A stretch of DNA of 64,000 bases from Polyangia bacterium (lineage in GTDB: Bacteria; Myxococcota_A; Polyangia; Fen-1088): the NCBI GenBank assembly GCA_036267635.1, contig DATAVR010000139.1, positions 211 to 64,210 on the forward strand, written 5' to 3'. The translations under genes and the position numbers were made by a program. The notes under the pieces were generated by a model. It had not been told where the DNA came from and searched no databases. It was given only the letters and a program-made list of their open reading frames with translations. Shown here piece by piece: positions 1 to 64,000 of the stretch (position 1 is the stretch's first letter; each line of letters begins with the position of its first letter).

Positions 1-112
1 CATCCCCACCACCGCCTAGGAGGGCGTTGCCGTAAGGCAACGGTGAGCGAAGCGAAACCATGCCCGACGACGTGCCGCCCGGAGGCGGCCTAGCGTCAGG
101 CGACGGAGCCGA

Positions 113-1081
113 TCAGGGCTCGCGGACGATGCAGCGGAATCCGAGGTGGCAGGTCGAGGTGTCGATCGCCTGCGCCATGCGCGCGGCCGGCCGGTAGCGG
201 CGACAGTAGTTCGGCGCGCAGAGAAACGAACCGCCCTTGATCACCTTGCGTGGGATGGGGAGCGCGACGGTGGGATCGTAGCTGCGCTCGCGGGCGGTCC
301 GTTTGTCGGCGCCGCCGCAGCAGGAGGCGTCCTCTTCGGGCTTGCGGTGCCCGGAGGTATACCAGTCGGTCGTCCACTCCCAGACGTTGCCGATCATGTC
401 GTAGAGCCCCCAGCCGTTGGGGGGGAATGTCCCGACCGGAGAGGTGGTCTCGAAGCCGTCGCCGAGCAGGTTCTCGTAGGGGAATTCTCCCTGCCAGGTG
501 TTGGCCATCGCTCTGCCTTCGGGCTCGAGCTCGTCCCCCCAGGCAAACTCCGTCTGGTCGAGGCCGCCGCGGGCGGCGAGCTCCCACTCGGCCTCGGTCG
601 GGAGCGCCTTGCCGGCCCATTGCACGAACGCGGTGGCGTCCTCGAAGCCGACGTGAACCACGGGGTGCTGCTCCAATCCGGCGATCGCGCTCTCCGGCCC
701 GGTCGGATGGCGCCAGTTCGCGCCCGGCACGAACGCCCACCAGTTGAGGAAATTTCTCATGTCGACGCGCCCCGCGGGCTTCACGAAGACCACCGAGGCG
801 GGGACCAGCAAGGCGGGATCGGCGCCCGGATATTGCGCGGCGTCGGGCGCGATCTCGGCCTGGGTCACGTACCCGGTCTCCTCGATGAATCGCCGGAACT
901 GCTCGTTGGTCACCGGCCAGCGGTCGAGCCAGAACCCGTCGACCGTCTCCAGGTGGGCGGGTGCCTCCTCACGGTAGTGGCGGTTGGAGCCCATCATGAA
1001 CTCGCCGCCGGGGATCCATTCCATGCCCAGCCGGTTGGCGCGCTCGACGGTCGTTTGGGGTGACAGGGTTCGCGTCGGCAT
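113..1081 (-). CDS. Formylglycine-generating enzyme (FGE/SUMF1 domain) family protein
   Basis: Last 322 aa of ORF 113..2158(-). Motifs MEWIPGGEFMMGS, RWPVTNEQF, AEWELAARGG, GNVWEWT and KGGSFLC are typical of the FGE-sulfatase fold. Start placed at ATG 1081 (alternative ATG 1024). The upstream part of the ORF is an Arg/Gly-rich shadow of the + strand gene. Confidence 0.85.
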   Translation of the reverse strand: MPTRTLSPQTTVERANRLGMEWIPGGEFMMGSNRHYREEAPAHLETVDGFWLDRWPVTNEQFRRFIEETGYVTQAEIAPDAAQYPGADPALLVPASVVFVKPAGRVDMRNFLNWWAFVPGANWRHPTGPESAIAGLEQHPVVHVGFEDATAFVQWAGKALPTEAEWELAARGGLDQTEFAWGDELEPEGRAMANTWQGEFPYENLLGDGFETTSPVGTFPPNGWGLYDMIGNVWEWTTDWYTSGHRKPEEDASCCGGADKRTARERSYDPTVALPIPRKVIKGGSFLCAPNYCRRYRPAARMAQAIDTSTCHLGFRCIVREP

Positions 1082-1246
1082 CGACCCCGAGCTTGCGGAT
1101 CGCCCTCGGCGGCGCAAGCTCGCCGGCGCAGGTTTAGGGCGTCGACGTAGGGTTGGTGCCCCGGCGCCCAAATGAGCCGAGGGACTACACCGCCCGCTCC
1201 AGCCCGTGGCCATCTTGCAGCCGGACCATTTGGCCCGGAGGCAAAC

Positions 1247-2026
1247 ATGAGAATGCACCTGTTGGCTGTCACCACCGTGGCGGCCGTGGCGCTGGGAACC
1301 GGACTCTGGTCGCGCCCGTCGCTCGCGAAATCCGCGGCGGCCAAGCCGGCGGTCGATCCCGACGCGATCGCGGCGCTTCAGAAGATGGGCGCCTTCTTGC
1401 GGGAGCAACAGAAGTTCTCCGTTCGCGCCAGCGTCACCACGGACGATCTGCTCTCCTCGGGACAGAAGGTGCAGTTCGGCGGGACGGTCGAGATGATGGT
1501 GCGCCGGCCGGACCGGCTGCGCATGAACGTGCGCGGCGATCGCCGGGACGAGCAGATCTACTACGACGGCAAGACCTTCACACTGTTTGGCGAGCGTGTC
1601 GGCTACTACGCCACCTTCCAGGCGCCCTCCACGCTGGCCGAGCTGAAGGAGGTCACCGAAAAGCGCTACGGCATCGACCTGCCGCTGGCTGACCTCTTCT
1701 ACTGGGGGACCGAGCACGACGGCACCGCCGACATCACCGCCGCCACCCACGTCGGGGTCGCCTCCGTCGAGGGGACCGCCTGCGACCACTACGCCTTCCG
1801 GCAGAAAGACGTCGACTGGGAGCTCTGGATCGAGCAGGGGCCGCACCCGTTGCCGCGCAAGATGGTCATCACCACCACCTCGGAGAGATCCCGCCCGCAG
1901 CACGGAATGGTCCTGACCTGGGATCTGTCGCCCCAGCTCGGCGACCAGCTGTTCACGTTCGCCCCGCCGCCCGAGGCGCACAAGATCGATTTCGACGTCG
2001 CGAGCCAGGTCGGCTCGCGCCAGTGA
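1247..2026 (+). CDS. Periplasmic DUF2092-like (LolA-fold) protein
   Basis: Signal peptide MRMHLLAVTTVAAVALGTGLWSRPSLA. Size and motifs (DRLRMNV, YYDGKTFTL, DLPLADLFYWG) recall DUF2092. Start moved to the in-frame ATG 1247. Confidence 0.7.
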   Translation: MRMHLLAVTTVAAVALGTGLWSRPSLAKSAAAKPAVDPDAIAALQKMGAFLREQQKFSVRASVTTDDLLSSGQKVQFGGTVEMMVRRPDRLRMNVRGDRRDEQIYYDGKTFTLFGERVGYYATFQAPSTLAELKEVTEKRYGIDLPLADLFYWGTEHDGTADITAATHVGVASVEGTACDHYAFRQKDVDWELWIEQGPHPLPRKMVITTTSERSRPQHGMVLTWDLSPQLGDQLFTFAPPPEAHKIDFDVASQVGSRQ

Positions 2027-2042
2027 GTGAAGGAGGAGCGCA

Positions 2043-2366
2043 ATGAGCAGCATGAACAAGATCGGATCGCGAGGGTTGGCGCTGGTGGTGTTCCTGGCCG
2101 CGACGGCCGTCGCGCCGCGCGCAGGAAACGCGGTGGTCGTGGTCCGCACCGCCGTCAACTATCACCCCGTGGCGCGGAGGGCGGTGGTCACCACGGCGGC
2201 GGTCGCCACCGCGGTGGCGGTGGGAACGGTGGTCCATTCGGTCCCGCCCTCCTGCAGCTCGGTGATGGTGGGGAACGTCGCCTACCAGCAGTGCGGCAAT
2301 ACCTGGTACCAGCCGCGCTACGCCGGATCGGCGGTCACCTACGTCGTCGTCAACCCGCCCCGCTGA
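2043..2366 (+). CDS. Small secreted hypothetical protein
   Basis: GGAGGA SD just upstream, N-terminal signal peptide (GLALVVFLAATAVAPRA), high GC3. Confidence 0.6.
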   Translation: MSSMNKIGSRGLALVVFLAATAVAPRAGNAVVVVRTAVNYHPVARRAVVTTAAVATAVAVGTVVHSVPPSCSSVMVGNVAYQQCGNTWYQPRYAGSAVTYVVVNPPR

Positions 2367-2384
2367 AGACCGGAGGAGGTCGCG

Positions 2385-2747
2385 ATGGAGAATCAGAGCG
2401 AAAGTCTGGCAACGACCGGGACCTCGGGGGAGGCCGACGCTCCCGGGCTGGTGGGGATCGTGGCGCGCATGCGTCTCATGGTCGGAGAGCAGGCGCTGGG
2501 GGTGCTGGTGGTCGACAACGGGCGCGTCAAGCTGGTGCCCGACGGGCCTCCGGTCGACGTGACCGCCGTGTGCAAGTCGCGCGACGTTCTCATTCGGCTG
2601 CTGCGCGGGCAGCTCAACCCGGTCTTGATGGCGCTCCAAGCGCTGGGCCGGCTCCACGGCGATCGCGAGCGCGGCGCAAGAATCCTCTACGGGCTGCGCG
2701 CGGGATCCCCGTTCGTGCAGACCCCCTTCGACGGAAAGGACGCATAA
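2385..2747 (+). CDS. SCP2 sterol-binding-domain-like protein
   Basis: GGAGGAGG SD upstream. C-terminal pattern LLRGQLNPVLMALQALGRLHGD resembles the SCP-2 fold signature. Confidence 0.55.
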   Translation: MENQSESLATTGTSGEADAPGLVGIVARMRLMVGEQALGVLVVDNGRVKLVPDGPPVDVTAVCKSRDVLIRLLRGQLNPVLMALQALGRLHGDRERGARILYGLRAGSPFVQTPFDGKDA

Positions 2748-2749
2748 CG

Positions 2750-4750
2750 ATGTCGCTCAACACGGTCAGCATCCTGGACGGAAATTCCTTCGTGGTCAGC
2801 GATCGGCGCGGCGACATCGACGCCAGCCCCGTCGACACGCAAGGGCTGTTTCTCGACGACACACGCTTCCTCTCGCGCTGGATCCTGACCGTGAACGGCG
2901 TGCGTCCGTCGGTGCTGTCTGTCGACGAGCAGGAATACTTTCAGGTGCAGTTCTTCGAAGCGGTCACCACCAGCACCATCTACGTCGACTCTCACCTCTC
3001 GGTCGCCCGCAAGCGCGCGGTCGGCAAAGGGTTTCACGAGGAGATCTTGCTCGAAAACCACGACAAGGAGCCGATCGACCTCGACGTCAAGCTGGACGCG
3101 GCCTGCGACTTCGCCGATCTCTTCGAGGTGAAGGACAAGCTGCAGAAGAAGGGGCAGCTCTACACCAAGACGACGAACGATCGGCTGACGCTCGGCTACA
3201 AGCGCGAAGGCTTCATCCGCGAGACGTACATCACCGCCAGCCAGAAGGCCGACATTGCCGAAGATGGGCTGCACTTCCAGGTTCATTTGCCACCGCGAAC
3301 GTCGTGGACAGTCTCTCTCGACGTGCAGGCCTCCGCGCGCGCCACCGGCGACGAGCCGATGCGCAGCAAGGCGGGCGTCGACGCCTGGGTGAACGCCGCA
3401 CCCCGGCTGGTCTCTTCTTGGGAGCCGTTGCAGCGGATCTACCGCCGCAGCCTGGTGGACATGGCGGCGTTGCGGTTCCGAACGGGGCTCACCCCCGGCG
3501 CGCTGCCGGCGGCGGGGCTCCCCTGGTTCATGGCGGTGTTCGGCCGCGACAGCCTGATCGCCAGCTTTCAAGCCATCCCCTTCGCGCCGGAGCTGGCGGC
3601 GTCGACGCTGCGTACGCTGGCGCTGTTTCAGGGCCGGGTCGAAGATCCGTTCCGCGACGAAGAGCCGGGCAAGATCCTGCACGAGCTGCGTCTCGGTGAG
3701 ATGACCGCCTTCGAAGAGCGGCCACACTCGCCCTACTACGGCGCGGCCGACAGCACCATGTTGTTCCTCATCGTGCTCGAGGAGTACGTCCGCTGGACCG
3801 GCGATCGCGCCCTGGCGCAGGAGCTCGAGCGCGAGGCGCGCGCGGCGGTGAGCTGGATCGATCGCTACGGCGACCGCGACCACGACGGCTTCGTCGAGTA
3901 CAAGCGCGGCAACGATCAGACCGGCCTCGACAACCAGTGCTGGAAGGACTCCTGGGACTCGATCGCCTTCGCCGACGGCACGATCGCACCGCTGCCGCGC
4001 GCCACCTGCGAGCTGCAAGGCTACGTCTACGACGCCAAGCTCCGCACCGCCCGGCTGGCGCGTGAAGTATGGAACGATCCGACCTGGGCCACACAGCTCG
4101 AGACCCAAGCCCTCGAGCTCAAACAGCGGTTCAACCGCGAGTTCTGGCTTCCGGAGCGGAATTTCTTCGCGCTGGCGCTCGACGGCCAGAAGCGCAAGGT
4201 CGACTCGCTCACCTCGAACATCGGCCACCTGCTCTGGAGCGGCATCGCCGACGACGAAAAGGCCGCCAGCTGCGTCAAGCACCTGATGAGCGACGCGCTC
4301 TTCTCCGGCTGGGGCATCCGCACCATGGCCAGCAGCGAGGGTTCGTACAATCCGATCGGGTATCACGTCGGCACCGTCTGGCCGCACGACAACTCGTTCA
4401 TCGCCTGGGGCCTGCGCCAGTCCGGTTACCGCGCCGAGGCGGCCCGCATCTCGCGGGCCATGCTGGAGGCGGCGGATCTGTTCGGCGGCCGGCTCCCCGA
4501 GGCGTTCGGCGGCTATCCGCGATCGGACACTCACTATCCGGTCGAGTACCCGACCGCGTGCAGCCCCCAGGCCTGGGCGACCGGCGCGCCGCTGCTCCTC
4601 ATCCGCACGCTGCTCGGTCTCGAATCCGACGGCGTTCACTTGATCGTCGACCCGGCCATTCCGGAGCCACTCGGGCGAATCGAGCTGCTCGACATCCCCG
4701 GCTGCTGGGGGCGCATGGACGCCTTCGGCCGCGCGCGCGCCGCCGACTGA
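2750..4750 (+). CDS. Amylo-alpha-1,6-glucosidase / glycogen-debranching-like (GDE_N_bis + GDE_C) protein
   Basis: Starts MSLNTVSILDGNSFVVSD. Contains PWFMAVFGRDSL, EPGKILHELR, GLDNQCWKDSWDS, GYHVGTVWPHDN and SPQAWA motifs of the (alpha/alpha)6 debranching family. ATG 2750 is in frame with ORF 2027..4750. Confidence 0.85.
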   Translation: MSLNTVSILDGNSFVVSDRRGDIDASPVDTQGLFLDDTRFLSRWILTVNGVRPSVLSVDEQEYFQVQFFEAVTTSTIYVDSHLSVARKRAVGKGFHEEILLENHDKEPIDLDVKLDAACDFADLFEVKDKLQKKGQLYTKTTNDRLTLGYKREGFIRETYITASQKADIAEDGLHFQVHLPPRTSWTVSLDVQASARATGDEPMRSKAGVDAWVNAAPRLVSSWEPLQRIYRRSLVDMAALRFRTGLTPGALPAAGLPWFMAVFGRDSLIASFQAIPFAPELAASTLRTLALFQGRVEDPFRDEEPGKILHELRLGEMTAFEERPHSPYYGAADSTMLFLIVLEEYVRWTGDRALAQELEREARAAVSWIDRYGDRDHDGFVEYKRGNDQTGLDNQCWKDSWDSIAFADGTIAPLPRATCELQGYVYDAKLRTARLAREVWNDPTWATQLETQALELKQRFNREFWLPERNFFALALDGQKRKVDSLTSNIGHLLWSGIADDEKAASCVKHLMSDALFSGWGIRTMASSEGSYNPIGYHVGTVWPHDNSFIAWGLRQSGYRAEAARISRAMLEAADLFGGRLPEAFGGYPRSDTHYPVEYPTACSPQAWATGAPLLLIRTLLGLESDGVHLIVDPAIPEPLGRIELLDIPGCWGRMDAFGRARAAD

Positions 4751-4836
4751 ACGTCCGCCGGCTCTATTTGCGCCTCTGACTCACAGCCGGGGCCGGCGAC
4801 CGCGAAGCACGCCGTCGTTAACTTTGGACGGGAGGT

Positions 4837-5433
4837 GTGAAGATGAAGAACCAGGGGAATCGGATCGAGGCGGCGATCGCCTTCGCGGGCTGCCTACTCA
4901 CCATGGCGTTTTCGACCGGCGTCGCGCGGGCCGACTCGGTCGCGGGACCGGCGGCGGCGCGGCAAATTCACGAGACGGTGGTGGTGACCGCCATCGACCG
5001 CGCCACGCGCAGCGTGATGTTGGAGAACGCCGCCGGCGACACCCGGACGATCGGCGTCCCGCCCGACATGACGTCGTTCGACACGCTCAAGGTCGGCGAT
5101 CACGTCGACGTCGACTATTACGAGTCGATCGGCCTCGCGCTGATGCCGCCGGGAACGAGGTCGAGCATGACCGACAGCGCCACGGGGGGCCGCGCAGCGC
5201 CCGGGGTATTCGCCGCCGGCCGCGAGATCACCGCCAACGTCGCGGTGATCAGCGTCGACGAGGTCATGAACAGGGTGACCTTCAAGGGCCCGAAGGGGAA
5301 CGTCCGGACGGTGACCGTCTACGATCCGGCGATGCAGAAGCGTCTGGCCACCCTGCAGCCCGGCCAGATGGTGCAGATCACCTACCGCGAGGCGATGGCG
5401 GCGGCGATCAAGCCGACCGCGGCGGCGAAGTAG
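4837..5433 (+). CDS. Secreted hypothetical protein with two internal beta-domain repeats
   Basis: GGGAGG SD and a signal peptide ending ARA. Two similar about 60-aa segments: VVVTAIDRATRSVML...KVGDHVDVDYYES and VAVISVDEVMNRVTF...QPGQMVQITYREA. Confidence 0.65.
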   Translation: MKMKNQGNRIEAAIAFAGCLLTMAFSTGVARADSVAGPAAARQIHETVVVTAIDRATRSVMLENAAGDTRTIGVPPDMTSFDTLKVGDHVDVDYYESIGLALMPPGTRSSMTDSATGGRAAPGVFAAGREITANVAVISVDEVMNRVTFKGPKGNVRTVTVYDPAMQKRLATLQPGQMVQITYREAMAAAIKPTAAAK

Positions 5434-5610
5434 CCGGCCCAACATCGACAACCAGCAGTGACATTTTCGCGCGGGCCGGCGGCGATGAGCCCACCGCCAC
5501 CGCGCGGACGTTTGTCGTTCGCGGGACGACCCACCGATGAATCGGCGCGGTCAATTTACGAAGGATCACCGGGGGGCGAGGCGACCGCCGCGGACCAACA
5601 TTGAACGTCG

Positions 5611-6357
5611 ATGAAGTCGAAGCGCGCGCCTGGAATCGCGACCGGAGCGTTGCTTGCCACGCTGCTGGCGAGCGCTTGCGCCCACGAGATGGGCAAACGT
5701 TCGGTGGTGGGCGCGACCAACGAGGTGGAGGAGCACCAAGCGGCGACTGTCGACGACCCGAGCAAACAGATCAGCCGCGTCGCCGCCGAGCGCGCCATCG
5801 AAGGCGCCGTCGCCGCGCTCGACGCGCCCGAGCAGCGGGCCAGGATTCAACAGGTCGTCAACGCCGCCGTCACCGAGGCGGTGGCGAGCGCGCTCCGGAC
5901 CGCCACCGAGGTCCCGCGGGGCGAGAACGCAGGTGTCGCCGGCGAACGGGGGGTGAGCCCCGTAGCGCTGCTGATGGGTCAGGCCGCCCGATCGGCGGTG
6001 GCGGACGCCATCCATCAGGTGGTCGTCGATCTCGGCAACGGCGGCGAAGGGCCGCTCGCGGCCAGCATCGCCGGCACCGGCAAGAACGTTTCGGCGGCGG
6101 TCGTGAGGAGCGCCCTCGATCAGCTGACCGAGCTCTTCCCCGGATGTCGCGGCCCCGACGCGGTCGCCTGCATCAACCGCCAGATCTACGGCATGAGCCA
6201 GTCGGCCGCCGTCGGCTTCTCGACCGGCGTCCGCAAGACCATCGGCTGGCAGCTGCTCGTCGTCGCCGCGCTCGTCGGCTTGCTTTTGGGCCTCCTGGCC
6301 GCCTGGGTCTGGTCTCAACGCGGACAGGGTCACGTGTTGCGCACGCGGACGACCTGA
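5611..6357 (+). CDS. Lipoprotein with C-terminal transmembrane anchor (paralog of 17082..17789)
   Basis: Lipobox LLASAC, Ala-rich helical body, C-terminal TM segment WQLLVVAALVGLLLGLLAAWVW. Confidence 0.65.
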   Translation: MKSKRAPGIATGALLATLLASACAHEMGKRSVVGATNEVEEHQAATVDDPSKQISRVAAERAIEGAVAALDAPEQRARIQQVVNAAVTEAVASALRTATEVPRGENAGVAGERGVSPVALLMGQAARSAVADAIHQVVVDLGNGGEGPLAASIAGTGKNVSAAVVRSALDQLTELFPGCRGPDAVACINRQIYGMSQSAAVGFSTGVRKTIGWQLLVVAALVGLLLGLLAAWVWSQRGQGHVLRTRTT

Positions 6358-7520
6358 GGGGCCGCGCGCCTGCTGGCGCCGACGATCGACAGCGCCAACA
6401 CCGCCAGCAGCAAGGCGATGCCGGCGGCGCCACCAAAGAGCGGGCGCAGGCCGAGCCCCGCGTGGTCGCGGAGCGGACCGATCCCGAACGCGGCCAGGCC
6501 ATATCCAACCTGATAACAGGCGATGAGATGGCCGGCCGGCGCCTCCTGGCGGCCGAGGCTGATGGTGAGGGGGAGCAGCGCCGAACAGCCGAGGCCTGCC
6601 AGGGCGAAGGTCGCGGCGCCAAGGTAGGGCGCAGAGGACGGAACGAGCGCCGTGCCGACGAAGGCGAGCGCGATCACCCACGGCAGCAGGCGGAAGGTGC
6701 TGGGGCCGGAGAGCCAGCGATCTATCGAGGCGAAGAGCACCCGGCCCGCGGTGGCCGCCGCCCAGAACAGCGTGAGCGTGACCGCGGCGAGCCCGGCCGG
6801 CGCGCGCAACACCCCCTTCATATAGAGGATCGCCCAGTTTCCGTTGAGCGTCTCGACGACCCCATAACAGAGCGCGAACGCCGCGAAGAGCCAGAACCCT
6901 CGCGAGCGACCAGCCTGCGAGGGTGAGCCACCCTGCCCGACGTCGACCTCGTGGGCGGCGAGAGGGAGCGACAGGCTCCAGGCAATGAGGGCCGCCAGCA
7001 GCGCACCGACGGTGAGCGGCAGCCCCCACCAGATGCCGAGGCCGACGAAGAGAGCGACGAAGACCGGCGCCAGCGCGGTCCCCAGGCCGAGCAGCGCATT
7101 GAGCGCCAGCACCGCCACGTCGACCCGGCGCGGGAACAGCGATGCCGCCAGCACGTTGACCACCGGGATCGTCAGCCCGAAGCCGATCCCCATGAGCGCC
7201 GTGGCGGCCAGCAGAAATGCGAACGCCGCCGCGTGCGATCCCAGGACGAATCGGCTCGAGACGAGCAGCACCATCGACGCCAGATCGGCGGCGAGCCCGA
7301 GGAGGAGGACGCGCTTCGCTCCCCAGCGTCGGGCGAGTCGACCGCCGAGCAGCGCGGCGGTCACCGCCAGCACGGTCTGGGGCGCGAACATGACGCCGTA
7401 CTCGCCGTCGGAGAGTCCGTGCGCGTGCGGGTCGGTGAAGACGGCGCTGGCCGCGGGAAACGTGACCAGCGCCAGACCTTGCAGGAGGCCGGCCGCATAG
7501 ACTGCGCCGACCTGCTTCAC
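6330..7520 (-). CDS. MFS transporter
   Basis: 396 aa with about 12 hydrophobic segments and an MFS-like loop GGRLARRWGAKR. Last gene of the dehydrogenase-GMC-MFS string. Confidence 0.8.
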   Translation of the reverse strand: MKQVGAVYAAGLLQGLALVTFPAASAVFTDPHAHGLSDGEYGVMFAPQTVLAVTAALLGGRLARRWGAKRVLLLGLAADLASMVLLVSSRFVLGSHAAAFAFLLAATALMGIGFGLTIPVVNVLAASLFPRRVDVAVLALNALLGLGTALAPVFVALFVGLGIWWGLPLTVGALLAALIAWSLSLPLAAHEVDVGQGGSPSQAGRSRGFWLFAAFALCYGVVETLNGNWAILYMKGVLRAPAGLAAVTLTLFWAAATAGRVLFASIDRWLSGPSTFRLLPWVIALAFVGTALVPSSAPYLGAATFALAGLGCSALLPLTISLGRQEAPAGHLIACYQVGYGLAAFGIGPLRDHAGLGLRPLFGGAAGIALLLAVLALSIVGASRRAAPQVVRVRNT

Positions 7521-7527
7521 CCGCGCG

Positions 7528-9078
7528 TCACCGCAGCCGCTCGCGCAAGTGGTCGCCGACCCGCAGCGCGTTCGCCATCGCCGTCAGGCCGGGGTTCACC
7601 GCGCCGATGCTGGGAAAGAAGCTGGTGTCGACGACGTAAAGGTTGTCGAGCTCGTGCGCCTTGCAGTTGACGTCGAGGACCGAGCTCCGGGGATCGGTGC
7701 CGAAGCGGCAGGTCCCCGCCTGGTGGCCGACCGCGCCGACCTCCATGTCGTTCTTCAGATAGAGATCGCGGGGCAAGAGGTGGTCCGGGTGCATCCCGAG
7801 CTGGCCGAGCATCGACTTGAGCTGCGCGTAGAGCTTCTGGGCCGGCACCTCGTTGCTCTTGGTGTAGCTGAGGCGGATGCTGCCGTCTTTCTCCAGCGTG
7901 ACGCGGTTTTCGGGGCGGGGCAGATCCTCGGTCGACAGCCAAAAATCGACGGCGTGGTTGGCCATCTCCTCGAGCGACCACATCGGCGCCAGCTTGGCGA
8001 TCTTCTTTTCCCCCCGAAACATCGGTGCCTGCGACTTGCCGAGCATCTGAATGTTGCCGAGAGGATAGTCGGCGCCGGGCCCGCTGAAGTAGAAGTCGTT
8101 GAGCCCGAGCGTCTTCTGGTAGCGGGTGGGGTTCGGTTCCTTGGAGACGGCGAGCACCGCCGAGCTGTTGTGGAACATGTAGTTGCGCCCCACCTGGTCC
8201 GAGCCGTTGGCCAGACCGCGCGGATGTTTGTCGTTGGCCGACGCCAGCAAGAGACGGGCAGAGTTGGCCGCGCCACAGGAGACGACGACGATCCCGGCCC
8301 GGTAGGTTTCGGTCCCGCCGTCCTGCTCGACGACCACCTCGGTGACGGCGGTGCCGGCCGCGTTGGTCCGCAGTTGCATGGCGCGCGCGTTCGTCATCAG
8401 CGTGACGTTGGGAAATGTCACCGCCGGGCGGACCGCGATCGTCTCGGCGTCGGACTTGGCGTGCACCAGACAGGGAAACCCATCGCAGTCCATGCAGCGA
8501 ATGCAGGTGGAGAACGGGGGCTTGCGCTCGTCGAGCAGGATGCCGCAGGGGGAGTGAAAAGGCTGATAGCCGGCGCGCACCAGATCGTCGTGAAGCTGCT
8601 GGATGCGCGGCTCGTGCGAGACGGCCGGGTGGGGATAAGGACCGCTGGCCGGTGGATCGAACGGATCCTCGCCGCGAGCACCGTGGACCTGATAGAGGTT
8701 CTCGGCCCGCAGGTAATACGGCTCCATCTCGGCGTAGGAGATCGGCCAGGCGGGAGAAAGACCGTCCTGGTGCCGGAGCTCCCCGAAGTCGCGCTCGCGC
8801 AGCCGATAGAGCGCGGCGCCGTACATCTTGGTCGCGCCGCCCACGAAGTAGTGAATTCCGGGCTGGAACGGCTTGCCCTCCTTGTCGAGCCAGGTCTCTT
8901 TCGAGACGTAGCGGTTCTCGACGAACACGTCGACGGAGCTCCAGTTCTGCTTCTCGCGCGGCAGCCACCCGCCGCGTTCGAGCAGGAGAATGTTCTTTCC
9001 GAACGGCGCCAGCTCCAGCGCCAGCGTGCCGCCCCCGGCCCCGGAGCCGATGATGATCAGGTCATAGTACTCAGACAC
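7528..9078 (-). CDS. GMC family FAD-dependent oxidoreductase
   Basis: N-terminal YDLIIIGSGAGGGTLA Rossmann motif. C-terminal HQAGTCRFG...LYVVDTSFFPSIGAVNP GMC signature. Confidence 0.9.
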   Translation of the reverse strand: MSEYYDLIIIGSGAGGGTLALELAPFGKNILLLERGGWLPREKQNWSSVDVFVENRYVSKETWLDKEGKPFQPGIHYFVGGATKMYGAALYRLRERDFGELRHQDGLSPAWPISYAEMEPYYLRAENLYQVHGARGEDPFDPPASGPYPHPAVSHEPRIQQLHDDLVRAGYQPFHSPCGILLDERKPPFSTCIRCMDCDGFPCLVHAKSDAETIAVRPAVTFPNVTLMTNARAMQLRTNAAGTAVTEVVVEQDGGTETYRAGIVVVSCGAANSARLLLASANDKHPRGLANGSDQVGRNYMFHNSSAVLAVSKEPNPTRYQKTLGLNDFYFSGPGADYPLGNIQMLGKSQAPMFRGEKKIAKLAPMWSLEEMANHAVDFWLSTEDLPRPENRVTLEKDGSIRLSYTKSNEVPAQKLYAQLKSMLGQLGMHPDHLLPRDLYLKNDMEVGAVGHQAGTCRFGTDPRSSVLDVNCKAHELDNLYVVDTSFFPSIGAVNPGLTAMANALRVGDHLRERLR

Positions 9079-10240
9079 GGGCCCCTCCCTTCGCCGACGC
9101 TGCTGCGGCTTTGGCTCCCGCCGCGACGCCGATCGGGGTCCCGAAGCGGATCACGTTCTTGATGCCGCCGTGGTCCGGCGACAGGACGTCGGTGATCTGT
9201 TCGGGCGGAAAGTGCCCCGTGATGAGCTCCCGCACCGGCCCCGGCCAGCGCGCGTTGAACTTCCCCAGATCGCGGATCGACGCCTCGAACGCGGGCGGTC
9301 CGGCGTTGACCGTCCCGTAAAGGAGCTGATTCGCCAGCACCAGATTGCGCATGATTCGCTCGGCGTCGAGGCTGACGGGCGTCTTGTGGCCCGGAACGCC
9401 CGTGAAGATGAAGACGCCGTTCTTGCCGATCGCGGGGAGGGCGGCGAAGGCCAGGGCCGCCGAGCCGGTCGCCTCATAGATGAGATCGACGTTCTTGATC
9501 TGCTTGCCGAGGTCGCCGACAGGAAGCTTGCCGGACTCGATGTAGCGAGCCCCGATCTTTTCGACCCAGGCAGCGCGCGGGCTGCTGGCGCTCTCGCGCG
9601 AATAGATCCAGGTGTCGAAGCCCCGCACGAGGAGCGCGAGCGCGCCGAGGAGGCCGACCGGCCCGGCGCCGAGCACCACGGCGTTCAGCCCCCGCTTCTC
9701 CTCCCTGGCCGGGTTGACCCAGGGCATGCGAACCAGGACGGACTCGAGCTCGATGAGCGCCTTCTCCGCGATGGTGAGCGGCTCCGTGAGGACCGCGATG
9801 TCGGCGATCTCCCGCGGCACGACGTGCATGTTGTCCGCCAGATCGACCACCTCGTCCGTCATGAAGCCGTGCCGGCGCATGATGCCGCGCTCAGTGTAAG
9901 CGCCGGTCACGCAGAAGTCCGGCCGGTTGTGGTGGCAGGGGCGGCACTCGGGATCGCCGCAGGGGCGGCGCACCGTCGTGACCACCAGATCGCCGGGCTT
10001 GAGGTTCGACACCGCGCTGCCGACCTCGACCACCTCGCCGAGTGACTCGTGGCCCATCACCAGGTACGGCTCGCCGGGAGGCGGGGAACCGTACTCGAAG
10101 CGCGCGATCTCGTGGTCAGTCCCGCAGACGCCGACCTCCAGCATGCGGACCCGCGCCTGCGCGTCCCCCTCGAGTTGGGGGGAAGGGCGATCGACCAGCC
10201 GAATCTTCTTCTCGGTCGGGAACATGGCAATTGCACGCAT
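9071..10240 (-). CDS. Zn-dependent medium-chain dehydrogenase (glucose-dehydrogenase-like)
   Basis: Motifs VGVCGTDHE and GHESLGEVVEVG (Zn site) and VLGAGPVGLL (NAD). ATG 10240 with GAGG upstream. 8-nt overlap with the downstream GMC gene. Confidence 0.85.
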   Translation of the reverse strand: MRAIAMFPTEKKIRLVDRPSPQLEGDAQARVRMLEVGVCGTDHEIARFEYGSPPPGEPYLVMGHESLGEVVEVGSAVSNLKPGDLVVTTVRRPCGDPECRPCHHNRPDFCVTGAYTERGIMRRHGFMTDEVVDLADNMHVVPREIADIAVLTEPLTIAEKALIELESVLVRMPWVNPAREEKRGLNAVVLGAGPVGLLGALALLVRGFDTWIYSRESASSPRAAWVEKIGARYIESGKLPVGDLGKQIKNVDLIYEATGSAALAFAALPAIGKNGVFIFTGVPGHKTPVSLDAERIMRNLVLANQLLYGTVNAGPPAFEASIRDLGKFNARWPGPVRELITGHFPPEQITDVLSPDHGGIKNVIRFGTPIGVAAGAKAAAASAKGGARV

Positions 10241-10296
10241 TGGTGAACCTCGTTGCAAATGTAGTTGCAGACTTCGAGTTGGGAATCGGAACCTCG

Positions 10297-12312
10297 TCAG
10301 GCGGGATGAGGCTTGAGACTTCGCCCGGCGACGACCGGGCCTGCCACCCGCTCTTCGCGCTTGTGAAAGGTCGTCTCCTCGTGCGCCGCCAGCGCCACCA
10401 AAAAGCGCCCGTCGACGAGCGCCGGGACCCGCTGGATCGCCTCGCCGAGAGACTCGAGTCCCGCGAAGAACGGCAGATCGTTCGCCTGCAGGTTGCGCTT
10501 GAGCCAATCGAAGGGATCGCGCGCCTCGATCCAGTCCATCTCCTTCTTGTCGGCGAACAGCGCCTGCACCGGATCGGAGGTGGCGCTCACCGTCCGGACC
10601 GGATGGCCGTGGGCGAAGCGGGGAGCGAGCTGCGCCGCGAGCTCGAGGCTCTGTCGCCCGGGGCGCACCAGGTTGTTCGGGTGGGCAATGATGAGGACCC
10701 GTTCGAAGTGAGCGACGTCGCCGTGGGCGATGAGCGTCGGCACGGGCGACCGCGCCAGCGCTTCGGACTGCTCACTGTCCGGCTGGATCCGGTCGCGGGC
10801 GTGCCATTCGTTGATGAGCAGGGTGGCCTTTTCACCAAGGATCGTCTCCAGCAGACCTTCGGGGACCGTCTCGGCGACGCGAAACAGCGTGCGCGATTCG
10901 AGCCCTTCCTTGGCCAGCCACCCCTCGGCCTCGGTCGTCAGGCCGCGCTGCGCCGCCTGCTCAGCCGGGGACGATTCCGTCCTCGCGAAGCTCGCCGCCA
11001 GGACGATGCCCCCGTCGCTCGTCGCCAGCTTCCCCGCCAGGTCGAGCGCAGGTCGGGTCGAATCGCCCCAGATCGGAACCAGGACGATCTTTCCGAGCGT
11101 CGCCGCCTCCTCGGTCACGGCGGTCACCCGCTTGCCGAAGTGGCTCACCAGCGCCGGCGTCACCACCAGCGACGCCAGGATGACGACCAACACCGCGTTG
11201 ATCGTCTGCTTGTCGAACAGGCCCAGCTTCGCGCCGACCAGCGTGGTCGCCAGCGTCGCCGCCGCTTGCGAGCCGGAGAGACCGGACATGACGCCGATCT
11301 CCGGCCAGGTGAAGTGGAAGGTCCGCCCGGCGATGATTGCGGCCAAGGCCTTGCCGCCGAGGACGGCCACCGTGAAGATGAGGGCGAGCCCCAGCGTCTT
11401 CGGATCGACCATCACCTTGGGCTCGAGGAGGATGCCGACCGAGACCAGGAAGATGGGGATGAAGAGCGTCGAGCCTATGAACTGCAACCGGTCCATGAGC
11501 GGGCTCTCCTCGGGGACGGCGCGGTTGAGCCCGAGGCCGGCGAAGAAAGCGCCCACGATGCCGTCGATCCCGGCGGCCTCCGCCATCACCGCGCCGACCA
11601 GAAACGCCGCGATGCCGAAGATGAAGCGGTACGAGCGATCGGTCCCCACGTGGGCGAAGAACCAGCGCGCCACGCGGGGTAAGGCGACCAACGACCAGAC
11701 GCCCAGCACCGCGAGCCCGACGGCGATCCCCAGCAGCTGCAGGCTCAAGGCGCCGCCCGGTTTGACCGTCCCCGAGATCACCGACAGCACGAGCAGCGCC
11801 GAGGTGTCGGTGACCGCGGTGGCCCCCACGACCGTCGCCACCGCGCGGTTGCGCGCCAGGCCCATCTGCCGGAGCAGCGGATAGGTGACCAGCGTGTGCG
11901 AGCCCCAGTTCGACCCCATCAGCACCGCCGCCGCCCAGTGGTAATGGAGCAGCCGCGCGCTGACGATCCCCAGCGTGAACGGGATGGCGAACGACAGCAG
12001 CGCGAAGGTGACGGCGGCCCGCTTCATCTTCATGAACAGCTTGAGGTCGAGCTCCAACCCGGCGCTGAACATCAGATAGAGCAGGCCGAACTCGCCGATC
12101 GACGACAGCGCGATCTCCTTCGAGGCGAGGGCGCGCGTGCCGTGCGGCCCCAGCGCCATTCCCGCCAGGACCAGCCCGACCATCGCGGGCAGCCGAAGAG
12201 CTTCCGCGATCTTGGGCGCCAGGATCAACGCCAGAATGAGGATCGCGTAGGCGAGGGTCGGCCCGGACGTGATCCGATGCAGGATGTCTCCGAGAACGTC
12301 GAGCGGGTGCAT
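10297..12312 (-). CDS. Cation:proton antiporter (CPA2-type) with large C-terminal cytoplasmic (USP-like) region
   Basis: N-terminal about 400 aa are polytopic (LPAMVGLVLAGMALGP, FSAGLELD). The C-terminal about 270 aa are soluble. Start placed at ATG 12312 (MHPLDVLGDI). Confidence 0.85.
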   Translation of the reverse strand: MHPLDVLGDILHRITSGPTLAYAILILALILAPKIAEALRLPAMVGLVLAGMALGPHGTRALASKEIALSSIGEFGLLYLMFSAGLELDLKLFMKMKRAAVTFALLSFAIPFTLGIVSARLLHYHWAAAVLMGSNWGSHTLVTYPLLRQMGLARNRAVATVVGATAVTDTSALLVLSVISGTVKPGGALSLQLLGIAVGLAVLGVWSLVALPRVARWFFAHVGTDRSYRFIFGIAAFLVGAVMAEAAGIDGIVGAFFAGLGLNRAVPEESPLMDRLQFIGSTLFIPIFLVSVGILLEPKVMVDPKTLGLALIFTVAVLGGKALAAIIAGRTFHFTWPEIGVMSGLSGSQAAATLATTLVGAKLGLFDKQTINAVLVVILASLVVTPALVSHFGKRVTAVTEEAATLGKIVLVPIWGDSTRPALDLAGKLATSDGGIVLAASFARTESSPAEQAAQRGLTTEAEGWLAKEGLESRTLFRVAETVPEGLLETILGEKATLLINEWHARDRIQPDSEQSEALARSPVPTLIAHGDVAHFERVLIIAHPNNLVRPGRQSLELAAQLAPRFAHGHPVRTVSATSDPVQALFADKKEMDWIEARDPFDWLKRNLQANDLPFFAGLESLGEAIQRVPALVDGRFLVALAAHEETTFHKREERVAGPVVAGRSLKPHPA

Positions 12313-12514
12313 GGCGGATCTCCGAGGCGCTGGGGTTGGCGACCTGGAGTTTGAGACTGGCCCGCCGATCCGCCATTCGAGCGATCGCAAATCAGTCTTC
12401 GCCGCACCTGCCGTGAGCGCGTCGATCTACGCCCCGGCCGCAATTGCCACCCGTCGATCGCTGGCCATGTTGCAGGCCGAGGGCCGCGGCGACGTGGTCA
12501 GGGGAGAGACTTCC

Positions 12515-13942
12515 ATGCAAGCAGGCGCGGCCGACGTTTTACTGGGAGCGAGCAACTTGCTCGCGGCGCGAAGCCAGATGGCCTTCACGCTGGGGTTCCA
12601 CATCCTGCTGGTCCCGTTCGGCGTCTGCCTGCCGCTCTTCACGCTGATCGCCAACGCCTACGGCCTGCGCCACGACGACCAGGCGGCGCTGCGGCTGGCG
12701 CGCCGCTGGTCGTACGCGATGGGCGTGACCTTCGCTGTCGGCGCGGTGACCGGCACCGTGCTCTCGTTCGAGCTCGGGATCCTCTGGCCCGGCCTGCTCG
12801 GCCGCTTCGGCGACGTCTTCGGGCTCCCCTTCGCCATCGAGGGGCTCGCCTTCTTTCTCGAGGCGATCTTCGTCGCCATCTACATCTTCGGTTGGAATCG
12901 CCTCACCCCGCGCCTGCACCTCTGGCTGGGCGCTCCCTTGCCGTTCTTCGCGGCGCTGGGCGCCTTTTCCGTCATCGCCGCCAACTCGTGGATGAACACG
13001 CCGCGTGGCTTCCAGGTCGACGCCTCCGGAAGGCCGTTCGCCATCGATCCCTGGGCCGCCATCTTCAACCCGGCGTTGCCGCACGAGCTGGCTCACTTTC
13101 TGCTCGCCGCGTTGCTCTGCGCCGGCTTCGTGCTGGCTTCGATCTACGCGGTCGGAATGCTGAAGGGGCGCCGCGATCGCCTGCACCGGCTCGGATTCAT
13201 CATCCCTTTTACCGTCGCCGCCATCGCCACGCCGATGCAGATGATGGTGGGTGACCGCGCGGTCCGCGAGGTGGTGAAGCTGCAACCGGTGAAGTTCGCC
13301 GCGATGGAGCTGCTCGCCGAGACGGCCACCCATGTCCCCGAGCGCCTCGGCGGGCACATGAAGGACGGCGTTCCGACCGGTGGCCTGAAAGTGCCGGACA
13401 TGGCCTCGTTCCTGACCGGCTTTCACGCCGACACCAAGATCGTCGGCCTCGCCGCCGTCGGCCCGGGCGATCGCCCGCCCGCGACCATCGTCCACTGGGC
13501 GTTCGACCTGATGATCTTCTCCGCCAGCGGGCTGGCGCTGCTCTCGGTCTGGTTCCTCTTCGTCTGGTGGCGGCGGCGCGATCTCCCGGTCACGCCCTGG
13601 TTTCTCCGCGCCTGTGCCGGCGCGGGCGCGCTGTCGCTGGTAGCGATGGAGGCTGGCTGGATCACCACCGAGGTGGGGCGTCAGCCCTGGGTGGTCTACG
13701 GCTTCCTGCACACCGCCCAGGCGGTCACCCACGCCCGCGGGATCTGGGGATCGTTCGCCATCGTGGTCGGGATCTACGCGGCGGTCGGCATCGGCCTCCT
13801 GCTCGTCTTGCGCGCCATGTCCCGCCGCTGGCGCTCAGGCGAAGGCGACGCGCTCCCCGGGCCGTATGCCCCGCGCGGTCCCATCATCGTTCCGGCGGCC
13901 TCGCCCGCGGCGGCGGCGGCGGCCGCAGGGAGGACGGCATGA
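12515..13942 (+). CDS. cydA: Cytochrome bd ubiquinol oxidase subunit I
   Basis: Motifs ARSQMAFTLGFHILLVPFG, NSWMNTP and GWITTEVGRQPWVV are hallmark CydA motifs. Start ATG 12515 after GGGGAG (alternative ATG 12467). Confidence 0.9.
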   Translation: MQAGAADVLLGASNLLAARSQMAFTLGFHILLVPFGVCLPLFTLIANAYGLRHDDQAALRLARRWSYAMGVTFAVGAVTGTVLSFELGILWPGLLGRFGDVFGLPFAIEGLAFFLEAIFVAIYIFGWNRLTPRLHLWLGAPLPFFAALGAFSVIAANSWMNTPRGFQVDASGRPFAIDPWAAIFNPALPHELAHFLLAALLCAGFVLASIYAVGMLKGRRDRLHRLGFIIPFTVAAIATPMQMMVGDRAVREVVKLQPVKFAAMELLAETATHVPERLGGHMKDGVPTGGLKVPDMASFLTGFHADTKIVGLAAVGPGDRPPATIVHWAFDLMIFSASGLALLSVWFLFVWWRRRDLPVTPWFLRACAGAGALSLVAMEAGWITTEVGRQPWVVYGFLHTAQAVTHARGIWGSFAIVVGIYAAVGIGLLLVLRAMSRRWRSGEGDALPGPYAPRGPIIVPAASPAAAAAAAGRTA

Positions 13943-16251
13943 GCACCGTGGTCGCCTTGATCCTCTGGTTCGCCGTCACCTGCTACGCGATCTTCGGCGG
14001 CGCCGACTATGGTGCCGGCTTCTGGGATCTGACCGCCGGCGGCGCGCGCCGCGGGGCCCGGGCGCGGGCGCTCATCGATCACGCGATGGCGCCGGTCTGG
14101 GAGGCCAACAACGTCTGGCTGATCTTCGCGCTGGTGGTGCTCTGGACGGCCTTCCCACGGGCGTTCGCCGCGATCACGTCGACGCTGTATCTGCCGCTGG
14201 CTCTGGCGGCCGCCGGCATCGTGCTGCGCGGGTCGGGGTTCGTGTTCCGCGACGCGACGCGGGCACTGACCGGACGCCGCCTGTTCGGAGCCGTCTTCGC
14301 GCTGTCGTCGGTGGTGACCCCCTTCTTCCTGGGCGCCAGCTTCGGCGCGATCGCCTCGGGGCGCGTGCGGGCCGGCGACCTGGCGGAGGATGCGACCTCG
14401 CGCTGGCTCGGACCGACGTCGATCCTGGTCGGCGTCCTCGCCGTCGCCAGCGCGGCTTTTCTGGCGGCGGTTTTTCTGGTCTTCGACGCCGGGCGGGTCG
14501 ACGAGACGCTCGACCGTCACTTCCGGTGGCGAGCCATCGGCAGCGGCGTGGCGACCGGGCTCATCGCCATCGCGGGGCTGTTCGTGGTTCGCGGCGACGC
14601 GCCGTTTCTGTTTCACGGGTTGGTGCACGAAGGGCTCCCCTTCGTGCTGCTCTCCGGGGCCTGCGGCGGCGCGGTCGTGGTCCTGCTCGCCCAGGACATC
14701 ACCCGGGGCACACGGGCGCTGGCGGTCATCGCGGTGGTGACCATGCTCGCCGGGTGGGGCGTCGCGCAGCACCCGTACTTGCTGCCGACCTCGCTGACGT
14801 TCGAGGCGGCCGCCGGCGCGCCGCGCTCGCTCGGCTGGCTGGTCGTCGTGTTCCTCATCGCCTGCGTCACCGCCGTGCCGGCGCTGGCGCTGCTGTTCGT
14901 TCTCGACCAGCGCAGCAAGCTGCAGCACGGTTCGGTTGTCGCGGGGGAGCATCCCGAGAGCCGCCACCGGGTGGTTGTCGTGGGCGGCGGCTTCGGCGGG
15001 CTGTTCGCGACCCGCGCGCTCGGCTGGTCGCCGGTCGACGTCACGCTCGTCGATCGCGAGCCTCATCATCTGTTCCAGCCGCTGCTCTACCAGGTCGCGA
15101 CCGGGATCCTCTCCGAGGGGGAGATCGCGCCTTCGCTCCGGCACATCCTGCGTTTTCAAGAGAACGCCGCCGTGCTGCTGGCCGAGGTGACCGGCTTCGA
15201 TCTCGAGCGCCACGAGGTGCAGGCCCGCCGTCCCGACGGCGCGTCGATCACCCTCCCCTACGACAGCTTGGTCGTATCGGCGGGTGCCGGCATGTCCTAC
15301 TTCGGCCACGACGAGCTGGCCGAGCACGCGCCGGGGATGAAGACGCTCGACGACGCTCTCCGCCTGCGGCGGCGCCTGCTGCAAGCGCTGGAGATGGCCG
15401 AGCTCAGCGAAGATCCCCGGAAGCAACAGGGATGGTTGACGGTGGCGATCGTCGGTGCCGGCCCGACCGGCGTCGAGATCGCCGGCCAGGTCCGGGCGCT
15501 CGCGGTGCGCAGCCTCGGCACCAGCTTCCGGCGAATCGATCCCACGCTGGTCCGCGTGGTGCTGCTCGACGCCGGCCATGAGCCGTTGAGTCAGTTCGGC
15601 GATCACCTGTCGGAGATCGCCGCGCGCGAGCTCGGCACCCTGGGCGTCGAGCTGCGGATGGGCGTCAAGGTCACGGCGGTCGACGCCGAGTCGGTCGTGC
15701 TCGAGGGCGCGAACGGCCCGGAGCGGATCGAGGCGCGGACCGTCATCTGGGCGGCGGGCGTGCAGGCCTCGCCGCTGGCGCGCCTGCTCGCCGAGGCGTC
15801 CGGGGCGGCCTGCGATCGCGCCGGCCGGATCGAGACCCGCCCCGACTGCACCCTGCCAAAGCATCCCGAGGTCTTCGCCATCGGTGACATGGCCAGCCTC
15901 GATCGGCTGCCGGGCGTGGCCGAGGTCGCCATGCAGGAGGGGCTGCACGCCGCGCGGGCCATCCGTCAAAGGGTGGCCGGCAAGCCGGCGACGACCGCCT
16001 TCCGATACCGAGACCTCGGGAGCATGGCGTCCGTCGGGCGCTTTCGCGCGGTGGTCAGCCTCAAAGGGCTGCGGGTGGGGGGCCTCCTCGGCTGGCTGAC
16101 CTGGGCGGTCGTTCACCTCACCTTCCTGACCGGCTTCGCCAACCGCTTCGCCACGATGTTCCACTGGACCCGCACCTTCCTCGGCCGCAACCGGAGTCAG
16201 ATCGCCTTCAGCGCGCGCTTCACGCGGACGCGGCCGTCCAATCCACGCTGA
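13939..16251 (+). CDS. Fusion protein: cytochrome bd oxidase subunit II (CydB) + type II NADH:quinone oxidoreductase (NDH-2)
   Basis: ATG 13939 overlaps the cydA stop (ATGA). Residues 1 to about 330 are CydB-like (YAIFGGADYGAGFWD, WEANNVWLIF). Residues from about 344 are NDH-2 (VVVVGGGFGG, HLFQPLLYQV, VAIVGAGPTGVE, IGDMA). There is no stop codon between the halves. Confidence 0.85.
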   Translation: MSTVVALILWFAVTCYAIFGGADYGAGFWDLTAGGARRGARARALIDHAMAPVWEANNVWLIFALVVLWTAFPRAFAAITSTLYLPLALAAAGIVLRGSGFVFRDATRALTGRRLFGAVFALSSVVTPFFLGASFGAIASGRVRAGDLAEDATSRWLGPTSILVGVLAVASAAFLAAVFLVFDAGRVDETLDRHFRWRAIGSGVATGLIAIAGLFVVRGDAPFLFHGLVHEGLPFVLLSGACGGAVVVLLAQDITRGTRALAVIAVVTMLAGWGVAQHPYLLPTSLTFEAAAGAPRSLGWLVVVFLIACVTAVPALALLFVLDQRSKLQHGSVVAGEHPESRHRVVVVGGGFGGLFATRALGWSPVDVTLVDREPHHLFQPLLYQVATGILSEGEIAPSLRHILRFQENAAVLLAEVTGFDLERHEVQARRPDGASITLPYDSLVVSAGAGMSYFGHDELAEHAPGMKTLDDALRLRRRLLQALEMAELSEDPRKQQGWLTVAIVGAGPTGVEIAGQVRALAVRSLGTSFRRIDPTLVRVVLLDAGHEPLSQFGDHLSEIAARELGTLGVELRMGVKVTAVDAESVVLEGANGPERIEARTVIWAAGVQASPLARLLAEASGAACDRAGRIETRPDCTLPKHPEVFAIGDMASLDRLPGVAEVAMQEGLHAARAIRQRVAGKPATTAFRYRDLGSMASVGRFRAVVSLKGLRVGGLLGWLTWAVVHLTFLTGFANRFATMFHWTRTFLGRNRSQIAFSARFTRTRPSNPR

Positions 16252-16278
16252 CCGGGGACCGCGTTTGGGGGCGAACGC

Positions 16279-16653
16279 ATGTTGCGACGGATTGTCGAGC
16301 TGACGGCCTTGCTGTTCGAGGCCGGAGGGACCTTCGCGATGTCGATCGGCGCCCTCGTCGCGCTGGGCCTGGCGCTGCGGGACAGGGCCGGCGGGGCGCG
16401 AATGGTCTTCCGCGGCTTCCGGAACCGGCTGGGGCGCGCGATCATCCTCGGCCTCGAGCTGCTGGTCGCCGCCGACATCCTGCGCACGATCAGCACCGAG
16501 CCGACCTTGCAGCAGGTGCTGGTGCTCGGCGTCGTGGTCCTCATCCGGACCTTCTTGAGCTTCTCGCTGGAGATCGAGCTCGAGGGGCGCTGGCCCTGGC
16601 AGGGCGGCCGCCGCGAAGAGCCTGTCGCCCCTCAGCAGACCGAGGCGCGATGA
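16279..16653 (+). CDS. DUF1622 family membrane protein
   Basis: The motif GLELLVAADILRTI and the about 120-aa size match my recollection of DUF1622. Confidence 0.7.
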   Translation: MLRRIVELTALLFEAGGTFAMSIGALVALGLALRDRAGGARMVFRGFRNRLGRAIILGLELLVAADILRTISTEPTLQQVLVLGVVVLIRTFLSFSLEIELEGRWPWQGGRREEPVAPQQTEAR

Positions 16654-17057
16654 GCGACGCCGCGAGGCCGTCGACGTCGGACCGCCTCGCTCACGAGAGG
16701 ACCGACCTGGCCGGCAACCGCACCATGATGGCGGCGGATCGCACCCTGATGGCCTGGATCCGGACCGCGCTGTCGATGATCAGCTTCGGGTTCACCATCT
16801 ACAAGTTCCTGCACGCTTTCGCGGAGTCGGGGGCGATCCATCTTCGCCGTCCCAACGCCCCGCGCGATCTTGGTCTCTTCCTGACGGTGCTGGGGACGGG
16901 ATCGTTGGTGGCCGGCCTCATTCAGTACGTGCAGATGCTGCGGCAGATCCACCTCTCAGTGCTGCGAACGAGCGTCACCTTCTATGTGGCCTGCGCGGTG
17001 ATCGTCTTGGGGCTGGCGGTGCTGCTCGGAATCGTGGCCAAGGCCGGACCCTTCTGA
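16650..17057 (+). CDS. DUF202 (YidH-like) membrane protein
   Basis: The LAHERTDLAGNRT...DRTLMAWIRTAL pattern plus 3 TM segments. ATGA overlap with the preceding gene. Confidence 0.75.
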   Translation: MSDAARPSTSDRLAHERTDLAGNRTMMAADRTLMAWIRTALSMISFGFTIYKFLHAFAESGAIHLRRPNAPRDLGLFLTVLGTGSLVAGLIQYVQMLRQIHLSVLRTSVTFYVACAVIVLGLAVLLGIVAKAGPF

Positions 17058-17081
17058 TCCATGCTCGACCAGACCGTCAAG

Positions 17082-17789
17082 CTAGGCCGTCCGGAAGCTG
17101 CGGCGCTCGTGGCGCAGGGACCAGAGCCAGGAACCGAAGGCGCCCCCGCCGATTCCGAGCGCGAAGGCCACCAACAGCAGCTGCCAGCCGAGGCTGTCGC
17201 GCACCCCCTTCGAGAACGTGGCGGCGGTGGTTCGGGTGGTCTCCTGCAGGCGTTGTTCGAGGCAGGCGGCGCGGTTCGGCCCCGTGCACTCGGGCACCAG
17301 CGCGGCCAGCTGGTTTCCCACCCCGCCGACGACACCTCCCACCATGCCCCCAGCGACCGACGCGGACACCCGCTCGCCAGTCCGAGAGAGACTGACCGCC
17401 AGCGGACCCGATCCGTCGGCGCCCAGCTCGGTGACCAGCTGGTCGCTGGCGTCTCCGACGGCGGTCCTGGTCATCGCGGCGACCGTCTCCGAGACCATGC
17501 GCTGCATTCGTGCCTGCTGCTCCGGATCTTCGAGCGCCGCCGTCGCCCCGGCGGCGGCCTTTTCGACCAGGCGTTGAATCCGCGCTTGCTGCTCCGGCGT
17601 ATCGAAGGCGGCCATCGCCCCGGCGACGGCGTTCTCCGCCGCGACGCTGGCCGGCGGCGCCCCTTTGGCGGATTGTTGCCTCATCTCGGCCATGGCGCCC
17701 GCGGCGGCGTTCTTCCCGATGCGCGCAGCGCAGGCGAGCGGGAGAGTCGCCAGCAACGCCAGGATCATGAGGCTCCGCGGGGCGCGCAC
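17082..17789 (-). CDS. Lipoprotein with C-terminal transmembrane anchor (paralog of 5611..6357)
   Basis: GTG 17789 gives MRAPRSLMILALLATLPLAC (lipobox); alternative ATG 17768. Shares DTPEQQARIQRLV, GSGPLAVSL, PECTGPNRAAC and GWQLLLVAFALG with the 5.6 kb gene. Confidence 0.65.
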   Translation of the reverse strand: MRAPRSLMILALLATLPLACAARIGKNAAAGAMAEMRQQSAKGAPPASVAAENAVAGAMAAFDTPEQQARIQRLVEKAAAGATAALEDPEQQARMQRMVSETVAAMTRTAVGDASDQLVTELGADGSGPLAVSLSRTGERVSASVAGGMVGGVVGGVGNQLAALVPECTGPNRAACLEQRLQETTRTTAATFSKGVRDSLGWQLLLVAFALGIGGGAFGSWLWSLRHERRSFRTA

Positions 17790-18010
17790 GGAGACCGACC
17801 GTCCCGTCACGCCGATCTCCTCGCTGCTGATTGTCGGAGGCGCATCATGAACGACAAGCTGCGTTCCCAGATCGGGGAACGCCATCGGGGAACTGCCTAT
17901 TCACCGGTGCGCCGCCAATGACGCGAGCTATTTGTGTGCGGGGTTTTCGTATTCGATCCCGGCCTCGGTCCGCGCGGTCCCAGATTCGGGTTCAGGGAGG
18001 TACGAACACC

Positions 18011-19195
18011 ATGCGCAACATCGGCAACAGAATGTGGCGGGCGGGGGTAGGCGTTGCGCCGCTCGCCGTCCTCATCATGGGCGGGGTGGCAACGGCGGAA
18101 CCGATGGAAGGGGCGTCCTCGGCGGAGACCACGACGTCAGCGCCGGTCTGCAAGAATTCGGGCGTCACGGTCAGTTTCAAAACCGGGTCGACCGAGATCG
18201 ACACCAACGGACAGGGCGCGCTGAGCGGCGTCGCCACCTGGGTGCAGAACGGTGACCAGCGCACGGTCCGGCTCGAGGGCTTCACCGACAGGAAAGGCAG
18301 CGCGACCGCAAACCAACGGTTGAGCGAGCGGCGCGCGCAGGCGACCGAGGACTTCCTTCTCGGCAAAGGGGTCACGGCGGATCGAATCACCGTCGCAGGG
18401 CATGGGGAAGAGACCGCGCCCAACCTCACGGGGGCCGACGCCCGGATCGTGAAGGTCGAGACTTGCGACGTTCCCAAGACGGTCGTCGAGGCCGTGCCGC
18501 CGCCGGAGCCGGTCGCCCCGCCCGAGCCGGTCGCCCCGGCCGAGCCGGTCCTGCCGCCGGCGCCGCCCCCGATCGCCATCGTGCCGCCGGTGGCGCCCGC
18601 GGCGCCGCCCTCGGAGCCGATGTACGAACCGGTCCCGGCACCCGCGCCGGTGGCTCGACACAGTGGGCCGCCTTCGCGGTTGGGCATCGAGGCGACCGTC
18701 GGCGGTGGCGCGGTCGGCTTCATCGATACCGCTGCGCGGAACACGGTCAACACCGGCGGGACCTGGGACGCCCGGGTGACCTTCGGCTCGCGGCTTCCGA
18801 TCGCGATCGAGGCCGCCTACATCGGCTCGTCACAGACCATCGACGCGCTGGGGCTCGCCACCAACGCGCGCCTCATGGGGAACGGGGTAGAGGGGGATCT
18901 GCGGCTCAACTTCACCAACTACAACGTGCAGCCCTACATCTTCGGCGGCGCGGGGTGGACCCACTACCAGATCTACAACAGCGCCACGAACACCTCGAGC
19001 ATCATCAACGCGGACGACGTCGGGACCATCCCGCTCGGGGCCGGCATCTCGATCCGGCCGTCAAAGGTGTTCCTCATCGACATCCGCGGCACCTACCGCG
19101 CCGTCTTCGACGACAACATGTTCAACCAGATTACGAACACCAACAACTCGATGCAGAACTGGACCGCCTCGGGCCGCGTCGGGTTCGAGTTCTGA
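18011..19195 (+). CDS. OmpA-family protein with inverted domain order (OmpA-like domain, Pro-rich linker, C-terminal beta-barrel)
   Basis: GGGAGG SD and a signal peptide. OmpA_C-like segment RLEGFTDRKGSATANQRLSERRA, PPPEPVAPPEPVAP linker, then a barrel-like alternating pattern ending GRVGFEF. Confidence 0.8.
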   Translation: MRNIGNRMWRAGVGVAPLAVLIMGGVATAEPMEGASSAETTTSAPVCKNSGVTVSFKTGSTEIDTNGQGALSGVATWVQNGDQRTVRLEGFTDRKGSATANQRLSERRAQATEDFLLGKGVTADRITVAGHGEETAPNLTGADARIVKVETCDVPKTVVEAVPPPEPVAPPEPVAPAEPVLPPAPPPIAIVPPVAPAAPPSEPMYEPVPAPAPVARHSGPPSRLGIEATVGGGAVGFIDTAARNTVNTGGTWDARVTFGSRLPIAIEAAYIGSSQTIDALGLATNARLMGNGVEGDLRLNFTNYNVQPYIFGGAGWTHYQIYNSATNTSSIINADDVGTIPLGAGISIRPSKVFLIDIRGTYRAVFDDNMFNQITNTNNSMQNWTASGRVGFEF

Positions 19196-19201
19196 GAGCG
19201 C

Positions 19202-19222
19202 GCGTGCCCTGCTGAGGCACGC
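19202..19222. terminator. Candidate hairpin between convergent genes
   Basis: GCGTGCC-ctgctga-GGCACGC, a 7-bp stem starting 7 nt after the OmpA-family stop. No T-tract. Confidence 0.35.
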
Positions 19223-19295
19223 CAGAGCCGAGGCTTCGGGTCGCCGCGCGGAATTGCTCCCTCACGCGGCGGCAGGAGCCTCGGTCGTTTTCGCG

Positions 19296-22055
19296 TCAAG
19301 AGTGCCGCTCGCGTCGCGGGTCCTTGCGATGCGGGCCAGGAGTCGTCGCCGGCGAGGGCCCCCCCGCGGCGGGCGACCAGAGGTCGAGCGCCTCCGTCGC
19401 GGAGACGGTCGAGAAGTAATGGAGCAGCGAAGCGATGAGCCCCGTCCAGCCGGTCTGATGACTGGCGCCGATGCCGGCGCCGTTGTCGCCATGGAAGTAT
19501 TCATAGAACAGCAGGTGATCGCGCCAGTGCGGATCGTCGGCAAACTTCGCGGTGTGCCCGTAGAGCGGCCGGTGGCCGCTCTTGTCGATGAGGAAGATCC
19601 GCGCCAACCGGTCGGTGATCTCCTGCGCCACCTCGTAGAGCGTCGCCTGATGTCCCGATCCGGTCGGACACTCCACCCGGAAGCTCGGACCGTAGTACCC
19701 GTAGTAGTTGATGAGCGCGCGGATGACCAGGGCGTTGACCGGCATCCAGACCGGGCCCCGCCAGTTCGAGTTGCCTCCGAACATTCCGCTGTCTGATTCG
19801 GCGGGGAGGTAGCCGACCCGGAGCTGCTGGCCACCGAGGTCGAGGCGGTACGGGTGCTGGAGGTGGTAGCGGGAGAGCGAACGAATTCCGTACGGGCTCA
19901 GGAACTCCTCTTCGTCGAGCAGGTGCCCCAATACCCGGCGCAGCCGCTCCTCACTGAGCAGCGACAGCAATCGCCGATCGCGATATCCGGGGCGGCGAGG
20001 GTCGTGGATGTGGCCCACCAGATGTGGACGATGGTTCGCGAACCAGCTGGCGCGCTGTTGCAGCTCCGGCAGCGCCGCCACCACCTGTTCGTTCAGGACC
20101 GCGGCGGCGCAAAGCGGAAGCAGACCGACCATCGAGCGGACCTTCAGCTGTTCCGCGCGGCCGTCGGGCGTGCGCAGGACGTCGTAGAAGAACCCGTCCT
20201 CCTCGTTCCACATCTCCCCCTCGCCCCCGATGTGGATCAGCGCCGAGGCGATCCAGACGTAATGCTCGAAGAACTTGAGCGCCATGTCGACGTAGGCCCG
20301 ATCCTCGAGGGCGAGCTCCAGCGAGATCTGCAGCATCGCCTGGGCGTAGAAGGCCATCCAGGCGGTGCCGTCGGCCTGTTCGAGGTGGCCGCCCGTCGGC
20401 AGCGGGACGTTGCGATCGAAGATCCCGACGTTGTCGAGCCCCAGGAATCCACCCTCGAACACGTTCTGTCCCTTGGGGTCGCGGCGGTTCACCCACCAGG
20501 TGAAGTTGATGAGCAGCTTGCTGTAGATCGCCTTCAGGAACCGAAGATCGCCCCGCCCGGAGCGGCGCTTGTCCAGCTGGTAGAGGAAATAGGCGCCCCA
20601 GGCGTGGACGGGGGGATTGACGTCGCCAAAGTTCCATTCGTACGCGGGCACCTGTCCGCTCGGGTGCAGATAGCGCTCCTGCAGCAGCAGCAGGAGCTGC
20701 TTTTTGGCGAAGTCCGGATCGACGAGCCCCAGGGGAACGGAATGGAACGCCAGATCCCAGGCCGCGTACCAGGGGTACTCCCATTTGTCCGGCATCGAGA
20801 TGACGTCGTCGCTCACCATGTGCGACCAGTCCGAGTTGCGCCCCCGGTGATGCCCCGAGCGCGACGGCGCGGTGCCGTGCTCCACCAGCCAGGCGTCGAC
20901 GTCGTAGTCGTAGAACTGCTTGCTCCAGAGCATCCCCGCCAACGACTGGCGCATGACCGCGCGGCGATCGTTGGAGAGCGAGGCGGGGATGACGGTGGCG
21001 TAGAACTCGTCCGCTTCCCGCCGGCGCATCTCCAAAACGCGGGTGAATTGCCGGCCCCGCAGGCCGTCGTCGCCGGGCTCTGCGCTGGCGTTGGTCAGGC
21101 GCAACCGCAGCGTTTGCCGCTGACGCGCCGGGATGTCGAAGGTGTAGTGCGCCGCGGCCTTGGTCCCCGTGCAATCCGGATTGACCGTCCCCTCACGACC
21201 ACCGACGACGCAGTCGTTGATCCCATCCTTGAAAAAGCCCGCGGCGCTCCGCCGATCGTCAGATCCGACCGCTGACCAGCGGGCCAGGTTGGTTTCGTTG
21301 TCGGCGAAAAGGAAGGTGGCGCCCGGCTCGCAATGGAGCAGATAGGTCCCGAGCGAAGGGCTGGTGGCGGCCAGCGCCGGCCGGCTCCCGGGCGCGACGC
21401 GGATGAGGGGGCGGGGCGCGCTCCCCTTCCACCAGGTGTTCCGGAACCAGAGCGTCGGCAGGAGGTGAAGCGTCGCGGCCGTCGAGCCTCGGTTGTAGGC
21501 GGAGATCTCGATCAGCAGATCTTCCGGCGAGGCCTTGGCGTAGTCGACGAACAGATCGAAGTAGGCGTCGTCGGCGAAGATGCCCGTGTCGACGAGCTCA
21601 TACTCGAGCTCGTCGCGTGAGCGGCGGGCGTTGGTCTCGACCAGGCCGAGATAGGGGAACGGCCGCTGCGGATACTTGTAGAGGTACCGCATGTACGAAT
21701 GCGTCGGCGTGTTGTCGAGGTAGAAGTAGTACTCCTTGACGTCCTCGCCGTGATTCCCTTCGCGGTTGGTGAGGCCGTAGAGGCGCTCCTTCAAGATCGG
21801 ATCGCACCCGTTCCAGAGGGCGAGCCCGAAACAGAGGGACTGCCGATCGTCAGAGATGCCGGCGATGCCGTCTTCGCCCCATTTGTAGGCGAACGAGCGG
21901 GCCAGGTCATGGCTGAGATAGCTCCAGGCGTCGCCGTTGGCGCCGTAGTCTTCCCGCACCGTCCCCCACTGACGTTCGCTCAGGTAAGGTCCCCATTTTT
22001 TCCAGGGCGCCGTCCCCGACTGCGCCGCCCGCAGTCGCCTCGCCTCTGCGGTCAT
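19296..22055 (-). CDS. GH63-like (MGH1-type glucosidase) glycoside hydrolase
   Basis: N-terminus WKKWGPYLSERQWGTVREDY...AYKWGEDGIAG and about 900-aa size match the GH63-like glucosidase family. Confidence 0.8.
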   Translation of the reverse strand: MTAEARRLRAAQSGTAPWKKWGPYLSERQWGTVREDYGANGDAWSYLSHDLARSFAYKWGEDGIAGISDDRQSLCFGLALWNGCDPILKERLYGLTNREGNHGEDVKEYYFYLDNTPTHSYMRYLYKYPQRPFPYLGLVETNARRSRDELEYELVDTGIFADDAYFDLFVDYAKASPEDLLIEISAYNRGSTAATLHLLPTLWFRNTWWKGSAPRPLIRVAPGSRPALAATSPSLGTYLLHCEPGATFLFADNETNLARWSAVGSDDRRSAAGFFKDGINDCVVGGREGTVNPDCTGTKAAAHYTFDIPARQRQTLRLRLTNASAEPGDDGLRGRQFTRVLEMRRREADEFYATVIPASLSNDRRAVMRQSLAGMLWSKQFYDYDVDAWLVEHGTAPSRSGHHRGRNSDWSHMVSDDVISMPDKWEYPWYAAWDLAFHSVPLGLVDPDFAKKQLLLLLQERYLHPSGQVPAYEWNFGDVNPPVHAWGAYFLYQLDKRRSGRGDLRFLKAIYSKLLINFTWWVNRRDPKGQNVFEGGFLGLDNVGIFDRNVPLPTGGHLEQADGTAWMAFYAQAMLQISLELALEDRAYVDMALKFFEHYVWIASALIHIGGEGEMWNEEDGFFYDVLRTPDGRAEQLKVRSMVGLLPLCAAAVLNEQVVAALPELQQRASWFANHRPHLVGHIHDPRRPGYRDRRLLSLLSEERLRRVLGHLLDEEEFLSPYGIRSLSRYHLQHPYRLDLGGQQLRVGYLPAESDSGMFGGNSNWRGPVWMPVNALVIRALINYYGYYGPSFRVECPTGSGHQATLYEVAQEITDRLARIFLIDKSGHRPLYGHTAKFADDPHWRDHLLFYEYFHGDNGAGIGASHQTGWTGLIASLLHYFSTVSATEALDLWSPAAGGPSPATTPGPHRKDPRRERHS

Positions 22056-22128
22056 CTGGCCACCTCTGGGCGGTCAAACTGACGATGGGCGCCGGCCCGG
22101 CAACGGTCGACCCCGCGCGTCTCCTGGA

Positions 22129-23331
22129 ATGCGCCGGGCACTTACAGGCCTCGGCGTTGCGGTGAAGGTCCGACGGATTCACGTTGTCCGCGTGTCGACC
22201 GAAGAGGAACCGGCGGCGCGCATCCTGGTGGTCGAAGACGATTCCCAGGCGCGGGCCACGTTCGATCTGCTCCTGGGTGCACGCTGGTCGGTGACGCTCG
22301 TCGATCGCGGCGACGAGGCGCGGGATCGGGCGCTGGCGCTGCCCTTCGACCTGGTGATCGCCAACGCCGAGATGCCGGGGCTGAGCGGGATCGAGCTGGC
22401 GCGCTTGCTGCGGACCCATCGGCCGACGCAGGACGTGCCGCTCATTCTGATGTCGCTCACCGCCGGACAGCGCGAGACGATCGCCGGCCTGGAGGCCGGC
22501 GCCGACGATTTCCTGGTCAAGCCGTTTTCGGGACGCGAGCTCCTGGTGCGGGTGCAGACCCGTCTGGAGCTGACGGCGATGCGCCGGCGCAACGCGCAGC
22601 AGACACAGGACCTCGCCAGCCTCACCCGGACGCTCCAGGCGCGCGACGAGTTCCTCTCCGCCGCGTCGCACGAGCTGCGCACGCCGATCACCACCTTGAG
22701 CCTGCAGACGGACGGGCTGCTCAACGCCGCCGACCTCCCGACCAACGGACACAACGCCCCGATCAACGACCGGCTGCGGCGGCGGCTGACGGCCATCCGG
22801 CGGCAGGTGGTACGGCTCAATCAGCTGGTCGATCAGCTGCTCGACGTCTCGAAATTCATCGAGGGGCGCCTCGACCTGCACCCCGAGGAGATCGATCTGC
22901 AGGCGCTGGTGATCGAGGCGATCGATCTGATGCGCGACTCCGCGAGCAACGCAGGATCGCCCCTGCTCTTCCGCCTGCGCAACGAAGTGGTCGGGCACTG
23001 GGACCGCATCCGGCTCGGTCAGGTGGTCACCAATCTGCTGTCCAACGCGATCAAGTTCGGGTGCGGGCGGCCCATCGAGGTCGAGCTGGACGCCGACAGC
23101 ACTCGGGCGCGCCTCGAGGTGAAGGACTCCGGCGAGGGGATCCCGCGGCAGGAGCAGGAGCGGATCTTCGAGCGCTTCGAGCGGGCCACCTCGGTACAGA
23201 GCCACCCGGGCCTCGGGCTCGGCCTCTGGATCTGCAAGCAGATCGTCGACGCTTGTCACGGGACGATCTCCGTCCAGAGCGAGCCGGGCCAGGGCAGCGT
23301 CTTCAGCGTGCAGCTTCCGAGGGCGTCGTGA
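22129..23331 (+). CDS. Hybrid response-regulator receiver / histidine kinase
   Basis: Receiver domain (ILVVEDD...DLVIANAEMPGLSG...KPF), followed by H-box SHELRTPIT and HATPase motifs (NLLSNAIKF, DSGEGI, GLGLGLWI). Confidence 0.85.
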   Translation: MRRALTGLGVAVKVRRIHVVRVSTEEEPAARILVVEDDSQARATFDLLLGARWSVTLVDRGDEARDRALALPFDLVIANAEMPGLSGIELARLLRTHRPTQDVPLILMSLTAGQRETIAGLEAGADDFLVKPFSGRELLVRVQTRLELTAMRRRNAQQTQDLASLTRTLQARDEFLSAASHELRTPITTLSLQTDGLLNAADLPTNGHNAPINDRLRRRLTAIRRQVVRLNQLVDQLLDVSKFIEGRLDLHPEEIDLQALVIEAIDLMRDSASNAGSPLLFRLRNEVVGHWDRIRLGQVVTNLLSNAIKFGCGRPIEVELDADSTRARLEVKDSGEGIPRQEQERIFERFERATSVQSHPGLGLGLWICKQIVDACHGTISVQSEPGQGSVFSVQLPRAS

Positions 23332-23500
23332 GCCGCGGCCGCTCGGCGCGCTGACCGCCGCCGACGACGATCTCCGTCGGTATCCAGGATGATCACTCGC
23401 CGGGCGCGATCCGAATGCGCCGGCTGCGGAGAGAATCAGCGATTGACTGAGCAGACGCTCTGCGGGTCCGCCTTACCATCGGGCGAGAGGCGAAATGGGG

Positions 23501-24646
23501 TCATTGAGACACTTGGAACGGCAGCTCCACGAGGAACGTCGCACCGGATCCGGGGCGGCTGTCCACGCGGACCGCGCCTCCCAGCTGCTCGACGATCCCG
23601 CGCACGATGAAGAGACCGAGCCCCAGCCCTTCGCGATGACCGATCGAGGTCCCGCGTTTGAACGGCTCGAAGATCCCCTCGTGCAGGTGGGCCTCGATGC
23701 CGAGACCTTGATCGGCCACCGCCAGCCAGGCGACGCCTCGCTGCGGGTCGGCGCCGGCGCGAATCACCACCGGACGCCCCTGTCCGTACTTGACGGCGTT
23801 CGCCAGCAGATTCGAGACAACCTGGTCGAGGCGCGCGCGGTCCCAACGACCAACGACAGGTCCATCGAGCTCCATATTGAGCGTCGAGCCGGTGTCCACC
23901 GTTTGCGCTTCCATCAGCGTGCCGACGTCCCGTATGACATCGCACAGATCAAAAGAAGACAATTCCAGCTCCAGCTGCCCGGAACGAATTCGTCCCAGGT
24001 CGAGGAGATCGTCTATCAAGCGAGCGATCTTGCGTTCGCCCCTGGTCATGATCTCGACCATCCGGGCCGCCTGAGGGGCGAGAACGCCGCCGGTTCGCTC
24101 CAACGTTTGCAGACAGAAGCGAACCGAACAGAGGGGATTTCGAAGCTCGTGGGCCGCGATCGAGATCAATCGCTCCCGATCGCCCAGAGCGGCGGCCATG
24201 CTCATGTGCTCGCGGGCGTTGCGAATGGCCAACGACAGCCGGTCGCCGAGCTCCTGGGCCAGCGCCAGATCAGCCGCGCTGTGGGCGGCACCGTCGAACT
24301 TGGCGAAGCTCAAAACGCCAAATCGATCGGTTCGCATTCCGATTGGAACGCTGATCCGCGAGCGATCGCCGTCCAGGCTGACCTCGCCTCGCACGGTCAC
24401 CGCGAGATCGACCGGCGCCTCCATCCAGGCACCCGGCGAGGTCCTGACTTCCAGAATCCGAGTTGGGGGAGATTCGGAAACACGATCGACGACGCAAACA
24501 TCCCCGAGCACGCCGAGCGACGCGCGCCCCACCGCTTCGAGCATCGGATCTATTTCGAGAGAAACAAAATGACGGCTCACATTGGCAAGAAACGCGGCAT
24601 GAGTCGTTACGTTTTTGGCCGACGCAATTCCTTGGGTGATTCGCAT
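23501..24646 (-). CDS. GAF-domain sensor histidine kinase
   Basis: GGAGGAACA SD before ATG 24646. GAF-like N-terminal half, H-box AAHELRNPL, and the G-boxes DQGLGI and GLGLGLFI. Confidence 0.85.
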   Translation of the reverse strand: MRITQGIASAKNVTTHAAFLANVSRHFVSLEIDPMLEAVGRASLGVLGDVCVVDRVSESPPTRILEVRTSPGAWMEAPVDLAVTVRGEVSLDGDRSRISVPIGMRTDRFGVLSFAKFDGAAHSAADLALAQELGDRLSLAIRNAREHMSMAAALGDRERLISIAAHELRNPLCSVRFCLQTLERTGGVLAPQAARMVEIMTRGERKIARLIDDLLDLGRIRSGQLELELSSFDLCDVIRDVGTLMEAQTVDTGSTLNMELDGPVVGRWDRARLDQVVSNLLANAVKYGQGRPVVIRAGADPQRGVAWLAVADQGLGIEAHLHEGIFEPFKRGTSIGHREGLGLGLFIVRGIVEQLGGAVRVDSRPGSGATFLVELPFQVSQ

Positions 24647-24960
24647 TGTTCCTCCGTCCCCTCCGTTCCTCACTCGGCTACATGCCAGATCGGTACATCG
24701 ATCGCTAGCCTAGAAACGTCGGCGCGTGCGCGGCTTCTCCTGTTTGGGGCGATCCCTTACCGGGCTCTTCAGCGGCGAACGTCGTTCGTTGAAAATAGAC
24801 AACTCGGCCCCTGTCGTTGTAAGAGATCCACGGGTCGTACGGCGTCTCCCAAGTTTCACAGGGGGGGGAGGGGCGGGACAGCGGAGAACGTGAACCACAT
24901 TGGAGAGTCGACAGAGCGCCGACCGGGCGCCCCATTGCCCGATGCTCCGGGAGATCGTCG

Positions 24961-25674
24961 ATGACCACCAAGATCTTCTTGGTCGAGGATCACCCGCTGT
25001 TCAGAATGGGGATCCGCCAGAGCTTGGCCAGCTATGCCGAATTCACCGTTGTCGGCGAGGCCGGAAACGCGCGCGACGCCTTTGCGGCGATCGACGCGCA
25101 CCCTCCCGACATCGTCGTGATGGACGTTTCGCTGCCCGGCATGGACGGCGTCATCGCGACCCGCGAGATCCGCAGGCGCGCGCCGAGGACGCGGGTCTTG
25201 CTGCTCTCGGTCCACGACCAGATCAGCGACGTGCTGGAGGCCCTGGATGCCGGCGCGGCGGGATACGCGCTGAAGACGGAGGGGACCGAGGCGTTGGTGG
25301 CGGCCCTGCGGACGATCATCCGCAACGATCGCTACGTCGCCCCCCCGCTGGCGGCGCTCCTCGGCAGCTACGAATCGAGGCGCAAACGCCCACTGGGCAC
25401 CCTCTCGATTCTCTCCCTGCGGGAACGGGAGGTGTTTCGACTGGCCGCCGATTGTCTGCTGACCCGTGAGATCGCGCGCGAGCTCTGCATCTCCCGAAAA
25501 ACGGTCGACACCCACCTTTATCGCATTCATCGCAAGCTGGGCCTGCGCACCTCGGCGGAGCTGGTGAGGATGGCCTGCAACCTCGGCCTCGTGCGCCGCA
25601 GCGGTGCCCGCGAGATCTTTCCCGCCGACACCGGGGCCCAAGGGCTGACGAGTGAAGGGATGGAGGGTGGATAG
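24961..25674 (+). CDS. NarL/LuxR-family response regulator
   Basis: Receiver domain (IFLVEDHPLFR, VVMDVSLPGMDG) plus LuxR HTH (LSLREREVFRL...ISRKTVDTHLYRIHRKLG). Confidence 0.9.
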   Translation: MTTKIFLVEDHPLFRMGIRQSLASYAEFTVVGEAGNARDAFAAIDAHPPDIVVMDVSLPGMDGVIATREIRRRAPRTRVLLLSVHDQISDVLEALDAGAAGYALKTEGTEALVAALRTIIRNDRYVAPPLAALLGSYESRRKRPLGTLSILSLREREVFRLAADCLLTREIARELCISRKTVDTHLYRIHRKLGLRTSAELVRMACNLGLVRRSGAREIFPADTGAQGLTSEGMEGG

Positions 25675-26589
25675 ATGCGGAACGGGACGGGGCGGAACCA
25701 GGACATCGTGAGACTGATACGGCACGAGCTGAACACACCGCTGGCGACGGCGCTGCTCTACATCGGAATCGCGGAGGGCTCCGCCGCGGAGCTGCCCGAG
25801 GGAATCGTCAAGTCGGCGTTGCGCGTGGCGCGCTCGGAAGTGCAGCGGCTCAAGACGCTGATCGACACCCTCACAGAGCTGGAGTGTGTCGGTTTGGCAA
25901 CGTTGAGACCACGATCAATTGACCTGGTGGAAACAGTGCGCGCAACAGTTCAACGAACGATCGCTTTGCGGGACGCGGAGCGGGTTCGGATTGTCGCGCC
26001 GGGAGAGCTGAAAGGGTGGTGGGATCGACCAAAGGTGGAACAGGTCATCGGCAATCTCCTCTCGAACGCGTTGAAATTCGGCCTGGACCGGCCGATTCGG
26101 GTCGAAGTGAAGCCGGCAGAAGACGGGGTCACCATCGCGGTTCGCGACCACGGGATCGGCATCTCTCCCGCCGAGCGCGAATGGGTCTTCGAACGCAACG
26201 CGCATGCGTCGCCTGAGCGGGGAGGCGGACTCGGACTTGGGCTTTGGCTCGTGCGGGAGCTCGCCGAAGCGCACGGCGGCTGGGTGACGCTCGAGAGCCG
26301 CAAGGGACGCGGGACCACCTTCACCGTGTTTCTGCGCGATCAACGGCCCCTGATGGGGTCGGCGACGATGGCGGTCGCCAGCGCCCGATTGCCGGCCAGC
26401 GCCGGATCAGCGGGGAGCTCCTGGCACGACAAGGCGGTCAGATCGCACAGGAAGGTCCCGTTGCTGCCCCGCAACGTCACCGACGATCCGGAGCCCAACT
26501 CGGCGACGATGTCTCCGTTGCTCACCGGAACCCTGAGGTCGAGCCGGCCGTCGAAGATACGGAAGTCGATTGAAGAATTCAGCATCTGA
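25675..26589 (+). CDS. Soluble histidine kinase (no sensor or TM domain) with about 80-aa C-terminal tail
   Basis: H-box RHELNTPLAT plus NLLSNALKF, DHGIGI and GLGLGLWL. The start abuts the regulator stop. The tail beyond TFTVFLRDQ overlaps the convergent gene. Confidence 0.75.
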   Translation: MRNGTGRNQDIVRLIRHELNTPLATALLYIGIAEGSAAELPEGIVKSALRVARSEVQRLKTLIDTLTELECVGLATLRPRSIDLVETVRATVQRTIALRDAERVRIVAPGELKGWWDRPKVEQVIGNLLSNALKFGLDRPIRVEVKPAEDGVTIAVRDHGIGISPAEREWVFERNAHASPERGGGLGLGLWLVRELAEAHGGWVTLESRKGRGTTFTVFLRDQRPLMGSATMAVASARLPASAGSAGSSWHDKAVRSHRKVPLLPRNVTDDPEPNSATMSPLLTGTLRSSRPSKIRKSIEEFSI

Positions 26590-27212
26590 TTGGCGATCGC
26601 GATCTTCCCGCTGAAGGTGAACAGGAATCGCGCGTTCGAGACGCTGGTCGGCAGCGGTCCCAGCAACAACAGGATCAAGGCACCGTCGAGCGTTCCGTTT
26701 CCGCTCAGTGCCCCGTTGAGCGAGGTCAGGTCGATCTTGCAGGCGATCGCGGTCCCCCAGACCTCGGCGTCCAGGCGACCGTTCTCCACGATGGCTGTGG
26801 CGTCGATCGTGCCGTTGGCGGCTGCATTCGGGGGCCCGGGGGGCGAGTCCCAGCCGGCGCAAATGCGCTGCAGGTCGACGACGGCGCTGAGGGTGAAGTG
26901 GTGGAACTCGACCGACGCGTCGGGATTCGTGGGGAGCCCGCTCCCTTGGATGCGCTCATCGAAGCTGGTCAGCAGACCGGCGGCAAAATCGGGGAGCCAG
27001 TCCAAGAAGAGGCTCGGGACGACCACGTTGACGGCGCCCAGAGTTTCCCCGACGTTGCTGATGTCGACGCTGCCGATCGGGTTGTCATAGCTCGCCGCGA
27101 TGGCCTCGGTCTCTACCTGCATCGGCGGCACCGGGGTGTCGAGCTTCGCGATGCAGCCCGACAGCGCGCAGGCGGACAGGGCGGCGATTGCCGTGGCCGG
27201 CGAAGACTTCAC
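26340..27212 (-). CDS. Lipoprotein, hypothetical
   Basis: GTG 27212 gives MKSSPATAIAALSACALSGC (lipobox) and overlaps the upstream stop as GTGA. High GC3. Confidence 0.6.
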   Translation of the reverse strand: MKSSPATAIAALSACALSGCIAKLDTPVPPMQVETEAIAASYDNPIGSVDISNVGETLGAVNVVVPSLFLDWLPDFAAGLLTSFDERIQGSGLPTNPDASVEFHHFTLSAVVDLQRICAGWDSPPGPPNAAANGTIDATAIVENGRLDAEVWGTAIACKIDLTSLNGALSGNGTLDGALILLLLGPLPTSVSNARFLFTFSGKIAIANQMLNSSIDFRIFDGRLDLRVPVSNGDIVAELGSGSSVTLRGSNGTFLCDLTALSCQELPADPALAGNRALATAIVADPIRGR

Positions 27213-28033
27213 AGCACCACCGAAAGCGAGGCGTCGGGGACGAAGGTGCGTTTCGGGTAAGCGAGATCGATCCCCGGAAGGAAGTAGTACCCGTACCCCG
27301 CCCCCAGAATCAGGTGAACGTGCTTCCAGAGCAGCGCGATGCCGCCGATGGCCTCCCACGGGTGCGAGACGGAGGCGACCGCCCGCCCGTTGACGTCGAC
27401 CGTGGTGAAGGGGTCGACGTTCCCCGAGCCGTCGAACGCCAGATCGGCGGTGTAGACCTGGTATCGGCCTGTCGCGGTGAGGGAGAAGGTCCGCGTTAGT
27501 CGAAATTCGAGCATCCCGCCCAGCTGGACGGTCTGGCTGGCGACCGCCCCGCCGAAATTGGCCTGATTCAAGTCTCCGGCCCCGAAGGCGCGCGCATAGA
27601 CGTAGGCCCCTTCCGTGTGGAGCCAAACCCGATCTTGTAGGCGAAACGAGGCGAAGAGCGACAAAGGAGCCGCGATGAGAGAGCCGGAGACCGCCTCGCT
27701 GGTCTTGAGATCGGCGTAGTAGCCGGCGACGCGCACCGAGACCGTCACCGGCGGCCTCTCGAAGATGATCTGCTTGATGTGCAGGTTGGGGACCAGGACG
27801 TCGACCGCCGCCCGGGCCGCCCAGAAGGGGGGATCGCTGCCGATGTCGAGACGGTCGGAGAGGCCGTAATCGAAGGCCAGAAGGCCCAATTTGAGCGTGC
27901 GGGCGCCGACCAGATAGGCGGTCCGTTCGTCCAGCTGGGGGAGGCCATCGGCCGTCTCGGAAGCCCTCGCCACCGCTCCGGCGGCGATGAACATGACGAT
28001 CAGCGCCGTCCATCTGACTGTTGCGCGGCCCAT
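27209..28033 (-). CDS. Putative outer-membrane beta-barrel protein
   Basis: ATG 28033 gives the signal peptide MGRATVRWTALIVMFIAAGAVARA. Alternating hydrophobic beta-strand pattern with aromatic-rich strands. Confidence 0.55.
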   Translation of the reverse strand: MGRATVRWTALIVMFIAAGAVARASETADGLPQLDERTAYLVGARTLKLGLLAFDYGLSDRLDIGSDPPFWAARAAVDVLVPNLHIKQIIFERPPVTVSVRVAGYYADLKTSEAVSGSLIAAPLSLFASFRLQDRVWLHTEGAYVYARAFGAGDLNQANFGGAVASQTVQLGGMLEFRLTRTFSLTATGRYQVYTADLAFDGSGNVDPFTTVDVNGRAVASVSHPWEAIGGIALLWKHVHLILGAGYGYYFLPGIDLAYPKRTFVPDASLSVVL

Positions 28034-28227
28034 CGACGCCTCGGGAATCCCAAGCCCTTCGGACACACCATGCGGTTGCCCGAAGGGCAGCGGATGTCGG
28101 TCGGCTGCTCAATCGGCGCGGACATGTAAGGAATTGCCTGATCTTCCGGTTGCCCCGGGCTAATCACCCCGTTAGTTGGCTATAAAGTGGGACCCCAAAT
28201 TGACGTTCGACCCTGGAGCCACCTGAC

Positions 28228-28917
28228 ATGAAAATTGTTTTGGTCGATGATCACACGTTGTTTCGCGTTGGCGTACGCCACGTCCTCGCCTCGCCGCCCG
28301 GCTTCGAGGTGATAGGAGAGGCGAGCACCGCGCGCAGCGCGTTCCGAGTCATCGACGCCATGGTCCCCGACCTGGTCCTGATGGACATCGCGCTGCCCGG
28401 GATGGACGGCGTGCTGGCGACGCGCGAGATCGGCCGCCGGGCTCCGCGGGCGCGGGTGCTCATCGTGAGCGCGCACGATCAGGTCAACGACGTCCTCGAC
28501 GCCCTCGATGCCGGCGCGGCCGGGTATGCGCTCAAGAGCGACGGTCCGGAGACGCTGGTCGAGGCGATTCAAGCCGTCAGCAAGGGACAGCGATACGTGG
28601 CGCCGACGCTGGCGCCACGGCTGGCGGCGTTTGAAGCCCGTCGGCGCAACGCCAACGACGTTCTAGGAATCCTGTCCCCGCGCGAACGAGAGGTCTTTCG
28701 ATTGGCCTCCGAGTGCGTGATCGCCCGCGACATGGCGCGCGAGCTGTGCATCGCGCGGAAGACCGTCGACAGCCACCTCAACCGGATCAATCGCAAGCTG
28801 GGGCTGCGGAACATGGCCGAGCTCGTGCGGCTGGCGGCCAACCTGGGGATGCTCCACTCTGCCCGAACACCGGGCCCCGGAGCGCTCCTCGCCGGCGACA
28901 AAGAGGCGGACGCTTAG
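28228..28917 (+). CDS. NarL/LuxR-family response regulator (paralog of 24961..25674)
   Basis: Same architecture as the 25 kb regulator, with long identical stretches to it (LPGMDGV.ATREI.RRAPR.RVL, LDAGAAGYALK, RYVAP). Confidence 0.9.
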   Translation: MKIVLVDDHTLFRVGVRHVLASPPGFEVIGEASTARSAFRVIDAMVPDLVLMDIALPGMDGVLATREIGRRAPRARVLIVSAHDQVNDVLDALDAGAAGYALKSDGPETLVEAIQAVSKGQRYVAPTLAPRLAAFEARRRNANDVLGILSPREREVFRLASECVIARDMARELCIARKTVDSHLNRINRKLGLRNMAELVRLAANLGMLHSARTPGPGALLAGDKEADA

Positions 28918-28922
28918 CTGCC

Positions 28923-30137
28923 TCAGTACGCCAAATTGAGCTGCAGGGTCAGAACCTGCGATCGCCCGGGCTCGATGGGGAGCACCACCGGTCCGAGCGC
29001 CGCGACTCCGGGGCTCTGCTGGTCGGCGAGGCCGTAGCGAAGCTTGAGCACCAAGATCGGCGCGTGGATGTAATACGCGACCTGCGCCTCGCCGATCAAC
29101 GTGCGAACGTTCGTCAGGCTGGTGCTGGGATCGATCCAGTTGCCGCGCACGGCGACGTCGACCCAGCGAGGGACCACCAACACGCCAACCTGTCCCCAGA
29201 CGCCGGCGGCGTCGTATCGGGCGGAGCCGTCGCTCGGCTCGATGCGCTGAAAGTAGCCTTCCCCGAAGACCACGAACCGGCTCCCTTGCAGGAAGAGATC
29301 GGCGCCGGTCGTCCCCTTTTTCGTGGGGTTCATGTTCGGCACGAAGGTGAACTGGAAGCTGTTGGCGTCGAAGTTCTCGGTGCCCGAGGTGATCTTCCCG
29401 TAATAGCCCTGGACGGTGAACGAGAACCGAAACGGGGCCGGTGATTGGGAGATGTACGGATATTCCGTGCCGCCGACCGGTCCGAGCGGGCTCACGGTGA
29501 GGCGTGCCAAGACGACGTAGTTTCCGGAGACCGCCGTGAACTGACGCAGCGGCGTGCCGCTGTAGATGCCGAGGTAGCCTTCGACCTTCTCGGCGTCGGT
29601 CAACGAGATCACCGTCGCCCCTTTGTCGTGCCCGCTCCAGAAATACTCGGCGGTGACGGCCCAATCGGGGAACAGGATCTCCTGCGGGTGGAACGCCTTG
29701 TGGCGTGAAAACGGCGTCGACTGCAGGCCGGCGCGCAGGCCGAACGCGCGAATCGGCCGCAGCTCGACGTACGCGCTCAGCAAAAAGGGGGGATTTCCCA
29801 CCAGGTCCAACGTCGTATTGAACCTGATCCAGGGCTTGAAAACGTACCCCTCCATGAACGGACGCAGCACGAAGAACTCGTTCCGATCCTGAAAGCTGCC
29901 CTTGCTGTAGTCGGGCTCGATCTTGTAGCCGCCCACGAACCCGATCCGCAGCTTGTAGTTCCCGTCGGGCGAGCCCAAAAAGAATCCCTGGTCGGGCGCG
30001 TATCCGCTCGTCAGCTGCGCCGGGTCGGCGCATAGCAAGAAGAGGGCGATGGGGAGGAGCGACACCCGGGACCTCGATTCGGTGGACGGCTCAGTCTTGG
30101 TCCGTCGGGAGCGTTGAAAAGTGAGGCGGCGGCGCAT
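28923..30137 (-). CDS. Porin, OprO/OprP-like (phosphate-selective porin family)
   Basis: Signal-like N-terminus. The pattern FVLRPFMEG...LLSAYVEL...GLQSTPFSR resembles the Porin_O_P family consensus. Beta-rich throughout. Confidence 0.65.
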
Positions 30138-30186
30138 TCGCCCGGCCCCACCTTCGTGGGCGCGTTCGGCGGCCTACCTTGAGCGC

Positions 30187-30975
30187 ATGTCACTTCTGCG
30201 GCGTTCGACGGCCGAGTTCGTGGGGACGTTCTGGTTGGTGTTTGGCGGATGCGGGAGCGCCGTGCTCGCCGCCGGGTTTCCCGGCCTGGGGATCGGATTC
30301 GCGGGGGTGGCGCTGGCGTTCGGGCTGACGGTCCTGACGATGGTCGCCGCCCTGGGGCCGGTCTCGGGCGGACACTTCAACCCGGCGGTGTCGGTCGGCT
30401 TGTGGGCGGGCGGGCGGTTCACCGGACGCGATGTGCCGGCCTACGTCGTCGCGCAGGTGGCGGGCGGCGTCGTCGCCGGCGCGGTCCTCTATCTCATCGC
30501 CGCCAGCGCGCCGGGCTTCAACCTCGCGGGGGGATTCGCCGCCAACGGCTACGGCGCGCACTCGCCCGGGCACTACGCGCTGCCGGCGGCGGCGCTGTGC
30601 GAGACGCTGCTGACCGCCGGGTTCGTGCTGGTGATTATGGGCGCCACCGATCCGGCGCGGTCGATCGCCGGTTTCGCGCCGATCGTCATCGGGCTCGCGC
30701 TGACGCTGATCCACCTCATCAGCATTCCGGTGACCAACACCTCGGTGAATCCGGCGCGCAGCACGGGGGTGGCGATCTACGCAGGGGCGTGGGCGGTGCG
30801 CCAGCTCTGGCTGTTTTGGTTCGCGCCGCTGCTCGGCGGTGCGCTCGGGGGGCTCGGCTACCGCGCGCTGGTCGAAACGCGGAGCGCGCCGCTTCAGAAC
30901 CTGCGCTCGAAACCGAAGGCGATGGTCGGCCCGAAGGACATCGCCGAGGGGCCGCACGGGATATCGGCGTCGTAG
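30187..30975 (+). CDS. aqpZ: Aquaporin Z
   Basis: Two NPA boxes ([16 protein letters not shown]) and [15 protein letters not shown]. Start at ATG 30187. Confidence 0.9.
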
Positions 30976-31736
30976 TTGCAGCCCGACCGATCGCTGACCC
31001 AGGCGGCGCCCAACCCCGCGTTGACGAACCAGGTGCCCGGGCCGCCGTCGCCGCGCAGGCGCTGGCGCAGCCCGACGGTGGTGAAAATCCAATCCTGGAG
31101 GTTCAACCCGCCGTCGATCTGCAGCGCCAACCGCTCCGTGAGCGGCACCCGCAGGGTTCCGATCACGTTGGAGAACCCGATCGTCCGCTGTCCGGTGTAT
31201 TGGTTGGCGGCGACCGAGTAGGCGTACTCGATCGACAAGCTGAGTCCGTCGCGGCGGCCGAGCCGCAAGGTCGGCGCGATCGACAGCCCGTTGCGCCCGA
31301 AGCGCTGCAGCTGGCCGCCGACGCCGAGCCCGACCGCCAGGTAACGGGTGGAGAAGGCCGCGGTGAGGCGGGCCTCGGCCAGCGCGCCCGGCCCCTCACC
31401 GCTCGCCGCCAGCGCCACCGGTGAGAGCTCGACGCCGAGCGTGAGCGGAAAGCGAAAGTCGTGCTCGAACCGCGCCTGGCCGAGGCTCCCCCAGCTGTTC
31501 CCGGTGAGCCCGAGGAACGGCTGCAGGGTCAGCTCGAACCGGTTCAGCGCCGGTCGATCGGGCTCGGGCTCGGGCGCCGGCGCCGGCTCGCGCGCGATCG
31601 TCGGTGCTCCCTCGAGATCGGCAGCGGTCGCCGAGATCGGCGCCAGCACCGCCGCCAGCGCGAGCGCGAAGGCGCCGGTCAATCTGATCTTGCTGATCTT
31701 GCCGATCTTCCCGATCTTCCCGATCTTCCCGATCAT
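30894..31736 (-). CDS. Putative outer-membrane beta-barrel protein with (IGK)n repeat at the N-terminus
   Basis: ATG 31736 overlaps the upstream stop (ATGA). Begins [39 protein letters not shown]. Beta-strand pattern ending FGFERRF. Confidence 0.65.
31683..31736 (-). repeat. 9-bp tandem repeat, about 6 units (ATCGGGAAG x3 perfect, plus degenerate units)
   Basis: Read directly on the minus strand: ATG ATCGGGAAG ATCGGGAAG ATCGGGAAG ATCGGCAAG ATCAGCAAG ATCAGA. In frame, it encodes (IGK)n. Confidence 0.9.
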
Positions 31737-33184
31737 CCCGAGCTTCCGATCACCCGAACCGCTTCCAGCGCCTGCGCGTGGCGCAGCCAGCCCCGCAACC
31801 GCTCGCCCGGCGTGCGGGGATCGACGTGGTGGGCCGGCACGCCGCCTGCCCGCGCCAGGGCCTCCAGCTCGGGTTGGCTGGTCGGCCGAAACGGCGCGCT
31901 CCGAATCACCGAGGCGGGGATCTCGATGGTCGGCGGCAGGAACGCGGCCGGCGCCATCGCCGAAGAGCGATCGGGATCGAGGCAGGCCGACAGATCGGCA
32001 GCAGCGTCCATGCGCGGCCCCAGGCTGGCGATCCCGAACCGCGTCGCCAGCGTCGCCAGGATGGAGACGTGATCGTACGGCGTCGAGACGACGGCGCCGG
32101 CGCGCACCTGCGGCCCCACCACCACCGCCGGGACCCGAAAGCCAATCTGGCGGAAGTCGGGGTTGGGATCGGGGACGGTCGGCGGCGGCACGTGATCGTA
32201 ATAGCCGCCGTGCTCGTCGAACACGATCACCAGCAGCGCGCGTGGCCAGTGGACGCTGGCCGCCAGCGCGCGGTGGATGCTGCTCAAAAACGCCTCGGCC
32301 AGGCCGAAGTCGTAAGGAGGATGGCCGTCGTTGACGCCGAAGTCGGGGTCGATGATCGAGAAGCTGGGCAACGCGCCCCGCGCGGCATCGGTGAAGAAGT
32401 GATCGATGGTCTGCGGCGCGACGGCGTCGTTGCCGGAGAAGCTGTTGGCGGGGAAGGTGACGCTGTACCAGGGGACGCTCCCCGCGTAGTAGTAGCTGGC
32501 CGGGACGCACTGCTCGGCCAGCCGCTGCCAGACCGTCGTCGGCGGATTGAGCCCCATCGGCAGGTTGGTCTTGTGCCCGGCGGCGGTGGCGGCGTGAAGG
32601 TAGTAGCGGTTGGGCCAGGTCGGGCCCATCACCGAGGAGAACCAGCGATCGCAAACGACGTACTGGTCGCACAGGCTGTAGAGAAACGGCGCGGTGGCGC
32701 GCTGGTGATAGCTCATCACCTCGGCCTGATTCGCACCGGGGTTGACGATCACGAAGCCGTCGTTGCGGCCGCCGTTGAAGGCGCGATGGGACGAATCCCA
32801 GTCGTGCTTCGGATCGAGCTTGGAGATCTCGGCAGGCGCGAGGTTGGCGGTCACCGGGAGGCCGCTGCTGTCGAGGTTGCACTCGGTCCCGGTCAGGCCG
32901 TCGACCAATCTCGCGCCGGGATAACCAGCGTCTGTCTCGAGGCTGCCGAACAGATGATCGAAGGAGCGGTTCTCCATCATCACGACCACGATGGTGTCGA
33001 TCCCCGAGAGGAGCGTCTGCGCCGCCGCCGTCGCGCTCCCGTCGGGGCCAGGGATGGGGGGGACTGGCCCCGCGGAACAGCGATCGGCGCCCGAGCCGCA
33101 GGCGTCGAGGCCCACGGCGAGCGCCCCCAAGCCGAGTCCGACCTTGAGGGCCGCGCGGCGGGTGAGCTGGCTTCCTTCCGACAT
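31733..33184 (-). CDS. Phosphoesterase family protein (phospholipase C / AcpA type), Tat-exported
   Basis: Twin-arginine signal SQLTRRAALKVGLGLGALA. Motifs VVVMMENRSFDHLFG, DPKHDWD, GPTWPNR and FDEHGGYYDH. Alternative upstream ATG at 33277 would include the (RIG)3 repeat. Confidence 0.85.
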   Translation of the reverse strand: MSEGSQLTRRAALKVGLGLGALAVGLDACGSGADRCSAGPVPPIPGPDGSATAAAQTLLSGIDTIVVVMMENRSFDHLFGSLETDAGYPGARLVDGLTGTECNLDSSGLPVTANLAPAEISKLDPKHDWDSSHRAFNGGRNDGFVIVNPGANQAEVMSYHQRATAPFLYSLCDQYVVCDRWFSSVMGPTWPNRYYLHAATAAGHKTNLPMGLNPPTTVWQRLAEQCVPASYYYAGSVPWYSVTFPANSFSGNDAVAPQTIDHFFTDAARGALPSFSIIDPDFGVNDGHPPYDFGLAEAFLSSIHRALAASVHWPRALLVIVFDEHGGYYDHVPPPTVPDPNPDFRQIGFRVPAVVVGPQVRAGAVVSTPYDHVSILATLATRFGIASLGPRMDAAADLSACLDPDRSSAMAPAAFLPPTIEIPASVIRSAPFRPTSQPELEALARAGGVPAHHVDPRTPGERLRGWLRHAQALEAVRVIGSSG

Positions 33185-33211
33185 CCGTCTTTCACCGCTC
33201 GAGCTCGACCT

Positions 33212-33256
33212 CTTGCCAATTCGGCCAATCCGGCCAATTCGGCAATTCGGCAATCG
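33212..33256 (-). repeat. Degenerate 9-bp tandem repeat, about 5 units (CCGAATTGG family)
   Basis: Minus strand reads CCGATTG CCGAATTG CCGAATTGG CCGGATTGG CCGAATTGG. It lies 28-72 nt upstream of ATG 33184. In the gene's frame it would read RIGRIGRIGK. Confidence 0.85.
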
Positions 33257-33544
33257 GATCGACGGGCGGCGTCCCATTGTTCGAGACGCCCGACGGCGTC
33301 GCAAGCTCGTCCGCCGCTGTTTCCTCGCCGATCGGACGATCTGGTCGTCGCGATCTACCTCCTCGGCGCGGTCCTCCTCGGCCTCCACTGCGGGGCGCGG
33401 GCGGCGGCCCTGACGGGCGCGGCGATCCACTTCGCGCTCACCCGGCTCACCAACGACCCGCAGGGAACGTTCAAGCTGATCCCCTTCCACACCAACGCCT
33501 TCGTCGAGCTCGGCGAAGGGCTCGGCGTCGCCGCCGCCGCCGGC

Positions 33545-35218
33545 TCAGAACGTGCTGAGGTACGCGGCGCTGACGCCTCCGGCTCCGACCTGGAAGCAGT
33601 AGCCGCCGTTGAGCTTAGGCGGAGGCGTGAGGTTGCCGGCGCAGGTGACGGGCTGGCCGTTGACCGAGAACGTCCGACCGCTCATGTTGCCGCAGTTGTA
33701 TCCATTGAGGGGGAAAGTCGACTCGTAGCAGACAGCGCCGGTTCCGAAGTTGGTCGCACTATAGCTCTCGGTGGTCATCTCGATGGGGTTCGCGCAGAGC
33801 GCCGCGCAGGGAGTCGTGCCACCGGTCCCGCCGGTGCCGCCGGTCCCGCCGCCGCTGCTAGCTGTGTAGTAAGTCGCCTGGATATTGAACTCCTGGCTGA
33901 TGCGGGCGGAGCTGCAATCGTCCAGCTCCATGACCGTTCCCGCGGCGGTGTTTCCGCCCCGGACGTTCATGCAGCGGCCGGTGCTGGCAGCGGCGACGTT
34001 GAAGCTTCCGTTTTGCGGGTTCGCGGTGATGTTCCAGCTCTGAGACGCAGACGCGTTGCAACCGGCGAGCACGATTCCGGTGCCATTCGCGCCGGCCCCG
34101 GCGTCGAGACAGCGGCCCGGACCGTTCAGGGGCGAGATGGTCCAGCTCGCCCCTTTGGGCGCCATCGTGAAGACCGAAGTCACCAGATTGGCCGACTGGT
34201 TCCACTGCTGAATCGGCGAGGTGCCGGTGTCGACGAGCATGGGGTTGCTCTGCGTGAGGACGGCGGAGAACGTGTACTGATAGCTGGTGTCGAACGCCGG
34301 CGTATAGCTGTTGCTGCGCCACACGGTGATGCCGTGGGTCCAGGGAACCGACGCGCTCCCGTAGGGGAACTGCAACTGTTGGTATCCGTCCGGACAACCC
34401 TGGTTGGGGTTCGAGTTGGAGCCGCTCGGGCAGCTTCCCGCGATGCCCTTGCTGAAGTAACCGATGTTGACGGGGCTGTTGGAGTACATGATGCCCTGGC
34501 ACAGAGCGCCGGCGCCGAAAGGATTCTTGTACGGCGCCCCGACCTGGTTGGCGCCGAGGCGGCCGGCGACGACGCCGGCGGCGCCCGCCGGAAAACCGGC
34601 GCCGTCGCAGTAATACGCGGCGGGAGCGGTGGCTGACGGCTTGCCGATGTTTGCCAGAGACCCCGTGTCGAGGATGTCGCCGAAGAAGGTCCCCTCCTGC
34701 ATCGGGTAGTTGACGCGGTCGATGCCCCAGCCGATGGCGGTGTCGTTCGAATCGAGCCAGATAGGAACGTGGACGCCCGACGTGTTGACGTGGGCCATGA
34801 GACAAGCCGAGATGCTCTCGATGCACTGCGCGCTGCTGGAAACGCCGCCGTTCTTCCAAGCGGGGCAGAGGCCGACGCCGCCCGCGAAGGTATAGCTGGT
34901 CCCGTTCTGGTCCTGTTTGACGAGCGAGTCGTTGGCGGCGAGCGCGCACTTGACCAGATAGGCGACGGTCTTGCGACCAGCCGCGGTCGTCATGAGACCG
35001 CTGGTCGAAGCGAGTCCGTTGATCGACGAGAGCCCGTTCGTCAGCGCCAGCCCGTTCGTCAGCGCCAGCCCGTTTATCGCGGCCAGACCATTCGTCAACG
35101 CGAGCCCTGCGCTCGAATCCGTCGACACGGTCGAGGGAGCGTCGCCGCAACCCACGCCCACGATCGATCCCGCAGTCAAAAGAAGCGCAACCCGGTGCCT
35201 CGCCGACGCTCGTCTCAT
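33545..35218 (-). CDS. Secreted lipoprotein with hexapeptide repeats, ricin-type lectin domain and C-terminal Cys-rich putative carbohydrate-binding module
   Basis: Lipobox IVGVGC. (L-x-x-x-N-G) repeats. Ricin beta-trefoil-like segment (QQWN, QSWNI, RCMNV, CLDAG). GGGTGGTGGTGG linker. The C-terminal about 90 aa carry 6 Cys and end YLSTF. Confidence 0.75.
   Translation of the reverse strand: MRRASARHRVALLLTAGSIVGVGCGDAPSTVSTDSSAGLALTNGLAAINGLALTNGLALTNGLSSINGLASTSGLMTTAAGRKTVAYLVKCALAANDSLVKQDQNGTSYTFAGGVGLCPAWKNGGVSSSAQCIESISACLMAHVNTSGVHVPIWLDSNDTAIGWGIDRVNYPMQEGTFFGDILDTGSLANIGKPSATAPAAYYCDGAGFPAGAAGVVAGRLGANQVGAPYKNPFGAGALCQGIMYSNSPVNIGYFSKGIAGSCPSGSNSNPNQGCPDGYQQLQFPYGSASVPWTHGITVWRSNSYTPAFDTSYQYTFSAVLTQSNPMLVDTGTSPIQQWNQSANLVTSVFTMAPKGASWTISPLNGPGRCLDAGAGANGTGIVLAGCNASASQSWNITANPQNGSFNVAAASTGRCMNVRGGNTAAGTVMELDDCSSARISQEFNIQATYYTASSGGGTGGTGGTGGTTPCAALCANPIEMTTESYSATNFGTGAVCYESTFPLNGYNCGNMSGRTFSVNGQPVTCAGNLTPPPKLNGGYCFQVGAGGVSAAYLSTF
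34994..35107 (-). repeat. 18-bp tandem repeat, about 6 units, encoding (LALTNG)-like hexapeptides
   Basis: cccgttcgtcagcgccag occurs twice perfectly, with flanking degenerate units. Peptide: GLALTNGLAAINGLALTNGLALTNGLSSINGLASTSGL. Confidence 0.85.
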
Positions 35219-35416
35219 CCTCGGTCCCTCCCCTTCGGACGAGACATATACAAGCCGTATGCCGCATTACTGTTTTGTCATCGCATAAATTTAACTTTCG
35301 GTAATCGCGTCGCTTTCTGCCCAGGCCCCCGCAGTGGAACTGTTGCCCTCGACACAACACTCTGTAGACGACCGAGCGGCGACTGTTGCTCAGACCGCAA
35401 CGATGGCCGATGGCGA

Positions 35417-38005
35417 TCAGCCCGGAGCGTGCGCCGCTTGCCACGCGTCGATGTCGTGGATCAAGCGGGAGGCTCCCGGCTCTTTGGCGATTCCCTCGCG
35501 GGTGCTTCGAACGAGAGCGGCCGATCGCCGGTGCTCGCGAGGTGAGGCGCTCCACAGGGCGCGCGAAAGAGCAAACCGGGCCTGGGCGGCGATCAGCGGA
35601 TCCTGATCCCCGAGAAGCGCAGCCGACCTTTCGAGTGTGCCGACCGCCGCGCGATCGCGGTGCTCGGCCAGCTCGAGGGTCCCACGATCGAGCAGGGCGT
35701 AGCCGAGGTAGAACGCCGTCGCTCCCTGCCTCCCGAAGGTGGCCAGAGCGTCGTCGAGGGCTCGGTGTGCTTCGGCGAACCGCCCCAAGCCGGTGAGAAT
35801 CTCGGCCTGATTCACCGACGCCACAGCCACCAAGGTGCTGTCTTTTCCTGAAAGCTTCGAGAAGAGATCGACAGCCCGGAGGATGAGCGGCTCGGCGTCT
35901 GCATCGCGATTGAGCGCGTGCAACTTGAGAGCGACGTTCGACGCCGAGACGGCGACGTCGAAATGAGAGGAGCCGAGAACCTTCTCCTTGAGGGCGAGGA
36001 CCTTCTGGGTCTGACGAAGCGCTTCCTCTAGATGCCCTTCGTCGAACGAGACCTGGGCGTCGTCGTCTGCCAGCCACGCTTCCAAGATCGGATGATCTGG
36101 AAACCGCGCCAGGACGGCCTGGCCGTGCCTCAGGGCGTTTCGTGCCATTCGCGTATCGTGAAAGCGGCTCGAATAGAGCGTCCCGAGGTAGAGATTCGCC
36201 TCGATCGAAACCTGGTCGTGCCGTGAGGCGTCGGCGGCAAACACCGCGCTGTCGAGCTCGCTGATCGCCTTCTCGGCATCGATACAGGTCTCGCCCAGCC
36301 GGCCGAGCGTGAGGTGCGCTTCGGCCTCGAGTGGGAGGTAACCGATTGCCTTCGCCGTCGCTACGGCGGCTGCGCCGGCAGCAGCGGCCTGATTGCACTG
36401 TCCGGAGTCTCCCAATGCCTTGACTCGCGCCACCGCCTCGCGGGCGGCGCCGACCTTGGCGCGCACCGCCGGATCGTCGGGCGGCTTGATCACGGCGCGC
36501 AACATCGGGACGTCGGCGCAGCGATCGAGCGCCGGAAGCGCGCTGGCGGCGCCGACGGCGTTGTCGACCACGCCGCGATCGGCGGTCAGGAAGACGTCAC
36601 CGAGGGCGCGCACACCGGAGAGCCGTTCGCCGAGGCATCCCATGCGCAGGTCGAGCACCTCGGCCGACTGCTCGCCGCGGACCTGCGTCGCCTCGCAGCT
36701 GTCGGCGTACATCCCAGTCCAGCGCGCGACGTACTGATCGACGAGCGCCGAGGCGTTGGCGAAAGCGCGTGCCGCGTTGCTGTTGCCGGTCGCCGCGAAC
36801 GCGCGCGCGATCGCCGCCCGCCGGTCGGGGCCCCAGACGCTCGCCGCGCGGCCGGGACCTCCCGCGCACATCGCCCGTTGGCCCGCGGTGAAACGATGCG
36901 CGCCCGCCGCGCCCGCGGCGACGAAGATCGCGGCGGTGGCCGCCGCCAGCCATCGCCGGCGGCGCACCGCCGGGTCGTGGCCGAGCGCGGTCAGGAGCTC
37001 GGTCATCGCCGGAAAGCGATCCTTGGGATCGGTGGCCAGGCCGCGCAGCAAGATCTTCCGGATCCAGGCCGGCACGCGAGCCTCCGACGGCGGATCGGTC
37101 ACCGTGCCGGCGACGACGTTGGCCATGAGCGCGAGGGCGTTCTCCCCCGCGAACGGGCGGCGGCCGTAGACACCTTCGTAGAGCGCCACGCAGAACGAAA
37201 ACTGATCGGAGCGCGCGTCGCCGCCCGTCCCGGCGAACTGCTCGGGCGCCATGTAGGCTGGTGTCCCCAGCATCGCGCCGGTCTGGGTCAGCTTGAGCCG
37301 CAGGTAGCCGCCCGACGCGCTCGGCACCGCTCCGTTCAAAGCGCCGCCACCACCGAGCTTGGCCGTCGCGTCGGGATCGACGCCGTCGCCGAAGGTGTCG
37401 GCCAGCGCGGCGGCCAGCGCGGCGGCGTCCAGCGCCAGCTGCCCCGCCGGCGACGGCGCGTCGGCCGTCATCTGCTCGCGCGCGAGACCGAAGTCCATGA
37501 CCCGGACCTGGCCGGCCTTGGTGATCATCACGTTCTCGGGCTTGAAGTCGCGGTGGACGAGACCGGCGGCGTGAGCCGCCACCAGGCCTCGGCCGGCGGC
37601 GACGTAGACGTCGAGCACCTCGCGCCAGCGATGCGTCGCGGCCTGCAGCCAGTAGCCGAGCGTGTGCCCTTCGACGAACTCCATCGCGATGAACACCGAC
37701 TCGCGGAACGTGCCGACGTCGTAGACGACGACGACGTTGGGGTGCGACAGCCGCGCGATCGCCTGCGCCTCGCGCAAGAGGCGCGTCTTGCCGTCGGCGG
37801 TCGCCTCGCCGCTTCCGCCCCGGGCCCGCAACAGCTTGACGGCGATCTTGCGATCCAGCTCCGGATCGTAGGCGGCGTAGACCTCGCCCATACCGCCGCG
37901 GCCGAGGAGGCCGAGCACCACGTAGCGGCCGATGGTCGCCCCCTTGGCCAAGCCGGTCTCCTCGCCGGCGGCGTTGGGCGGGGGGCGCCTCGGCTCGATG
38001 GACAT
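35417..38005 (-). CDS. Ser/Thr protein kinase with large C-terminal TPR-like region
   Basis: Motifs GRGGMGEVY, VAVK-like AVKLL, HRDFKPENV, DFGLA and APE, followed by about 500 aa of helical repeats. Confidence 0.9.
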   Translation of the reverse strand: MSIEPRRPPPNAAGEETGLAKGATIGRYVVLGLLGRGGMGEVYAAYDPELDRKIAVKLLRARGGSGEATADGKTRLLREAQAIARLSHPNVVVVYDVGTFRESVFIAMEFVEGHTLGYWLQAATHRWREVLDVYVAAGRGLVAAHAAGLVHRDFKPENVMITKAGQVRVMDFGLAREQMTADAPSPAGQLALDAAALAAALADTFGDGVDPDATAKLGGGGALNGAVPSASGGYLRLKLTQTGAMLGTPAYMAPEQFAGTGGDARSDQFSFCVALYEGVYGRRPFAGENALALMANVVAGTVTDPPSEARVPAWIRKILLRGLATDPKDRFPAMTELLTALGHDPAVRRRRWLAAATAAIFVAAGAAGAHRFTAGQRAMCAGGPGRAASVWGPDRRAAIARAFAATGNSNAARAFANASALVDQYVARWTGMYADSCEATQVRGEQSAEVLDLRMGCLGERLSGVRALGDVFLTADRGVVDNAVGAASALPALDRCADVPMLRAVIKPPDDPAVRAKVGAAREAVARVKALGDSGQCNQAAAAGAAAVATAKAIGYLPLEAEAHLTLGRLGETCIDAEKAISELDSAVFAADASRHDQVSIEANLYLGTLYSSRFHDTRMARNALRHGQAVLARFPDHPILEAWLADDDAQVSFDEGHLEEALRQTQKVLALKEKVLGSSHFDVAVSASNVALKLHALNRDADAEPLILRAVDLFSKLSGKDSTLVAVASVNQAEILTGLGRFAEAHRALDDALATFGRQGATAFYLGYALLDRGTLELAEHRDRAAVGTLERSAALLGDQDPLIAAQARFALSRALWSASPREHRRSAALVRSTREGIAKEPGASRLIHDIDAWQAAHAPG

Positions 38006-38071
38006 GCTTCACGGTCCAAATCGGCTGGCGACCGCCGACGATTGAGCGGTGGGGCGGGATATCATGCGCCC

Positions 38072-39643
38072 GTGCGCCGACCGGAGTGGCTGACGCGGGA
38101 CTACCTGACGATCGACTCCCGGAGCCTGGGCGCCGGGAGGATCGGCCTCGGGCTCGTGCTGCTGCTCGATCTGTTGCGGCGGATCTCGGTCCTGCCGCTC
38201 TGGTACTCGAACCTCGGCCTCCTGCCCAACCACACGGTCCTCTGGCGGCCGCCGTTTCCTCGGGCGTTCTCCCTCTTCTTCATGGCGTCACTGCCCTCCG
38301 AGGCGGCGGTCGGCTTCGTCCTCTGCGCGGTCGCCTACCTGATGCTCCTCTTCGGCAACCGGACGCGCGCAGCCCATCTGGCCAGCCTGATCGCGGTCTT
38401 GAGCCTTCACGGGCGCGTCCTCTTCGTTCAAAACGGCGGCGATGTGGTGCTCGTCGAGCTCTGCGTCTGGACGTTGTTCCTGCCGACCGGGCGCCGATTT
38501 TCGCTGGATTCGCTGCGCGCCCGCCGGGCGATCGTCCCGCCCGACGACGGGCCAGTCGTGTCGCTGGCGGCGCTGGCGGTCGTGGTGCAGCTGGCGGTGA
38601 TCTACTTTTTCAACGCGCTCCAGAAGAGCGGCCCCACCTGGCGCGGCGGCGGCGCCGTCCACTACACGCTCTACGCCGAAGGGGTGGTGACCAAGCTGGG
38701 CGTCTGGGTCCGGGGCTGGCTGACCCTGGGCCAATCGCGCCTCCTCACCTGGTCGACGCTGACGATCGAATCGATCCTGCCGCTGCTCATCCTGACGCCG
38801 GTGGGGCGGCGGCCGGCGCGGCGGCTGGCGATCGCGCTCATGGTCGGCCTGCACCTCGGCTTCGCGTCGTTCCTCAACCTGGGAATTTTCGTCCCGGCGA
38901 TGCTCGCCTTCACACCGTTCCTGGTGCCGGCCGCCGATTGGGACGCGCTCGAGCGCTGGTGGCGGCGGCGCCAAACGAAGGAAGGCGATGCCGCGCGCGG
39001 TGACGGCATCCGGCTCCGGGCTCTCCAGGCGCTCGCCTTTCTCGAACGGCGCGGTTTCCTGCGCCTCGACCCCCGGCCCCCCAAGCCGGCGCAGTGGCGC
39101 GAGTGGCTGCGCACCTGGAGCGGACCGCTGCGCGAGTGGACGGTGGCGCTGCTCATCGTTTGCGCGACCGCCCGCCTGCTGGTCGACAACCCCGCCGTCA
39201 CGCGGGTCAACGCCCGGCGCCAACCGCGCATCGTCGCCGCGACCACCAGCTACCTTCAGATGCTGCAGGCCTGGCTGCTCTTCGCTCCGGATGCGCCGCT
39301 CACCGACGCCGCCGTGGCAGTCGACGCCGTCACCACCGACGGGCGCCACGTCGATCCGCTCAACGAGGCCCTCTCGCCCGAGCAGCCCTGGCTCGGCACG
39401 GTCATTCCGGCGCGCCTCGGCCAGAACGCCTTCGCCGCCGCCTACATGTTGCGGATCCCGTTCCACCCGGAGTACTTCGGCGCGCTCACCGAGTGGATCC
39501 TCGGCTACCCCGATCGCACGGAGCGCCCGGCGGATCGCATCGTCTCCTTCGAGGTCACCGCCCTCGAGCGCGACAACCCACCACCCGACCAGCACGAACC
39601 CGGCGAAACGCGGGCGCGGCTCCTCTACAAATACCCGCAGTGA
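38072..39643 (+). CDS. HTTM-domain (vitamin K-dependent gamma-carboxylase-like) integral membrane protein
   Basis: GTG 38072. N-terminal pattern SLGAGRIGLGLVLLLDLLRR...LWYSNLGLLPN and a multi-TM core match the HTTM domain as I recall it. The C-terminal about 220 aa are soluble. Confidence 0.75.
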   Translation: MRRPEWLTRDYLTIDSRSLGAGRIGLGLVLLLDLLRRISVLPLWYSNLGLLPNHTVLWRPPFPRAFSLFFMASLPSEAAVGFVLCAVAYLMLLFGNRTRAAHLASLIAVLSLHGRVLFVQNGGDVVLVELCVWTLFLPTGRRFSLDSLRARRAIVPPDDGPVVSLAALAVVVQLAVIYFFNALQKSGPTWRGGGAVHYTLYAEGVVTKLGVWVRGWLTLGQSRLLTWSTLTIESILPLLILTPVGRRPARRLAIALMVGLHLGFASFLNLGIFVPAMLAFTPFLVPAADWDALERWWRRRQTKEGDAARGDGIRLRALQALAFLERRGFLRLDPRPPKPAQWREWLRTWSGPLREWTVALLIVCATARLLVDNPAVTRVNARRQPRIVAATTSYLQMLQAWLLFAPDAPLTDAAVAVDAVTTDGRHVDPLNEALSPEQPWLGTVIPARLGQNAFAAAYMLRIPFHPEYFGALTEWILGYPDRTERPADRIVSFEVTALERDNPPPDQHEPGETRARLLYKYPQ

Positions 39644-40170
39644 CCATCTGGGCGTCGATCCTGGCCGTCGTATTGGCCGCGGAGCTTCCGGCACCGGCCG
39701 GCGACCCGCCGCCTGACGATCCGCCTCCCGTCGGTCTCTGCGCCGGCGCCGCCACCGCCATCGTGCCGTTCGTCGTGGGCGGCGCGCTGATGGCGCACGA
39801 CCAGGCGCCCCACCTGGAGGCGACCGGCGTCATCGTGATGGCCTCGGGGTTCGCGCTGGCGCCCTTCGTGGCGCACGGCCTCGAAGGGTCGTGGCGGAAG
39901 GCCGCGATCTACGGCGGCGTCTCGCTGGCGTTGTCGACGGCCGCGGTGGTGGAGATGGAAGAGAGAAACCTGTTCGATCCGCACGTCGGAAACGATCGCC
40001 GGATCCCGATGAAGATCTTCCTGCCGCTCAGCATGGTGAGCTCGGCCTTCGGCGTCGTCATGAGCGTGTTCGATCGCCGCGGCCTCGAGCCAGTTCCGCA
40101 GCTCTCGCTCTGGTTGGCTCCCGCGCCGGGCGGCGTCGCCAGCGGCGTCGGCTGGAGCGGGCTGCTTTGA
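39640..40170 (+). CDS. Hypothetical membrane protein
   Basis: GTG 39640 overlaps the HTTM stop (GTGA). Signal-like N-terminus and 3-4 hydrophobic segments. High GC3. Confidence 0.55.
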   Translation: MTIWASILAVVLAAELPAPAGDPPPDDPPPVGLCAGAATAIVPFVVGGALMAHDQAPHLEATGVIVMASGFALAPFVAHGLEGSWRKAAIYGGVSLALSTAAVVEMEERNLFDPHVGNDRRIPMKIFLPLSMVSSAFGVVMSVFDRRGLEPVPQLSLWLAPAPGGVASGVGWSGLL

Positions 40171-40394
40171 AGCGCGTAGCGGCCCGCGCGCTCTCTGCCC
40201 TCGCGCTGGCCGCGCTCCTCTGCGGCGGCTGCGCGATGGTGCCCCAGAATCGGCGCAAGCACCTGGGCGATCCGATGATGAGCCCCGACGGAGACGCCCT
40301 GCTGACGGCAGGCCAGCGCAAGCTCTACACCTCGCGCGAGTCGGCGGCGGGCGGCGATGCCGCGCCGGCGGGTGGCGGATGCGGCTGCCAGTAG
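40167..40394 (+). CDS. DUF4266-like small lipoprotein
   Basis: TTG 40167 overlaps the upstream stop (TTGA) and yields MKRVAARALSALALAALLCGGC. About 75 aa, with the C-terminal GGGCGCQ motif I associate with DUF4266. Confidence 0.65.
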   Translation: MKRVAARALSALALAALLCGGCAMVPQNRRKHLGDPMMSPDGDALLTAGQRKLYTSRESAAGGDAAPAGGGCGCQ

Positions 40395-41593
40395 CCGGGG
40401 CCGCGCTCCTCTTTCTCGTCGCGCCGGCGGCGCGCGGCGAGCCGGTCGGCAACCCCTTCCTCGCGCCGCCACCCTCGGATCTCGATCAACCCGCGCTCGT
40501 CTCGGCGCCTCGCTACCGGATCGAATCGGTCGCGGTGCGCACCACCACCTTCGATCAGGATGGGCTCGGGTATCAATCGGCGGCCGGACCGGTCTTCGGG
40601 CCCGGTTCGGAGCGGGCGACCATCCTCGAGCCCCAATGCGAGATCGTGGCCGCGCTCGGCGATCGGCTGATCGAGCGGGTCGTCACCTCGGTCGATGTCG
40701 TCACCGCGGCCTCCCCCAACCACCGCCTCTACGGGCTGCCTGTCGGCACGCCGGTCGACGTCGTCAGCTCACCCTCCCGCATCAACGAAGCGGAGGAGAT
40801 CGACTCGGACTCGACCTACGCCTGGAGCCGCACCGCCACCTTGGGGATCCACGCCGACTACCACCTGGAAGAGCCGCTCGAGTCGTGGGGGCTCGGCGCC
40901 CTCGCCACGCGCTCGTTCGCCGGCGACAACACCGTCCTTTCGGGCAGCCTCTACCAGATCGTCGACTGGTTCGACAACTTCAACCTGGCCGGCAAACGCT
41001 TCGGGCGCGACGTGCGCACCACGACCAACGCCAACCTGGGATTTTCCCAGCTGCTGACGCCGACCACCATCGTCCTCGGCAGCTACGGCTTCACGGTTCA
41101 GGCAGGGACGTTGACCAACACCTGGAACAGCGTTCCGCTCTCCGACGCGACCCGCGGCACCGAGGTGGTCCCGCGCGAGCGCCTCCGCCACGCGGTCAGC
41201 GGGCGGCTGCTCCAGTGGCTCCCCTGGAACGGCGCGCTCAAGCTCGGCTACCGGCTCTACGCCGACAGCTGGGGCTCCCTCGCGCACACCGCCGACGCCG
41301 AGCTGTCGCAGCGGCTGGGCCGCCTGACGCTCGACCTCGGCGGGCGCTATCACCGGCAGTCGGCGGTCAGTTTCTTCGGCACTCTGTTCGATCCGGCGGC
41401 CCTCGGGCTTCGCACCGCCGACAGCGATCTCGCCCCGCTGGTCGCTCACGCTCTCTCGGCGGGCGCGCGCTGGGATCAACCGATCGGCCCCCAGGGACAT
41501 CGCATCTACTTCGCGATCAACGGCGAGCACTACTGGCGCACCAACAATCTGCACGTCGACTTCGTCAGTGGCGCGCTAGGATGGCAGCAATGA
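40379..41593 (+). CDS. DUF3570-like putative outer-membrane beta-barrel protein
   Basis: Signal peptide MRLPVAGAALLFLVAPAARG. About 400 aa and beta-rich. Its position directly after DUF4266, with a 16-nt overlap, is the usual pairing. Confidence 0.75.
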   Translation: MRLPVAGAALLFLVAPAARGEPVGNPFLAPPPSDLDQPALVSAPRYRIESVAVRTTTFDQDGLGYQSAAGPVFGPGSERATILEPQCEIVAALGDRLIERVVTSVDVVTAASPNHRLYGLPVGTPVDVVSSPSRINEAEEIDSDSTYAWSRTATLGIHADYHLEEPLESWGLGALATRSFAGDNTVLSGSLYQIVDWFDNFNLAGKRFGRDVRTTTNANLGFSQLLTPTTIVLGSYGFTVQAGTLTNTWNSVPLSDATRGTEVVPRERLRHAVSGRLLQWLPWNGALKLGYRLYADSWGSLAHTADAELSQRLGRLTLDLGGRYHRQSAVSFFGTLFDPAALGLRTADSDLAPLVAHALSAGARWDQPIGPQGHRIYFAINGEHYWRTNNLHVDFVSGALGWQQ

Positions 41594-42159
41594 GGCGGCG
41601 TGGACTGCGAGGGTTGTCGCTCGCGCTCGCGGTCGCGCTCGGCGGCTGCGGAAACGCTGGCTTGCGGCGGGCGAGCGCGCCGACGGCCGTGCCGCCGACG
41701 GCCGTCGACGGTTGGCAGCAGATCCCGCTCACCGATCTCGACGGCCGCCAGGTCACGCTGGCGCAGGTCCTGGCCGGGCGGCCGGCGCTGGTGAACTTCT
41801 GGGCCCCCTGGTGTGAGCGCTGCAAGACCGAGCTTCCCGATCTCGATCGCCTGGCGCGGCGGCTCGACGGCTGTGGTGTCATCGTCGGTGTCGCGGTCGG
41901 CGAGGACGCCTCCCACACGGCAGCCTTCGTGCATGAGCGAGGCCTCCTCTATCCGCAGGTCGTCGACGAGGAATTTCACCTGGCGGACGCCCTTCGACAG
42001 AGCCGCGTCCCGACCACGCTGGTGATCGACGGTGCGGGAGCGATCGTCCACGCCGGGCTGGCGCTCGATCAGGCGGCGCTCGGCGCGCTCCAGGCGGCGC
42101 TCAGCCGCGCGGACGCCGACGGACACTGCAAGGGGAGCCACCGTGCGGGTACGACCTGA
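41590..42159 (+). CDS. TlpA-family thiol:disulfide oxidoreductase lipoprotein
   Basis: ATG 41590 (ATGA overlap, AGGA 8 nt upstream; alternative ATG 41581). Lipobox ALGGC. Thioredoxin motif NFWAPWCERC. Confidence 0.85.
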   Translation: MRRRGLRGLSLALAVALGGCGNAGLRRASAPTAVPPTAVDGWQQIPLTDLDGRQVTLAQVLAGRPALVNFWAPWCERCKTELPDLDRLARRLDGCGVIVGVAVGEDASHTAAFVHERGLLYPQVVDEEFHLADALRQSRVPTTLVIDGAGAIVHAGLALDQAALGALQAALSRADADGHCKGSHRAGTT

Positions 42160-42293
42160 CGAACCACGAACCCTCGTGGGCACGCCCGCGGGATTTCGTG
42201 GCCACGACGCGTCTCAAGCATTAGGATGGCAGCGGAACTGCCGTTCTCGTGGATGAGTGGAATTGAGTACGCGGTTTGCAGATTGATCGAAAC

Positions 42294-42482
42294 ATGTTTA
42301 GAGGCGTGAAGGTGTTTTCGGCGACGAAGGCGAGAGATCGCGAGGCGCTCGGCGAGAACGTGACGAGATGGCTGGTCGAGCATCCGCAGCTCGAGGTCGT
42401 GGATAAGACGGTGACCCAGAGCTCGGACGCCGAGTTCCACTGCCTGACGATCACTCTGTTCTACGAAGCGCCAGCGGTCTGA
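42294..42482 (+). CDS. Small (62 aa) hypothetical protein
   Basis: ATG 42294 in a locally AT-richer leader. No signal peptide. Coding status is uncertain. Confidence 0.45.
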   Translation: MFRGVKVFSATKARDREALGENVTRWLVEHPQLEVVDKTVTQSSDAEFHCLTITLFYEAPAV

Positions 42483-42579
42483 CGAAGCTGGTCGCCGCTC
42501 GCCGTTCAGCTACCACCGCGCGGGACAAAAGTGTCCTCCGCGCGAACAGGCGTCCAGATTCCCGACACTGCGCGGTGAG

Positions 42580-43197
42580 TCAGACCCAGTTGTAGTTGAA
42601 GCTGATGCTGACGCGTTCGCCGCGCGTCGGATTGGAGGCGACCTCGTGCCGCAGCCAGCTCTCGAACAGGATCAGCTTGCCAGCGGCGACCTCGTAAGAG
42701 ACCTGCTGCCTGTTCTCCGGGCGGCAGTCGGGACGCTTGGGGGGCGCGCCCATCGTCTTGTCGAGGCGCGGGTCCTCGAACCGGATCCGCGAGCAGCCGC
42801 GCGGCGTGGCGACGTAGTAGGTCCCGCTCACCACCGCCAGCGGGTGCAGGTGCAGCGGGTGAACCGCGTGGCGCGACATCACGTTGACCCAGCAGTCGGT
42901 CATCACCAACCGGCCGCTTTGCAGGTTCATGTCCAGCCGCCGCGCGAACCGGTTCACGTGGCGGCGGATCTTCACCTCCAGGTCGATGAACGTCGAGAAC
43001 GTCTGGTGGAGGTTGGTCATCGTCCCGTACGACGTGTAGCCGGCCGGGTAGTTCTTGCGGCACCAGCGCTGGCCGGCCCGATCGTGGGCGCGGATCTTGT
43101 GGCAGTCGTCGAGCAGCGCGCGCGCGAAGGCGTCGGTGCCGCGCGGCTGCAGCGGCGAATCGTAGATGAGCGTCGGGAACCAGGGGTTGATGGGCAT
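42580..43197 (-). CDS. TIGR02466 / 2OG-Fe(II)-oxygenase-like (PF13759-type) protein
   Basis: Starts MPINPWFPTLIY. Contains the HPLHLHPLAVVSGTYYV and LFESWLRHEV..N motifs of this family. Starts 2 nt after the radical SAM stop. Confidence 0.8.
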   Translation of the reverse strand: MPINPWFPTLIYDSPLQPRGTDAFARALLDDCHKIRAHDRAGQRWCRKNYPAGYTSYGTMTNLHQTFSTFIDLEVKIRRHVNRFARRLDMNLQSGRLVMTDCWVNVMSRHAVHPLHLHPLAVVSGTYYVATPRGCSRIRFEDPRLDKTMGAPPKRPDCRPENRQQVSYEVAAGKLILFESWLRHEVASNPTRGERVSISFNYNWV

Positions 43198-43199
43198 GG

Positions 43200-45155
43200 T
43201 CAGGCGGCGGCGAGCGCCTTGGCGATCAAGTCGGCGGGGACCTGCGCGGCCGGGACCTTCCGGCGCGGACGTCGGGCCGCGCCGCCAGAAAACCAGGACC
43301 GCACGTCGAGGTCCAGCCCCACGCCGTGCATGTAGTTGTAGAGCGCCTTGCGCAGCCCCTCGCCGAGGAAGTCGTGGTCGGTGCCGGTCGGATCGGCGAA
43401 CGGCAGCTCGTTGCGCGCGAAGGCGGCCGGTTCCCCGAAGGCGGCGGCCGGTTCCTTGAAGAGGCGAATCCCGAACTTCTTCGGATGCAGCCCGATCGGG
43501 CTGTGCACCGTGGCGGCGAAGCGGTGCCAGAACGCCGACTGGATGCACCCCTCGTCGAACAGCTGCCGCACCCGCTCGAGCGCGTCGATCGTCTCCTGCT
43601 CGGTCTCGGTCGGAAAGCCGTACATCAGGTAGGCGTGGACCATCACGCCGGCGTCGGTGAAGGCGCGGGTCACGCGCGCCACCTGCTCGACGGTGACCCC
43701 CTTCTGCATCAGCGCCAGCAGCCGATTGGACGCGACCTCGAGGCCGCCCGTGACGGCGATGCAGCCCGCGCGCGCCATCAGCTCGCAGAGCGCGGGGCTG
43801 AACGTCTTTTCGAACCGGATGTTCCCCCACCAGGTGATCTCGACGCCGCGCTCGAGCAGCCGCTCGGAGAGCGCGCGCAACATCGCCGGCGGGGCCGCCT
43901 CGTCGACGAAGTGAAAGCCGGTCTGGCCGGTCTCGGTGACCAGCGCGACGACGCGGTCGACGATCAGATCGGCCGAGGCCGCCTCGTAGCGGCCGATGTA
44001 GGGGAGCGAGACGTCGCAGAAGCTGCACTTCTTCCAGTAGCAGCCGTGCGCGAGCGTCAGCTTGTTCCAGCGCCCGTCCGACCAGAGGCGGTGCATCGGG
44101 TTCAGCATCTCGAACAGGGAGACGTAGCGATCGAGCGGCAGCCCGGCGTAGGTCGGCGTCCCGGTCTCCGTGTGCGGCACGTCGCTCGCCCTTGCGTCGG
44201 TCTTGAGGACCACGCGGCCGTTCTCGCGCACGAACGTCCGGTGCAGCGGCGCCGGCTGGCCCACCTGGCCGCCCGCGCCGAGGTGCCGCAGCAGGCTCAG
44301 GAGCGGGCGCTCCCCGTCGTCGAGCGTCACGTAGTCGAAGCTGTCGAACACGCGCGGCTCGCCGAGCTCGCGCAGCTCGGTGTTGACGTAGCCGCCGCCC
44401 AGGACCAAGCGCGCCGCGGGGCGCGCGCGCCGGATCGCCCGCGCCAGGCGGAACGCGCCGTAGACGTTGCCGGGGAAGGGCGCGGTGATCCCCACGACGT
44501 CGGGGCGGTGCTGGGCCGCCAGCTCGGCGCCGATCGTGTCGGTGAGCTCGTCGACCAGCGTGGCCGGTCCCTCCAGCGCCGCCGCCAGCGGATCGAAGCT
44601 GGCGGCGCTGGTGGCCAGCTTTTCGGCGTAGCGTGACAGCTCGAAGCGCGGGTCGATCCCGTCGCGGATGGCGTCGGCGACGTCGTCGACGTAGAGGCTG
44701 GCGAGGTGTTTGGCCCGATCGGCGAGCGGCAGCGCGCGGTAGGCGGTGGCCAGCGGCGCGTCGCCCGCGTCAGCCTGCTCGAGCGCGCGCGAGAGCGGCG
44801 CGAAGCGCGGCCCTTCGGGCAGGAGCCGCCGGCGGGCGATGCGCGACGCCAGCTTCGGATCGCGGCCCTGCAAAAAGCTGACGGCGGCGTCGACCGTCTC
44901 GACGTAGCGTTCGCCGTTGCGGGCGAACGCCTCGACCGAGGCCGAACCCCGGCGGGAGAGCGCCGCGCGCACCCGCCTGAGCCCTTCGCGGCAATAAAGA
45001 CGCAGAAACAGCTCGAGCGCCGGATCGGCCTGCGCGATCTCCAGCCCCAGCTCGTCCGCGTGCAGTCGCAGGAACCCCGCCAGATACGCCGTCGCCGGGT
45101 AGGGCGTGTTGAGCTGCACCATCGGCGCCGTCAGCAGGAGTACGCGCATCGGCAT
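43200..45155 (-). CDS. B12-binding-domain radical SAM protein
   Basis: N-terminal Rossmann-like B12 domain (VVGITAPFPGN...LVLGGGY). Cluster motif HGCYWKKCSFCD (CX4CX2C). GGLE and the downstream TIM-barrel pattern. Confidence 0.9.
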   Translation of the reverse strand: MPMRVLLLTAPMVQLNTPYPATAYLAGFLRLHADELGLEIAQADPALELFLRLYCREGLRRVRAALSRRGSASVEAFARNGERYVETVDAAVSFLQGRDPKLASRIARRRLLPEGPRFAPLSRALEQADAGDAPLATAYRALPLADRAKHLASLYVDDVADAIRDGIDPRFELSRYAEKLATSAASFDPLAAALEGPATLVDELTDTIGAELAAQHRPDVVGITAPFPGNVYGAFRLARAIRRARPAARLVLGGGYVNTELRELGEPRVFDSFDYVTLDDGERPLLSLLRHLGAGGQVGQPAPLHRTFVRENGRVVLKTDARASDVPHTETGTPTYAGLPLDRYVSLFEMLNPMHRLWSDGRWNKLTLAHGCYWKKCSFCDVSLPYIGRYEAASADLIVDRVVALVTETGQTGFHFVDEAAPPAMLRALSERLLERGVEITWWGNIRFEKTFSPALCELMARAGCIAVTGGLEVASNRLLALMQKGVTVEQVARVTRAFTDAGVMVHAYLMYGFPTETEQETIDALERVRQLFDEGCIQSAFWHRFAATVHSPIGLHPKKFGIRLFKEPAAAFGEPAAFARNELPFADPTGTDHDFLGEGLRKALYNYMHGVGLDLDVRSWFSGGAARRPRRKVPAAQVPADLIAKALAAA

Positions 45156-45168
45156 TCGGATGGATCGA

Positions 45169-45831
45169 TTACCTCGAAACGCGCAGCCGCGCCCGTTGCG
45201 GCGCCAGGCCCGCGCGGCGGAGCGTGGCGGTCACCACCAGCCCGTCGCGCATCGCCGCCGGGAACGACACCTCGACCGGGACCGTCTCCGTGACCCGACC
45301 AGCGTGCTCGCAGCGGCGGCACCAGACGCCACCCGGCCTGGCCACGCCGCCGCAGGTGGGGCAGAGAATCAGGAGCGGCATCTCGACGACCGCGGTGCCG
45401 CCCCGGAGCGCCTCGCCCGCGCTCAGCTGGAGCTCCAGCACACCGTCCGCGTCGAGCCGCGCGGCCCCGGCCGCGACCAGGCGCTCGAGCGGCCCCGAAA
45501 GCCGCGCGACGAGATTGGGGATCGGCCGCTGCCAGGAAGCGCTCCACCCGACCGCCCCGACCGTCCAGGAACGGCCGTCCGACTCCGACGCCGCCCGACC
45601 GAACGCCCGCTCGCGCTCGAACAGGTGCGCGTCGTACGCCGTGCGCGCCGTCGGATCGGACAGCATCCGGTAGGCCTCGGCGATCCGTGCGAAGGTCTCG
45701 CCGCTGGCCGCGCCGGCACGATCGGGGTGATGTTTCAGCGCCAGTTGGCGGTAGGCGCGCCGGATCTCCGCCCCGGTCGCGGCGCGCGCCACGCCGAGAA
45801 GAACGTAAAGGTCGTCGGGCCCCTCCCGCAC
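45169..45831 (-). CDS. J-domain protein with single Cys4 zinc-ribbon-like motif
   Basis: J-domain DLYVLLGV...[12 protein letters not shown] (HPD). Later CPTCGG...WCRRCEHAG. Lies 13 nt upstream of the radical SAM gene. Confidence 0.85.
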
Positions 45832-46071
45832 GCGCCGATGTTAGCGCCGGAACGACCGTTGCGGCGGCCGCACCACGAAGCCGACGCGCCGTTGATTTTT
45901 AGCCGAAGCCCGTCGAGATCAGTCAAGATTCGGCGTCGCCGACCGCCTCGCCGTCTGCTGATTCCGTGAAGATCCGCCCCCTGCCCCTCCCTCTCACGTC
46001 TTGAGCTCGAAGTCCGAGCCTCGCCTCAGGTTCTTTTCCCCTTTCATTAACTCCTTCGCTTCGGAGAGACC

Positions 46072-47583
46072 ATGAAGAGACCCCGGGCCCTCCTTCTGTT
46101 GGCCAGCCTCGCCGTCGCCGCGTGCGCCAACTCCGAACCTGCTGGCGGGGGAAGCGGGGGAGCTACCGCCTCGGGGGGAACCAACGGCAGCGGTGGGGCC
46201 AGCGGAAAAGGCGGTTCCGGTAGCGGCGGCACCACCGCTTCGGGCGGCGCGACCGGCAGCGGCGGCGCCACCGCCACCGGCGGAACCACCGGCGCGGCGG
46301 GAATGAAGGGGACCGGCGGCACCACCGCCACCGGCGGCGCGACGGGCACCGGCGGCGCGACCGGCAGCGGCGGATCGGCGGGCGCCACGGGAACCGGTGG
46401 CGCGGTCGGCAGCGGAGGCGCCGTCGGCAGCGGCGGTGCTGGCGCCACGGGCGGCGCGACCGGCGCCGGCGGCATGGCGGGAGCCAAGGGAACCGGCGGT
46501 GCCGCTGGAACCACGGCCAGCGGCGGAACCACCGGCGCGGGCGGAACGACCGCCACGGGCGGCGCCACCGGCGCTGCCTCGAGCGTGCACGTGGTCGGCA
46601 ACCAGATCTACGACGGCACGACCGTGATTCGCCTGATGGGCGCCAATCGCCCGGGGGGCGAATACTCCTGTGTGAAGGGCACCAACGTCTGGGACCCCGC
46701 CGACGGCTCCGGCAACAACCAGGCGACCATCACTGCGATGCTTTCGTGGAAGATCAACGCGGTGCGGATTCCGCTCAACGAAGACTGCTGGCTATCGCTC
46801 AACGGCGTCAAGACCGGCGGCACGACCTACCAGAACGCGATCCAGACCTGGGTCAACCTGCTGCTGCAAAACAACATCTACCCGATCCTCGATCTGCACT
46901 GGACAGAGAACAATGGGGCCCAGGCGACCGGCCAGCAGCCGATGCCCGACATGGCGCATGCGCCGACGTTCTGGGGTCAGGTCGCGGCGGCGTACAAGAA
47001 TTCGCCCAAGGTGATCTTCGACCTCTTCAACGAGCCGTACCCCGACAGCAACACCGAGGCCACCGCCGCCTGGACCTGCTGGCGCGACGGTGGCACCTGC
47101 ACCGGGATGTCGTACGCGGCCGCCGGCATGCAGTCGATGCTGACCGCCGTCCGCAACGCCGGCGCCGACAACCTGATCCTGCTCGGCGGCATCGAGTACT
47201 CGAACGATCTGTCGCAGTGGCTGACCTACAAACCGACCGATCCGGCCAACAACTTCGCCGCTTCCTGGCACGTCTATCCCAACAGCAACTACACCAACAG
47301 CCACACGTTGATGATGGACGCGATGGGGGTCGCGGGGATGGTCCCCATCGTGGCGACGGAGATCGGCGGCGTCCTCAGCGGCTGCACTGCCACCAGCGGT
47401 ACCGACGACGGCTCGTTCATCACCATGGTCATGAGCTACCTCGACGGGCTCAGCCCGCCGCAGAGCTACGTCGGCTGGTCCTGGAGCACCGACGACACGC
47501 CGGTCCTGATCTCGAACTACAACGGCACCGCCGTCTGCAGCGGCCCGACATACAAGGCGCACCTGCTGGCGACGCCCCACTGA
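46072..47583 (+). CDS. Glycoside hydrolase family 5 (cellulase-type) lipoprotein with long Gly/Thr/Ala-rich linker
   Basis: Lipobox LAVAAC. About 150-aa GGxxGxGG low-complexity region. Catalytic-type motifs FDLFNEP and VATEIG. Confidence 0.85.
   Translation: MKRPRALLLLASLAVAACANSEPAGGGSGGATASGGTNGSGGASGKGGSGSGGTTASGGATGSGGATATGGTTGAAGMKGTGGTTATGGATGTGGATGSGGSAGATGTGGAVGSGGAVGSGGAGATGGATGAGGMAGAKGTGGAAGTTASGGTTGAGGTTATGGATGAASSVHVVGNQIYDGTTVIRLMGANRPGGEYSCVKGTNVWDPADGSGNNQATITAMLSWKINAVRIPLNEDCWLSLNGVKTGGTTYQNAIQTWVNLLLQNNIYPILDLHWTENNGAQATGQQPMPDMAHAPTFWGQVAAAYKNSPKVIFDLFNEPYPDSNTEATAAWTCWRDGGTCTGMSYAAAGMQSMLTAVRNAGADNLILLGGIEYSNDLSQWLTYKPTDPANNFAASWHVYPNSNYTNSHTLMMDAMGVAGMVPIVATEIGGVLSGCTATSGTDDGSFITMVMSYLDGLSPPQSYVGWSWSTDDTPVLISNYNGTAVCSGPTYKAHLLATPH
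46129..46590 (+). repeat. Low-complexity GGC/ACC-rich coding repeat (Gly-Thr-Ala linker)
   Basis: Seen directly. It generates Ala/Pro/Gly-rich shadow ORFs on the opposite strand. Confidence 0.85.
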
Positions 47584-47602
47584 TCGGGGATATCATCGCC
47601 GG

Positions 47603-48049
47603 ATGGCGACCCCCGACGAGACGATCGACGCGGCTTGGGAGACGGTCTTCGGTACGCTGGCCCGACTGCGCGAGCGCTGGCCCTCGACCGACTGGTCGTA
47701 CGACCGCCGGCTCCGCTGCGTCGCCTCTTCGATCCCACTCGCCGGCGCGGCCGGAGCGCGGACCGCGTTCGCCGAGGCGCTCCCCACCTCCTGGTCCGCG
47801 GAGACGCTGAGCGGCGCACCGGCCAGCGTCCAAGCGCTCGCTGAGTCGTGCGGCGGGCTGCGGGCGTCGCAGCAACTCCTCTGGGGCGGCGACGCCGACG
47901 GAGCAGGCGCGTTCGGCCTCTGGTGGCCTTGGGGCGACGGGACGACAGTTACGTTACGAATCGGTCTGCACGGCCTCGATCAGCCGAAGGTTCGCTACCC
48001 GCGGCTGCGCGATGTTTTCGGTATTCCGCAGTCGCCCGGACCGGCCTAG
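47603..48049 (+). CDS. Hypothetical protein
   Basis: 148-aa ORF with high GC3, lying 20 nt after the GH5 stop. No recognisable motif. Confidence 0.5.
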   Translation: MATPDETIDAAWETVFGTLARLRERWPSTDWSYDRRLRCVASSIPLAGAAGARTAFAEALPTSWSAETLSGAPASVQALAESCGGLRASQQLLWGGDADGAGAFGLWWPWGDGTTVTLRIGLHGLDQPKVRYPRLRDVFGIPQSPGPA

Positions 48050-48247
48050 TCGGGCGCGATAAGACTCGCGCTCACCGAAATCCGGAACGCGACTGTTCGA
48101 TCTTCGGAGACCGCGATCTCGTTCGTGCGTGGCCTCACTGGACGCGGATCGTGAGATCACGCTGGTTTCCCACGCGCGCCCACCTGTCGGTGCGCTGGCG
48201 CGATGTTTGAATAGGTGCTGCGCGGTTCCACTACCTCGGAGGGCACC

Positions 48248-50473
48248 GTGTTTCGAACAATCCGTAGAGCAACGATTTTGACGATCCTTTCTTCCACCGC
48301 ATTCATCGTCGGCAGCTGCGGCGGCGAGCGCTCGACCTCAACCACCAACAACGCGGGGCTCGGCTCCGTCGACATCGCGCTGGTTCAAGGCGGCGTGACG
48401 CTCACGAGCGTGGGCTACGCGATCAGCGGCCCCAACGGCTTTTCGAAGTCGGGGACGATCAACGTCGCTTCCAGCACCACCGTCTCGGCGGTCATCGGCG
48501 GCCTTCCCGCCGGCAACGGCTTCACCATCACGCTCACCGCGACCGGCACCGATGGGACGACGAGCTGCGGCGGCAACGCGATGTTCAACGTGACCGCGGG
48601 GACCGTCACCAAGGTCAACGTCACGCTCGACTGCCACCAGCCGGCCAAGACCGGCAGCGTCGCGGTCAACGGCACGATCAACGTCTGCCCGAACCTCGAC
48701 GCGCTCTCGGCCAGCCCCGCCGAGGTGGCCGTCGGAGGGAGCCTGTCGCTGTCGGCCGTGGCGGACGATCCCGACAACGGCCCGTCGCCGCTCAGCTACA
48801 GCTGGACGACCAGCAGCGGCACGCTCGCCGGCGCCAACACCGCCAGCCCGAGCCTCGAATGCACCGGCACCGGCACGGCGACCGTGTCAGTGACGGTCTC
48901 CGACGGCGACGCGCAGGCCAGCTGCGCGGCGCATGGCTCGGTACAGGTGACCTGCAGCGGCCACAACGACGCGGCCCTGCTCGTTCCCACCGCCACGCCG
49001 ATCAAGCACGTGGTGGTGGTGTTCGGCGAGAACATCTCGTTCGACCATTACTTCGGCACCTACCCCGGCAGCAACAACCTGCTCACACCGCTCGACACCA
49101 CCAACGGCTTCGCGCCGCTGGCGGGGGTCGACCTCCTCAACCACAACCCGGTCGCGGCCAACGCGGCCAACGGCACGGGGGCGGTCAACCCGTTCCTGCT
49201 CACCGGGCCGGCGCAGGCCTTCACCAACGACATGGGTCACAACTACAAGCCCGAGCAGCAGGCCTCGGACAACGGCGCGATGGACCTCTTCCCGGAGTTC
49301 ACGGGCACCGCGGGACCACCGCCGGGCTCGCCGGCCGCCGCGCTGACCAAGGGGCTGGTGATGGCGTACTACGACAGCGGCACCGTCGGCGAATACTGGA
49401 GCATCGCGCAGCAGTTCGCGCTCAACGACAACTCCTGGACCACGATGTTCGGCCCCTCCACGCCGGGCGCCATCAACCTCATCTCCGGCCAGACGAACGG
49501 CTTCGGCGCCACCAACAAGGACCCGGCGACGTTCTCCACCAGCCACGTCTCGCCCGACGGCAATGGCGGCTGGACGATGATCGGCGACACCGACCCGCTG
49601 CACGACGTCTGCTCCACCTCCACGGAGCAGAATCTCTTCGTCGGGCAGAACATCGGTGATCTGCTCAACGCCAAGAGCCTCACCTGGGGCTGGTTCGAGG
49701 GCGGCTTCGACCTGACGGCCACCAACGCCAACGGGACGACCGGCTGCCAGCGCGAGACGGATCCGACGGTGCCGTTCCCGGCCGGCGAGGTCTCGGCGGA
49801 TTACATCCCGCACCACGCGCCCTTCCAATACTACGCGTCGACCGCCAACCCGACCCACGCGCGTCCTGGTTCGATCGCCGCGATCGGCTCGACCGACGCG
49901 GCCAACCACAACTACGACTCCACGGACTTCTTCGCCGCGCTGGCGGCGGGGAACCTGCCGTCGGTCGTCTACCTGAAGGCGCCGGCGTTCCAGGACGGCC
50001 ACGCCGGCTACTCCGACCCGGTCGACGAAATGAACTTCGTCACCAAGGTGATGACGGCCCTCCAGGGCAGTCAGGAGTGGGCATCCACGGCGGTCATCTT
50101 CGACTACGACGACTCGGACGGCTGGTATGACCACCAGGCGCCCCCGGTCGTGAACCCGTCGACCGCCGCGATCGACGCCCTCAACGGCCCCGGTGTCTGC
50201 ACGCATGGGGCGCAGCAGACCGGTCCCGCTCCGGCGACGCCGCTCCTCGGCGCCGACGGCAAGCCGGCCATGGGCCGCTGCGGCTACGGGACGCGCGTCC
50301 CGATGCTGGTCGCGTCGCCGTTCGCCAAGAAGGGCTTCGTCGACCACACGCTGACCGACCAGACCTCGGTCCTCAAGTTCGTCGAGGACAACTGGCTCGC
50401 CGGGCAGCGCATCCAGGCCGGTGGGTCGTTCGACACCGTCGCCGGCTCGATTCAGAACATGTTCAGCTTCTGA
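48248..50473 (+). CDS. Phosphoesterase family (phospholipase C / AcpA type) lipoprotein with N-terminal Ig-like domains
   Basis: GTG 48248 after GGAGGG gives MFRTIRRATILTILSSTAFIVGSC. About 230 aa of beta-rich Ig-like repeats. Then VVVVFGENISFDHYFG, MGHNYKPEQ and YDDSDGWYDH. Confidence 0.85.
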   Translation: MFRTIRRATILTILSSTAFIVGSCGGERSTSTTNNAGLGSVDIALVQGGVTLTSVGYAISGPNGFSKSGTINVASSTTVSAVIGGLPAGNGFTITLTATGTDGTTSCGGNAMFNVTAGTVTKVNVTLDCHQPAKTGSVAVNGTINVCPNLDALSASPAEVAVGGSLSLSAVADDPDNGPSPLSYSWTTSSGTLAGANTASPSLECTGTGTATVSVTVSDGDAQASCAAHGSVQVTCSGHNDAALLVPTATPIKHVVVVFGENISFDHYFGTYPGSNNLLTPLDTTNGFAPLAGVDLLNHNPVAANAANGTGAVNPFLLTGPAQAFTNDMGHNYKPEQQASDNGAMDLFPEFTGTAGPPPGSPAAALTKGLVMAYYDSGTVGEYWSIAQQFALNDNSWTTMFGPSTPGAINLISGQTNGFGATNKDPATFSTSHVSPDGNGGWTMIGDTDPLHDVCSTSTEQNLFVGQNIGDLLNAKSLTWGWFEGGFDLTATNANGTTGCQRETDPTVPFPAGEVSADYIPHHAPFQYYASTANPTHARPGSIAAIGSTDAANHNYDSTDFFAALAAGNLPSVVYLKAPAFQDGHAGYSDPVDEMNFVTKVMTALQGSQEWASTAVIFDYDDSDGWYDHQAPPVVNPSTAAIDALNGPGVCTHGAQQTGPAPATPLLGADGKPAMGRCGYGTRVPMLVASPFAKKGFVDHTLTDQTSVLKFVEDNWLAGQRIQAGGSFDTVAGSIQNMFSF

Positions 50474-50535
50474 TCGACCGACCTCGTTCGTAACCGCACG
50501 GCGGCAGACCGCAGGGTCTGCCGCCGCTCTTCATT

Positions 50536-52227
50536 GTGATTCATTCGTCACTATCGACACCTGCCGTTCGGAAATATGTTGGGCGCTTGATTCGCCGCCG
50601 GAAATTCCTGGCTCTCGCTGCGGCCTCGGTCCCGGCCTGGGCTTGCCGCCGGAGCGTGCTCGCCCCGGCGCCGCCCACCGAACGGCCGCCGGCGGCTCCG
50701 CCCGCCGGGACCGGCGAGGGCCCGCCGCTCCACCCCGACGCGCTCGCGCGCTTCGTCGACCCGCTGCCGATCCCCCGCACGCTGGCGCCGCAAGGAACCC
50801 GCCCCGACCCGCGCGATCCGACCAAGCAGGTCGCCTTTTACAAAGTCGCCATGGCCGAGGTGCTCGCCAAGATCCACCGCGACGTCCCCGCCACCCGCTT
50901 CTGGGGTTATGCCGGCAGCTTCCCCGGCCCGACCATCGAAGCCCGCGGCAGCCAGGGCGTCCTCATCGAGTGGGTGAACCAGCTGCCCACCCGTCACTTC
51001 CTTCCCATCGACCACACCCTCTGCGGCGCCGGCAAGGATCGCCCGGACGTCCGCGCCGTCACCCACGTGCACGGCGCGAAGGCGCCTCCGGAGAGCGACG
51101 GCTATCCCGAAAACTGGACGACGCCCGGACAGTCCTCGCTGTTTCACTACCCGAACCAGCAGGAGGCGGCGACGCTCTGGTACCACGACCACGCGATGGG
51201 AATCGAGCGCCTCAATCAGTACGCCGGCCTCCTCGGCGTCTACCTGATCCGCGACGCGGCAGAAGAGACGCTCGACCTGCCGCGCGCCCCTTACGAGCTG
51301 CCGCTGGTGCTCTGCGACCGGCTGTTCGGGCAGGACGGCCAGCTTCGATACTCGACCTCCGGCGCACCTGACGCCCCCTGGATCCCCGAGATCTACTGCG
51401 ACGCCCACCTGGTGAACGGGAAGTTGTTCCCGTACCTGGACGTCGAGCCGCGCCGCTACCGATTTCGCGTGGTCAACGCCTCGAACTCGCGGTTTTACGA
51501 CCTGTCGTTTTCGAACGGCGGCGCTTTCCATCAGATCGGAACCGACCAGGGCCTCCTGCCGGCGCCCGTTCCGCTCACCGCGCTGACGTTGGCGCCGGCC
51601 GAGCGCGCCGACCTGCTGGTCGATTTCAGCGCCGGCGCCGGTCAAAAGATCCTGCTCGAGAGCCAGGCGTTCGAGCTCATGCAGTTCCGCGTCGCCGCCG
51701 GCCCCCGGGCACGACCGACGCCGCTGCCGCGGAAGTTGCGCCCGGTCCGGAAGATCGCCGAGTCGGCGGCGGTTGTCACCCGAACCCTGAAGCTGAATGA
51801 GTACCACGACCCTCAGGCCCACCGGATGCTCATGCTCCTCGACGGCAAGCACTGGCACGACCCCGTGAGCGAGAAGCCCGAGCTCGACAGCGTCGAGATC
51901 TGGCAGCTCATGAACCTGACCGAGGACAGCCACCCCATCCATCTGCACCTGGTGCGCTTCCAGATCCTCAACCGCCAGCTGTTCGACGCCGACGAGTACC
52001 GGACTTCCGGAAAGCTGGAGCTGGTGCGCGCGCCGATGCCGCCGGCGCTCAATGAGGCGGGGTGGAAGGACACCGTCCGCGTCGATCCCGGAACGATTAC
52101 CCGAATCATCGTGAAGTTCGAGGGTTACACCGGCCGCTACGTCTGGCACTGCCACCTGCTGGAGCACGCCGCCAACGAGATGATGCGCCCCTTCGAGGTG
52201 GTCGCCCGGCCGACCTCAGCGGGATGA
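50536..52227 (+). CDS. Multicopper oxidase (CotA / bilirubin-oxidase-like), Tat signal
   Basis: RRRKFLALAAA twin-arginine region. Copper motifs HVHG, WYHDH, HPIHLHL and HCHLLEHAANEMM. Start uncertain (GTG 50536 or TTG 50587). Confidence 0.9.
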   Translation: MIHSSLSTPAVRKYVGRLIRRRKFLALAAASVPAWACRRSVLAPAPPTERPPAAPPAGTGEGPPLHPDALARFVDPLPIPRTLAPQGTRPDPRDPTKQVAFYKVAMAEVLAKIHRDVPATRFWGYAGSFPGPTIEARGSQGVLIEWVNQLPTRHFLPIDHTLCGAGKDRPDVRAVTHVHGAKAPPESDGYPENWTTPGQSSLFHYPNQQEAATLWYHDHAMGIERLNQYAGLLGVYLIRDAAEETLDLPRAPYELPLVLCDRLFGQDGQLRYSTSGAPDAPWIPEIYCDAHLVNGKLFPYLDVEPRRYRFRVVNASNSRFYDLSFSNGGAFHQIGTDQGLLPAPVPLTALTLAPAERADLLVDFSAGAGQKILLESQAFELMQFRVAAGPRARPTPLPRKLRPVRKIAESAAVVTRTLKLNEYHDPQAHRMLMLLDGKHWHDPVSEKPELDSVEIWQLMNLTEDSHPIHLHLVRFQILNRQLFDADEYRTSGKLELVRAPMPPALNEAGWKDTVRVDPGTITRIIVKFEGYTGRYVWHCHLLEHAANEMMRPFEVVARPTSAG

Positions 52228-52322
52228 CCGGGATGACTTGTGACACGACCCCGGCTTGCTGGCGCTCCGGGTGTGGAGTAGCTTTCAGGCGCTTTCTGCA
52301 GGACTTCTAGGACTTCGCCCCC

Positions 52323-52868
52323 GTGTTTGGACTCGTCCTCACCCTCGCCGTATCCGTGGTGCCGGCCATGCCGTCGGCCGTGGCGGGCATGCCTTCGGCG
52401 AGCGTGACCTGTCCCGGATGGCCGGCCAGCTGCGACGGCGCCTGGGGGGCCATGCCGGCGAATGCGCCGGCCGACGCGGCGACGGACGACGGTCCGCACG
52501 ACTACGCCACGCCCGCCGAGATCGACTGCCCGACGCCACCCGAGCCGGCCCCGGTGCTGCCGGTCGCCACCGGCGAGTGCAGCGAGCCGCCGCTCAACCT
52601 CTGGTACCGCGTTTCGCGGTTCCCCGAGAGCGAAGCGCCCACGGGCTCCCTCGCGCCGGCGCCGCGCCGCACCCGCGCGGGCAAGGGCGTCTCTGCCGGG
52701 GGCGCGCAGGACGTCGGCGGCCATCTGTCGGCGCCCGACCTTCAGCCGCTGGCGCTGTTCGCGCTGCCCGGCCTCGTCCCGACCAGCGGGCGCGATCTCT
52801 CGGACGTTTCGACGCGGGTCATTCCAGCCCGTGCGCTCGCGCCGCCCGATCGGCCGCCTCGCGCCTGA
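52323..52868 (+). CDS. Pro-rich secreted hypothetical protein
   Basis: High GC3 in this frame and a hydrophobic N-terminus. Competing ORFs exist on both strands, so this call is weak. Confidence 0.4.
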   Translation: MFGLVLTLAVSVVPAMPSAVAGMPSASVTCPGWPASCDGAWGAMPANAPADAATDDGPHDYATPAEIDCPTPPEPAPVLPVATGECSEPPLNLWYRVSRFPESEAPTGSLAPAPRRTRAGKGVSAGGAQDVGGHLSAPDLQPLALFALPGLVPTSGRDLSDVSTRVIPARALAPPDRPPRA

Positions 52869-52975
52869 CCGCGGTTCGAGGTCCTTCGATTTGACGCGCG
52901 TGTGGGGCGTGCCGCGCCCCCGCAAGCGCCAGGTTTTCGTCGCGCGGCGTTTTCGATTGGGAAATGGAGCTGATC

Positions 52976-55582
52976 ATGAGCAAAGGAACAGTATTGGTAC
53001 TGCTGGTGGTGGTGCTGGGAGGCGGATATGGCCTCGGGCGCCTGGCGACGCGTGACAAAGACGGTTCGTCCTCGGCGGCCGTCGCGATGCCGACCACGCA
53101 AGGTCCGAGCGACGGCGTCGACCGTCTCCGAGTGCCGCTCGAGGGCCCGTCCAGGGGTCCGGCCGACGCCAAGGTCACGATCGTCGAGTTCTCCGACTTT
53201 CAGTGCCCGTTCTGCAGCCGCGTCGTCCCCACGGTCGACAAGATCATGAAGGACTACAACGGCAAGGTGCGGCTCTACTTCCGCCACAACCCGCTGCCGT
53301 TCCACCAGAACGCGCCGCTGGCCGCCGAGGCCGCGGTGGCCGCCGAGGCGCAGGGGAAGTTCTGGGAGATGCACGACAAGATGTTCGCCAATCAGGGGGC
53401 GCTCGACCGGGCGGGCCTCGAGAAGGACGCGCAGGAGATCGGTCTCGACATGAACAAGTTCAAGACCGCGCTCGACACGCACGCGGGCAAGACGCGCGTC
53501 GACGCCGACCTGGCGGCCGGCAAGCAGATCGGCGTGCAAGGGACGCCGAACTTCTACATCGACGGGCGCAACGTTCAGGGAGCGCAGCCGTACGAAGAGT
53601 TCAAGAAGGTCATCGACGACGAGATCTCGCGCGCGGACAAGCTGATCGCCAAGGGAACGCCGACGAACATGCTCTACGCGACGTTCATGAAGGGGGCCAA
53701 GGCCTCCCCGGGCGCGGCCGCCGGGGCCGGCAAGGGCCCGGGCGCCGGGACCGAGGTCTACAAGATCGCCGTCGGTGATGCGCCGACCCGGGGCAGCAAT
53801 CAGCCGAAGGTCACGGTCATCGAGTTCTCCGACTTCCAGTGCCCCTACTGCGGCCGCGCCGCCGGAACCGTCGACACGCTGCTCAAGAGCTACAGCAACG
53901 ACGTCGAGGTCGCCTACAAGCACAACCCGCTGCCGTTCCACCCCAACGCCATGCCGGCCGCCCTGGCCTCCGAGGCGGCGCGCGCGCAGGGGAAGTTCTG
54001 GGAGATGCACGACAAGCTGTTCGCCGGGCAGGCGAACCTCGATCGCCCCACGCTCGACAAGTTCGCCCAGGAGATCGGGCTCAACATGGCGAAGTACAAG
54101 GAGTCGATGGACAAGGAGCAGGGGAAGGATCGCATCAAGCGCGACATGGCCGACGCCGAGAAGTTCGGCGCCCGGGGCACCCCCAACTTCTTCATCAACG
54201 GGCGCAACCTCCGCGGCGCGCAGCCGATCGAGGCGTTCAAGGGCGTCATCGACGAGGAGATCAAGAAGGCCGACGCCAAGATCGCCGCCGGCACGCCGCG
54301 CGGGATGGTCTACGCCGCGCTCACCCAGAACGGTCTCGACAAGGCGGCCGCTCCGCCGCCGGCGCCCGCGCGCGGCGGCGAGGCCGACCCCAACACGCGT
54401 TACCGCGCCGAGATCAAGGGCGCCCCGATGAAGGGGGCCAAGGACGCGCCGGTCACGATCGTGCAGTGGTCGGACTTCCAGTGCCCGTTCTGCAGCAAGG
54501 TCGAGCCGACCGTCTCCAAGGTGATGGAGGACTACAAGGGGAAGGTGCGCGTCGTTTGGCATGACCTGCCGCTGCCGTTCCACCCCAACGCCCTGCCCTC
54601 CGCCATCGCGGCCCGCGCCGCCGGCGAGCAGGGGAAGTTCTGGGAGATGCACGACAAGCTGTTCGCCGATCAGGCGCACGAGGATCGCGCGACCTTCGAG
54701 AAGTACGCGCAGGAGCTGGGCCTCAACATGGGCAAGTTCAAGGCGGCGCTCGACGCGCAAAAGGGCAAAGAGGCGATCGAGGCCGACTCGGCCGCGGGCG
54801 GCAAGATCGGCGCCCACGGCACGCCGGCCTTCTTCGTCAACGGCAAGTTCCTCTCGGGCGCGCAGCCCTACGAGGTCTTCAAGGGGAAGATCGACGAGGA
54901 GCTGAAGATCGCCGACTCGATGATCGCCAAGGGGACGCCCAAGTCGAAGATCTACGACGCGCTCATGAAGGACGCGAAGACCGAGGTGCCGGCCGCGGCG
55001 GCCGCCCCCGCGCAGGCGCAGGGTGCGGAGAAGACCCCCGATCAGGACACCACCGTCTACAAGGTGTCGGCGGCGGGCGGCCCGGCCAAGGGGTCGAAGA
55101 ACGCGCCGTTGCAGGTGGTGATCTTCTCGGACTTCCAGTGCCCGTTCTGCAAGCGGGTCGAACCGCAGCTCTCGCAGCTGGAGAAGGAGTACGGCAGCAA
55201 GATGCACATGGTCTGGAAGAACTACCCGCTGCCGTTCCACCCCTTCGCCGAGCCGGCGGCCGAGGCGGCCATGGCGGCCAACGCGCAGGGGAAGTTCTGG
55301 CAGATGCACGACAAGCTGTTCGAGAACAACACTGCGCTCGATCGCCCGAACCTGGAGAAGTACGCGCAGGAGCTGGGGCTCGACATGGCCAGGTTCAAGG
55401 CCGACCTCGACGCCCAGAAGTACAAGGACGCGATCCAGTCCGACACCAAGGAAGGCCAGGGGGTGGGCGTGAACGGGACGCCGGCGGTGTTCATCAACGG
55501 GCGCAAGATCAACGGCGCCTACCCGTGGGAGACGTTCAAGAAGATCGCCGACGACGAGCTGGCCAAGAAGAAGAAGGGATAG
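52976..55582 (+). CDS. Membrane-anchored protein with four tandem DsbA-like thioredoxin domains
   Basis: GGAG 6 nt before ATG 52976, and an N-terminal TM segment (VLVLLVVVLGGGYGL). The module FSDFQCP(F/Y)C...NPLPFH...QGKFWEMHDKLF...GTPxFFINGR occurs four times. Confidence 0.9.
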   Translation: MSKGTVLVLLVVVLGGGYGLGRLATRDKDGSSSAAVAMPTTQGPSDGVDRLRVPLEGPSRGPADAKVTIVEFSDFQCPFCSRVVPTVDKIMKDYNGKVRLYFRHNPLPFHQNAPLAAEAAVAAEAQGKFWEMHDKMFANQGALDRAGLEKDAQEIGLDMNKFKTALDTHAGKTRVDADLAAGKQIGVQGTPNFYIDGRNVQGAQPYEEFKKVIDDEISRADKLIAKGTPTNMLYATFMKGAKASPGAAAGAGKGPGAGTEVYKIAVGDAPTRGSNQPKVTVIEFSDFQCPYCGRAAGTVDTLLKSYSNDVEVAYKHNPLPFHPNAMPAALASEAARAQGKFWEMHDKLFAGQANLDRPTLDKFAQEIGLNMAKYKESMDKEQGKDRIKRDMADAEKFGARGTPNFFINGRNLRGAQPIEAFKGVIDEEIKKADAKIAAGTPRGMVYAALTQNGLDKAAAPPPAPARGGEADPNTRYRAEIKGAPMKGAKDAPVTIVQWSDFQCPFCSKVEPTVSKVMEDYKGKVRVVWHDLPLPFHPNALPSAIAARAAGEQGKFWEMHDKLFADQAHEDRATFEKYAQELGLNMGKFKAALDAQKGKEAIEADSAAGGKIGAHGTPAFFVNGKFLSGAQPYEVFKGKIDEELKIADSMIAKGTPKSKIYDALMKDAKTEVPAAAAAPAQAQGAEKTPDQDTTVYKVSAAGGPAKGSKNAPLQVVIFSDFQCPFCKRVEPQLSQLEKEYGSKMHMVWKNYPLPFHPFAEPAAEAAMAANAQGKFWQMHDKLFENNTALDRPNLEKYAQELGLDMARFKADLDAQKYKDAIQSDTKEGQGVGVNGTPAVFINGRKINGAYPWETFKKIADDELAKKKKG
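53090..55582 (+). repeat. Four intragenic tandem repeats of about 640 bp (DsbA-domain units)
   Basis: First Cys codon of each CPxC site lies at 53204, 53840, 54482 and 55139 (spacings 636, 642 and 657 nt). The repeats are diverged, not identical. Confidence 0.85.
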
Positions 55583-55591
55583 CGCTCGCTG

Positions 55592-55654
55592 CGTGGGAGG
55601 GGTTCCCCCTCCCACGGGCCCGTCGACAGAACAGGAACCCTCAAAGGGTTCCTG
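55592..55654 (+). terminator. Two strong GC-rich stem-loops downstream of the tetra-DsbA gene
   Basis: CGTGGGAGGGG-ttc-CCCCTCCCACG (55592..55616) and CAGGAACCCT-caa-AGGGTTCCTG (55632..55654). No U-tract. Confidence 0.45.
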
Positions 55655-55769
55655 AAACCTCCCGCGAAGAGGTCGCTCGAGCCAAGCTCGCGCTCCCTCA
55701 CGCGAAAGTCTCCGGCGGGCGGAGCCCGCCTGCGATATACACTCGCATCTGTTTGAAGATGGGAAAGCT

Positions 55770-56378
55770 GTGAAGGCTCGAGCCACCGCACCTGAGGCCG
55801 CAGAGGGCGGGTCGCGGTGGCGCCGTTTGTGGCCGTCGGCGCTCACGGCGCTGGCGATCGCCTTCGTGGCGGTGCGGTTCCTGGGCGCGACGCATGACAC
55901 CTTGGCCCGCACCCGCGGGGGAGCTTGCAAGGCGTTGCAGCCGGATCCACTGCCTGGCTTCTTGCAGAGCGGGCCGACGCCCGACTTTCAGCTTCCGGAT
56001 GCCGGCGGCCGCACGGTGTCGCTGAGCGCGCAGAAGGGGCACCCGGTGCTGCTGAACTTCTGGGCCACCTGGTGCCCGCCCTGCGTCGACGAGGTCCCTT
56101 CGCTGGAGGATCTCGCCCGCAAGCTCGACGGCACCGACCTGCGGATGCTGGCGGTGAGCGTCGACGACGACTGGGGCGCCATCCGGCGGTTCTTCCCGAA
56201 AGGGAGCAGCATCGGCGTCCTGCTCGACACCTCGCACGACATCCCCAAGAAGTTCGGGACCGAGAAGTTCCCGGAGAGCTTCCTCATCGACGCCGCCGGT
56301 CGCGTCCGCTACTACTTCATCAACAAGCGCGACTGGTCGCGCCCCGAAGCCGTCGCCTGTCTGGAAAGCTTGCGATGA
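55770..56378 (+). CDS. TlpA/ResA-family thiol:disulfide oxidoreductase (membrane-anchored)
   Basis: GTG 55770, an N-terminal TM segment, and the NFWATWCPPC motif. Confidence 0.85.
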   Translation: MKARATAPEAAEGGSRWRRLWPSALTALAIAFVAVRFLGATHDTLARTRGGACKALQPDPLPGFLQSGPTPDFQLPDAGGRTVSLSAQKGHPVLLNFWATWCPPCVDEVPSLEDLARKLDGTDLRMLAVSVDDDWGAIRRFFPKGSSIGVLLDTSHDIPKKFGTEKFPESFLIDAAGRVRYYFINKRDWSRPEAVACLESLR

Positions 56379-57619
56379 GCTCCGCGCCGTTCCTCGCGCC
56401 GGCGCCCCAAGCCACGCCGGGCGCTCGACGGCGCGGGATCCCGCCGCTGCCGCTGCTGACGCTGATCAACTTTTTCAACTACGTCGACCGTCAGGTCGTC
56501 TATGGGATGACGCCGCACATCGGCGAGGCGTTCCACCTCTCCAACTCCAAGCTCGGGCTCCTCGCCTGGGCGAATCTGTTCGTGTTCGCCGTCGCCTCGT
56601 TGATCTCCGGGCCGATCGCCGACCGCATCGGCCCGCGCAAGGTGATCTTCACCGGCATCCTCGTGTGGTCGATCGCCACCATCGGCTCGGCGCTGTCGAC
56701 CTCGTTCCCGATGCTGCTGTTCTTCCGCGCGCTGGTCGGCGTGGGCGAAGGGGCCTACGGGCCGTCGGCCAACACGCTCCTCTGCGCCGACGCTCCGCCC
56801 GAAAAGCGCGGCCGGGCGCTCGGCATCTACAACGTCGGCATGGCGCTCGGCGGGACGAGCGGCCTCGTGCTGGGGGCGATGCTGGCGCCCGTCCTCGGCT
56901 GGCGCGGCGTGTTCTGGATCGCCGGCGGTCCCTCGATCCTGCTGGCGCTCTCCTCGGCGTTTCTCTCCGCCCCCGATCACCTGGAGCGGCCCAAGGCGGA
57001 GCGCGCCCGCTCCTACCTGCTGTCGCCGACCTATCTGCTGGCGCTGGCCGGAGGGATCCTGGCCACCTTCGGCGCCAGCTCGCTCATCTTCTGGATTCGG
57101 ACGCTGGTGATCGAGGAGCGCCACTTCAGTGTCAGTGCGGGGAGCGGTTTCATGGCCGTGGTGGGTCTCGTCGCCGGGGTGGGGGGCGTCATCGTCGGAG
57201 GCTACGCGGGCGACGCGTTCAACCGGCGCAGGAACGGCGGCCACGCGCTCACCATCGGCCTGTCGATGCTGATCGGCGCGCCGGTGGGCGCCGTGGCGCT
57301 GATGGTCTCCGGCCAGGCGTTCTTCATGGTGATGACCTTCAGCGCCGCTTTTCTCTTCTCCGTCTACAACGGCCCCTCGGCCGCCGTGGTCGACGAGCTC
57401 GGGCCGCCGCAGTATGGCGCCACGCTGCAAGCGGTCTTCATGTTCGGTCTCCACGTCCTCGGCAATGCGCCCGCCCCCTCGGCGGTCGGCGCGATCTCCG
57501 ATCACTTCCACACCTCGATCGCGACGTCGCTTCAAGCGGCCAACATCGCCTTCGCGCTCTCCGGCGTTCTTTTTCTGGTGGTCGCCAGCCGCCAACGCAA
57601 GGCCCCCGCCTTTCACTGA
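56375..57619 (+). CDS. MFS transporter (Spinster-like)
   Basis: ATG 56375 overlaps the TlpA stop (ATGA). Contains NFFNYVDRQV, GPIADRIGPRK and FRALVGVGEG MFS motifs. Confidence 0.85.
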   Translation: MSSAPFLAPAPQATPGARRRGIPPLPLLTLINFFNYVDRQVVYGMTPHIGEAFHLSNSKLGLLAWANLFVFAVASLISGPIADRIGPRKVIFTGILVWSIATIGSALSTSFPMLLFFRALVGVGEGAYGPSANTLLCADAPPEKRGRALGIYNVGMALGGTSGLVLGAMLAPVLGWRGVFWIAGGPSILLALSSAFLSAPDHLERPKAERARSYLLSPTYLLALAGGILATFGASSLIFWIRTLVIEERHFSVSAGSGFMAVVGLVAGVGGVIVGGYAGDAFNRRRNGGHALTIGLSMLIGAPVGAVALMVSGQAFFMVMTFSAAFLFSVYNGPSAAVVDELGPPQYGATLQAVFMFGLHVLGNAPAPSAVGAISDHFHTSIATSLQAANIAFALSGVLFLVVASRQRKAPAFH

Positions 57620-57626
57620 GCCCGAC

Positions 57627-58376
57627 ATGTCGACACCCGCTCCCACCACGCCGCCCACCACACAGGACTACTACGACCGCTTCGCCGCCGGATACGAGGA
57701 CGAGCGGCACCACGGCTACCACCGGCTGATCGACGAGCTCGAGCTGGAGCTGGTGCGCCGCCTCGGCAGCGGCAAGGACGTCTTCGAGGCCGGCTGCGGC
57801 ACCGGGCTTCTGCTGCGCGAAACCGCCCGCGTGGCCCGCTCCGCCGTCGGTCTGGATCTCTCGCGCGGGATGCTGCAGCCGGCGCGGGCGCGTGGCCTCC
57901 GCGTCGTGCAGGGCTCGCTCACCGACGTGCCGCTGCCGTCGGCGTCGTTCGATCTCGTCTACAGCATGAAGGTGCTGGCCCACGTCCCGCCCATCGAGCA
58001 GGCGGTCGCCGAGCTGGCGCGCCTGGTCCGCCCCGGCGGGCACCTCCTGCTCGAGTTCTACAATCCGCTGTCGTTGCGCTACCTGGCCAAGCGCGTCGGC
58101 GGCCCCGGAAAGATCGCCACCGACGGCACGACCGAGAAGGACGTCTACACCCGCTTCGACACGCTGTCGCGCGCGCGCGGCTACCTGCCGGCGGACGTCG
58201 ATCTGGTCGCCGTGCGCGGCGTGCGCGTGCTGACGCCGAGCTCGCTGGTGTTCCGCTCCTCGACGCTCGGCCGTCTCTTCAGCTGGGCCGAGCACGCCGC
58301 CTGCGATCTGCCGCTCCTGCGCAATCTGGGGGGCTTCCTGATCCTGGTCGCGCAGAAGCGCGCCGGCGCGACCTAG
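57627..58376 (+). CDS. Class I SAM-dependent methyltransferase
   Basis: YYDRFAAGYE, VFEAGCGTG (motif I) and PGGHLLLEF. Confidence 0.85.
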   Translation: MSTPAPTTPPTTQDYYDRFAAGYEDERHHGYHRLIDELELELVRRLGSGKDVFEAGCGTGLLLRETARVARSAVGLDLSRGMLQPARARGLRVVQGSLTDVPLPSASFDLVYSMKVLAHVPPIEQAVAELARLVRPGGHLLLEFYNPLSLRYLAKRVGGPGKIATDGTTEKDVYTRFDTLSRARGYLPADVDLVAVRGVRVLTPSSLVFRSSTLGRLFSWAEHAACDLPLLRNLGGFLILVAQKRAGAT

Positions 58377-58379
58377 GCG

Positions 58380-59024
58380 ATGACCGTCCGCCTCGAGCTT
58401 CCACCCCGCGGCGTCCTCAAGCCCAACGACGCCGTCGATCCGCTCCCCTACTACTATCACCCCCTGGTGGGCTGGCTGTATCGCCACCGCCTCCAGATGG
58501 GCCTCGATTTCTTGCCCGCGGGCGGGCGGCGCGTGCTGGAGATCGGCGTCGGCAGCGGCATCCTCGTCCCGACGCTGACCAAGCACTACGCCGAATACAC
58601 CGGCACCGATCTGACGCTGGCGCCGGGGCTGGAGGCGCTGGTGGCGCCCGGCTGCCGCGCCGAGTTTCGCCGCGCCGATCTGCTGAGCGACGCCGACCTG
58701 CCGGCCGCGCACTACGACGCCATCGTCTGCTTCTCGGTGCTCGAGCACATTCGCGACGCGGAGGGCGCCGCGCGCGGCCTCGCCCGCGCGCTGGCCCCCG
58801 GCGGCACGCTGGTGACCGGGTACCCGATGGTCAGCCCGCTCATGACCCGCGCCTTCGCGTTGATCGGCTTCGACAGCATCGACGACCACCACGTCAGTCC
58901 GCCGGTTCGGATCGCCGCCGCGCTCGCCGGCGCGCTGCGACCGGTGCGGCGGGCGGCGTTTCCGCCGGCCGCGCCGGTGCCGGCGGCGCTCTACCAGTGC
59001 ACCGCCTGGACCACGCTCGGTTAG
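58380..59024 (+). CDS. Class I SAM-dependent methyltransferase
   Basis: VLEIGVGSG (motif I), CFSVLEHI and PGGTLV. Confidence 0.75.
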   Translation: MTVRLELPPRGVLKPNDAVDPLPYYYHPLVGWLYRHRLQMGLDFLPAGGRRVLEIGVGSGILVPTLTKHYAEYTGTDLTLAPGLEALVAPGCRAEFRRADLLSDADLPAAHYDAIVCFSVLEHIRDAEGAARGLARALAPGGTLVTGYPMVSPLMTRAFALIGFDSIDDHHVSPPVRIAAALAGALRPVRRAAFPPAAPVPAALYQCTAWTTLG

Positions 59025-59043
59025 CGGCGCCGTCCGGCGACGG

Positions 59044-59550
59044 TCACGGCGGCGGCGACGAGCCGCAGTCGGCGTGGCGGGTCTTGAAGCGCGCCAGCCA
59101 GAAAGGCTGACCGTCGCGGGTGCCGACGAGGTGGCCGGTCTTTGGGTTGAGCCGCAGATCGTACTTGATGATCGTCTGGCCGGTCTCTTGCGAGCCGTCG
59201 GGGACCGAGGGGAAGGCGTAGCCGGTGGTCACCGCCACGTGTCGGCCGGTCAGCACGAGGTGGTCGCCCTGGCGCGTCCCGGCCAGCGTCTCCGATTCGT
59301 CGCGCGACGAATTCCGCGCCACGCCCCCCGACGGCTCGATCCAGCGCGCCTTTCCGGTCACCTTCTTGCCGTTCTCGCTGAGCGTGAAATCGACGCCGCC
59401 GTTCCAGCAGCGCTGGGGAGTCGACACCACCGCCTCTTTCGGTTCGGGCGAGTCGGCGCCGAACAGCCAGCCGCCGGAGAGCGAGTTTGGCGCAGCAGCG
59501 ACGGCCGCCGGCGAGATGGCCAAGACGACGGCTGCGGCGAGGCAGCGCAC
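59044..59550 (-). CDS. Secreted hypothetical protein
   Basis: Signal peptide MRCLAAAVVLAISPAAVAA. Last gene of the minus-strand string. Confidence 0.6.
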   Translation of the reverse strand: MRCLAAAVVLAISPAAVAAAPNSLSGGWLFGADSPEPKEAVVSTPQRCWNGGVDFTLSENGKKVTGKARWIEPSGGVARNSSRDESETLAGTRQGDHLVLTGRHVAVTTGYAFPSVPDGSQETGQTIIKYDLRLNPKTGHLVGTRDGQPFWLARFKTRHADCGSSPPP

Positions 59551-59552
59551 GG

Positions 59553-60323
59553 TCAGCGCTTCTCGATCACGATCAGCATCCGGAAGCCGATGGCGCGGAA
59601 GATCGCCTCCGGCAACCGCGCCTCGATCCGGTGCAGCGCCGACCAGAGCACGCGCGGGAGAAACGCCCGGCGCGAGAATCCGCCGGAGGCCGGGTAGCTC
59701 AGCCCCGACAGGTGCGTCACCCGCTCGACCGACAGGGAGGGAAATGTCTCGGCGAACAGCTGCCGGCGACGGCCGAACAGCAGCGTCGGGATAGCCTGAT
59801 TCGAGTCGAACGGATCGCGCGCCCGGTCGGTCGCCTGCGGCTCGAACCCGGCCAGCGGATCGATCCCCAGCGCCAGCTGCTCCTGATGGAAAAGTTTGTA
59901 GACCGGGTACGACAGCGGGCTCACGTACGGCTCACACATCACGACCCGCCCGCCTGGACGCAGGACGCGCGCCGCCTCGGCGAAGAAACGCCGCGGCGCC
60001 GGCAGGTGGTGGAGGACGTCGACCATCACCAGCGCCCCCACGGTCGCGTCCCCGAACGGCAGCGCCTCCGCGCTCACCTCCCGATCGTGCCAGGGGGCGC
60101 GCACGATGTCGGAGAGCTCGAGGTCGGGGATGAACGCGCGCGCGAAGCCTGGCCCCGAGCCGAGCTCGATGCGCGGACCGAGCGTCGGCGGCGGCAGCGC
60201 GGCCGCGACCTGCCCGTACCAATCGCCGTAAAGGTCGCGCAGCGCGGGATTCGCCTCCCAGGCACGCCGGTGCTCCTCGAATCGCGTCAACGTGCGCGCC
60301 TGAAGCTCCTCGGAGAGCGGCAT
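59553..60323 (-). CDS. Class I SAM-dependent methyltransferase
   Basis: IELGSGPG (motif I), VDVLHHL and PGGRVVMCEP. Confidence 0.8.
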   Translation of the reverse strand: MPLSEELQARTLTRFEEHRRAWEANPALRDLYGDWYGQVAAALPPPTLGPRIELGSGPGFARAFIPDLELSDIVRAPWHDREVSAEALPFGDATVGALVMVDVLHHLPAPRRFFAEAARVLRPGGRVVMCEPYVSPLSYPVYKLFHQEQLALGIDPLAGFEPQATDRARDPFDSNQAIPTLLFGRRRQLFAETFPSLSVERVTHLSGLSYPASGGFSRRAFLPRVLWSALHRIEARLPEAIFRAIGFRMLIVIEKR

Positions 60324-60328
60324 CGTCG

Positions 60329-61825
60329 CTACACGAACTTGATCTTGCGCGCGGCCACCGCCGACATCTGCAGCAGCAGGAAGCCGTGCTTCCAGCGCGA
60401 GATGTTGGTCTCACCGTAGGTGCGGTCGCGGTAGCGCACGGGGATCTCGGAGATCTTGAGGTTCAGGCGCGCCGCTCCGAAGATGAGGTCGAAGTCGCCG
60501 AACGGATCGAAGTCGCCGAAGTAGCTGCGCCCGGCCGCGATCCGCTCGTAGTCCTTGCGCCAGAGGACCTTGGTCCCGCAGAGCGTGTCCTTGATCGGCT
60601 GCTGCAAGAGGTAGGTGAAGAGCTCGGAGAAGGCGACGTTGCCGATCTTGTTGAAGAAGCGCATCGCCCCCGGCTCCATCGGATAGACGAGGCGGGTGCC
60701 TTGCACGAAGTCGGCGTGCCCGCCAGCCAGCACGTCGTAGAAAGTCGGCAGCTCCTCGGGCGGGACGGTCAGATCGGCGTCGAGGATCATGAGGACGTCG
60801 CCGGTGGCGTGCGCGAAACCGAGCCGCACGGCGTCCCCCTTCCCCTTCCCGGTCTGCTGAAACGCTCGCAGCTGGAGCGGCCCGTCGTAGGCCTGCACGG
60901 TCCTCTGAATCGCGGACCAGGTGTCGTCGGTCGAGTGCCCCTCGACGAAGATGAGCTCGGTCGCCGATCCCATCACCGGGGTGCGGGCCACCGCCGCGGC
61001 GACGTTCCCCGCCTCGTTGCGGGTCGGCACGATCACGCTGACGCTCGCCCTGCGCGGCGCCGGCATCGCCCCCCGATCGCGCAGCATGTAGATCCGGTAG
61101 AGCGAGGCGTGCTTCATGAACGGCGCGCGCACCGCGTAGCGGTTGAGCGCCGTCGAAACGACCGGCAGATCAGCCGGGAAAAGCAGCCGGTCCTCGAAGC
61201 GCACGACCTCGAGACCGGTGATGTCGTAAAGGTTGCGAAAATCGGAGTCGGACAGCCAGTTGGCGATCGGCGCCGGGCGCTTGAGCCCGGCCAGCTCCGC
61301 CAGGCGGACCGGGACCTCCCACAGGTAGCTGAAGGCGGTGAGGTAGATCCGCCCGTCGGGCGCGAGACGCCGCTTGAGACCGGCGAGCAGCGCCTTGACG
61401 TCGAGGACGCTGTGGCACAGCCGATCGCAGATGACGGCGTCGGCCCGGTGCAGGAGATCCGCCGGCGGCGCGATGGCGTCGCCCACCTCGAAGCCGATCT
61501 CCGGATGTCGGGCCCGCGCGCTGGCGACCATCTCCGGGAGATAGTCGATCCCCTGACGGCGCGCGTTCGGCAGCGCGGCCAGCAGGTCGCCCGCGCCGCA
61601 CCCGACCTCCAGCACCGAGGCATCGGCCGGGATCAGCCGGGCCAGCGCGGCCGCCAGATCCTGGTGCAGGAAATCGCGGGCCGCCGGATTGCGCGGCGCC
61701 TCGCCCGCATGCCGGTAGTATTCGCGCCAGGTCGCCTCCAACGCCTCCGCGCGCGACGGCGGGCGCTCGGTCCCGTCAAACAGCGGATGAACGGAGGTCG
61801 GCTCAGGGGGAATCTGTGGCGCCAT
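60329..61825 (-). CDS. Bifunctional SAM-methyltransferase / family 2 glycosyltransferase
   Basis: N-terminal half has VLEVGCGAG and PDGRIYL. C-terminal half has VSVIVPTRNE, DADL and a GT2 (Dpm1-like) pattern. Its ATG shares one base with the kinase TAA stop (TAATG). Confidence 0.85.
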   Translation of the reverse strand: MAPQIPPEPTSVHPLFDGTERPPSRAEALEATWREYYRHAGEAPRNPAARDFLHQDLAAALARLIPADASVLEVGCGAGDLLAALPNARRQGIDYLPEMVASARARHPEIGFEVGDAIAPPADLLHRADAVICDRLCHSVLDVKALLAGLKRRLAPDGRIYLTAFSYLWEVPVRLAELAGLKRPAPIANWLSDSDFRNLYDITGLEVVRFEDRLLFPADLPVVSTALNRYAVRAPFMKHASLYRIYMLRDRGAMPAPRRASVSVIVPTRNEAGNVAAAVARTPVMGSATELIFVEGHSTDDTWSAIQRTVQAYDGPLQLRAFQQTGKGKGDAVRLGFAHATGDVLMILDADLTVPPEELPTFYDVLAGGHADFVQGTRLVYPMEPGAMRFFNKIGNVAFSELFTYLLQQPIKDTLCGTKVLWRKDYERIAAGRSYFGDFDPFGDFDLIFGAARLNLKISEIPVRYRDRTYGETNISRWKHGFLLLQMSAVAARKIKFV

Positions 61826-64000
61826 TATTCGTCGGTGGCGAGCGTGTAGCGCTGCTTGAAGTTCTGCCCTGGCTTCACGGTGATGCTCTCGCTGTGGTCA
61901 ATCTGCATGTCGGACCGCTTGAACGCCAGCTTGTGCTTGCCGCAGGGGATCTTGTAGTCGACGACCGGCGTGTGCTGGGTGGTGTTCTTGCCGTCGATCC
62001 AGACCTCCGACCAGGGGACGGAGTTGACCGTCATCGTGCAGTCGCCTCCCTTTTCCGGTTTGGTGTCCGGCTTGGCGCCGCTGTCATCGTCGTTGCTCGC
62101 GGTCGCATCGGCGCCGTCGTCGGCCGCCACGTCGCGTGGCTTCTTGTGCCGCGCGACATGCGGTGCGGGCGGCACCATCGCCTCTTGCGCCACCGGCGGC
62201 GGGCTGGGCGGCTCGAGGTGGGACGCTGCGTGGGGCGCTGGCCGCTCGAGGTGGGACGCCGCGTGGGGCGGCGGCGGGGGGAGCACGTCCGCCACCTCGG
62301 CGTGCGCGGGCGTCTTTCCCGACGACGCTCCCCCCGACAGCGCACCGCCCGACGGCGCTCCGCCCGACGCGGGGATCAACATGGCGTGAACCTTCTGGAT
62401 GGCGTTCGGCTCGACCTCGACGTCCTGGCGCCAGGGCTTGAAGCGATTCTCGCCCTTGATCTCCAGCACATGGTGTCCGGGCGCGATCCGGAAGGCGCGG
62501 AAGTCGGTGCGCGCCTGCTGGCCCGAGGCACCTTTGATGGCCGACCCGTCGAGCCAGACCAGGCCACCAGGCGGCTCGCTGGTCAGCTCGAAGCCGGTGT
62601 CGGGCGATGGCTCCAACGTCACCGCCAGCGACACCGGCTGGCCGGCGTGGACCGCGACGTTCTGATCGTTGCGGTCGTAACCGTCGCGCGTGACCGACAG
62701 CGTGTAGGAGCCCGGGGGACGCTCGAGCGAAACGGGGGAGTGGCTCCCCATCTTGGTGTTGTCGACCAGCACCGTCGCGTCGCCCGGCATCGTGGTGATC
62801 TCGATCCGGCCGGCCTTGTTGGTCGTCGACCAGTACCAGTAGCCACCGCCCGCGCCGGCGACCAGCAAGAGGGCCAGCGCGACCTTGAAAAAGCCGCCGC
62901 CCCCTTTCGACTTCGACCGGGAGAGCTCGTCGGAGAAGTTGCCCGCACCGAACGGCGCGGCCGCGGGAGGCGCAAAGATCTGGCGCGGCGGCGGCCGCAT
63001 CGGCATCACCGGCGGCGGCAACGGCATCGCGAGCGGCGGCGGCCCCGATGGCGCAGGCGGCATGAACGGGGCGGGCGGCGGCGCAACGACGTGGACTGGT
63101 GGGAGGTTCAGACCCGACCGGCGCAGCTGCGCGGGCGTCGTCTTGGGAGGCGGCGCGGGGGGCGTCGACAACGTCGCCAGCGGGCGGGTCGTCGATCGCA
63201 GCGGCGTCGGCGGAACGCCGGTCAGCGTCGGCCGGCGCGGCATGGGCGGCTTGGGAACCGCCACCGGCGGTGGCGTGGGGGCGCCGATGTCGTCGCGCTT
63301 CACCTTGACCGACCCCGGCTTTCGCTGCGGCTTCGGCGTCGCCAGCACCTCGGGCGGGCGCGCCTGCTCGAGGATGTCGGGGGGCGGCTCGTTGGCGACG
63401 GTCCGGTCGTCGTCCTCGAAGAAGAGATCGGCGGCGCTCTGCTCGACGGTCTTCTCCTCGGCGTTCTCGTCGGTCTTGTCGAAGATCTGCGTGTCCAGCT
63501 CTTCGTCGTCCCACCCCATCGCCGAGGGGACGTTCTTGTCTCTCTTCTTGTCGTGAGCGGCCGCCGGAGACGGCGCCGGCGGCGCCCCGGCCCGCGCGCT
63601 GGCGCCGGCCACCGCCGCGCGGCGCGAGACCTCGTTCGACGCCGCGACCGGCGGAGCGATCTGCCGGTACTGTTCGAGCTTGGCGTTGTCCTCCTCGATC
63701 TCGGCGGCGAAGGTCTTCTTCATCCAGCCGGCCAGGTCCTTGCGCGAATAGAACTCGCCGATCGAATAGAGAAACGACTGCAGGTCGTCGTGCAGATCGA
63801 TCGCGTTGCTGTAGCGGTCCTCCGGATCGCGCGCCAGCGCCTTCATCATGAGGCGCTCGAGCTCCGCCGGGATCTTCTTGTTGTAGGAAGACGGGGGGAC
63901 GATCTCGACGTTGCGGACTTTTTCCAAGGTGGAGAAGTCGGTTTCGCCCACGAACAGCCGCTCGCCGGTGAGCAGCTCATAAAGCACGATCCCCACCGCG
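61825..64000 (-). CDS. Ser/Thr protein kinase (5' end outside the window) with Pro-rich linker, TM segment and three PEGA domains
   Basis: The reading frame is open to the window edge (..AVGIVLYELLTGERLF = kinase C-lobe). TM segment FFKVALALLLVAGAGGGYWYW. PEGA-like units GRIEITTMPGDATVLVD, GFELTSEPPGGLVWLDG and CTMTVNSVPWSEVWIDG. Confidence 0.85.
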   Translation of the reverse strand, partial: AVGIVLYELLTGERLFVGETDFSTLEKVRNVEIVPPSSYNKKIPAELERLMMKALARDPEDRYSNAIDLHDDLQSFLYSIGEFYSRKDLAGWMKKTFAAEIEEDNAKLEQYRQIAPPVAASNEVSRRAAVAGASARAGAPPAPSPAAAHDKKRDKNVPSAMGWDDEELDTQIFDKTDENAEEKTVEQSAADLFFEDDDRTVANEPPPDILEQARPPEVLATPKPQRKPGSVKVKRDDIGAPTPPPVAVPKPPMPRRPTLTGVPPTPLRSTTRPLATLSTPPAPPPKTTPAQLRRSGLNLPPVHVVAPPPAPFMPPAPSGPPPLAMPLPPPVMPMRPPPRQIFAPPAAAPFGAGNFSDELSRSKSKGGGGFFKVALALLLVAGAGGGYWYWSTTNKAGRIEITTMPGDATVLVDNTKMGSHSPVSLERPPGSYTLSVTRDGYDRNDQNVAVHAGQPVSLAVTLEPSPDTGFELTSEPPGGLVWLDGSAIKGASGQQARTDFRAFRIAPGHHVLEIKGENRFKPWRQDVEVEPNAIQKVHAMLIPASGGAPSGGALSGGASSGKTPAHAEVADVLPPPPPHAASHLERPAPHAASHLEPPSPPPVAQEAMVPPAPHVARHKKPRDVAADDGADATASNDDDSGAKPDTKPEKGGDCTMTVNSVPWSEVWIDGKNTTQHTPVVDYKIPCGKHKLAFKRSDMQIDHSESITVKPGQNFKQRYTLATDE

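Follow-up and report, generated by a model that had tools for sequence, protein, structure and literature searches.

A cytochrome bd subunit II and a type II NADH dehydrogenase joined in one polypeptide in a soil bacterium

Cytochrome bd subunit II and an NADH dehydrogenase of type II (NDH-2) are joined in a single polypeptide in a soil bacterium, and this fusion is real. Its gene, cydB::ndh, lies at 13939 to 16251 on the plus strand of the window, that is, the whole 64,000-nucleotide stretch that we analyzed. As the first-pass annotation had described, the gene is one uninterrupted ORF of 770 codons (TGA at 16249 to 16251; no internal stops), whose ATG at 13939 sits inside the cydA stop as ATGA (13939 to 13942). 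The same 4-nt overlap of cydA and the fusion gene is found in four other loci (L081, L082, L086, and L089), and the N termini of homologs begin at an equivalent MSTVVA sequence, supporting the start codon. The length of the ORF is itself no evidence of coding, because the G+C content of the window is 68.6%, a 796-amino-acid (aa) antisense ORF covers the same stretch, and the sense frame is open back to GTG 13567; we accept it because of homology, since the two halves match their families over full length and the frame across the junction is kept in >115 independent protein clusters.

The two halves and their junction

Residues 1 to 329 (13939 to 14925, plus strand) form a CydB/AppB domain (Pfam PF02322) with nine predicted transmembrane helices. 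The Cyt_bd_oxida_II profile matches aa 1 to 321 (E = 8e-58; profile positions 1 to 300 of 302), and the best PDB match of this half, at 49% sequence identity, is AppB of the Mycobacterium smegmatis cytochrome bd-II (AppC/AppB; PDB 9r2g, chain D; E = 3e-82; Kovalova et al., PNAS 2026, PMC12994193); its AlphaFold2 (AF2) model superposes on the 9r2g fold with a TM score of 0.92 and a root mean square deviation of 1.9 Å over 324 columns. The last helix of this half, helix 9, spans aa 295 to 329 in the AF2 model. Lys and Arg residues are biased toward the predicted cytoplasmic loops (10 versus 3 on periplasmic loops). Because of this bias and because nine helices are predicted, as in the solved AppB, we place the CydB C terminus and the attached NDH-2 in the cytoplasm; the model-based topology holds and agrees with that considered compatible at first pass.

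The remainder of the protein (aa 344 to 770; 14968 to 16248, plus strand) is an NDH-2, or type II NADH:quinone oxidoreductase, domain (Pfam PF07992, PF00070, and PF22366), with Pyr_redox_2 at aa 344 to 668 (E = 9e-48) and NDH2_C at aa 693 to 750 (31.7 bits; cutoff, 27.7). Its best PDB match is M. smegmatis NDH-2 (9mqy; E = 3e-129; fold TM score, 0.87 over 426 columns with 50% identity). One polypeptide is thus matched by both the Cyt_bd_oxida_II and the Pyr_redox_2 profile, and the Pfam and PDB sequence matches, together with the fold comparison, uphold the original reading of an N-terminal CydB and a C-terminal NDH-2.

In an alignment of 55 sequences, the first dinucleotide (FAD) motif, GGGFGG (aa 349 to 354; 14983 to 15000, plus strand), is invariant; the longer VVVVGGGFGG had been placed exactly, at 14971 to 15000. 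The second (NADH) motif with its conserved Glu, GAGPTGVE, reads at aa 506 to 513 (15454 to 15477, plus strand). Its presence had been recognized, but the position given, near 15441 to 15476, was one base off, as VAIVGAGPTGVE spans 15442 to 15477. E513 is invariant in the alignment; from its place in the motif, where it follows the second GxGxxG by two residues, rather than from an alignment, we take it as the putative equivalent of Staphylococcus aureus NDH-2 E172, whose role has been described (PMC5299459). Also retained are the G-D pair and the acidic D544 after the second Rossmann strand. The quinone-site motif, AEVAMQ (aa 661 to 666; 15919 to 15936, plus strand), is an AQxAxQ with Glu in place of the first Gln; in the alignment, this E662 stands opposite Gln331 of M. 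smegmatis. This Glu variant is not specific to the fusion, being common to a subclade of standalone NDH-2s. The C-terminal amphipathic anchor of the first-pass annotation corresponds to two predicted membrane-anchoring helices (aa 715 to 747; 16081 to 16179, plus strand; AF2 helices at 715 to 730 and 733 to 747) within the NDH2_C match. Near-invariant residues of this region are G715, W719, W722, H726, F729, T731, F733, R736, and W743, of which F729 aligns with M. smegmatis Tyr400.

At the junction (aa 325 to 343, RSKLQHGSVVAGEHPESRH; 14911 to 14967, plus strand), a native CydB C-terminal tail (LDQRS+L..G), whose motif unfused CydBs share, runs into a native NDH-2 N-terminal leader (..RHRVV). 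The linker itself, QHGSVVAGEHPESRH, occupies aa 329 to 343 (nucleotides 14923 to 14967), close to the earlier estimate of roughly 15 residues at about 14905 to 14970. The halves are thereby tethered by ∼15 to 20 poorly conserved residues, with predicted disorder at aa 325 to 338 (AF2 pLDDT < 50); across the family (52 to 100% identity) the linker varies in sequence but differs in length by no more than a few residues. The AF2 model of the whole fusion has a pTM of 0.55 and a linker pLDDT of <50, and gives the relative orientation of the halves at low confidence.

Operon, distribution, and origin

The upstream gene, cydA (12512 to 13942, plus strand), encodes cytochrome bd subunit I (Cyt_bd_oxida_I, E = 7e-120); its start is uncertain, given that the reading frame extends back to GTG 12269, that the JGI product has 543 aa, and that homologs have 462 to 480 aa. 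The best PDB match of CydA is M. smegmatis AppC (9r2g_A; E = 1e-121). All heme ligands and qOR-2 signatures are retained (M23, H30, E110, F114, E117, H195, M334, W383, and E387), as is Q-loop Glu266; M23 and a Glu spacing of 6 residues are among the marks of qOR-2. By these marks the oxidase belongs to the menaquinol-type qOR-2 subfamily, like M. smegmatis bd-II, an assignment that is new relative to the first-pass annotation.

Neighboring genes were taken from gene calls and Pfam matches in L083, which is 99.98% identical to window positions 3939 to 26251 (offset, +3938). A Na+/H+ exchanger family gene (10297 to 12312, minus strand) is transcribed away from cydA and recurs as a neighbor in clade 1, with the same arrangement in L089. 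Beyond it lie genes for a Zn-alcohol dehydrogenase (Zn-ADH)/glucose-dehydrogenase-like protein (9071 to 10240, minus strand) and a GMC-family oxidoreductase (7528 to 9078, minus strand). This pair also occurs in L081 and L089; a GMC gene adjoins the operon in L082, and GMC and G6PD genes adjoin an unfused Chloroflexota operon. Directly downstream of the fusion are genes for two small membrane proteins, DUF1622 (16279 to 16653, plus strand) and then DUF202 (16650 to 17057, plus strand), the latter of which L081 and L089 likewise carry close to the operon. We saw no small-subunit gene adjoining cydA-cydB::ndh.

Three independent JGI metagenomes and one NCBI metagenome-assembled genome (MAG) encode the identical 770-aa protein, and >115 clusters (at 90% identity) share its architecture at 52 to 100% identity. 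From these occurrences we conclude that the fusion is genuine and subject to selection. The clusters, drawn from assemblies of NCBI, JGI, ENA, and Logan, keep one reading frame through the junction, and an overlapping cydA precedes the fusion in all six loci inspected (the window, L081, L082, L086, L089, and the P0134 contig). Because cydB and ndh overlap by 4 nt in related operons, a single-base error could have fused them; such a lost stop or frameshift, the main worry raised at first pass, is nevertheless rejected with near certainty, given the identical product in independent assemblies and an architecture conserved down to 52% identity.

Independent origins of the fusion number at least two and probably three: in a main clade labeled Polyangia and Actinomycetota, in P0115, and in a Chloroflexota family. 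In neighbor-joining trees built from small samples, the main fused clade of CydB had 79/100 bootstrap support, P0115 grouped with the unfused P0200/P0205 (99/100), and all fused sequences were monophyletic in 0/100 replicates. In the Chloroflexota family, which comprises at least 17 full-length clusters, the NDH-2 is of a different kind, the Q type, and 30/30 bootstraps placed it outside the E-type clade. The NDH-2 tree lacks resolution in its deep branches.

Chloroflexota also include unfused cydA-cydB-ndh operons with 4-nt overlaps (L090 and L091); cydB and ndh of L090 are 82% and 77% identical to the respective halves of the fused P0134. In the fused Chloroflexota proteins, the linker consists of a CydB tail followed by MSQNGS, a former NDH-2 N terminus with its old start Met. 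As read from these sequences, the loci show derivation of the fusion from a translationally coupled cydA-cydB-ndh operon via loss of the stop/start overlap. Both this unfused precursor and the recurrence of fusion are new relative to the first-pass annotation. Since fused and unfused forms coexist at ∼80% identity in Chloroflexota, the covalent link is not required for function. Among standalone NDH-2 loci, cydA/B lies within 6 kb of 14 of 34 E-type genes versus 0 of 45 of other types (Fisher's exact P = 1e-6, uncorrected for phylogeny).

Comparison with known systems

The NDH-2 and cytochrome bd branch is used for low-coupling NADH turnover in Escherichia coli and Azotobacter, and the pair has been discussed in the literature for Klebsiella aerogenes and Mycobacterium tuberculosis. 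As in the fusion, the two enzymes there act in series via membrane quinone and neither pumps protons, any gradient coming only from scalar bd chemistry; they are, however, distinct proteins connected by the general quinone pool rather than one assembly of fixed stoichiometry.

M. smegmatis bd-II shares with the window's oxidase the nine helices of AppB, the heme ligands, the Met near heme b595, the gating Phe, and the 6-residue Glu spacing. In AppB, the ∼45 cytoplasmic residues at the end form a free tail, where the fusion instead runs on into an NDH-2 of 427 residues; Q-loop His250 of bd-II is Asp248 in the window's CydA; and appCB is described as adjoining cydAB, with ndh unmentioned as a neighbor. 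M. smegmatis NDH-2 (MSMEG_3621; 9mqy/9mqz) likewise has two Rossmann domains and two long membrane-anchoring helices but is a free-standing peripheral protein, and its dimerization helix (430 to 457) is only partly matched, the fusion tail (aa 750 to 770) being short and predicted at low confidence.

The unfused operons, including the overlapping Actinomycetota L008, encode the same three functions in the same order, beside accessory genes of the same kinds (GMC oxidoreductase and sugar dehydrogenase), as three polypeptides instead of two. In Actinomycetota L002, ndh follows cydB after a gap of ∼110 nt, and the bd of L002 and L008 is of a more distant type (CydB 26 to 28% identical to that of the window).

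We also found DoxX-NDH-2, Na_Ca_ex-NDH-2, and FTR1-NDH-2 fusions (∼680 to 830 aa), in which a polytopic membrane domain likewise precedes a complete NDH-2. Their partner is not a respiratory oxidase subunit, their NDH-2 is mostly of a P-type subtype (PGLAPAAKQ), and in the literature, as far as searched, we found no characterized example of them.

For CydB-NDH-2, a full-text literature search that included papers on the bd superfamily, bd-II, and mycobacterial NDH-2 found no published description. The initial statement that no characterized example was known is in line with this; the architecture has, however, already been named in JGI, where Chloroflexota members are called [quoted passage not shown]

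Proposed function and alternatives

The most likely reading, to which we give a probability of about 0.7, is a two-polypeptide NADH-to-menaquinone-to-O2 module assembled 1:1. Because it is drawn from homology, the mechanism is one that we infer. Hemes b558, b595, and d would reside in CydA, as would the quinol site; the other polypeptide would be the nine-helix CydB/AppB partner of a qOR-2-type, menaquinol-oxidizing cytochrome bd, from whose helix 9 a flexible tether of ∼15 to 20 residues would lead, at the cytoplasmic end, to a complete flavin-dependent NDH-2 that keeps its own membrane-anchoring helices. NADH would reduce the FAD at the cytoplasmic face, FADH2 would reduce menaquinone at the membrane interface, and the menaquinol would cover the few nanometers to the attached CydA and its Q-loop site, with electrons then passing via hemes b558 and b595 to heme d, where O2 would be reduced to water. 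Of the M. smegmatis enzymes, bd-II belongs to the qOR-2 class and is active in menaquinol oxidation (PMC12994193), and NDH-2, a peripheral membrane protein, acts as an NADH:menaquinone oxidoreductase and must be dimeric for activity (bioRxiv 10.1101/2025.01.08.631920). The menaquinone-site differences from the latter (Gln331 to E662 and Tyr400 to F729) are shared by standalone relatives.

Could the link instead be nearly neutral, overlapping cydB and ndh having been fused by a small indel into a product that performs as the separate pair does, with no kinetic or assembly advantage? A small change at the ATGA overlap suffices, fused and unfused states coexist at 77 to 82% identity within one phylum, and conservation of the linker is poor, with disorder predicted. 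Yet fusion became fixed on at least two, and probably three, separate occasions, the two larger families diversified afterward, linker length has been maintained across the main family, and just one member, P0157, looked frameshifted or broken; we therefore regard neutrality as unlikely. Direct wiring of the two enzymes is a quite doubtful proposition in both its parts: that NDH-2, docked against CydB from the cytoplasmic side, reduces a menaquinone that remains bound within CydB, at the equivalent of the MQ3 site, and that this quinone passes electrons to heme d, bypassing the periplasmic Q-loop site. Such an enzyme would be a pool-independent, largely nonelectrogenic NADH oxidase. The MQ3 headgroup of M. 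smegmatis bd-II lies buried among helices 1, 2, and 9 of AppB and helix 4 of AppC, on the cytoplasmic side and 7.3 Å edge to edge from heme d (PMC12994193), and helix 9 is where NDH-2 is attached. Hand mapping from the AppB alignment suggests that the pocket is kept or conservatively replaced (M. smegmatis V61, W62, Y65, V68, I69, V306, V307, and A310 are V59, W60, F63, V66, V67, V304, F305, and A308), W60 being invariant and F63 nearly so in the 55-sequence alignment. The authors of that structure, however, regard MQ1 to MQ3 as structural, not catalytic; the retained b558 ligands and Glu266 of CydA suggest use of the normal quinol site; near-invariant NDH-2 anchor helices are expected if quinone is still drawn from the bilayer; and unfused operons occur.

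Least credible of these is a changed role for the NDH-2 half, with another acceptor or as an NADH-responsive regulator of the oxidase, which we consider very improbable. The E662 and F729 substitutions would fit it, as would the NDH-2-like folds with other acceptors (FSP1 and sulfide:quinone reductases) that were weaker matches, but the same E/F variant is common to 33 standalone genes resembling ordinary ndh, the former position varies among NDH-2s (Q, P, or E), and the Chloroflexota fusions carry the canonical Q type. Identity to M. smegmatis NDH-2 is ∼50% over full length, with the FAD, NADH, and proton-relay motifs and the anchor all present.

Under the preferred reading of a 1:1 NADH-to-O2 module, fusion would fix the stoichiometry, co-assembly, and nanometer proximity of quinone reductase and quinol oxidase, and local quinone channeling by the tethered pair, suggested at first pass, is possible. 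The result would be a compact, low-coupling NADH:O2 chain for redox balancing and O2 scavenging.

The fusion gene and its family

The cydB::ndh reading frame (13939-16251, + strand) is open from the ATG at 13939 to the TGA at 16249-16251, 770 codons in all, and its ATG overlaps the cydA stop as ATGA; the first-pass annotation had described a single uninterrupted ORF with these same boundaries and overlap, and the motif positions it gave were exact or off by one base. Because the window has a G+C content of 68.6% and the fusion stretch also carries a 796-aa antisense ORF, ORF length is nearly uninformative here (the sense frame is itself open back to 13567), and we therefore used homology as evidence. 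Pfam bore out the claimed division of the 770-aa product into a CydB half and an NDH-2 half: Cyt_bd_oxida_II matched aa 1-321 (E 8e-58), Pyr_redox_2 matched aa 344-668 (E 9e-48), and NDH2_C matched aa 693-750, with the linker at nt 14923-14967.

When 5.8 billion cluster representatives were searched, >115 clusters (52-100% identity, ∼765-816 aa) with both Pfam domains were recovered, drawn from NCBI, JGI, ENA, and Logan assemblies. An assembly artefact can be rejected, since the identical 770-aa protein occurs on contigs of three separate JGI metagenomes as well as in an NCBI metagenome-assembled genome (MAG). Alignments of 15 and 55 fusion members are collinear across the junction, where linker length is nearly fixed and linker sequence is variable. 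In all cases examined (the window and the fusion loci L081, L082, L086, and L089), the fusion gene is preceded by cydA with a 4-nt overlap. The depositors' own labels for the sequences discussed here are Polyangia, Actinomycetota/Acidimicrobiia, and Chloroflexota; Polyangia is NCBI's name for the MAG.

Two database proteins depart from this pattern. P0157 (448 aa) matches fusion aa 1-294 at 68% identity, after which comes a tail rich in Ala, Pro, and Arg, of the kind typically produced by translation out of frame; this protein is probably a member of the main fused family with a frameshift or misassembly. P0304 (627 aa, on a 2361-nt JGI contig) has Pfam matches to both NDH-2 domains and to Cyt_bd_oxida_I (CydA), which could reflect a different kind of fusion (ndh::cydA), a frameshift, or faulty gene calling.

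CydB and NDH-2 are both well known; it is the fusion itself for which we found no published description. No paper describing or characterizing it was found in openly searchable full text, in keeping with the earlier remark that no characterized example was known, and some members already carry both enzyme names in databases.

Properties of the oxidase and NADH dehydrogenase

The gene upstream of the fusion (cydA, 12512-13942) encodes a Cyt_bd_oxida_I protein (Pfam E 7e-120), and the CydB half scores 196.6 bits against PF02322 (cut-off 35.6), covering profile positions 1-300 of 302 with aa 1-321. In searches against the PDB, CydA matched the AppC chain of Mycobacterium smegmatis bd-II best (9r2g_A, E 1e-121), ahead of the Geobacillus qOR-3 enzyme (3e-71) and qOR-1 structures (1e-32 to 1e-41); likewise, the CydB half matched M. 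smegmatis AppB (9r2g) with an E value of 3e-82, Geobacillus bd with 4e-15, and the E. coli and M. tuberculosis enzymes more weakly. CydA contains the ligands for heme d (H30 and E110), heme b558 (H195 and M334), and heme b595 (E387), and also keeps W383 and the gating Phe, F114. Its proton-channel Glu pair is separated by six residues (E110-GLAFFL-E117); six rather than seven is a qOR-2 criterion, also seen in qOR-3 and qOR-4a (Murali et al. 2021; Kovalova et al. 2026). CydA M23 aligns with M. smegmatis M26, the Met that replaces the qOR-1 Phe by heme b595 and is a mark of qOR-2 (Kovalova et al. 2026, PMC12994193). Judged from these residues, and from its greater closeness to qOR-2 than to qOR-1 or qOR-3 references, the oxidase is a member of the qOR-2 subfamily, with a predicted activity of menaquinol:O2 oxidoreductase containing hemes b558, b595, and d. 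M. smegmatis bd-II, the first qOR-2 enzyme to be characterized, actively oxidizes menaquinol; each of its subunits has nine helices, and small subunits are absent (PMC12994193).

CydB E55 (motif PVWEAN), invariant in our 55-sequence fusion alignment, lies opposite M. smegmatis AppB E57 by hand count, and may be the counterpart of E. coli CydB D58, the conserved acid in the proton pathway of subunit II. The window enzyme differs from M. smegmatis bd-II in the Q-loop: AppC His250, a proposed menaquinol contact, is replaced by Asp at CydA residue 248 (about nt 13253-13255), whereas its partner, AppC Glu268, is retained as E266. The start of cydA is ambiguous: its frame is open from a GTG at 12269 (12269-12511), and the JGI product is 543 aa, compared to 462-480 aa for homologues; resemblance to AppC sets in close to the Met at 12512.

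Aligned from end to end, the NDH-2 half shares ∼50% identity with M. smegmatis NDH-2 (9mqy, E 3e-129). The two GxGxxG dinucleotide-binding motifs by which NDH-2s are recognized (Marreiros et al. 2017) read GGGFGG (aa 349-354) and GAGPTG (aa 506-511), and both are invariant in the fusion family. Also invariant in the 55-sequence alignment are E513, which we placed at Staphylococcus aureus E172 by motif position, two residues past the second GxGxxG, and G649-D650, which corresponds to the G-D pair G301-D302; the former Glu is found in 97% of NDH-2s, and the G-D pair is strictly conserved (PMC5299459). NDH2_C scores 31.7 bits (Pfam cut-off 27.7), and two C-terminal anchoring amphipathic helices are predicted at aa 715-730 and 733-747 in an AlphaFold2 (AF2) model. 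The predicted activity is that of a FAD-dependent NADH:quinone oxidoreductase.

The AQxAxQ quinone-site motif reads AEVAMQ in the window (15919-15936): its first Gln is replaced by Glu, and the other three fixed positions are retained. The position of this Gln, by whose residue we class NDH-2s as E-, Q-, P-, or T-type, is P in many proteobacterial-type NDH-2s and E in about 33-34 standalone genes of the same subclade. Gln331 and Tyr400, named as menaquinone-site residues of mycobacterial NDH-2 (bioRxiv 10.1101/2025.01.08.631920), are instead Glu662 and Phe729 in the window, and the latter two are conserved across the fusion family. We rejected the idea that E662 and F729 are a fusion-specific adaptation, because the same residues occur in those 33-34 or so standalone genes and because the Chloroflexota fusions are Q-type.

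The AF2 model of the whole protein (built with 55 sequences; mean pLDDT 77, pTM 0.55) consists of nine transmembrane helices, a low-confidence linker (aa 325-338), and an NDH-2 fold. Foldseek found no PDB chain covering both halves, and matched each half separately: the CydB half to 9r2g_D (TM 0.92, rmsd 1.9 Å), and the NDH-2 half to 9mqy_A (TM 0.87) and to the S. aureus and C. thermarum enzymes (TM 0.84-0.86). The nine predicted helices, the same number as in solved CydB/AppB structures, lie within aa 2-329, and the predicted cytoplasmic loops of this half carry 10 Lys+Arg versus 3 on the periplasmic loops. Helix number and charge bias together place the C terminus of the CydB half in the cytoplasm, where NDH-2 must sit; the first-pass annotation, arguing from published bd oxidase structures, had proposed the same topology.

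Recurrence, origin, and genomic setting

Fusion of CydB to NDH-2 appears to have occurred more than once. We searched 1.84 billion representatives (50% identity) exhaustively with phmmer, and one full-length CydB-NDH-2 representative was among the best 150 matches (P0134); it stands for a separate family labeled Chloroflexota, with at least 17 full-length clusters and, again, an overlapping cydA upstream. In its NDH-2 half, P0134 has the canonical Q-type motif (PGVAQVALQ), and this half fell outside the E-type clade in 30/30 bootstraps. In the CydB tree, the main fused clade, which includes the window, had a bootstrap value of 79/100; P0115, a second fused lineage, grouped with the unfused CydBs P0200 and P0205 (99/100); and a single clade of all fused sequences was recovered in 0/100. 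The P0205 gene belongs to an ordinary cydAB operon that lacks a neighboring ndh. From the CydB groupings, the Q-type Chloroflexota NDH-2, and the plain operon of P0205, we therefore infer that the fusion arose at least two times, and probably three, unless fissions took place. The NDH-2 tree adds nothing on one versus several origins, as its deep branches are too short to resolve. A linker motif common to fused proteins (LDQ+..L..G) might be taken for the trace of a single origin; we rejected this reading because unfused qOR-2 CydBs carry the motif as their native tail.

How the linker formed can be read from two unfused Chloroflexota loci (L090 and L091), where cydA, cydB, and ndh are still three genes, overlapping by 4 nt; their cydB and ndh products are 82% and 77% identical to the P0134 halves. 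The unfused cydB product ends in ...LDQQSRLEANALEIHT followed by a stop, the unfused ndh product starts with MSQNGSHAITRRAPHVVIVGGGFGG, and the fused protein reads ...LDQQSRLEGNPLEVSMSQNGSLANAGSLPHVVIVGGGFGG across the junction. Comparison of these ends shows that the Chloroflexota linker consists of the former CydB tail joined to the former NDH-2 leader, start Met included. By the same logic, the window-family linker would be of like origin: unfused qOR-2 CydBs have an LDQRS.L..G tail, and RHRVV is a native NDH-2 start (locus L008).

Other NDH-2 proteins of 680-840 aa were considered as divergent CydB fusions and rejected, because their N-terminal domains match DoxX, Na_Ca_ex, FTR1, or no family. 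These polytopic membrane domains (∼200-380 aa) are most commonly DoxX (P0161, P0165, P0171, P0179, P0189, P0193, P0208, P0215, P0229, and P0257), with Na_Ca_ex in P0191, FTR1 in P0243, and no Pfam match in P0178, P0209, P0213, P0219, and P0226. The NDH-2s concerned are mostly P-type (PGLAPAAKQ). Descriptions of the DoxX-, Na_Ca_ex-, and FTR1-NDH-2 architectures were sought, and none was found.

The signature PGVAEVAMQ...H..F.TGF, with Glu for Gln331 and Phe for Tyr400, marks a subclade of standalone NDH-2s in Actinomycetota, and this E-type subclade is strongly linked to bd operons. We matched back-translated patterns in the NDH-2 half to 80 listed loci from species-representative (GTDB) genomes, all of them standalone or cyd-adjacent NDH-2 genes; cydA or cydB lay within 6 kb in 14 of 34 E-type loci versus 0 of 45 Q-, P-, and T-types (Fisher 1e-6, with related loci treated as independent). 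Gene order varies: cydA-cydB-ndh are directly adjacent in L002 and L008 (the latter with a TGATG overlap), L038 has ndh-cydA-cydB, and L005 has ndh-cydA. L002, L005, and L008 were candidates for full-length fusions, but their apparent matches proved to be separate genes.

Sugar/alcohol dehydrogenase genes adjoin the operon in all three lineages. A GMC oxidoreductase gene and a Zn-ADH/glucose-dehydrogenase-like gene (Glu_dehyd_C type) are present in the window (6330-10240, − strand), L081 (2446-6369), and L089 (1719-4389); L082 has a GMC oxidoreductase (4184-6554); and a GMC oxidoreductase and glucose-6-phosphate dehydrogenase (G6PD) lie beside the unfused Chloroflexota operon (L090, 7988-11111), with G6PD also found by P0134. 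An MFS transporter gene often joins the GMC and sugar dehydrogenase genes beside cydA-cydB(::)ndh. This arrangement suggests a gene cluster for sugar oxidation to O2 and, as an association, fits a module that would reoxidize NAD(P)H from sugar oxidation.

In the main fused clade, a Na+/H+ exchanger family gene lies divergently beside cydA (window 10297-12312, − strand; L089 4428-6470, where it has a weak Usp domain match). Genes for two small membrane proteins, DUF1622 and DUF202 (16279-17057, + strand), begin 28 nt past the fusion gene, overlap each other by 4 nt, and may be cotranscribed with the oxidase; DUF202 is near the operon in L081 and L089, too. Farther away, a multicopper oxidase gene (50494-52227) is directly upstream of a gene (52895-55582, + strand) for an 895-aa protein in which a DsbA/Thioredoxin_4 domain occurs four times in tandem, an unusual degree of repetition for a thiol-disulfide oxidoreductase. 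A scan of ten large ORFs at nt 31733-61897 found no housekeeping markers, second ndh, second cydB, or cydDC.

Proposed electron transfer and implications

Between them, the cydA and fusion genes specify all of a bd oxidase and all of an NDH-2 in two polypeptides; the topology of the two enzymes is compatible, and the genes are under purifying selection. In the mechanism that we propose, NADH would reduce FAD, FADH2 would reduce menaquinone at the cytoplasmic face of the membrane, and the menaquinol would pass to the Q-loop site of the attached CydA, from which electrons would reach heme d and reduce O2 there; the fusion would impose 1:1 stoichiometry, coassembly, and nanometer proximity. Since M. 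smegmatis NDH-2 must dimerize to be active (bioRxiv 10.1101/2025.01.08.631920), a dimer of CydA-fusion heterodimers would be a testable corollary.

It is conceivable that electrons take a shorter route, with the NDH-2 quinone site positioned over a CydB-bound menaquinone by helix 9 (NADH to FAD to bound menaquinone to heme d to O2). In M. smegmatis bd-II, such a menaquinone (MQ3) is buried between AppB helices 1, 2, and 9 on the cytoplasmic side, only 7.3 Å from heme d (PMC12994193); this pocket, mapped by hand on the alignment with AppB and judged with the 55-sequence alignment, is conserved in the window CydB half, and NDH-2 hangs from helix 9. If true, the complex would be a membrane NADH oxidase complete in itself, its energy coupling would be altered (lower), and the "structural" CydB quinones would gain a catalytic role. 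We consider this wiring, which would use neither the quinone pool of the membrane nor the Q-loop on the periplasmic side, improbable: use of lipid-phase quinone is favored because the membrane-anchoring helices of NDH-2 and the b558 and Q-loop residues of CydA are retained.

Whether bacterial quinone reductases and quinol oxidases share a freely mixing quinone pool or work in local, organized patches is debated and hard to test. The fusion family is a natural construct that holds both enzymes at 1:1; its unfused relatives (∼80% identical, in the same operon) are possible natural controls, and both parent enzymes have high-resolution structures. Given the recurrence of the fusion, the fused/unfused pairs, and the parent structures, quinone channeling and NDH-2/bd association are directly testable. 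The family could also inform on the role of CydB-bound quinone, on the oligomeric state of NDH-2, and on how NDH-2 is paired in physiology with bd oxidases, themselves mycobacterial drug targets; as a two-gene NADH:O2 module, it has a possible use in redox-balance engineering. Recurrent fusion and operon linkage amount to "Rosetta stone" evidence, which suggests that NDH-2 may also come together physically with qOR-2 bd oxidases when the two are encoded by separate genes.

What the first reader, a model, noticed from the sequence alone, without database searches (positions are those of the whole stretch)
38072..42159. Five-gene translationally coupled envelope operon: HTTM protein, membrane protein, DUF4266 lipoprotein, DUF3570 barrel, TlpA thioredoxin
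All four gene junctions overlap:
- GTGA at 39640-39643.
- TTGA at 40167-40170.
- A 16-nt overlap at 40379-40394.
- ATGA at 41590-41593.

Three of the five genes appear to use GTG or TTG starts.

The DUF4266-DUF3570-TlpA trio is, as far as I recall, a widespread module of unknown function that usually travels with an ApbE flavin transferase. Here no ApbE is present. The module is instead headed by an HTTM protein, which has the fold of the vitamin K-dependent gamma-glutamyl carboxylase, plus an unknown membrane protein. The operon is transcribed divergently from a TPR Ser/Thr kinase, with a 66-nt spacer.

The 75-aa lipoprotein ends in GGGCGCQ, so it could be a redox-active carrier or a modified substrate. 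The composition is an inner-membrane quinone-type enzyme, a periplasmic thioredoxin, a Cys-motif lipoprotein and an outer-membrane barrel. That suggests an uncharacterised trans-envelope redox or protein-modification system.
Basis: partly seen in the sequence, partly recalled or inferred. Interest (0 to 1): 0.8.

Follow-up and report, generated by a model that had tools for sequence, protein, structure and literature searches.

The report
Envelope redox operon with optional HTTM
The last four genes of this myxobacterial (Polyangia) operon are the local form of an already described periplasm-to-outer-membrane redox module of unknown function, and the leading vitamin-K-carboxylase-like (HTTM) gene is a dispensable add-on found in one narrow clade, so this is a modest lead and not a new system.

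Summary
Five same-strand genes lie at 38072-42159 with overlaps of 4, 4, 16 and 4 nt. Pfam matches above threshold confirm HTTM, DUF4266 (tail GGGCGCQ), DUF3570 and a TlpA-like thioredoxin (WCERC).

- The DUF4266-DUF3570-thioredoxin trio was described in 2021 as an ApbE-flavinylated extracytosolic redox module.
- In 80 species-level Myxococcota genomes the conserved unit is four genes. The "unknown membrane protein" (a new, unnamed family of about 175 aa) is upstream in 61/70, DUF4266 in 74/75 and TlpA in 72/78.
- HTTM lies within 10 kb in only 2/62, ApbE in 1/80, and the kinase within 3-4 genes in 3/80.
- So lacking a linked ApbE is normal for this phylum. The flavinylation serines are kept (DVVTAAS; G-to-A is tolerated by ApbE), so ApbE probably acts in trans.

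HTTM precedes the module only in one narrow clade (6 of 10 loci). There, two or three divergent HTTM paralogs occupy the slot and at least two lineages have lost it. HTTM keeps the catalytic Lys/acid pair of human vitamin K carboxylase.

Verdict: a new variant of a known kind, of moderate interest. The HTTM link is a weak but real lead.

The parts
38072..39643 (+). HTTM (vitamin-K-carboxylase-like) membrane protein, 523 aa, GTG start. It has the HTTM transmembrane domain (residues 13-290), a Cys-less linker that is the remnant of a DCC1-like domain (about 305-342), one more predicted TM helix, and an unassigned C-terminal domain of about 150 aa. It is a lineage-restricted add-on to the module.
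   Evidence: Pfam HTTM 33.4 bits. A profile of 40 homologues hits human VKGC structures at E=7e-5. The DCC1-like insertion in relatives P0043 and P0045 is shown. The C-terminal domain has no Pfam or NCBIfam hit.
38624..38626 (+). HTTM Lys185, invariant in 40 homologues. It aligns with the catalytic base Lys218 of human VKGC.
   Evidence: The role of K218 is taken from bioRxiv 10.64898/2026.03.26.714578.
38768..38770 (+). HTTM Glu233, invariant. It aligns with human VKGC Asp263, the partner of K218. The D263E mutant is reported to keep 25% activity.
39640..40170 (+). Gene 2: unnamed 176-aa protein family. It has a signal-like N-terminal helix, a Pro-rich linker, four helices and a C-terminal beta-hairpin. 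It carries the conserved motif SGFALAPxVAHG (His79) and has no conserved Cys. It is the conserved first gene of the four-gene core.
   Evidence: No Pfam or NCBIfam match. Homologues lie directly upstream of DUF4266 in 61/70 genomes. An exhaustive search finds 144 representatives. AF2 model pLDDT is 79, and Foldseek finds nothing (best E 0.15).
40167..40394 (+). DUF4266 lipoprotein, 75 aa, TTG start. Lipobox LCGGC at 40218-40232. C-terminal GGGCGCQ (CxC) at 40371-40391.
   Evidence: Pfam DUF4266 40.5 bits. The alignment of 69 Myxococcota copies shows an invariant lipobox Cys, VPxNRR, RE.AAGGDG and GGGCxC.
40379..41593 (+). DUF3570, 404 aa, ATG start, with a signal peptide. It is predicted to be a 16-strand outer-membrane beta-barrel.
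   Evidence: Pfam DUF3570 75.8 bits. AF2 pLDDT 83, pTM 0.78. Foldseek hits FadL, TodX, OccK and OmpG at E about 1e-8.
40694..40714 (+). DUF3570 site 1, DVVTAAS (Asp106-Ser112). It is the counterpart of the ApbE flavinylation motif D-x-x-[S/T]-G-A-[S/T], with Gly replaced by Ala.
   Evidence: Nearly invariant across about 160 Myxococcota sequences. The same TAAS occurs in the one locus with an adjacent ApbE (L088). G-to-A keeps about 50% flavinylation in a model substrate (PMC12052999).
40757..40777 (+). DUF3570 site 2, DVVSSPS (Asp127-Ser133). The acceptor Ser is kept, but the normally conserved Ala is Pro in this subclade.
   Evidence: Motif census. Two flavinylated serines were shown in the Chlorobium luteolum homologue (PMC8238504).
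41590..42159 (+). TlpA/ResA-like thioredoxin-fold lipoprotein, 189 aa. Lipobox LGGC at 41638-41649. Active site WCERC at 41809-41823.
   Evidence: Pfam AhpC-TSA, Redoxin and Thioredoxin_8. NCBIfam ResA, TlpA and DsbE matches all fall below the equivalog cut-offs. Present downstream of DUF3570 in 72/78 genomes.

Best explanation
The functional unit is a four-gene, translationally coupled operon: gene 2, DUF4266, DUF3570 and TlpA. It is the Myxococcota version of the DUF3570/DUF4266/thioredoxin extracytosolic redox module described by Meheust et al. 2021.

Proposed mechanism. Only steps 1-2 are shown here. Steps 3-6 are inferred.
1. The four products are exported. Two are lipoproteins (DUF4266 and TlpA), one is a 16-strand outer-membrane barrel (DUF3570), and one is a small four-helix, probably membrane-embedded protein (gene 2).
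2. The genes are co-inherited with conserved overlapping junctions.
3. The TlpA-like CxxC protein is kept reduced by a CcdA/DsbD-type membrane reductase encoded elsewhere.
4. TlpA exchanges thiol-disulfide electrons with the C-terminal CxC of the DUF4266 lipoprotein.
5. DUF4266 docks on DUF3570. The long loop between strands 3 and 4 of DUF3570 carries FMN bound to Ser112, and perhaps Ser133, attached by an ApbE encoded in trans. Electrons therefore reach the outer membrane or cell surface. The acceptor and the direction of flow are unknown.
6. Gene 2 is a Polyangia-specific anchoring or assembly partner.

The HTTM gene is a facultative, clade-restricted addition. It looks catalytically competent, because the Lys185/Glu233 pair matches K218/D263 of vitamin K carboxylase. 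It most likely couples a menaquinol/O2-dependent reaction to the envelope. The module works without it in most genomes.
For: - Domain identities.
- Published flavinylation of DUF3570 at two motifs, and the cluster of ApbE, DUF3570, thioredoxin-like protein and DUF4266 with or without DsbD: PMC8238504.
- Conservation in 80 species-level Myxococcota loci: gene 2 in 61/70, DUF4266 in 74/75, TlpA in 72/78, HTTM in 2/62. The same core recurs in the 80 metagenome loci, and HTTM was not seen in any of them, though many are too short to show it.
- HTTM-less sister loci with the same flanking synteny: L012/L013, L019, L020, L022.
- The junction overlaps are conserved for the four core genes, but the HTTM-gene 2 junction is a 39-101 nt gap in relatives.
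- Barrel model and Foldseek matches.
- The flavin-acceptor serines and the D-x-x-[ST]-x-A-S pattern are retained in about 160 sequences.
- The one ApbE-adjacent locus, L088, has the same TAAS site.
- G-to-A is tolerated by ApbE (PMC12052999).
- HTTM catalytic-pair alignment.
Against: - No ApbE and no DsbD/CcdA were found in the 64-kb window, so both trans-acting partners are assumed and not seen.
- Site 2 in this subclade is SSPS, with Ala replaced by Pro. That change is untested and may not be flavinylated.
- The loop that carries the motifs has low model confidence (pLDDT 53-63).
- No ApbE-linked DUF3570 sequences from other phyla could be fetched for direct comparison, because both collection scans used clade-specific patterns.
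- Nothing here is experimental. The role given to gene 2 is a guess, since it has no Cys and no fold match.
- Two different HTTM paralogues sit in the same slot in sister genomes. This hints that HTTM may be more than a passenger.
Confidence: 0.55

Rival explanations
1. HTTM is an integral fifth component in this clade. It would be a menaquinol-dependent, VKGC-like enzyme that takes one of two roles. Either it feeds or withdraws reducing equivalents for the TlpA/DUF4266/DUF3570 relay, acting as a quinone-linked membrane partner in place of DsbD. Or it post-translationally modifies a module component, for example by carboxylating the invariant Glu/Asp of the RE.AAGGD segment of DUF4266.
For: - The GTGA overlap with gene 2 in this genome.
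- HTTM lies directly upstream of gene 2 in the window, L001/L018, L010, L011 and L177, and 5.7 kb upstream in L016.
- Two or three divergent HTTM lineages occupy the slot: 74-78% identical within type i, 55% between type i and the DCC1-containing type ii, and 45-47% for L016. Meanwhile the core genes stay 65-85% identical, and sister genomes L010 and L011 carry different types.
- The catalytic Lys/Glu pair is invariant.
- Relatives carry a DCC1-like thiol-disulfide oxidoreductase domain inside the same protein.
- HTTM lies next to ApbE in a Flavobacterium, and is fused to Ndh2/DoxD in a spirochaete electron-transfer cluster (supplement of PMC8238504).
Against: - HTTM is absent from 4 of 10 loci of the same clade, with at least two independent losses on the core-gene tree. 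It is absent from the slot in all other Myxococcota loci examined.
- The closest unlinked homologues (52-68% identical) sit in unrelated contexts. In one genome the HTTM gene is about 590 kb from the module (L002 and L085 on the same contig).
- The DUF4266, DUF3570 and TlpA sequences do not differ between HTTM-plus and HTTM-minus loci.
- The window's HTTM has lost the DCC1-like domain and its cysteines.
- The region upstream of gene 2 is variable in gene content generally.
Confidence: 0.2
2. The module handles a metal and does not relay electrons outward. The TlpA-like reductase would keep the CxC tail of the DUF4266 lipoprotein reduced so that it can carry Cu(I) or another thiophilic metal to or from the DUF3570 outer-membrane channel. 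This is analogous to TlpA reducing ScoI and CoxB for copper insertion in Bradyrhizobium.
For: - A C-terminal GGGCxC on a flexible Gly-rich tail, and a TlpA-family partner.
- DUF3570 resembles substrate channels such as FadL, TodX and OccK.
- Meheust et al. note 25 clusters with a VIT1 iron transporter.
- A multicopper oxidase and a multi-DsbA protein lie 8-13 kb downstream in the window.
- The TlpA-ScoI/CoxB precedent comes from my own knowledge of the literature and was not checked here.
Against: - DUF3570 is experimentally a flavoprotein (PMC8238504), and its acceptor serines are conserved here. A pure channel model does not explain this.
- No metal transporter or chaperone gene recurs next to the module in 80 loci.
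Confidence: 0.12
3. The five-gene arrangement is a fortuitous juxtaposition with no shared function. On this view HTTM belongs to an ECF-sigma-controlled envelope function and merely landed in a recombination-prone slot upstream of the module.
For: - An ECF sigma gene lies directly upstream of HTTM in L001 and L011, and ECF sigma plus FecR-like genes lie next to unlinked HTTMs in L002, L005 and L006.
- The content of the slot varies: a cytochrome c, an ECF sigma, a 1056-aa spermidine-synthase-like membrane protein, or nothing.
Against: - HTTM is on the same strand and tightly spaced or overlapping with gene 2.
- Different HTTM paralogues recur at exactly this position.
Confidence: 0.2

Closest known systems
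ApbE / DUF3570 / thioredoxin-like / DUF4266 (with or without DsbD) flavinylation-associated gene cluster (Meheust et al., eLife 2021, PMC8238504)
   Same: It has the same three families in the same kind of cluster: a DUF4266 small secreted protein with a C-terminal CxC, DUF3570 carrying two D-x-x-[ST]-x-A-S sites at the published positions, and a thioredoxin-fold partner. Its function is likewise unknown and is presumed to be extracytosolic electron transfer.
   Different: - No ApbE or DsbD lies in the neighbourhood. This holds for 79 of 80 Myxococcota loci, not only here.
- Site 1 is TAAS instead of [ST]GA[ST], and site 2 is SSPS.
- The thioredoxin partner matches Redoxin/AhpC-TSA (TlpA-like), not PF13899.
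- An extra conserved family of about 175 aa (gene 2) heads the operon.
- In one narrow clade an HTTM gene is added upstream.
[quoted passage not shown]
   Same: - HTTM transmembrane domain above the Pfam threshold.
- The profile aligns to the human enzyme, with Lys185 on K218 and Glu233 on D263.
- Relatives have the HTTM plus DCC1-like architecture reported for DUF5819 partners.
   Different: - No detectable similarity to the carboxylase-specific lumenal region.
- The C-terminal TM helix plus domain of about 150 aa is unassigned, with no DUF5819 or SdpA match.
- It fails the SdpB family cut-off (34 vs 178 bits).
- No Gla-type substrate is identified.
- The window copy has lost the DCC1-like domain.
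TlpA / ResA / CcmG (DsbE) periplasmic thiol-disulfide reductases
   Same: Thioredoxin fold, a WCxxC active site, membrane or lipid anchoring, and best NCBIfam matches to ResA, TlpA and DsbE.
   Different: All scores fall far below the equivalog cut-offs (for example ResA 64 vs 170 bits), so it is only a family-level relative. Its partners here are DUF4266 and DUF3570, not cytochrome c or CuA maturation factors.
Porin-cytochrome trans-outer-membrane conduits (MtrAB-type). This is a functional analogy only.
   Same: An outer-membrane barrel combined with a covalently bound redox cofactor and periplasmic electron carriers.
   Different: The cofactor would be Ser-linked FMN on the barrel's own loops, not haems on an inserted cytochrome. 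There is no homology, and electron transfer across the membrane has not been shown.

Membership tests
DUF3570 (PF12094), ApbE-flavinylated barrel | Match to the family model above the curated threshold | tested here: met
   75.8 bits vs 25. There are 267 homologues at E<=1e-5, all carrying PF12094.
DUF3570 (PF12094), ApbE-flavinylated barrel | Two [S/T]GA[S/T] flavinylation motifs | tested here: inconclusive
   Both positions keep Asp and the acceptor Ser, but they read DVVTAAS and DVVSSPS. G-to-A is tolerated at about 50% in a model substrate. A-to-P is untested.
DUF3570 (PF12094), ApbE-flavinylated barrel | Cognate apbE in the same gene cluster | tested here: not met
   No ApbE was found in the window (an ApbE phmmer seed gave no hit at E<=10). 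Only 1 of 80 Myxococcota loci (L088) has one.
DUF3570 (PF12094), ApbE-flavinylated barrel | Covalent FMN on the protein | not testable with these tools
   Needs co-expression with ApbE and UV-fluorescent SDS-PAGE or mass spectrometry, as was done for the Chlorobium luteolum protein.
DUF4266 (PF14086) | Model match, small secreted protein, C-terminal CxC | tested here: met
   40.5 bits vs 27. Lipobox Cys22 and tail GGGCGCQ.
TlpA/ResA/DsbE thiol-disulfide oxidoreductases | Thioredoxin fold with a CxxC motif and an export signal | tested here: met
   AhpC-TSA 61.8 bits, Redoxin 54.1 bits, WCERC motif and lipobox LGGC.
TlpA/ResA/DsbE thiol-disulfide oxidoreductases | Equivalog-level identity to a characterised member (ResA, TlpA, CcmG) | tested here: not met
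   ResA 64.2 vs 170, TlpA 48.6 vs 230, DsbE 43.8 vs 123 bits.
HTTM / vitamin K-dependent carboxylase superfamily (PF05090) | HTTM transmembrane domain | tested here: met
   33.4 bits vs 27.7 over residues 13-290. The family profile hits human VKGC chains at E=7e-5.
HTTM / vitamin K-dependent carboxylase superfamily (PF05090) | Catalytic base Lys218 and its acidic partner Asp263 (human numbering) | tested here: met
   Invariant Lys185 and Glu233 fall in the aligned columns.
HTTM / vitamin K-dependent carboxylase superfamily (PF05090) | Carboxylase-specific lumenal region (human residues about 374-418) and a Gla-type substrate | tested here: not met
   The profile alignment stops at the TM domain. 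The C-terminal 184-223 aa have no family match. No substrate was identified.
SdpB family (TIGR04033) | Score above the family cut-off | tested here: not met
   34.3 bits vs 178.4.

The most novel reading that the evidence does not exclude
In this Polyangia clade a VKGC-like, menaquinol-dependent HTTM enzyme has been recruited repeatedly, as at least two divergent paralogues, one of them carrying a DCC1-like thiol oxidoreductase domain. It would work with the TlpA / CxC-lipoprotein / flavinylated-barrel module in one of two ways. It could act as a quinone-linked electron entry or exit point. Or it could modify the DUF4266 lipoprotein. If so, this would be the first physiological partner set for a bacterial HTTM protein outside secondary metabolism, and a quinone-to-outer-membrane redox chain built from thiols and flavins without cytochromes.
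Probability: 0.15. Interest if true: 0.8.

Novelty: new variant of a known kind. Interest (0 to 1): 0.38.

Why it matters
The DUF3570/DUF4266/thioredoxin module is widespread, is known to be flavinylated, and has no known function. This work adds three points.
- In Myxococcota the module is a four-gene unit with a previously unnamed small membrane protein.
- It is almost never linked to apbE, yet it keeps the acceptor serines.
- Its barrel is a 16-strand outer-membrane fold with the flavin sites on a long loop.

These points sharpen the hypothesis of a flavin-based route to the outer membrane. The occasional, repeated juxtaposition with catalytically intact HTTM proteins gives one of the few genomic leads on what bacterial vitamin-K-carboxylase homologues do. 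The lead is weak, because most relatives manage without HTTM.

Tried and rejected
- The 184-aa gene after an unlinked HTTM (L005) was tested as a gene-2 homologue. It was rejected at 21% identity with no shared motifs.
- A functional link to the divergent Ser/Thr kinase was rejected. A kinase lies within 3-4 genes in only 3/80 loci.
- Gene 2 as a DsbD-like thiol transporter was rejected. It has no conserved Cys, and the window's single Cys is not conserved. Its model gave no meaningful PDB fold match.
- The HTTM C-terminal domain was tested as DUF5819/SdpA-like. No Pfam or NCBIfam hit appeared even at E<=10.
- Sequence searches of PDB with DUF3570 found nothing, and with single-sequence HTTM only noise.
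- I tried to obtain ApbE-linked DUF3570 comparators from other phyla. Both collection scans derived clade-specific patterns and returned only high-GC Myxococcota loci. The 'Bacteroidota' MAG hit P0186 has the same myxobacterial four-gene layout. The stored supplement of Meheust et al. is truncated before the DUF3570 rows.
- No recurrent ApbE, DsbD or metal-transport family appeared among the neighbours.
- There is no Rfam family in the window. There is no sigma-70-type promoter, and only one chance-level terminator-like site in the operon.
- My first home-made gene caller missed the HTTM gene. It was corrected before any counts were made.

Full report
**1. What is in the sequence**

The window is about 69% G+C. 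Its HTTM protein is 100% identical to a protein annotated from a 'MAG TPA: Polyangia bacterium'.

- HTTM: GTG 38072 to 39643, 523 aa.
- Gene 2: GTG 39640 to 40170, 176 aa.
- DUF4266: TTG 40167 to 40394, 75 aa, ending GGGCGCQ.
- DUF3570: ATG 40379 to 41593, 404 aa.
- TlpA-like protein: ATG 41590 to 42159, 189 aa.

The junctions are GTGA, TTGA, a 16-nt overlap and ATGA. The TPR Ser/Thr kinase (35417-38005, minus strand) starts 66 nt from the HTTM start.

Pfam confirms HTTM (33.4 bits, threshold 27.7), DUF4266 (40.5 vs 27), DUF3570 (75.8 vs 25) and Redoxin/AhpC-TSA for the last gene. Gene 2 matches nothing in Pfam or NCBIfam. Gene calls made by others on three metagenome copies of this locus give the same five products.

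DUF4266 and TlpA both have lipoboxes. TlpA has the active site WCERC.

**2. The trio is already known**

Meheust et al. (eLife 2021, PMC8238504) showed that the DUF3570 protein of Chlorobium luteolum is flavinylated by ApbE at two [S/T]GA[S/T] motifs. They described clusters of ApbE, DUF3570, a thioredoxin-like protein and DUF4266: 227 clusters with DsbD and 316 without. [quoted passage not shown] A 2023 preprint also mentions the DUF4266/DUF3570/TlpA neighbourhood in passing.

**3. What is conserved around it**

Contexts of HTTM homologues:
- Those 71-73% identical keep the five-gene order (L001, L010).
- Those 52-65% identical sit in unrelated places: next to a cytochrome oxidase cluster, or next to ECF sigma/FecR genes (L002-L006).

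Contexts of DUF3570 homologues:
- L012/L013 (76% identical, with the same kinase and the same downstream 62-aa, 2OG-oxygenase and radical-SAM genes) has gene 2, DUF4266, DUF3570 and TlpA with no HTTM.
- L014/L015 and L096 (46-54% identical) show the same four genes.

Gene 2 homologues are 65-69% identical in the close loci and 36% in L014. An exhaustive HMMER search finds only 144 cluster representatives, all about 150-220 aa. This is a small unnamed family.

I scanned one genome per species with a DUF3570 alignment. This gave 80 loci, all Myxococcota and mostly Polyangia, including Minicystis rosea and Labilithrix. I called genes with a GC3-based caller, clustered neighbours and searched with home-built HMMs. 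The counts are:

| Feature | Loci with the feature |
|---|---|
| Gene 2 directly upstream | 61/70 |
| DUF4266 | 74/75 |
| TlpA downstream | 72/78 |
| HTTM within 10 kb | 2/62 (L016, and L018 which equals L001) |
| Ser/Thr kinase within 3-4 genes | 3/80 |

A metagenome scan with DUF4266 gave 80 more loci, all 65-76% G+C. They show the same gene 2-DUF4266-DUF3570 order, and no HTTM was seen, although many of these contigs are short.

The 4/16/4-nt overlaps of the four core genes recur in L001, L011, L012 and L177 (4/4/25 nt in L014). The HTTM-gene 2 junction is a 39-101 nt gap everywhere except this genome.

The conserved unit is therefore four genes, and gene 2 belongs to it.

**4. ApbE**

No ApbE or DsbD/CcdA was found among the window proteins scanned with Pfam.

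I scanned 221 neighbour proteins of 230-420 aa from the 80 genome loci, taking one per neighbour family. Exactly one ApbE appeared: L088:2621-3628, convergent just after TlpA, E=2.5e-84. Using it as a phmmer seed against all six-frame ORFs of the window and 176 loci gave no other hit at E<=10.

Absence of a linked apbE is therefore the rule in this phylum, not a feature of this operon.

The two motif positions are strongly conserved in about 160 Myxococcota sequences. Site 1 is D-[VIL]-[VI]-[TS]-[ASGN]-A-S, mostly TAAS. Site 2 is D-x-[VIM]-[ST]-x-[AP]-S-R. The acceptor Ser is invariant in both. The ApbE-adjacent L088 protein has the same TAAS. A 2025 review reports that G-to-A in the motif still gives about 50% flavinylation (PMC12052999).

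The window protein reads DVVTAAS and DVVSSPS. The second site, with Ala replaced by Pro, is typical of its subclade whether or not HTTM is present.

I infer that ApbE acts in trans. I could not verify this because only 64 kb of the genome is available.

**5. Structures**

The AF2 model of DUF3570 (45-sequence alignment, pLDDT 83, pTM 0.78) has 16 long antiparallel strands. Short turns alternate with long loops. Foldseek matches outer-membrane barrels (FadL, TodX, OccK/OpdK, OmpG, chitoporin) at E about 1e-8.

The two motifs flank the long loop between strands 3 and 4. This loop is on the same side as the other long loops, which by porin convention is the outer face or the lumen. Its confidence is low.

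The gene 2 model (pLDDT 79) shows a signal-like helix, four helices and a C-terminal hairpin. It has no meaningful PDB match. It has no conserved Cys. Its most conserved feature is SGFALAPxVAHG, with a near-invariant His.

**6. The HTTM protein**

A profile of 40 full-length homologues hits the solved human vitamin K carboxylase structures at E=7e-5 over the TM domain. The family-invariant Lys185 aligns with K218, and Glu233 aligns with D263. These are the pair that deprotonates vitamin K hydroquinone, and the D263E mutant keeps 25% activity. The protein therefore looks catalytically competent.

The C-terminal TM helix plus domain of about 150 aa has no family match.

Relatives P0043 and P0045 carry a DCC1-like thiol-disulfide oxidoreductase domain inserted after the HTTM domain. 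The window protein keeps only a Cys-less remnant. HTTM plus DCC1-like is a known architecture.

**7. How tight is the HTTM link?**

This concerns the subclade whose DUF3570 is at least 72% identical to the window's.
- HTTM lies directly upstream of gene 2 in the window, L001/L018, L010, L011 and L177. In L016 it lies 5.7 kb upstream, behind a 1056-aa spermidine-synthase-like membrane gene.
- It is absent in L012/L013, L019, L020 and L022.
- A neighbour-joining tree of the concatenated core genes scatters the HTTM-minus loci, which implies at least two losses.
- The HTTMs fall into three lineages: window/L001/L010 (74-78% identical to each other), the DCC1-containing L011/L177 (89% to each other, 55% to the first group), and L016 (45-47% to all).
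- The core genes stay 65-85% identical, and the sister loci L010 and L011 carry different HTTM types.

Different paralogues recurring in one slot is some evidence for a functional tie. The frequent loss, the unlinked orthologues and the variable content of the slot argue against an obligatory one. One example of an unlinked orthologue is an HTTM gene about 590 kb from the module on a single contig (L002 and L085).

Outside this phylum, the supplement of Meheust et al. shows an HTTM gene directly next to apbE in a Flavobacterium. It also shows an Ndh2::HTTM::DoxD fusion in a spirochaete electron-transfer cluster. This is anecdotal support for HTTM as a quinone-linked partner.

**8. Verdict**

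- Observation: confirmed.
- Interpretation: partly supported.
- Best explanation (confidence 0.55): a four-gene thiol/flavin relay from the periplasm to an outer-membrane barrel. It is the Myxococcota variant of a known module, with ApbE and a membrane reductase supplied in trans, and with HTTM as a facultative, clade-restricted addition.
- Rivals: HTTM as an integral quinol-linked or modifying component (0.2), metal trafficking via the CxC tail (0.12), and pure juxtaposition (0.2).
- Novelty: new variant of a known kind.
- Interest: moderate. It rests on the unnamed fourth family and the repeated HTTM recruitment.

Noticed in passing
window 13939-16251 (+): A single 770-aa ORF combines cytochrome bd oxidase subunit II (residues 1-321) with a complete type-II NADH dehydrogenase (Pyr_redox_2 plus NDH2_C). 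It lies directly after a CydA gene (12467-13942). A CydB::NDH-2 fusion would join a quinone reductase and a quinol oxidase in one polypeptide.
   Followed up: no
window 52994-55582 (+) and 55827-56378 (+): An 862-aa protein has four to five tandem DsbA/Thioredoxin_4 domains. It is followed by a second TlpA-like redoxin and an MFS transporter, with a multicopper oxidase just upstream (50656-52227). A similar 866-aa multi-DsbA gene lies about 9 kb downstream of the module (about 8 kb after its TlpA gene) in L011.
   Followed up: no
window 42276-42482 (+): A small ORF of about 58-68 aa lies 116 nt after TlpA and has no Pfam or NCBIfam match. It is conserved at the same position in 15 related loci (family 's62'). 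It sits between the module and the convergent 2OG/radical-SAM genes.
   Followed up: partly
window 42580-45831 (-): A TIGR02466-family 2OG-Fe(II) oxygenase, a B12-binding radical SAM enzyme (best match RiPP-maturation C-methyltransferase, below cut-off) and a DnaJ-domain protein form a syntenic block downstream of the module in the subclade. In L001 the radical SAM and 2OG domains are called as one 537-aa product.
   Followed up: no
L048 9046-9852 (+): The gene 2 domain and DUF4266 lie in one open reading frame with no stop codon between them. The DUF4266 signal peptide and lipobox are intact inside it. This is either a natural fusion or a lost stop codon.
   Followed up: partly
L088 2621-3628 (-): This is the only ApbE found next to the module among the 80 Myxococcota genome loci. 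It is convergent with TlpA. Its DUF3570 has the same TAAS first site as the ApbE-less loci.
   Followed up: yes
L165 3725-5010 (+); L018 and L038 (same contig): Some genomes carry two copies of the module. L165 has a second, very divergent DUF4266/DUF3570 pair 4 kb upstream of the main one. One MAG contig has an HTTM-linked copy (L018) and an HTTM-less copy 46% identical to the window's DUF3570 (L038), about 425 kb apart.
   Followed up: no
window 40379-41593, C-terminus: Most DUF3570 homologues end in G-x-R-F, an aromatic last residue as in typical outer-membrane beta-signals. The window's subclade ends in GWQQ, GWQL or GWQR instead.
   Followed up: no
L001, L011, L002, L005, L006: ECF sigma factor genes, often with a FecR-like anti-sigma gene, lie next to HTTM genes in five of the contexts examined. 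This holds whether or not the DUF module is present, and it hints that this HTTM family belongs to an envelope-stress regulon.
   Followed up: no
Supplementary file 1 of PMC8238504 (Flavobacterium sp004295795 SEBR01000039.1; Sediminispirochaeta NZ_KB899413.1): In a Flavobacterium, a 435-aa HTTM/VKG_Carbox gene lies 31 nt from apbE on the same strand, with Ndh2 nearby. In a spirochaete extracellular-electron-transfer cluster, Ndh2 is fused to VKG_Carbox and DoxD.
   Followed up: partly

Follow-up and report, generated by a model that had tools for sequence, protein, structure and literature searches.

A set of three adjacent genes, restricted to one clade of uncultured Polyangia, was analyzed in a stretch of 64,000 nucleotides (the window). 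It combines a B12-binding-domain-type radical SAM (rSAM) enzyme, an orphan TIGR02466 oxygenase and a truncated DnaJ-like co-chaperone (the J-protein). In the reading that is tentatively preferred here, with a probability of roughly 45%, the genes form a clade-specific operon, in which the rSAM enzyme and the oxygenase are a core acting on one substrate, likely RNA, and the J-protein is a mini-DnaJ that recruits DnaK. The rSAM enzyme represents a strongly conserved family; hundreds of species carry it, among them culturable Beta- and Gammaproteobacteria. The neighborhoods described below, with orphan TIGR02466 oxygenases and with 23S rRNA pseudouridine synthases, are the first functional contexts for this family.

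Organization of the Proposed Operon

The three genes, the spacer in front of them and a divergent neighbor are located in the window as follows:

42580..43197, minus strand: TIGR02466 / PF13759 cupin-fold putative Fe(II)/2-oxoglutarate oxygenase, 205 aa (profile TIGR02466)
43200..45155, minus strand: B12-binding-domain-type radical SAM (rSAM) enzyme, 651 aa (profile PF04055)
45169..45831, minus strand: truncated DnaJ-like co-chaperone, 220 aa (profile PF00226)
45832..46071, no strand: spacer 5′ of the J gene, presumed promoter site, 240 nt
47603..48049, plus strand: p148, a conserved protein of 148 aa without family, typically the divergent neighbor of the J gene

The TAA of the J gene is read at 45171–45169 and is followed after 13 nt by the rSAM ATG at 45155; the rSAM TGA at 43202–43200 is followed after 2 nt ('cc') by the ATG of the oxygenase at 43197. 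The gaps of 13 and 2 nt between three minus-strand genes, as given in the first-pass annotation, are therefore confirmed by the ORF positions and by the sequence reading, and so are the domains it had named, namely a J-domain with one CxxC…CxxC pair, a 651-aa B12-type rSAM enzyme and a TIGR02466 protein. The rSAM start may be the second ATG (45149), because the orthologues open with 'MRVLLL', and the first gap may in that case be 19 nt. The mechanical ORF at 42580–44028 reaches further upstream than the oxygenase gene; the TIGR02466 profile match begins from the ATG at 43197, with residues 6–205 of the protein aligned. The GC3 of the three genes is 0.90–0.94, which supports the annotated reading frames.

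We infer that the J, rSAM and oxygenase genes are co-transcribed, and the 240-nt spacer is presumed to carry the operon promoter. This spacer gave no sigma-70-like promoter match and no Rfam family, hence no cobalamin riboswitch, and neither it nor the 97-nt downstream spacer contains a credible short ORF. A convergent ORF of 68 aa (42276–42482) lies 3′ of the operon. It is kept in two related loci (L001 and L083) and is missing from three others (L002, L005 and L081), all of which retain the trio.

The Radical SAM Enzyme and Its Family

The rSAM enzyme scores 48.7 bits on the Radical_SAM profile PF04055 (cut-off 29.5; residues 369–528), which meets the threshold of the superfamily, and 28.4 bits on the B12-binding profile PF02310, slightly under the cut-off of 32.1. 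It is classified as B12-binding-type, and its use of cobalamin is putative. The cluster motif is not the canonical CxxxCxxC but a spacing variant that retains the three cysteines, Cx4Cx2C (C372-YWKK-C377-SF-C380), and about 95% of 81 orthologues share this form. In the same set, C372, C377, C380, C465 and C537 are conserved.

In the AF2 model of the enzyme (pTM 0.83), the N-terminal Rossmann domain is interrupted by a helical insert of about 170 aa. The top Foldseek matches of this model are OxsB (5ul4), MgmA (9ccb), CysS (9n1c) and AprD4 (6fd2), with E-values from 2e-9 to 5e-7 and TM scores of 0.38–0.44. These enzymes have the same arrangement of an N-terminal Rossmann-type B12-binding-like domain followed by a radical SAM barrel, whereas the Cx4Cx2C motif, the Rossmann insert and the low identity (14–17%) set the rSAM enzyme apart from them. 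AprD4 carries a B12-binding domain yet is not known to use cobalamin. The substrates of OxsB, CysS and AprD4 are small molecules and that of MgmA is a protein; none is RNA.

The first-pass annotation had recognized no known pathway for this gene combination, and none was matched here: the rSAM enzyme has no sequence match in the PDB and reaches the cut-off of no NCBIfam family, its best scores lying far below. The assignments to the RiPP C-methyltransferases (TIGR03975, 87.1 bits against a cut-off of 281.85) and to the P-methyltransferase PhpK (TIGR04479, 86.8 bits against 600) were rejected. Homologues of the enzyme carry the label YgiQ / UPF0313 at JGI. This assignment was rejected as well, as the enzyme matches neither TIGR03904 nor the N-terminal PF08497 or C-terminal PF11842 domains. 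The alignment to E. coli YgiQ by hhalign reached a probability of 13%, with the cluster motif alone aligned; for comparison, E. coli YgiQ reaches 883 bits on TIGR03904. The gene of RlmX, an E. coli enzyme discussed below, is perhaps YgiQ, which is our guess; the rSAM enzyme described here is not a YgiQ relative.

At least 454 candidate stretches from species-representative genomes, and 591 from metagenomes, yielded orthologues of the rSAM enzyme. Outside the clade that has the trio, they are 56–69% identical and come from Myxococcota, Bdellovibrionota, Beta- and Gammaproteobacteria and Acidobacteriota. This orthologous family of hundreds of species in several phyla usually lacks the partners, and no universal neighbor gene was found across the loci examined. 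It is an ancient stand-alone enzyme family, large and without a name in curated resources.

The structural matches bring to mind the tailoring of a small molecule, lipid or cofactor, in which the rSAM enzyme would methylate or rearrange a metabolite, the oxygenase would hydroxylate it and the J-protein would do no more than assist the folding of the rSAM enzyme. Such a role fits with OxsB, CysS and AprD4, natural-product and aminoglycoside enzymes, as the best structural matches, with the NRPS module directly upstream in one J-less lineage, and with the best NCBIfam similarities, which are to PhpK, to RiPP C-methyltransferase families and to a lipid B12-rSAM. However, these similarities are of the superfamily level, with 14–17% identity and scores far under the cut-offs. 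The rSAM gene is usually single-copy per sampled locus, is 56–60% identical across phyla and is located outside biosynthetic clusters. A single-copy enzyme conserved across phyla suits a housekeeping target, and the only neighbors that recur in multiple lineages are RNA pseudouridine synthases and TIGR02466 proteins, which makes metabolite tailoring an unlikely explanation.

The maturation of a RiPP whose precursor peptide escaped recognition is extremely improbable. It would agree with the top NCBIfam similarity, to TIGR03975 ('RiPP maturation radical SAM C-methyltransferase', 87 bits), and with the convergent 68-aa ORF in L001 and L083, but the score is far beneath the family cut-off, the spacers of the operon are without a small ORF and the 68-aa ORF is missing in three loci despite the trio. 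Moreover, the rSAM family is mostly solitary, and no short ORF was seen to travel with it across lineages. The first-pass annotation had also considered a RiPP substrate less likely for want of a precursor ORF, and the solitary position of the rSAM gene in most genomes points in the same direction.

The Oxygenase and the Recurring Core Pair

The oxygenase is a full-length member of TIGR02466 (217.6 bits against a cut-off of 62.5) and also matches PF13759 (104 bits against 27). Its PDB matches are 3bvc and 2rg4, two orphan cupins of this family both deposited as 'uncharacterized protein' (E = 1e-48). No member of TIGR02466 or PF13759 with an assigned function was found in the literature searched; these structural-genomics orphans are frequent in marine cyanobacteria, in cyanophages, where they are abundant, and in phycodnaviruses. 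Among the three genes, that of the oxygenase shows the strongest conservation, with 91–93% identity within the clade. Residues H113, H116, H118, H184, R195 and S199 are invariant and S197 is nearly so. The pattern of histidines with arginine and serine fits the Fe(II)/2OG oxygenases, which have an H-x-D/E…H facial triad and an Arg/Lys for the C5 carboxylate of 2OG, but the second ligand in H116-x-H118 is a histidine in place of the classical Asp/Glu, so a 2OG-dependent hydroxylase chemistry is putative.

What distinguishes this subfamily from other TIGR02466 proteins is its recurrent place directly after a B12-type rSAM gene. The oxygenase gene directly follows the rSAM gene in L001, L002, L005, L081, L083, L156 and L064 and on two JGI contigs. 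In neighboring lineages, the pair lacks a J-protein: on the two JGI contigs its genes are 14 and 2 nt apart and the upstream genes differ (NRPS in one, Aminotran_5 in the other), and the J-less pair is also present in L156. The pair in L064, a distant lineage, is independent, with an rSAM enzyme of 57% and an oxygenase of just 39% identity, separated by 4 nt. Because the pair recurs without the J-protein, once independently, the rSAM enzyme and the oxygenase are considered the core and the J-protein a late add-on. The rSAM/TIGR02466 pair is thus a recurring core, which the first-pass annotation had overlooked.

The complete trio is kept in L001, L002, L005, L081 and L083, all within one clade of uncultured Polyangia in which the rSAM enzymes are at least ~72% identical; among 160 other rSAM-orthologue loci, the J-protein is absent from every one outside this clade. 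The first-pass annotation had named a trio not conserved elsewhere as a reason to reject its idea, and on this point the outcome is mixed, as further loci with the trio were found, but only inside the one clade.

Loose synteny would explain these data without a shared substrate: the genes would be co-transcribed in the clade, the J-protein would be a general minor Hsp40, and the tasks of the oxygenase and the rSAM enzyme would be unrelated. Neither partner adjoins the rSAM gene in 75 of the 80 species-level loci and 78 of the 80 metagenome loci, the J-protein orthologue is solitary in L084, and close oxygenase homologues (64–65% identical; L087) also occur away from the rSAM gene. The trio loci all belong to one clade, which also keeps p148, the small ORF and TlpA. 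On the other hand, TIGR02466 genes were recruited beside the rSAM gene at least twice, from different paralogues (39% against 77–93% identity) and with gaps of 2–21 nt, and our rough arithmetic gives a chance expectation below 1e-3 for such a rare gene. The trio and the divergent p148 gene also persist while the downstream flank switches from the small ORF and TlpA to an ABC transporter. Mere synteny is therefore judged to be rather improbable.

Pseudouridine Synthases and the Candidate RNA Substrate

Genes for pseudouridine synthases recur beside the rSAM genes of this family, an association that had gone unnoticed in the first-pass annotation. A RluE-like gene is located directly 3′ of the rSAM gene, with gaps of 4–14 nt, in 10 genome and 12 metagenome loci. 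A RluF-like gene adjoins it in loci of the Kofleriaceae type and in L066, a locus from Acidobacteriota. In L169, the order is RluF-like, rSAM and RluA-like, with overlaps of 4 nt. In L064, a RluA-family gene lies 84 nt upstream in divergent orientation and the TIGR02466 gene is downstream of the rSAM gene. In total, the rSAM gene is found in operons with RluE-, RluF- or RluA-type synthases in at least four other arrangements. Most loci, including all those from Betaproteobacteria, have no oxygenase, J-protein or pseudouridine synthase adjoining the rSAM gene. A pseudouridine synthase was not detected in the 64-kb window, so the link to RNA is borrowed from sister lineages. RNA is accordingly our leading guess for the rSAM substrate, by guilt by association with the Rlu-type genes, and the enzyme is a candidate member of the RNA-modifying rSAM enzymes, a functional class with RlmX, RlmN and Cfr. 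The rSAM enzymes are acidic, with a median pI of 6.1, which is neutral as to RNA binding.

According to the preferred reading, the rSAM enzyme and the TIGR02466 oxygenase would act upon the same substrate, which would be encoded elsewhere and would most likely be a conserved macromolecule. The leading candidate would be RNA, in particular 23S rRNA near the peptidyl-transferase center. The rSAM enzyme would perform an O2-sensitive radical C–H functionalization, probably a methylation, and the oxygenase might add, or substitute, an O2-dependent step.

A precedent for such chemistry is E. coli RlmX, a cobalamin-dependent rSAM enzyme which is described as methylating the ribose C5′ of D2449 and Cm2498 in 23S rRNA (Ishiguro et al. 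2026, Mol Cell 86:78, as cited in PMC13602947 and bioRxiv 10.64898/2026.03.01.708810). This rRNA-backbone methylation is a recent report, and RlmX, described as of the same broad class as the rSAM enzyme, would exemplify B12-type radical chemistry on the rRNA of the peptidyl-transferase center. The family described here is tied to RNA solely through its gene neighborhood. A comparable logic, in which either a radical or Fe–S enzyme and a hydroxylase share one translation target or O2-independent and O2-dependent routes run in parallel, is found for EpmB/EpmC (on EF-P), RlhA and TrhP/TrhO, which are analogous and not homologous to the present pair.

A more far-reaching proposal, possible but doubtful, is that the family is a second, hitherto unrecognized B12-type RNA-modifying rSAM family on 23S rRNA, that TIGR02466 proteins are O2-dependent oxygenases of RNA or the ribosome, and that in Polyangia the mini-DnaJ is their adaptor. 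The rSAM enzyme would then work beside RluE-, RluF- or RluA-type synthases, in or near the peptidyl-transferase center, and the mini-DnaJ would lead DnaK to a ribosome-assembly intermediate or to the enzyme. The whole would be a module for ribosome modification that responds to oxygen and has a chaperone adaptor of its own. If this were true, a second, unrelated B12-type family would act on rRNA, which would suggest a wider range of such ribosome chemistry than thought.

The Truncated DnaJ-like Protein

The J-protein matches the DnaJ profile PF00226 over residues 7–67 (E = 1.7e-19). The H35-P36-D37 motif and four cysteines (CPTCGG…WCxRCE) are invariant in 44 homologues. The J-domain is followed by a disordered linker (residues ~79–101) and a C-terminal beta domain with one zinc-type site, CPTCGG…WCRRCE. 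The AF2 model has a pLDDT of 77.6, and its best Foldseek matches are full-length Hsp40s: DNAJB13, T. thermophilus DnaJ (4j80/6psi/9dvi) and DnaJA2 (7zhs). TIGR02349 aligns with residues 7–183, at 95.7 bits against a cut-off of 377. The cysteine pairs sit at motifs 1 and 4 of the DnaJ zinc finger, and the weak DnaJ alignment is in register; the C-terminal domain alone matches neither DnaJ_C nor the DnaJ zinc finger significantly in sequence. Assignment as HscB was rejected (TIGR00714, 18.3 bits against 46.75), and so was assignment as a class A DnaJ, given the two Cys motifs, the one beta domain, the length of 220 aa and the score under the cut-off.

The J-protein therefore looks like a truncated DnaJ, in which a J-domain and a linker precede a lone beta domain of the client-binding type that carries one zinc site of the DnaJ type. 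With class A DnaJ and CbpA-like class B Hsp40s, it shares the HPD J-domain, the linker and the domain-I-like beta domain, and its Cys4 site is at the position of the DnaJ zinc center I. It differs from DnaJ in having two and not four CxxCxGxG motifs, in lacking the G/F-rich region, the second C-terminal domain and the dimerization domain, and in its length of 220 aa, against 354 positions in the DnaJ_bact profile TIGR02349. In the preferred reading, this protein of one Polyangia clade would have been acquired last. It would have kept a J-domain able to stimulate Hsp70 and the beta domain with its zinc site, and most likely would direct DnaK either to the substrate particle or to the large two-cofactor enzyme, with no part in electron supply.

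A role as redox or targeting partner had been suggested in the first-pass annotation by analogy with Dph4 and Dph3; in the redox form, the Cys4 site would bind iron and pass electrons to the rSAM cluster. The likeness consists in a J-domain or small Cys4 protein (Dph4/DNAJC24, Dph3/Kti11) that partners a SAM-radical enzyme with a [4Fe-4S] cluster, although Dph2 of diphthamide synthesis is a non-canonical radical SAM enzyme and the rSAM enzyme has the PF04055 barrel. The four invariant cysteines, the J gene directly 5′ of the rSAM gene and the match of the J-domain profile to DNAJC24 (2l6l; E = 2.9e-8) are compatible with this analogy, as are weak, non-significant rubredoxin-like matches of the isolated C-terminal fragment (E = 0.1–0.2). 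However, the DNAJC24 match hardly extends past the J-domain, and ordinary DnaJ proteins rank far above it. No zf-CSL (PF05207) match was obtained with the whole protein or the C-terminal fragment, even at E ≤ 10, and the cysteines lie inside a DnaJ-like beta domain, in register with motifs 1 and 4, in a structure closest to full-length Hsp40s. More than 150 rSAM-orthologue loci have no such protein nearby, the J-protein is dispensable across the rSAM family at large, and in L084 its orthologue occurs apart from the rSAM gene. The redox-partner role is thus very unlikely, and the analogy is not upheld.

We know of no described bacterial case of a dedicated truncated DnaJ encoded beside a radical SAM enzyme. 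Such a protein could show how Hsp70 handles large multi-cofactor radical enzymes or their substrates.

The usual divergent neighbor of the J gene is p148, which has no Pfam, NCBIfam or PDB match. It is located 95–135 nt from the J gene in L001, L002, L081 and L083, 1.2 kb in L005 and 1.77 kb in the window. It is missing where the J-protein is alone (L084) and where the rSAM/oxygenase pair is alone (L156). The block may have p148 as its fourth member.

Organization of the Trio

The trio of minus-strand genes, reported by the first-pass annotation as an operon, is real and is explained by no named system.

45831-45169, minus strand: J-protein gene (220 aa), stop codon TAA, followed by 13 bases to the start of the next gene
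45155 (start) to TGA at 43202-43200, minus strand: gene of a B12-binding-type radical SAM enzyme (rSAM, 651 aa), followed by 2 bases to the next ATG
43197-42580, minus strand: gene of a putative TIGR02466 oxygenase (205 aa), third gene of the trio

Reading of the sequence bears out the gaps of 13 and 2 bases claimed for these genes, and third-position GC of 0.90–0.94 across the trio supports the reading frames. An alternative start of the rSAM is the second ATG (45149), which matches the orthologue N-terminus MRVLLL. The domains that had been assigned are recovered by Pfam and NCBIfam profiles: DnaJ for the J-protein (PF00226, E=1.7e-19), Radical_SAM for the rSAM (PF04055, 48.7 bits) together with B12-binding just below the cut-off (PF02310, 28.4 bits), and PF13759 (104 bits) and TIGR02466 (217.6 bits vs. 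a cut-off of 62.5) for the oxygenase. Rfam and tRNA scans of the whole window give zero matches; it is therefore without a cobalamin riboswitch. The promoter and terminator scan gives nothing above the background level.

The spacers flanking the trio contain no credible short ORF, in agreement with the earlier view that a precursor peptide is missing. A further small ORF lies beyond the end of the operon.

42276-42482, plus strand: 68-aa ORF of no family, convergent with the operon end

This ORF is 85–86% conserved in two of the related trio loci (L001 and L083), and it is rejected as a RiPP precursor because it is missing from three trio loci. A RiPP operon, in which the trio would act on such a peptide, is thus a highly improbable reading.

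Conservation of the Trio

The annotation had also raised the question of whether the trio is conserved elsewhere, and the answer is divided: it is kept in relatives, but only in one Polyangia clade. Among the best 80 genome loci searched by tblastn, three (L001, L002 and L005) are the only ones in which the rSAM has the J-protein and TIGR02466 genes beside it; all three are from Polyangia/Myxococcota, with an rSAM identity of at least 72%. Context look-ups add the trio loci L081 (rSAM 73%, J-protein 61%, oxygenase 81%) and L083. The trio of L081 is intact, though its downstream flank is an ABC transporter in place of the small ORF and TlpA. The best 120 homologues of the J-protein are all about 220 aa long and 58–100% identical, and the family appears to be restricted to the trio clade. 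A locus with an rSAM 68% identical to that of the window (L082) lacks both the J-protein and the oxygenase, and the J orthologue of L084 (8001-11533, 62% identical) has no rSAM or oxygenase nearby. Its neighbors encode 258-aa and 508-aa proteins with no Pfam match.

The Radical SAM Enzyme

The rSAM belongs to a family that, judged from homology scans, is large and strongly conserved. At least 454 orthologous stretches were confirmed in species-representative genomes, and a further 591 in metagenomes. The best 80 of the at least 454 are 56–85% identical to the rSAM of the window and cover Myxococcota, Bdellovibrionota, many Betaproteobacteria, Gammaproteobacteria, and one Acidobacteriota MAG. 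Culturable bacteria with an orthologue include Acidovorax temperans DSM 7270 (L060), Zoogloea ramigera NBRC 15342 (L038), Chromobacterium amazonense DSM 26508 (L046), Roseateles chitinivorans P36 (L062) and Aromatoleum tolulyticum ATCC 51758 (L063). The claim that the trio fits no named pathway holds, as the rSAM falls below every NCBIfam cut-off and a PDB sequence search with it finds zero relatives. Its best scores (TIGR03975 and the PhpK family, 87 bits each; BchE, 57 bits) are all far under the cut-offs, and it appears to be claimed by no curated family. The AlphaFold model (pTM 0.83) has OxsB, MgmA, CysS and AprD4 as its nearest structures, at 14–17% identity; because of this resemblance, the enzyme is assigned by prediction to the B12-binding-domain class, where it has no close characterized relative. 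The cluster motif C-YWKK-C-SF-C (residues 372-380, window 44016-44042) is Cx4Cx2C, not CxxxCxxC, and is conserved in the alignment of 81 orthologues, as are two more cysteines, C465 and C537. The isoelectric point of the orthologues, taken as a stand-in for RNA binding, gives no information.

Homologues of the rSAM carry the JGI tag 'YgiQ (UPF0313)'. A relationship to YgiQ is rejected, since a profile comparison with the E. coli protein matches the cluster motif only, with a probability of 13%.

Radical SAM Enzyme and Oxygenase as the Core Pair

The oxygenase is the best conserved member of the trio, with 91–93% identity within the clade. Two other lineages have TIGR02466 directly after the rSAM, separated by 14 and 2 nt, and no J gene; upstream lies an NRPS in one and a divergent aminotransferase in the other. 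L156 shows the same order, again with no J gene. In the distant L064, the J gene is again missing, TIGR02466 follows 4 nt after an rSAM of 57% identity, and the oxygenase is a different TIGR02466 paralogue, because it is only 39% identical. That a rare gene was recruited twice independently speaks in favor of a functional link with the rSAM. A metagenome scan started from the rSAM of L064 reached 63% identity at best and gave no close relative of the lineage; in L089, the nearest L064 relative, the oxygenase lies 4.4 kb off with unrelated genes intervening. From the gene orders, the rSAM and TIGR02466 appear to be the core, to which the J gene would have been added later in one sub-clade. The TIGR02466 family thereby gains its first recurrent partner; a literature search on TIGR02466/PF13759 found no functional study.

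Loose synteny, meaning that the trio genes share no substrate, has to be set beside this link. Some close homologues of the oxygenase are solitary, as in L087. With the double recruitment on the other side, loose synteny is considered unlikely. The rSAM and the oxygenase could also tailor a small molecule, a reading that the NRPS neighbor in one lineage favors and the pseudouridine synthases described below speak against, and one to which only a low probability is given.

Pseudouridine Synthases beside the Radical SAM Enzyme

The clustered neighbors of the rSAM include no universal partner; the recurring theme among them is pseudouridine synthases. In ten genome loci from Gammaproteobacteria and in twelve from metagenomes (among the 22 are L013, L017, L018, L023, L026-L029 and L073), the gene immediately after the rSAM, 4–14 nt away and on its strand, is RluE-like (218–235 bits, NF008487). 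The loci L003, L008, L010, L012, L032 and L066 have an RluF-like gene (271–321 bits, cut-off 318), which directly precedes the rSAM in Kofleriaceae-type Myxococcota and lies downstream of it in the Acidobacteriota MAG (L066). In L169 (4072-8704; rSAM 67% identical to that of the window), RluF-like, rSAM and RluA-like genes follow on one strand with 4-nt overlaps, and in L064 (1602-5118) the rSAM has TIGR02466 4 nt downstream and, on its upstream side at 84 nt, a divergent gene of the RluA family. When the 81 rSAM sequences are grouped into 20 lineages at 70% identity, pseudouridine synthases of three subfamilies flank the rSAM in about 5 of the 20, in at least four arrangements. Chance would give about 0.1 lineages on a rough estimate that assumes some ten such genes among 4,000 and two neighbors for each gene, so the excess is unlikely to arise by chance. 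The 64-kb window itself contains no pseudouridine synthase. These sister operons point to a testable role of the rSAM in RNA modification.

Other neighbors of the rSAM were also observed. The RluA-like protein of L169 (6947-8071), encoded downstream of the rSAM, is extended at its N-terminus by about 375 aa, which include a 'PGTPAP…' repeat and Cys-containing motifs. In many Burkholderiales (e.g., L042-L045, L054), the rSAM has a PrpR-type sigma-54 activator gene and one for an aconitase-like protein as neighbors, and this propionate-catabolism neighborhood is probably plain synteny. Loci of the Bdellovibrionota type have a LOG/TIGR00730-family gene (nucleotide nucleosidase-like) divergent from the rSAM on its upstream side.

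L015, 4106-4909: LOG/TIGR00730 gene
L020, 7089-8036: LOG/TIGR00730 gene
L025, 7138-7899: LOG/TIGR00730 gene
L031, 106-915: LOG/TIGR00730 gene

A precedent for such chemistry on RNA is RlmX of E. coli, a cobalamin-dependent radical SAM enzyme reported to carry out 23S rRNA ribose C5'(S) methylation at D2449 and Cm2498 in hypoxia (Ishiguro et al., Mol Cell 86:78, as cited in a 2026 review, PMC13602947, and preprint, bioRxiv 10.64898/2026.03.01.708810). In the passages of these two texts that cite the work, the gene encoding RlmX is left unnamed. As described there, RlmX is evidence that B12-type rSAM chemistry at the peptidyl-transferase center exists, although RlmX and the rSAM of the window are of different families.

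YgiQ is still 'uncharacterised' in the K-12 RefSeq record and NCBIfam. In L085 (7001-9752) and L086 (5069-7820), a TIGR02466 homologue 65% identical to that of the window is convergent, at 77 nt, with a true YgiQ orthologue (61% identity to the E. coli protein). That RlmX is YgiQ is our guess only, on which nothing here relies; if so, the L085/L086 pair would be a second link of TIGR02466 to an rRNA-modifying rSAM.

The J-Protein and the Proposed Function

The HPD motif and four cysteines (CPTCGG…WCxRCE) of the J-protein are invariant in its homologues, and the alignment with the DnaJ_bact profile covers the J-domain and continues to residue 183, reaching the first Cys motif. In the AlphaFold model (pLDDT 77.6), residues 79-101 form a disordered linker between a helical J-domain and a beta domain. 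Foldseek ranks full-length Hsp40s (DNAJB13, T. thermophilus DnaJ, DnaJA2) first against this model, with alignments over both domains. The C-terminal halves of six J-proteins, searched against Pfam at E<=10, give only sub-threshold noise, with no DnaJ_C, DnaJ zinc-finger or zf-CSL match, and phmmer of the C-terminal fragment against the PDB gives DnaJ-like alignments, all non-significant. In a weak DnaJ alignment, the two Cys motifs fall at DnaJ motifs 1 and 4, which together make up zinc center I. Because of the invariant HPD and cysteines, the DnaJ_bact alignment, the Hsp40 matches and the lack of any CSL finger match, the J-protein is predicted to be a truncated DnaJ recruiting Hsp70. The diphthamide analogy proposed earlier, with the J-protein as a Dph4-like redox partner donating electrons, had the paired cysteines to draw on; it is not supported, as no CSL zinc finger was detected and the protein looks DnaJ-like, and its probability is very low. 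A literature search combining J-domain, radical SAM and cobalamin found no functional study.

The overall picture, to which we give a probability of roughly 0.45, is that the rSAM and TIGR02466 modify one macromolecule and the mini-DnaJ brings DnaK. The rSAM would be an ancient enzyme that modifies a conserved macromolecule on its own; TIGR02466 would work on that target as well, either in a subsequent step that depends on O2 or as the alternative used aerobically; and the mini-DnaJ would deliver DnaK to the enzyme or to the substrate particle. The leading specific guess for the substrate is 23S rRNA. The full module of RNA, oxygenase and chaperone is doubtful, and an RNA substrate alone, without the rest of the module, is somewhat less so. 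The trio in any case brings to light an apparently large, unnamed rSAM family.

Genes Flanking the Trio

A DUF3570 gene followed by a TlpA/ResA-like thioredoxin-fold gene occupies 40379-42159 (plus strand), and the thioredoxin-fold gene is syntenic in L001 and L083. In L081 and L083, the region upstream of the trio contains more redoxin genes as well as DsbA-repeat genes. On the other side, a 148-aa protein of no family is encoded at 47603-48049 (plus strand); its gene is the divergent neighbor of the J gene in L001, L002, L081 and L083, and is nearby in L005. Between the J gene and this gene, the window carries a secreted-looking GH5 cellulase with a long Gly/Thr/Ala/Ser-rich linker (46072-47583, plus strand). 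Because the two genes are directly divergent in L001, L002, L081 and L083, the cellulase gene looks like an insertion into a conserved block.
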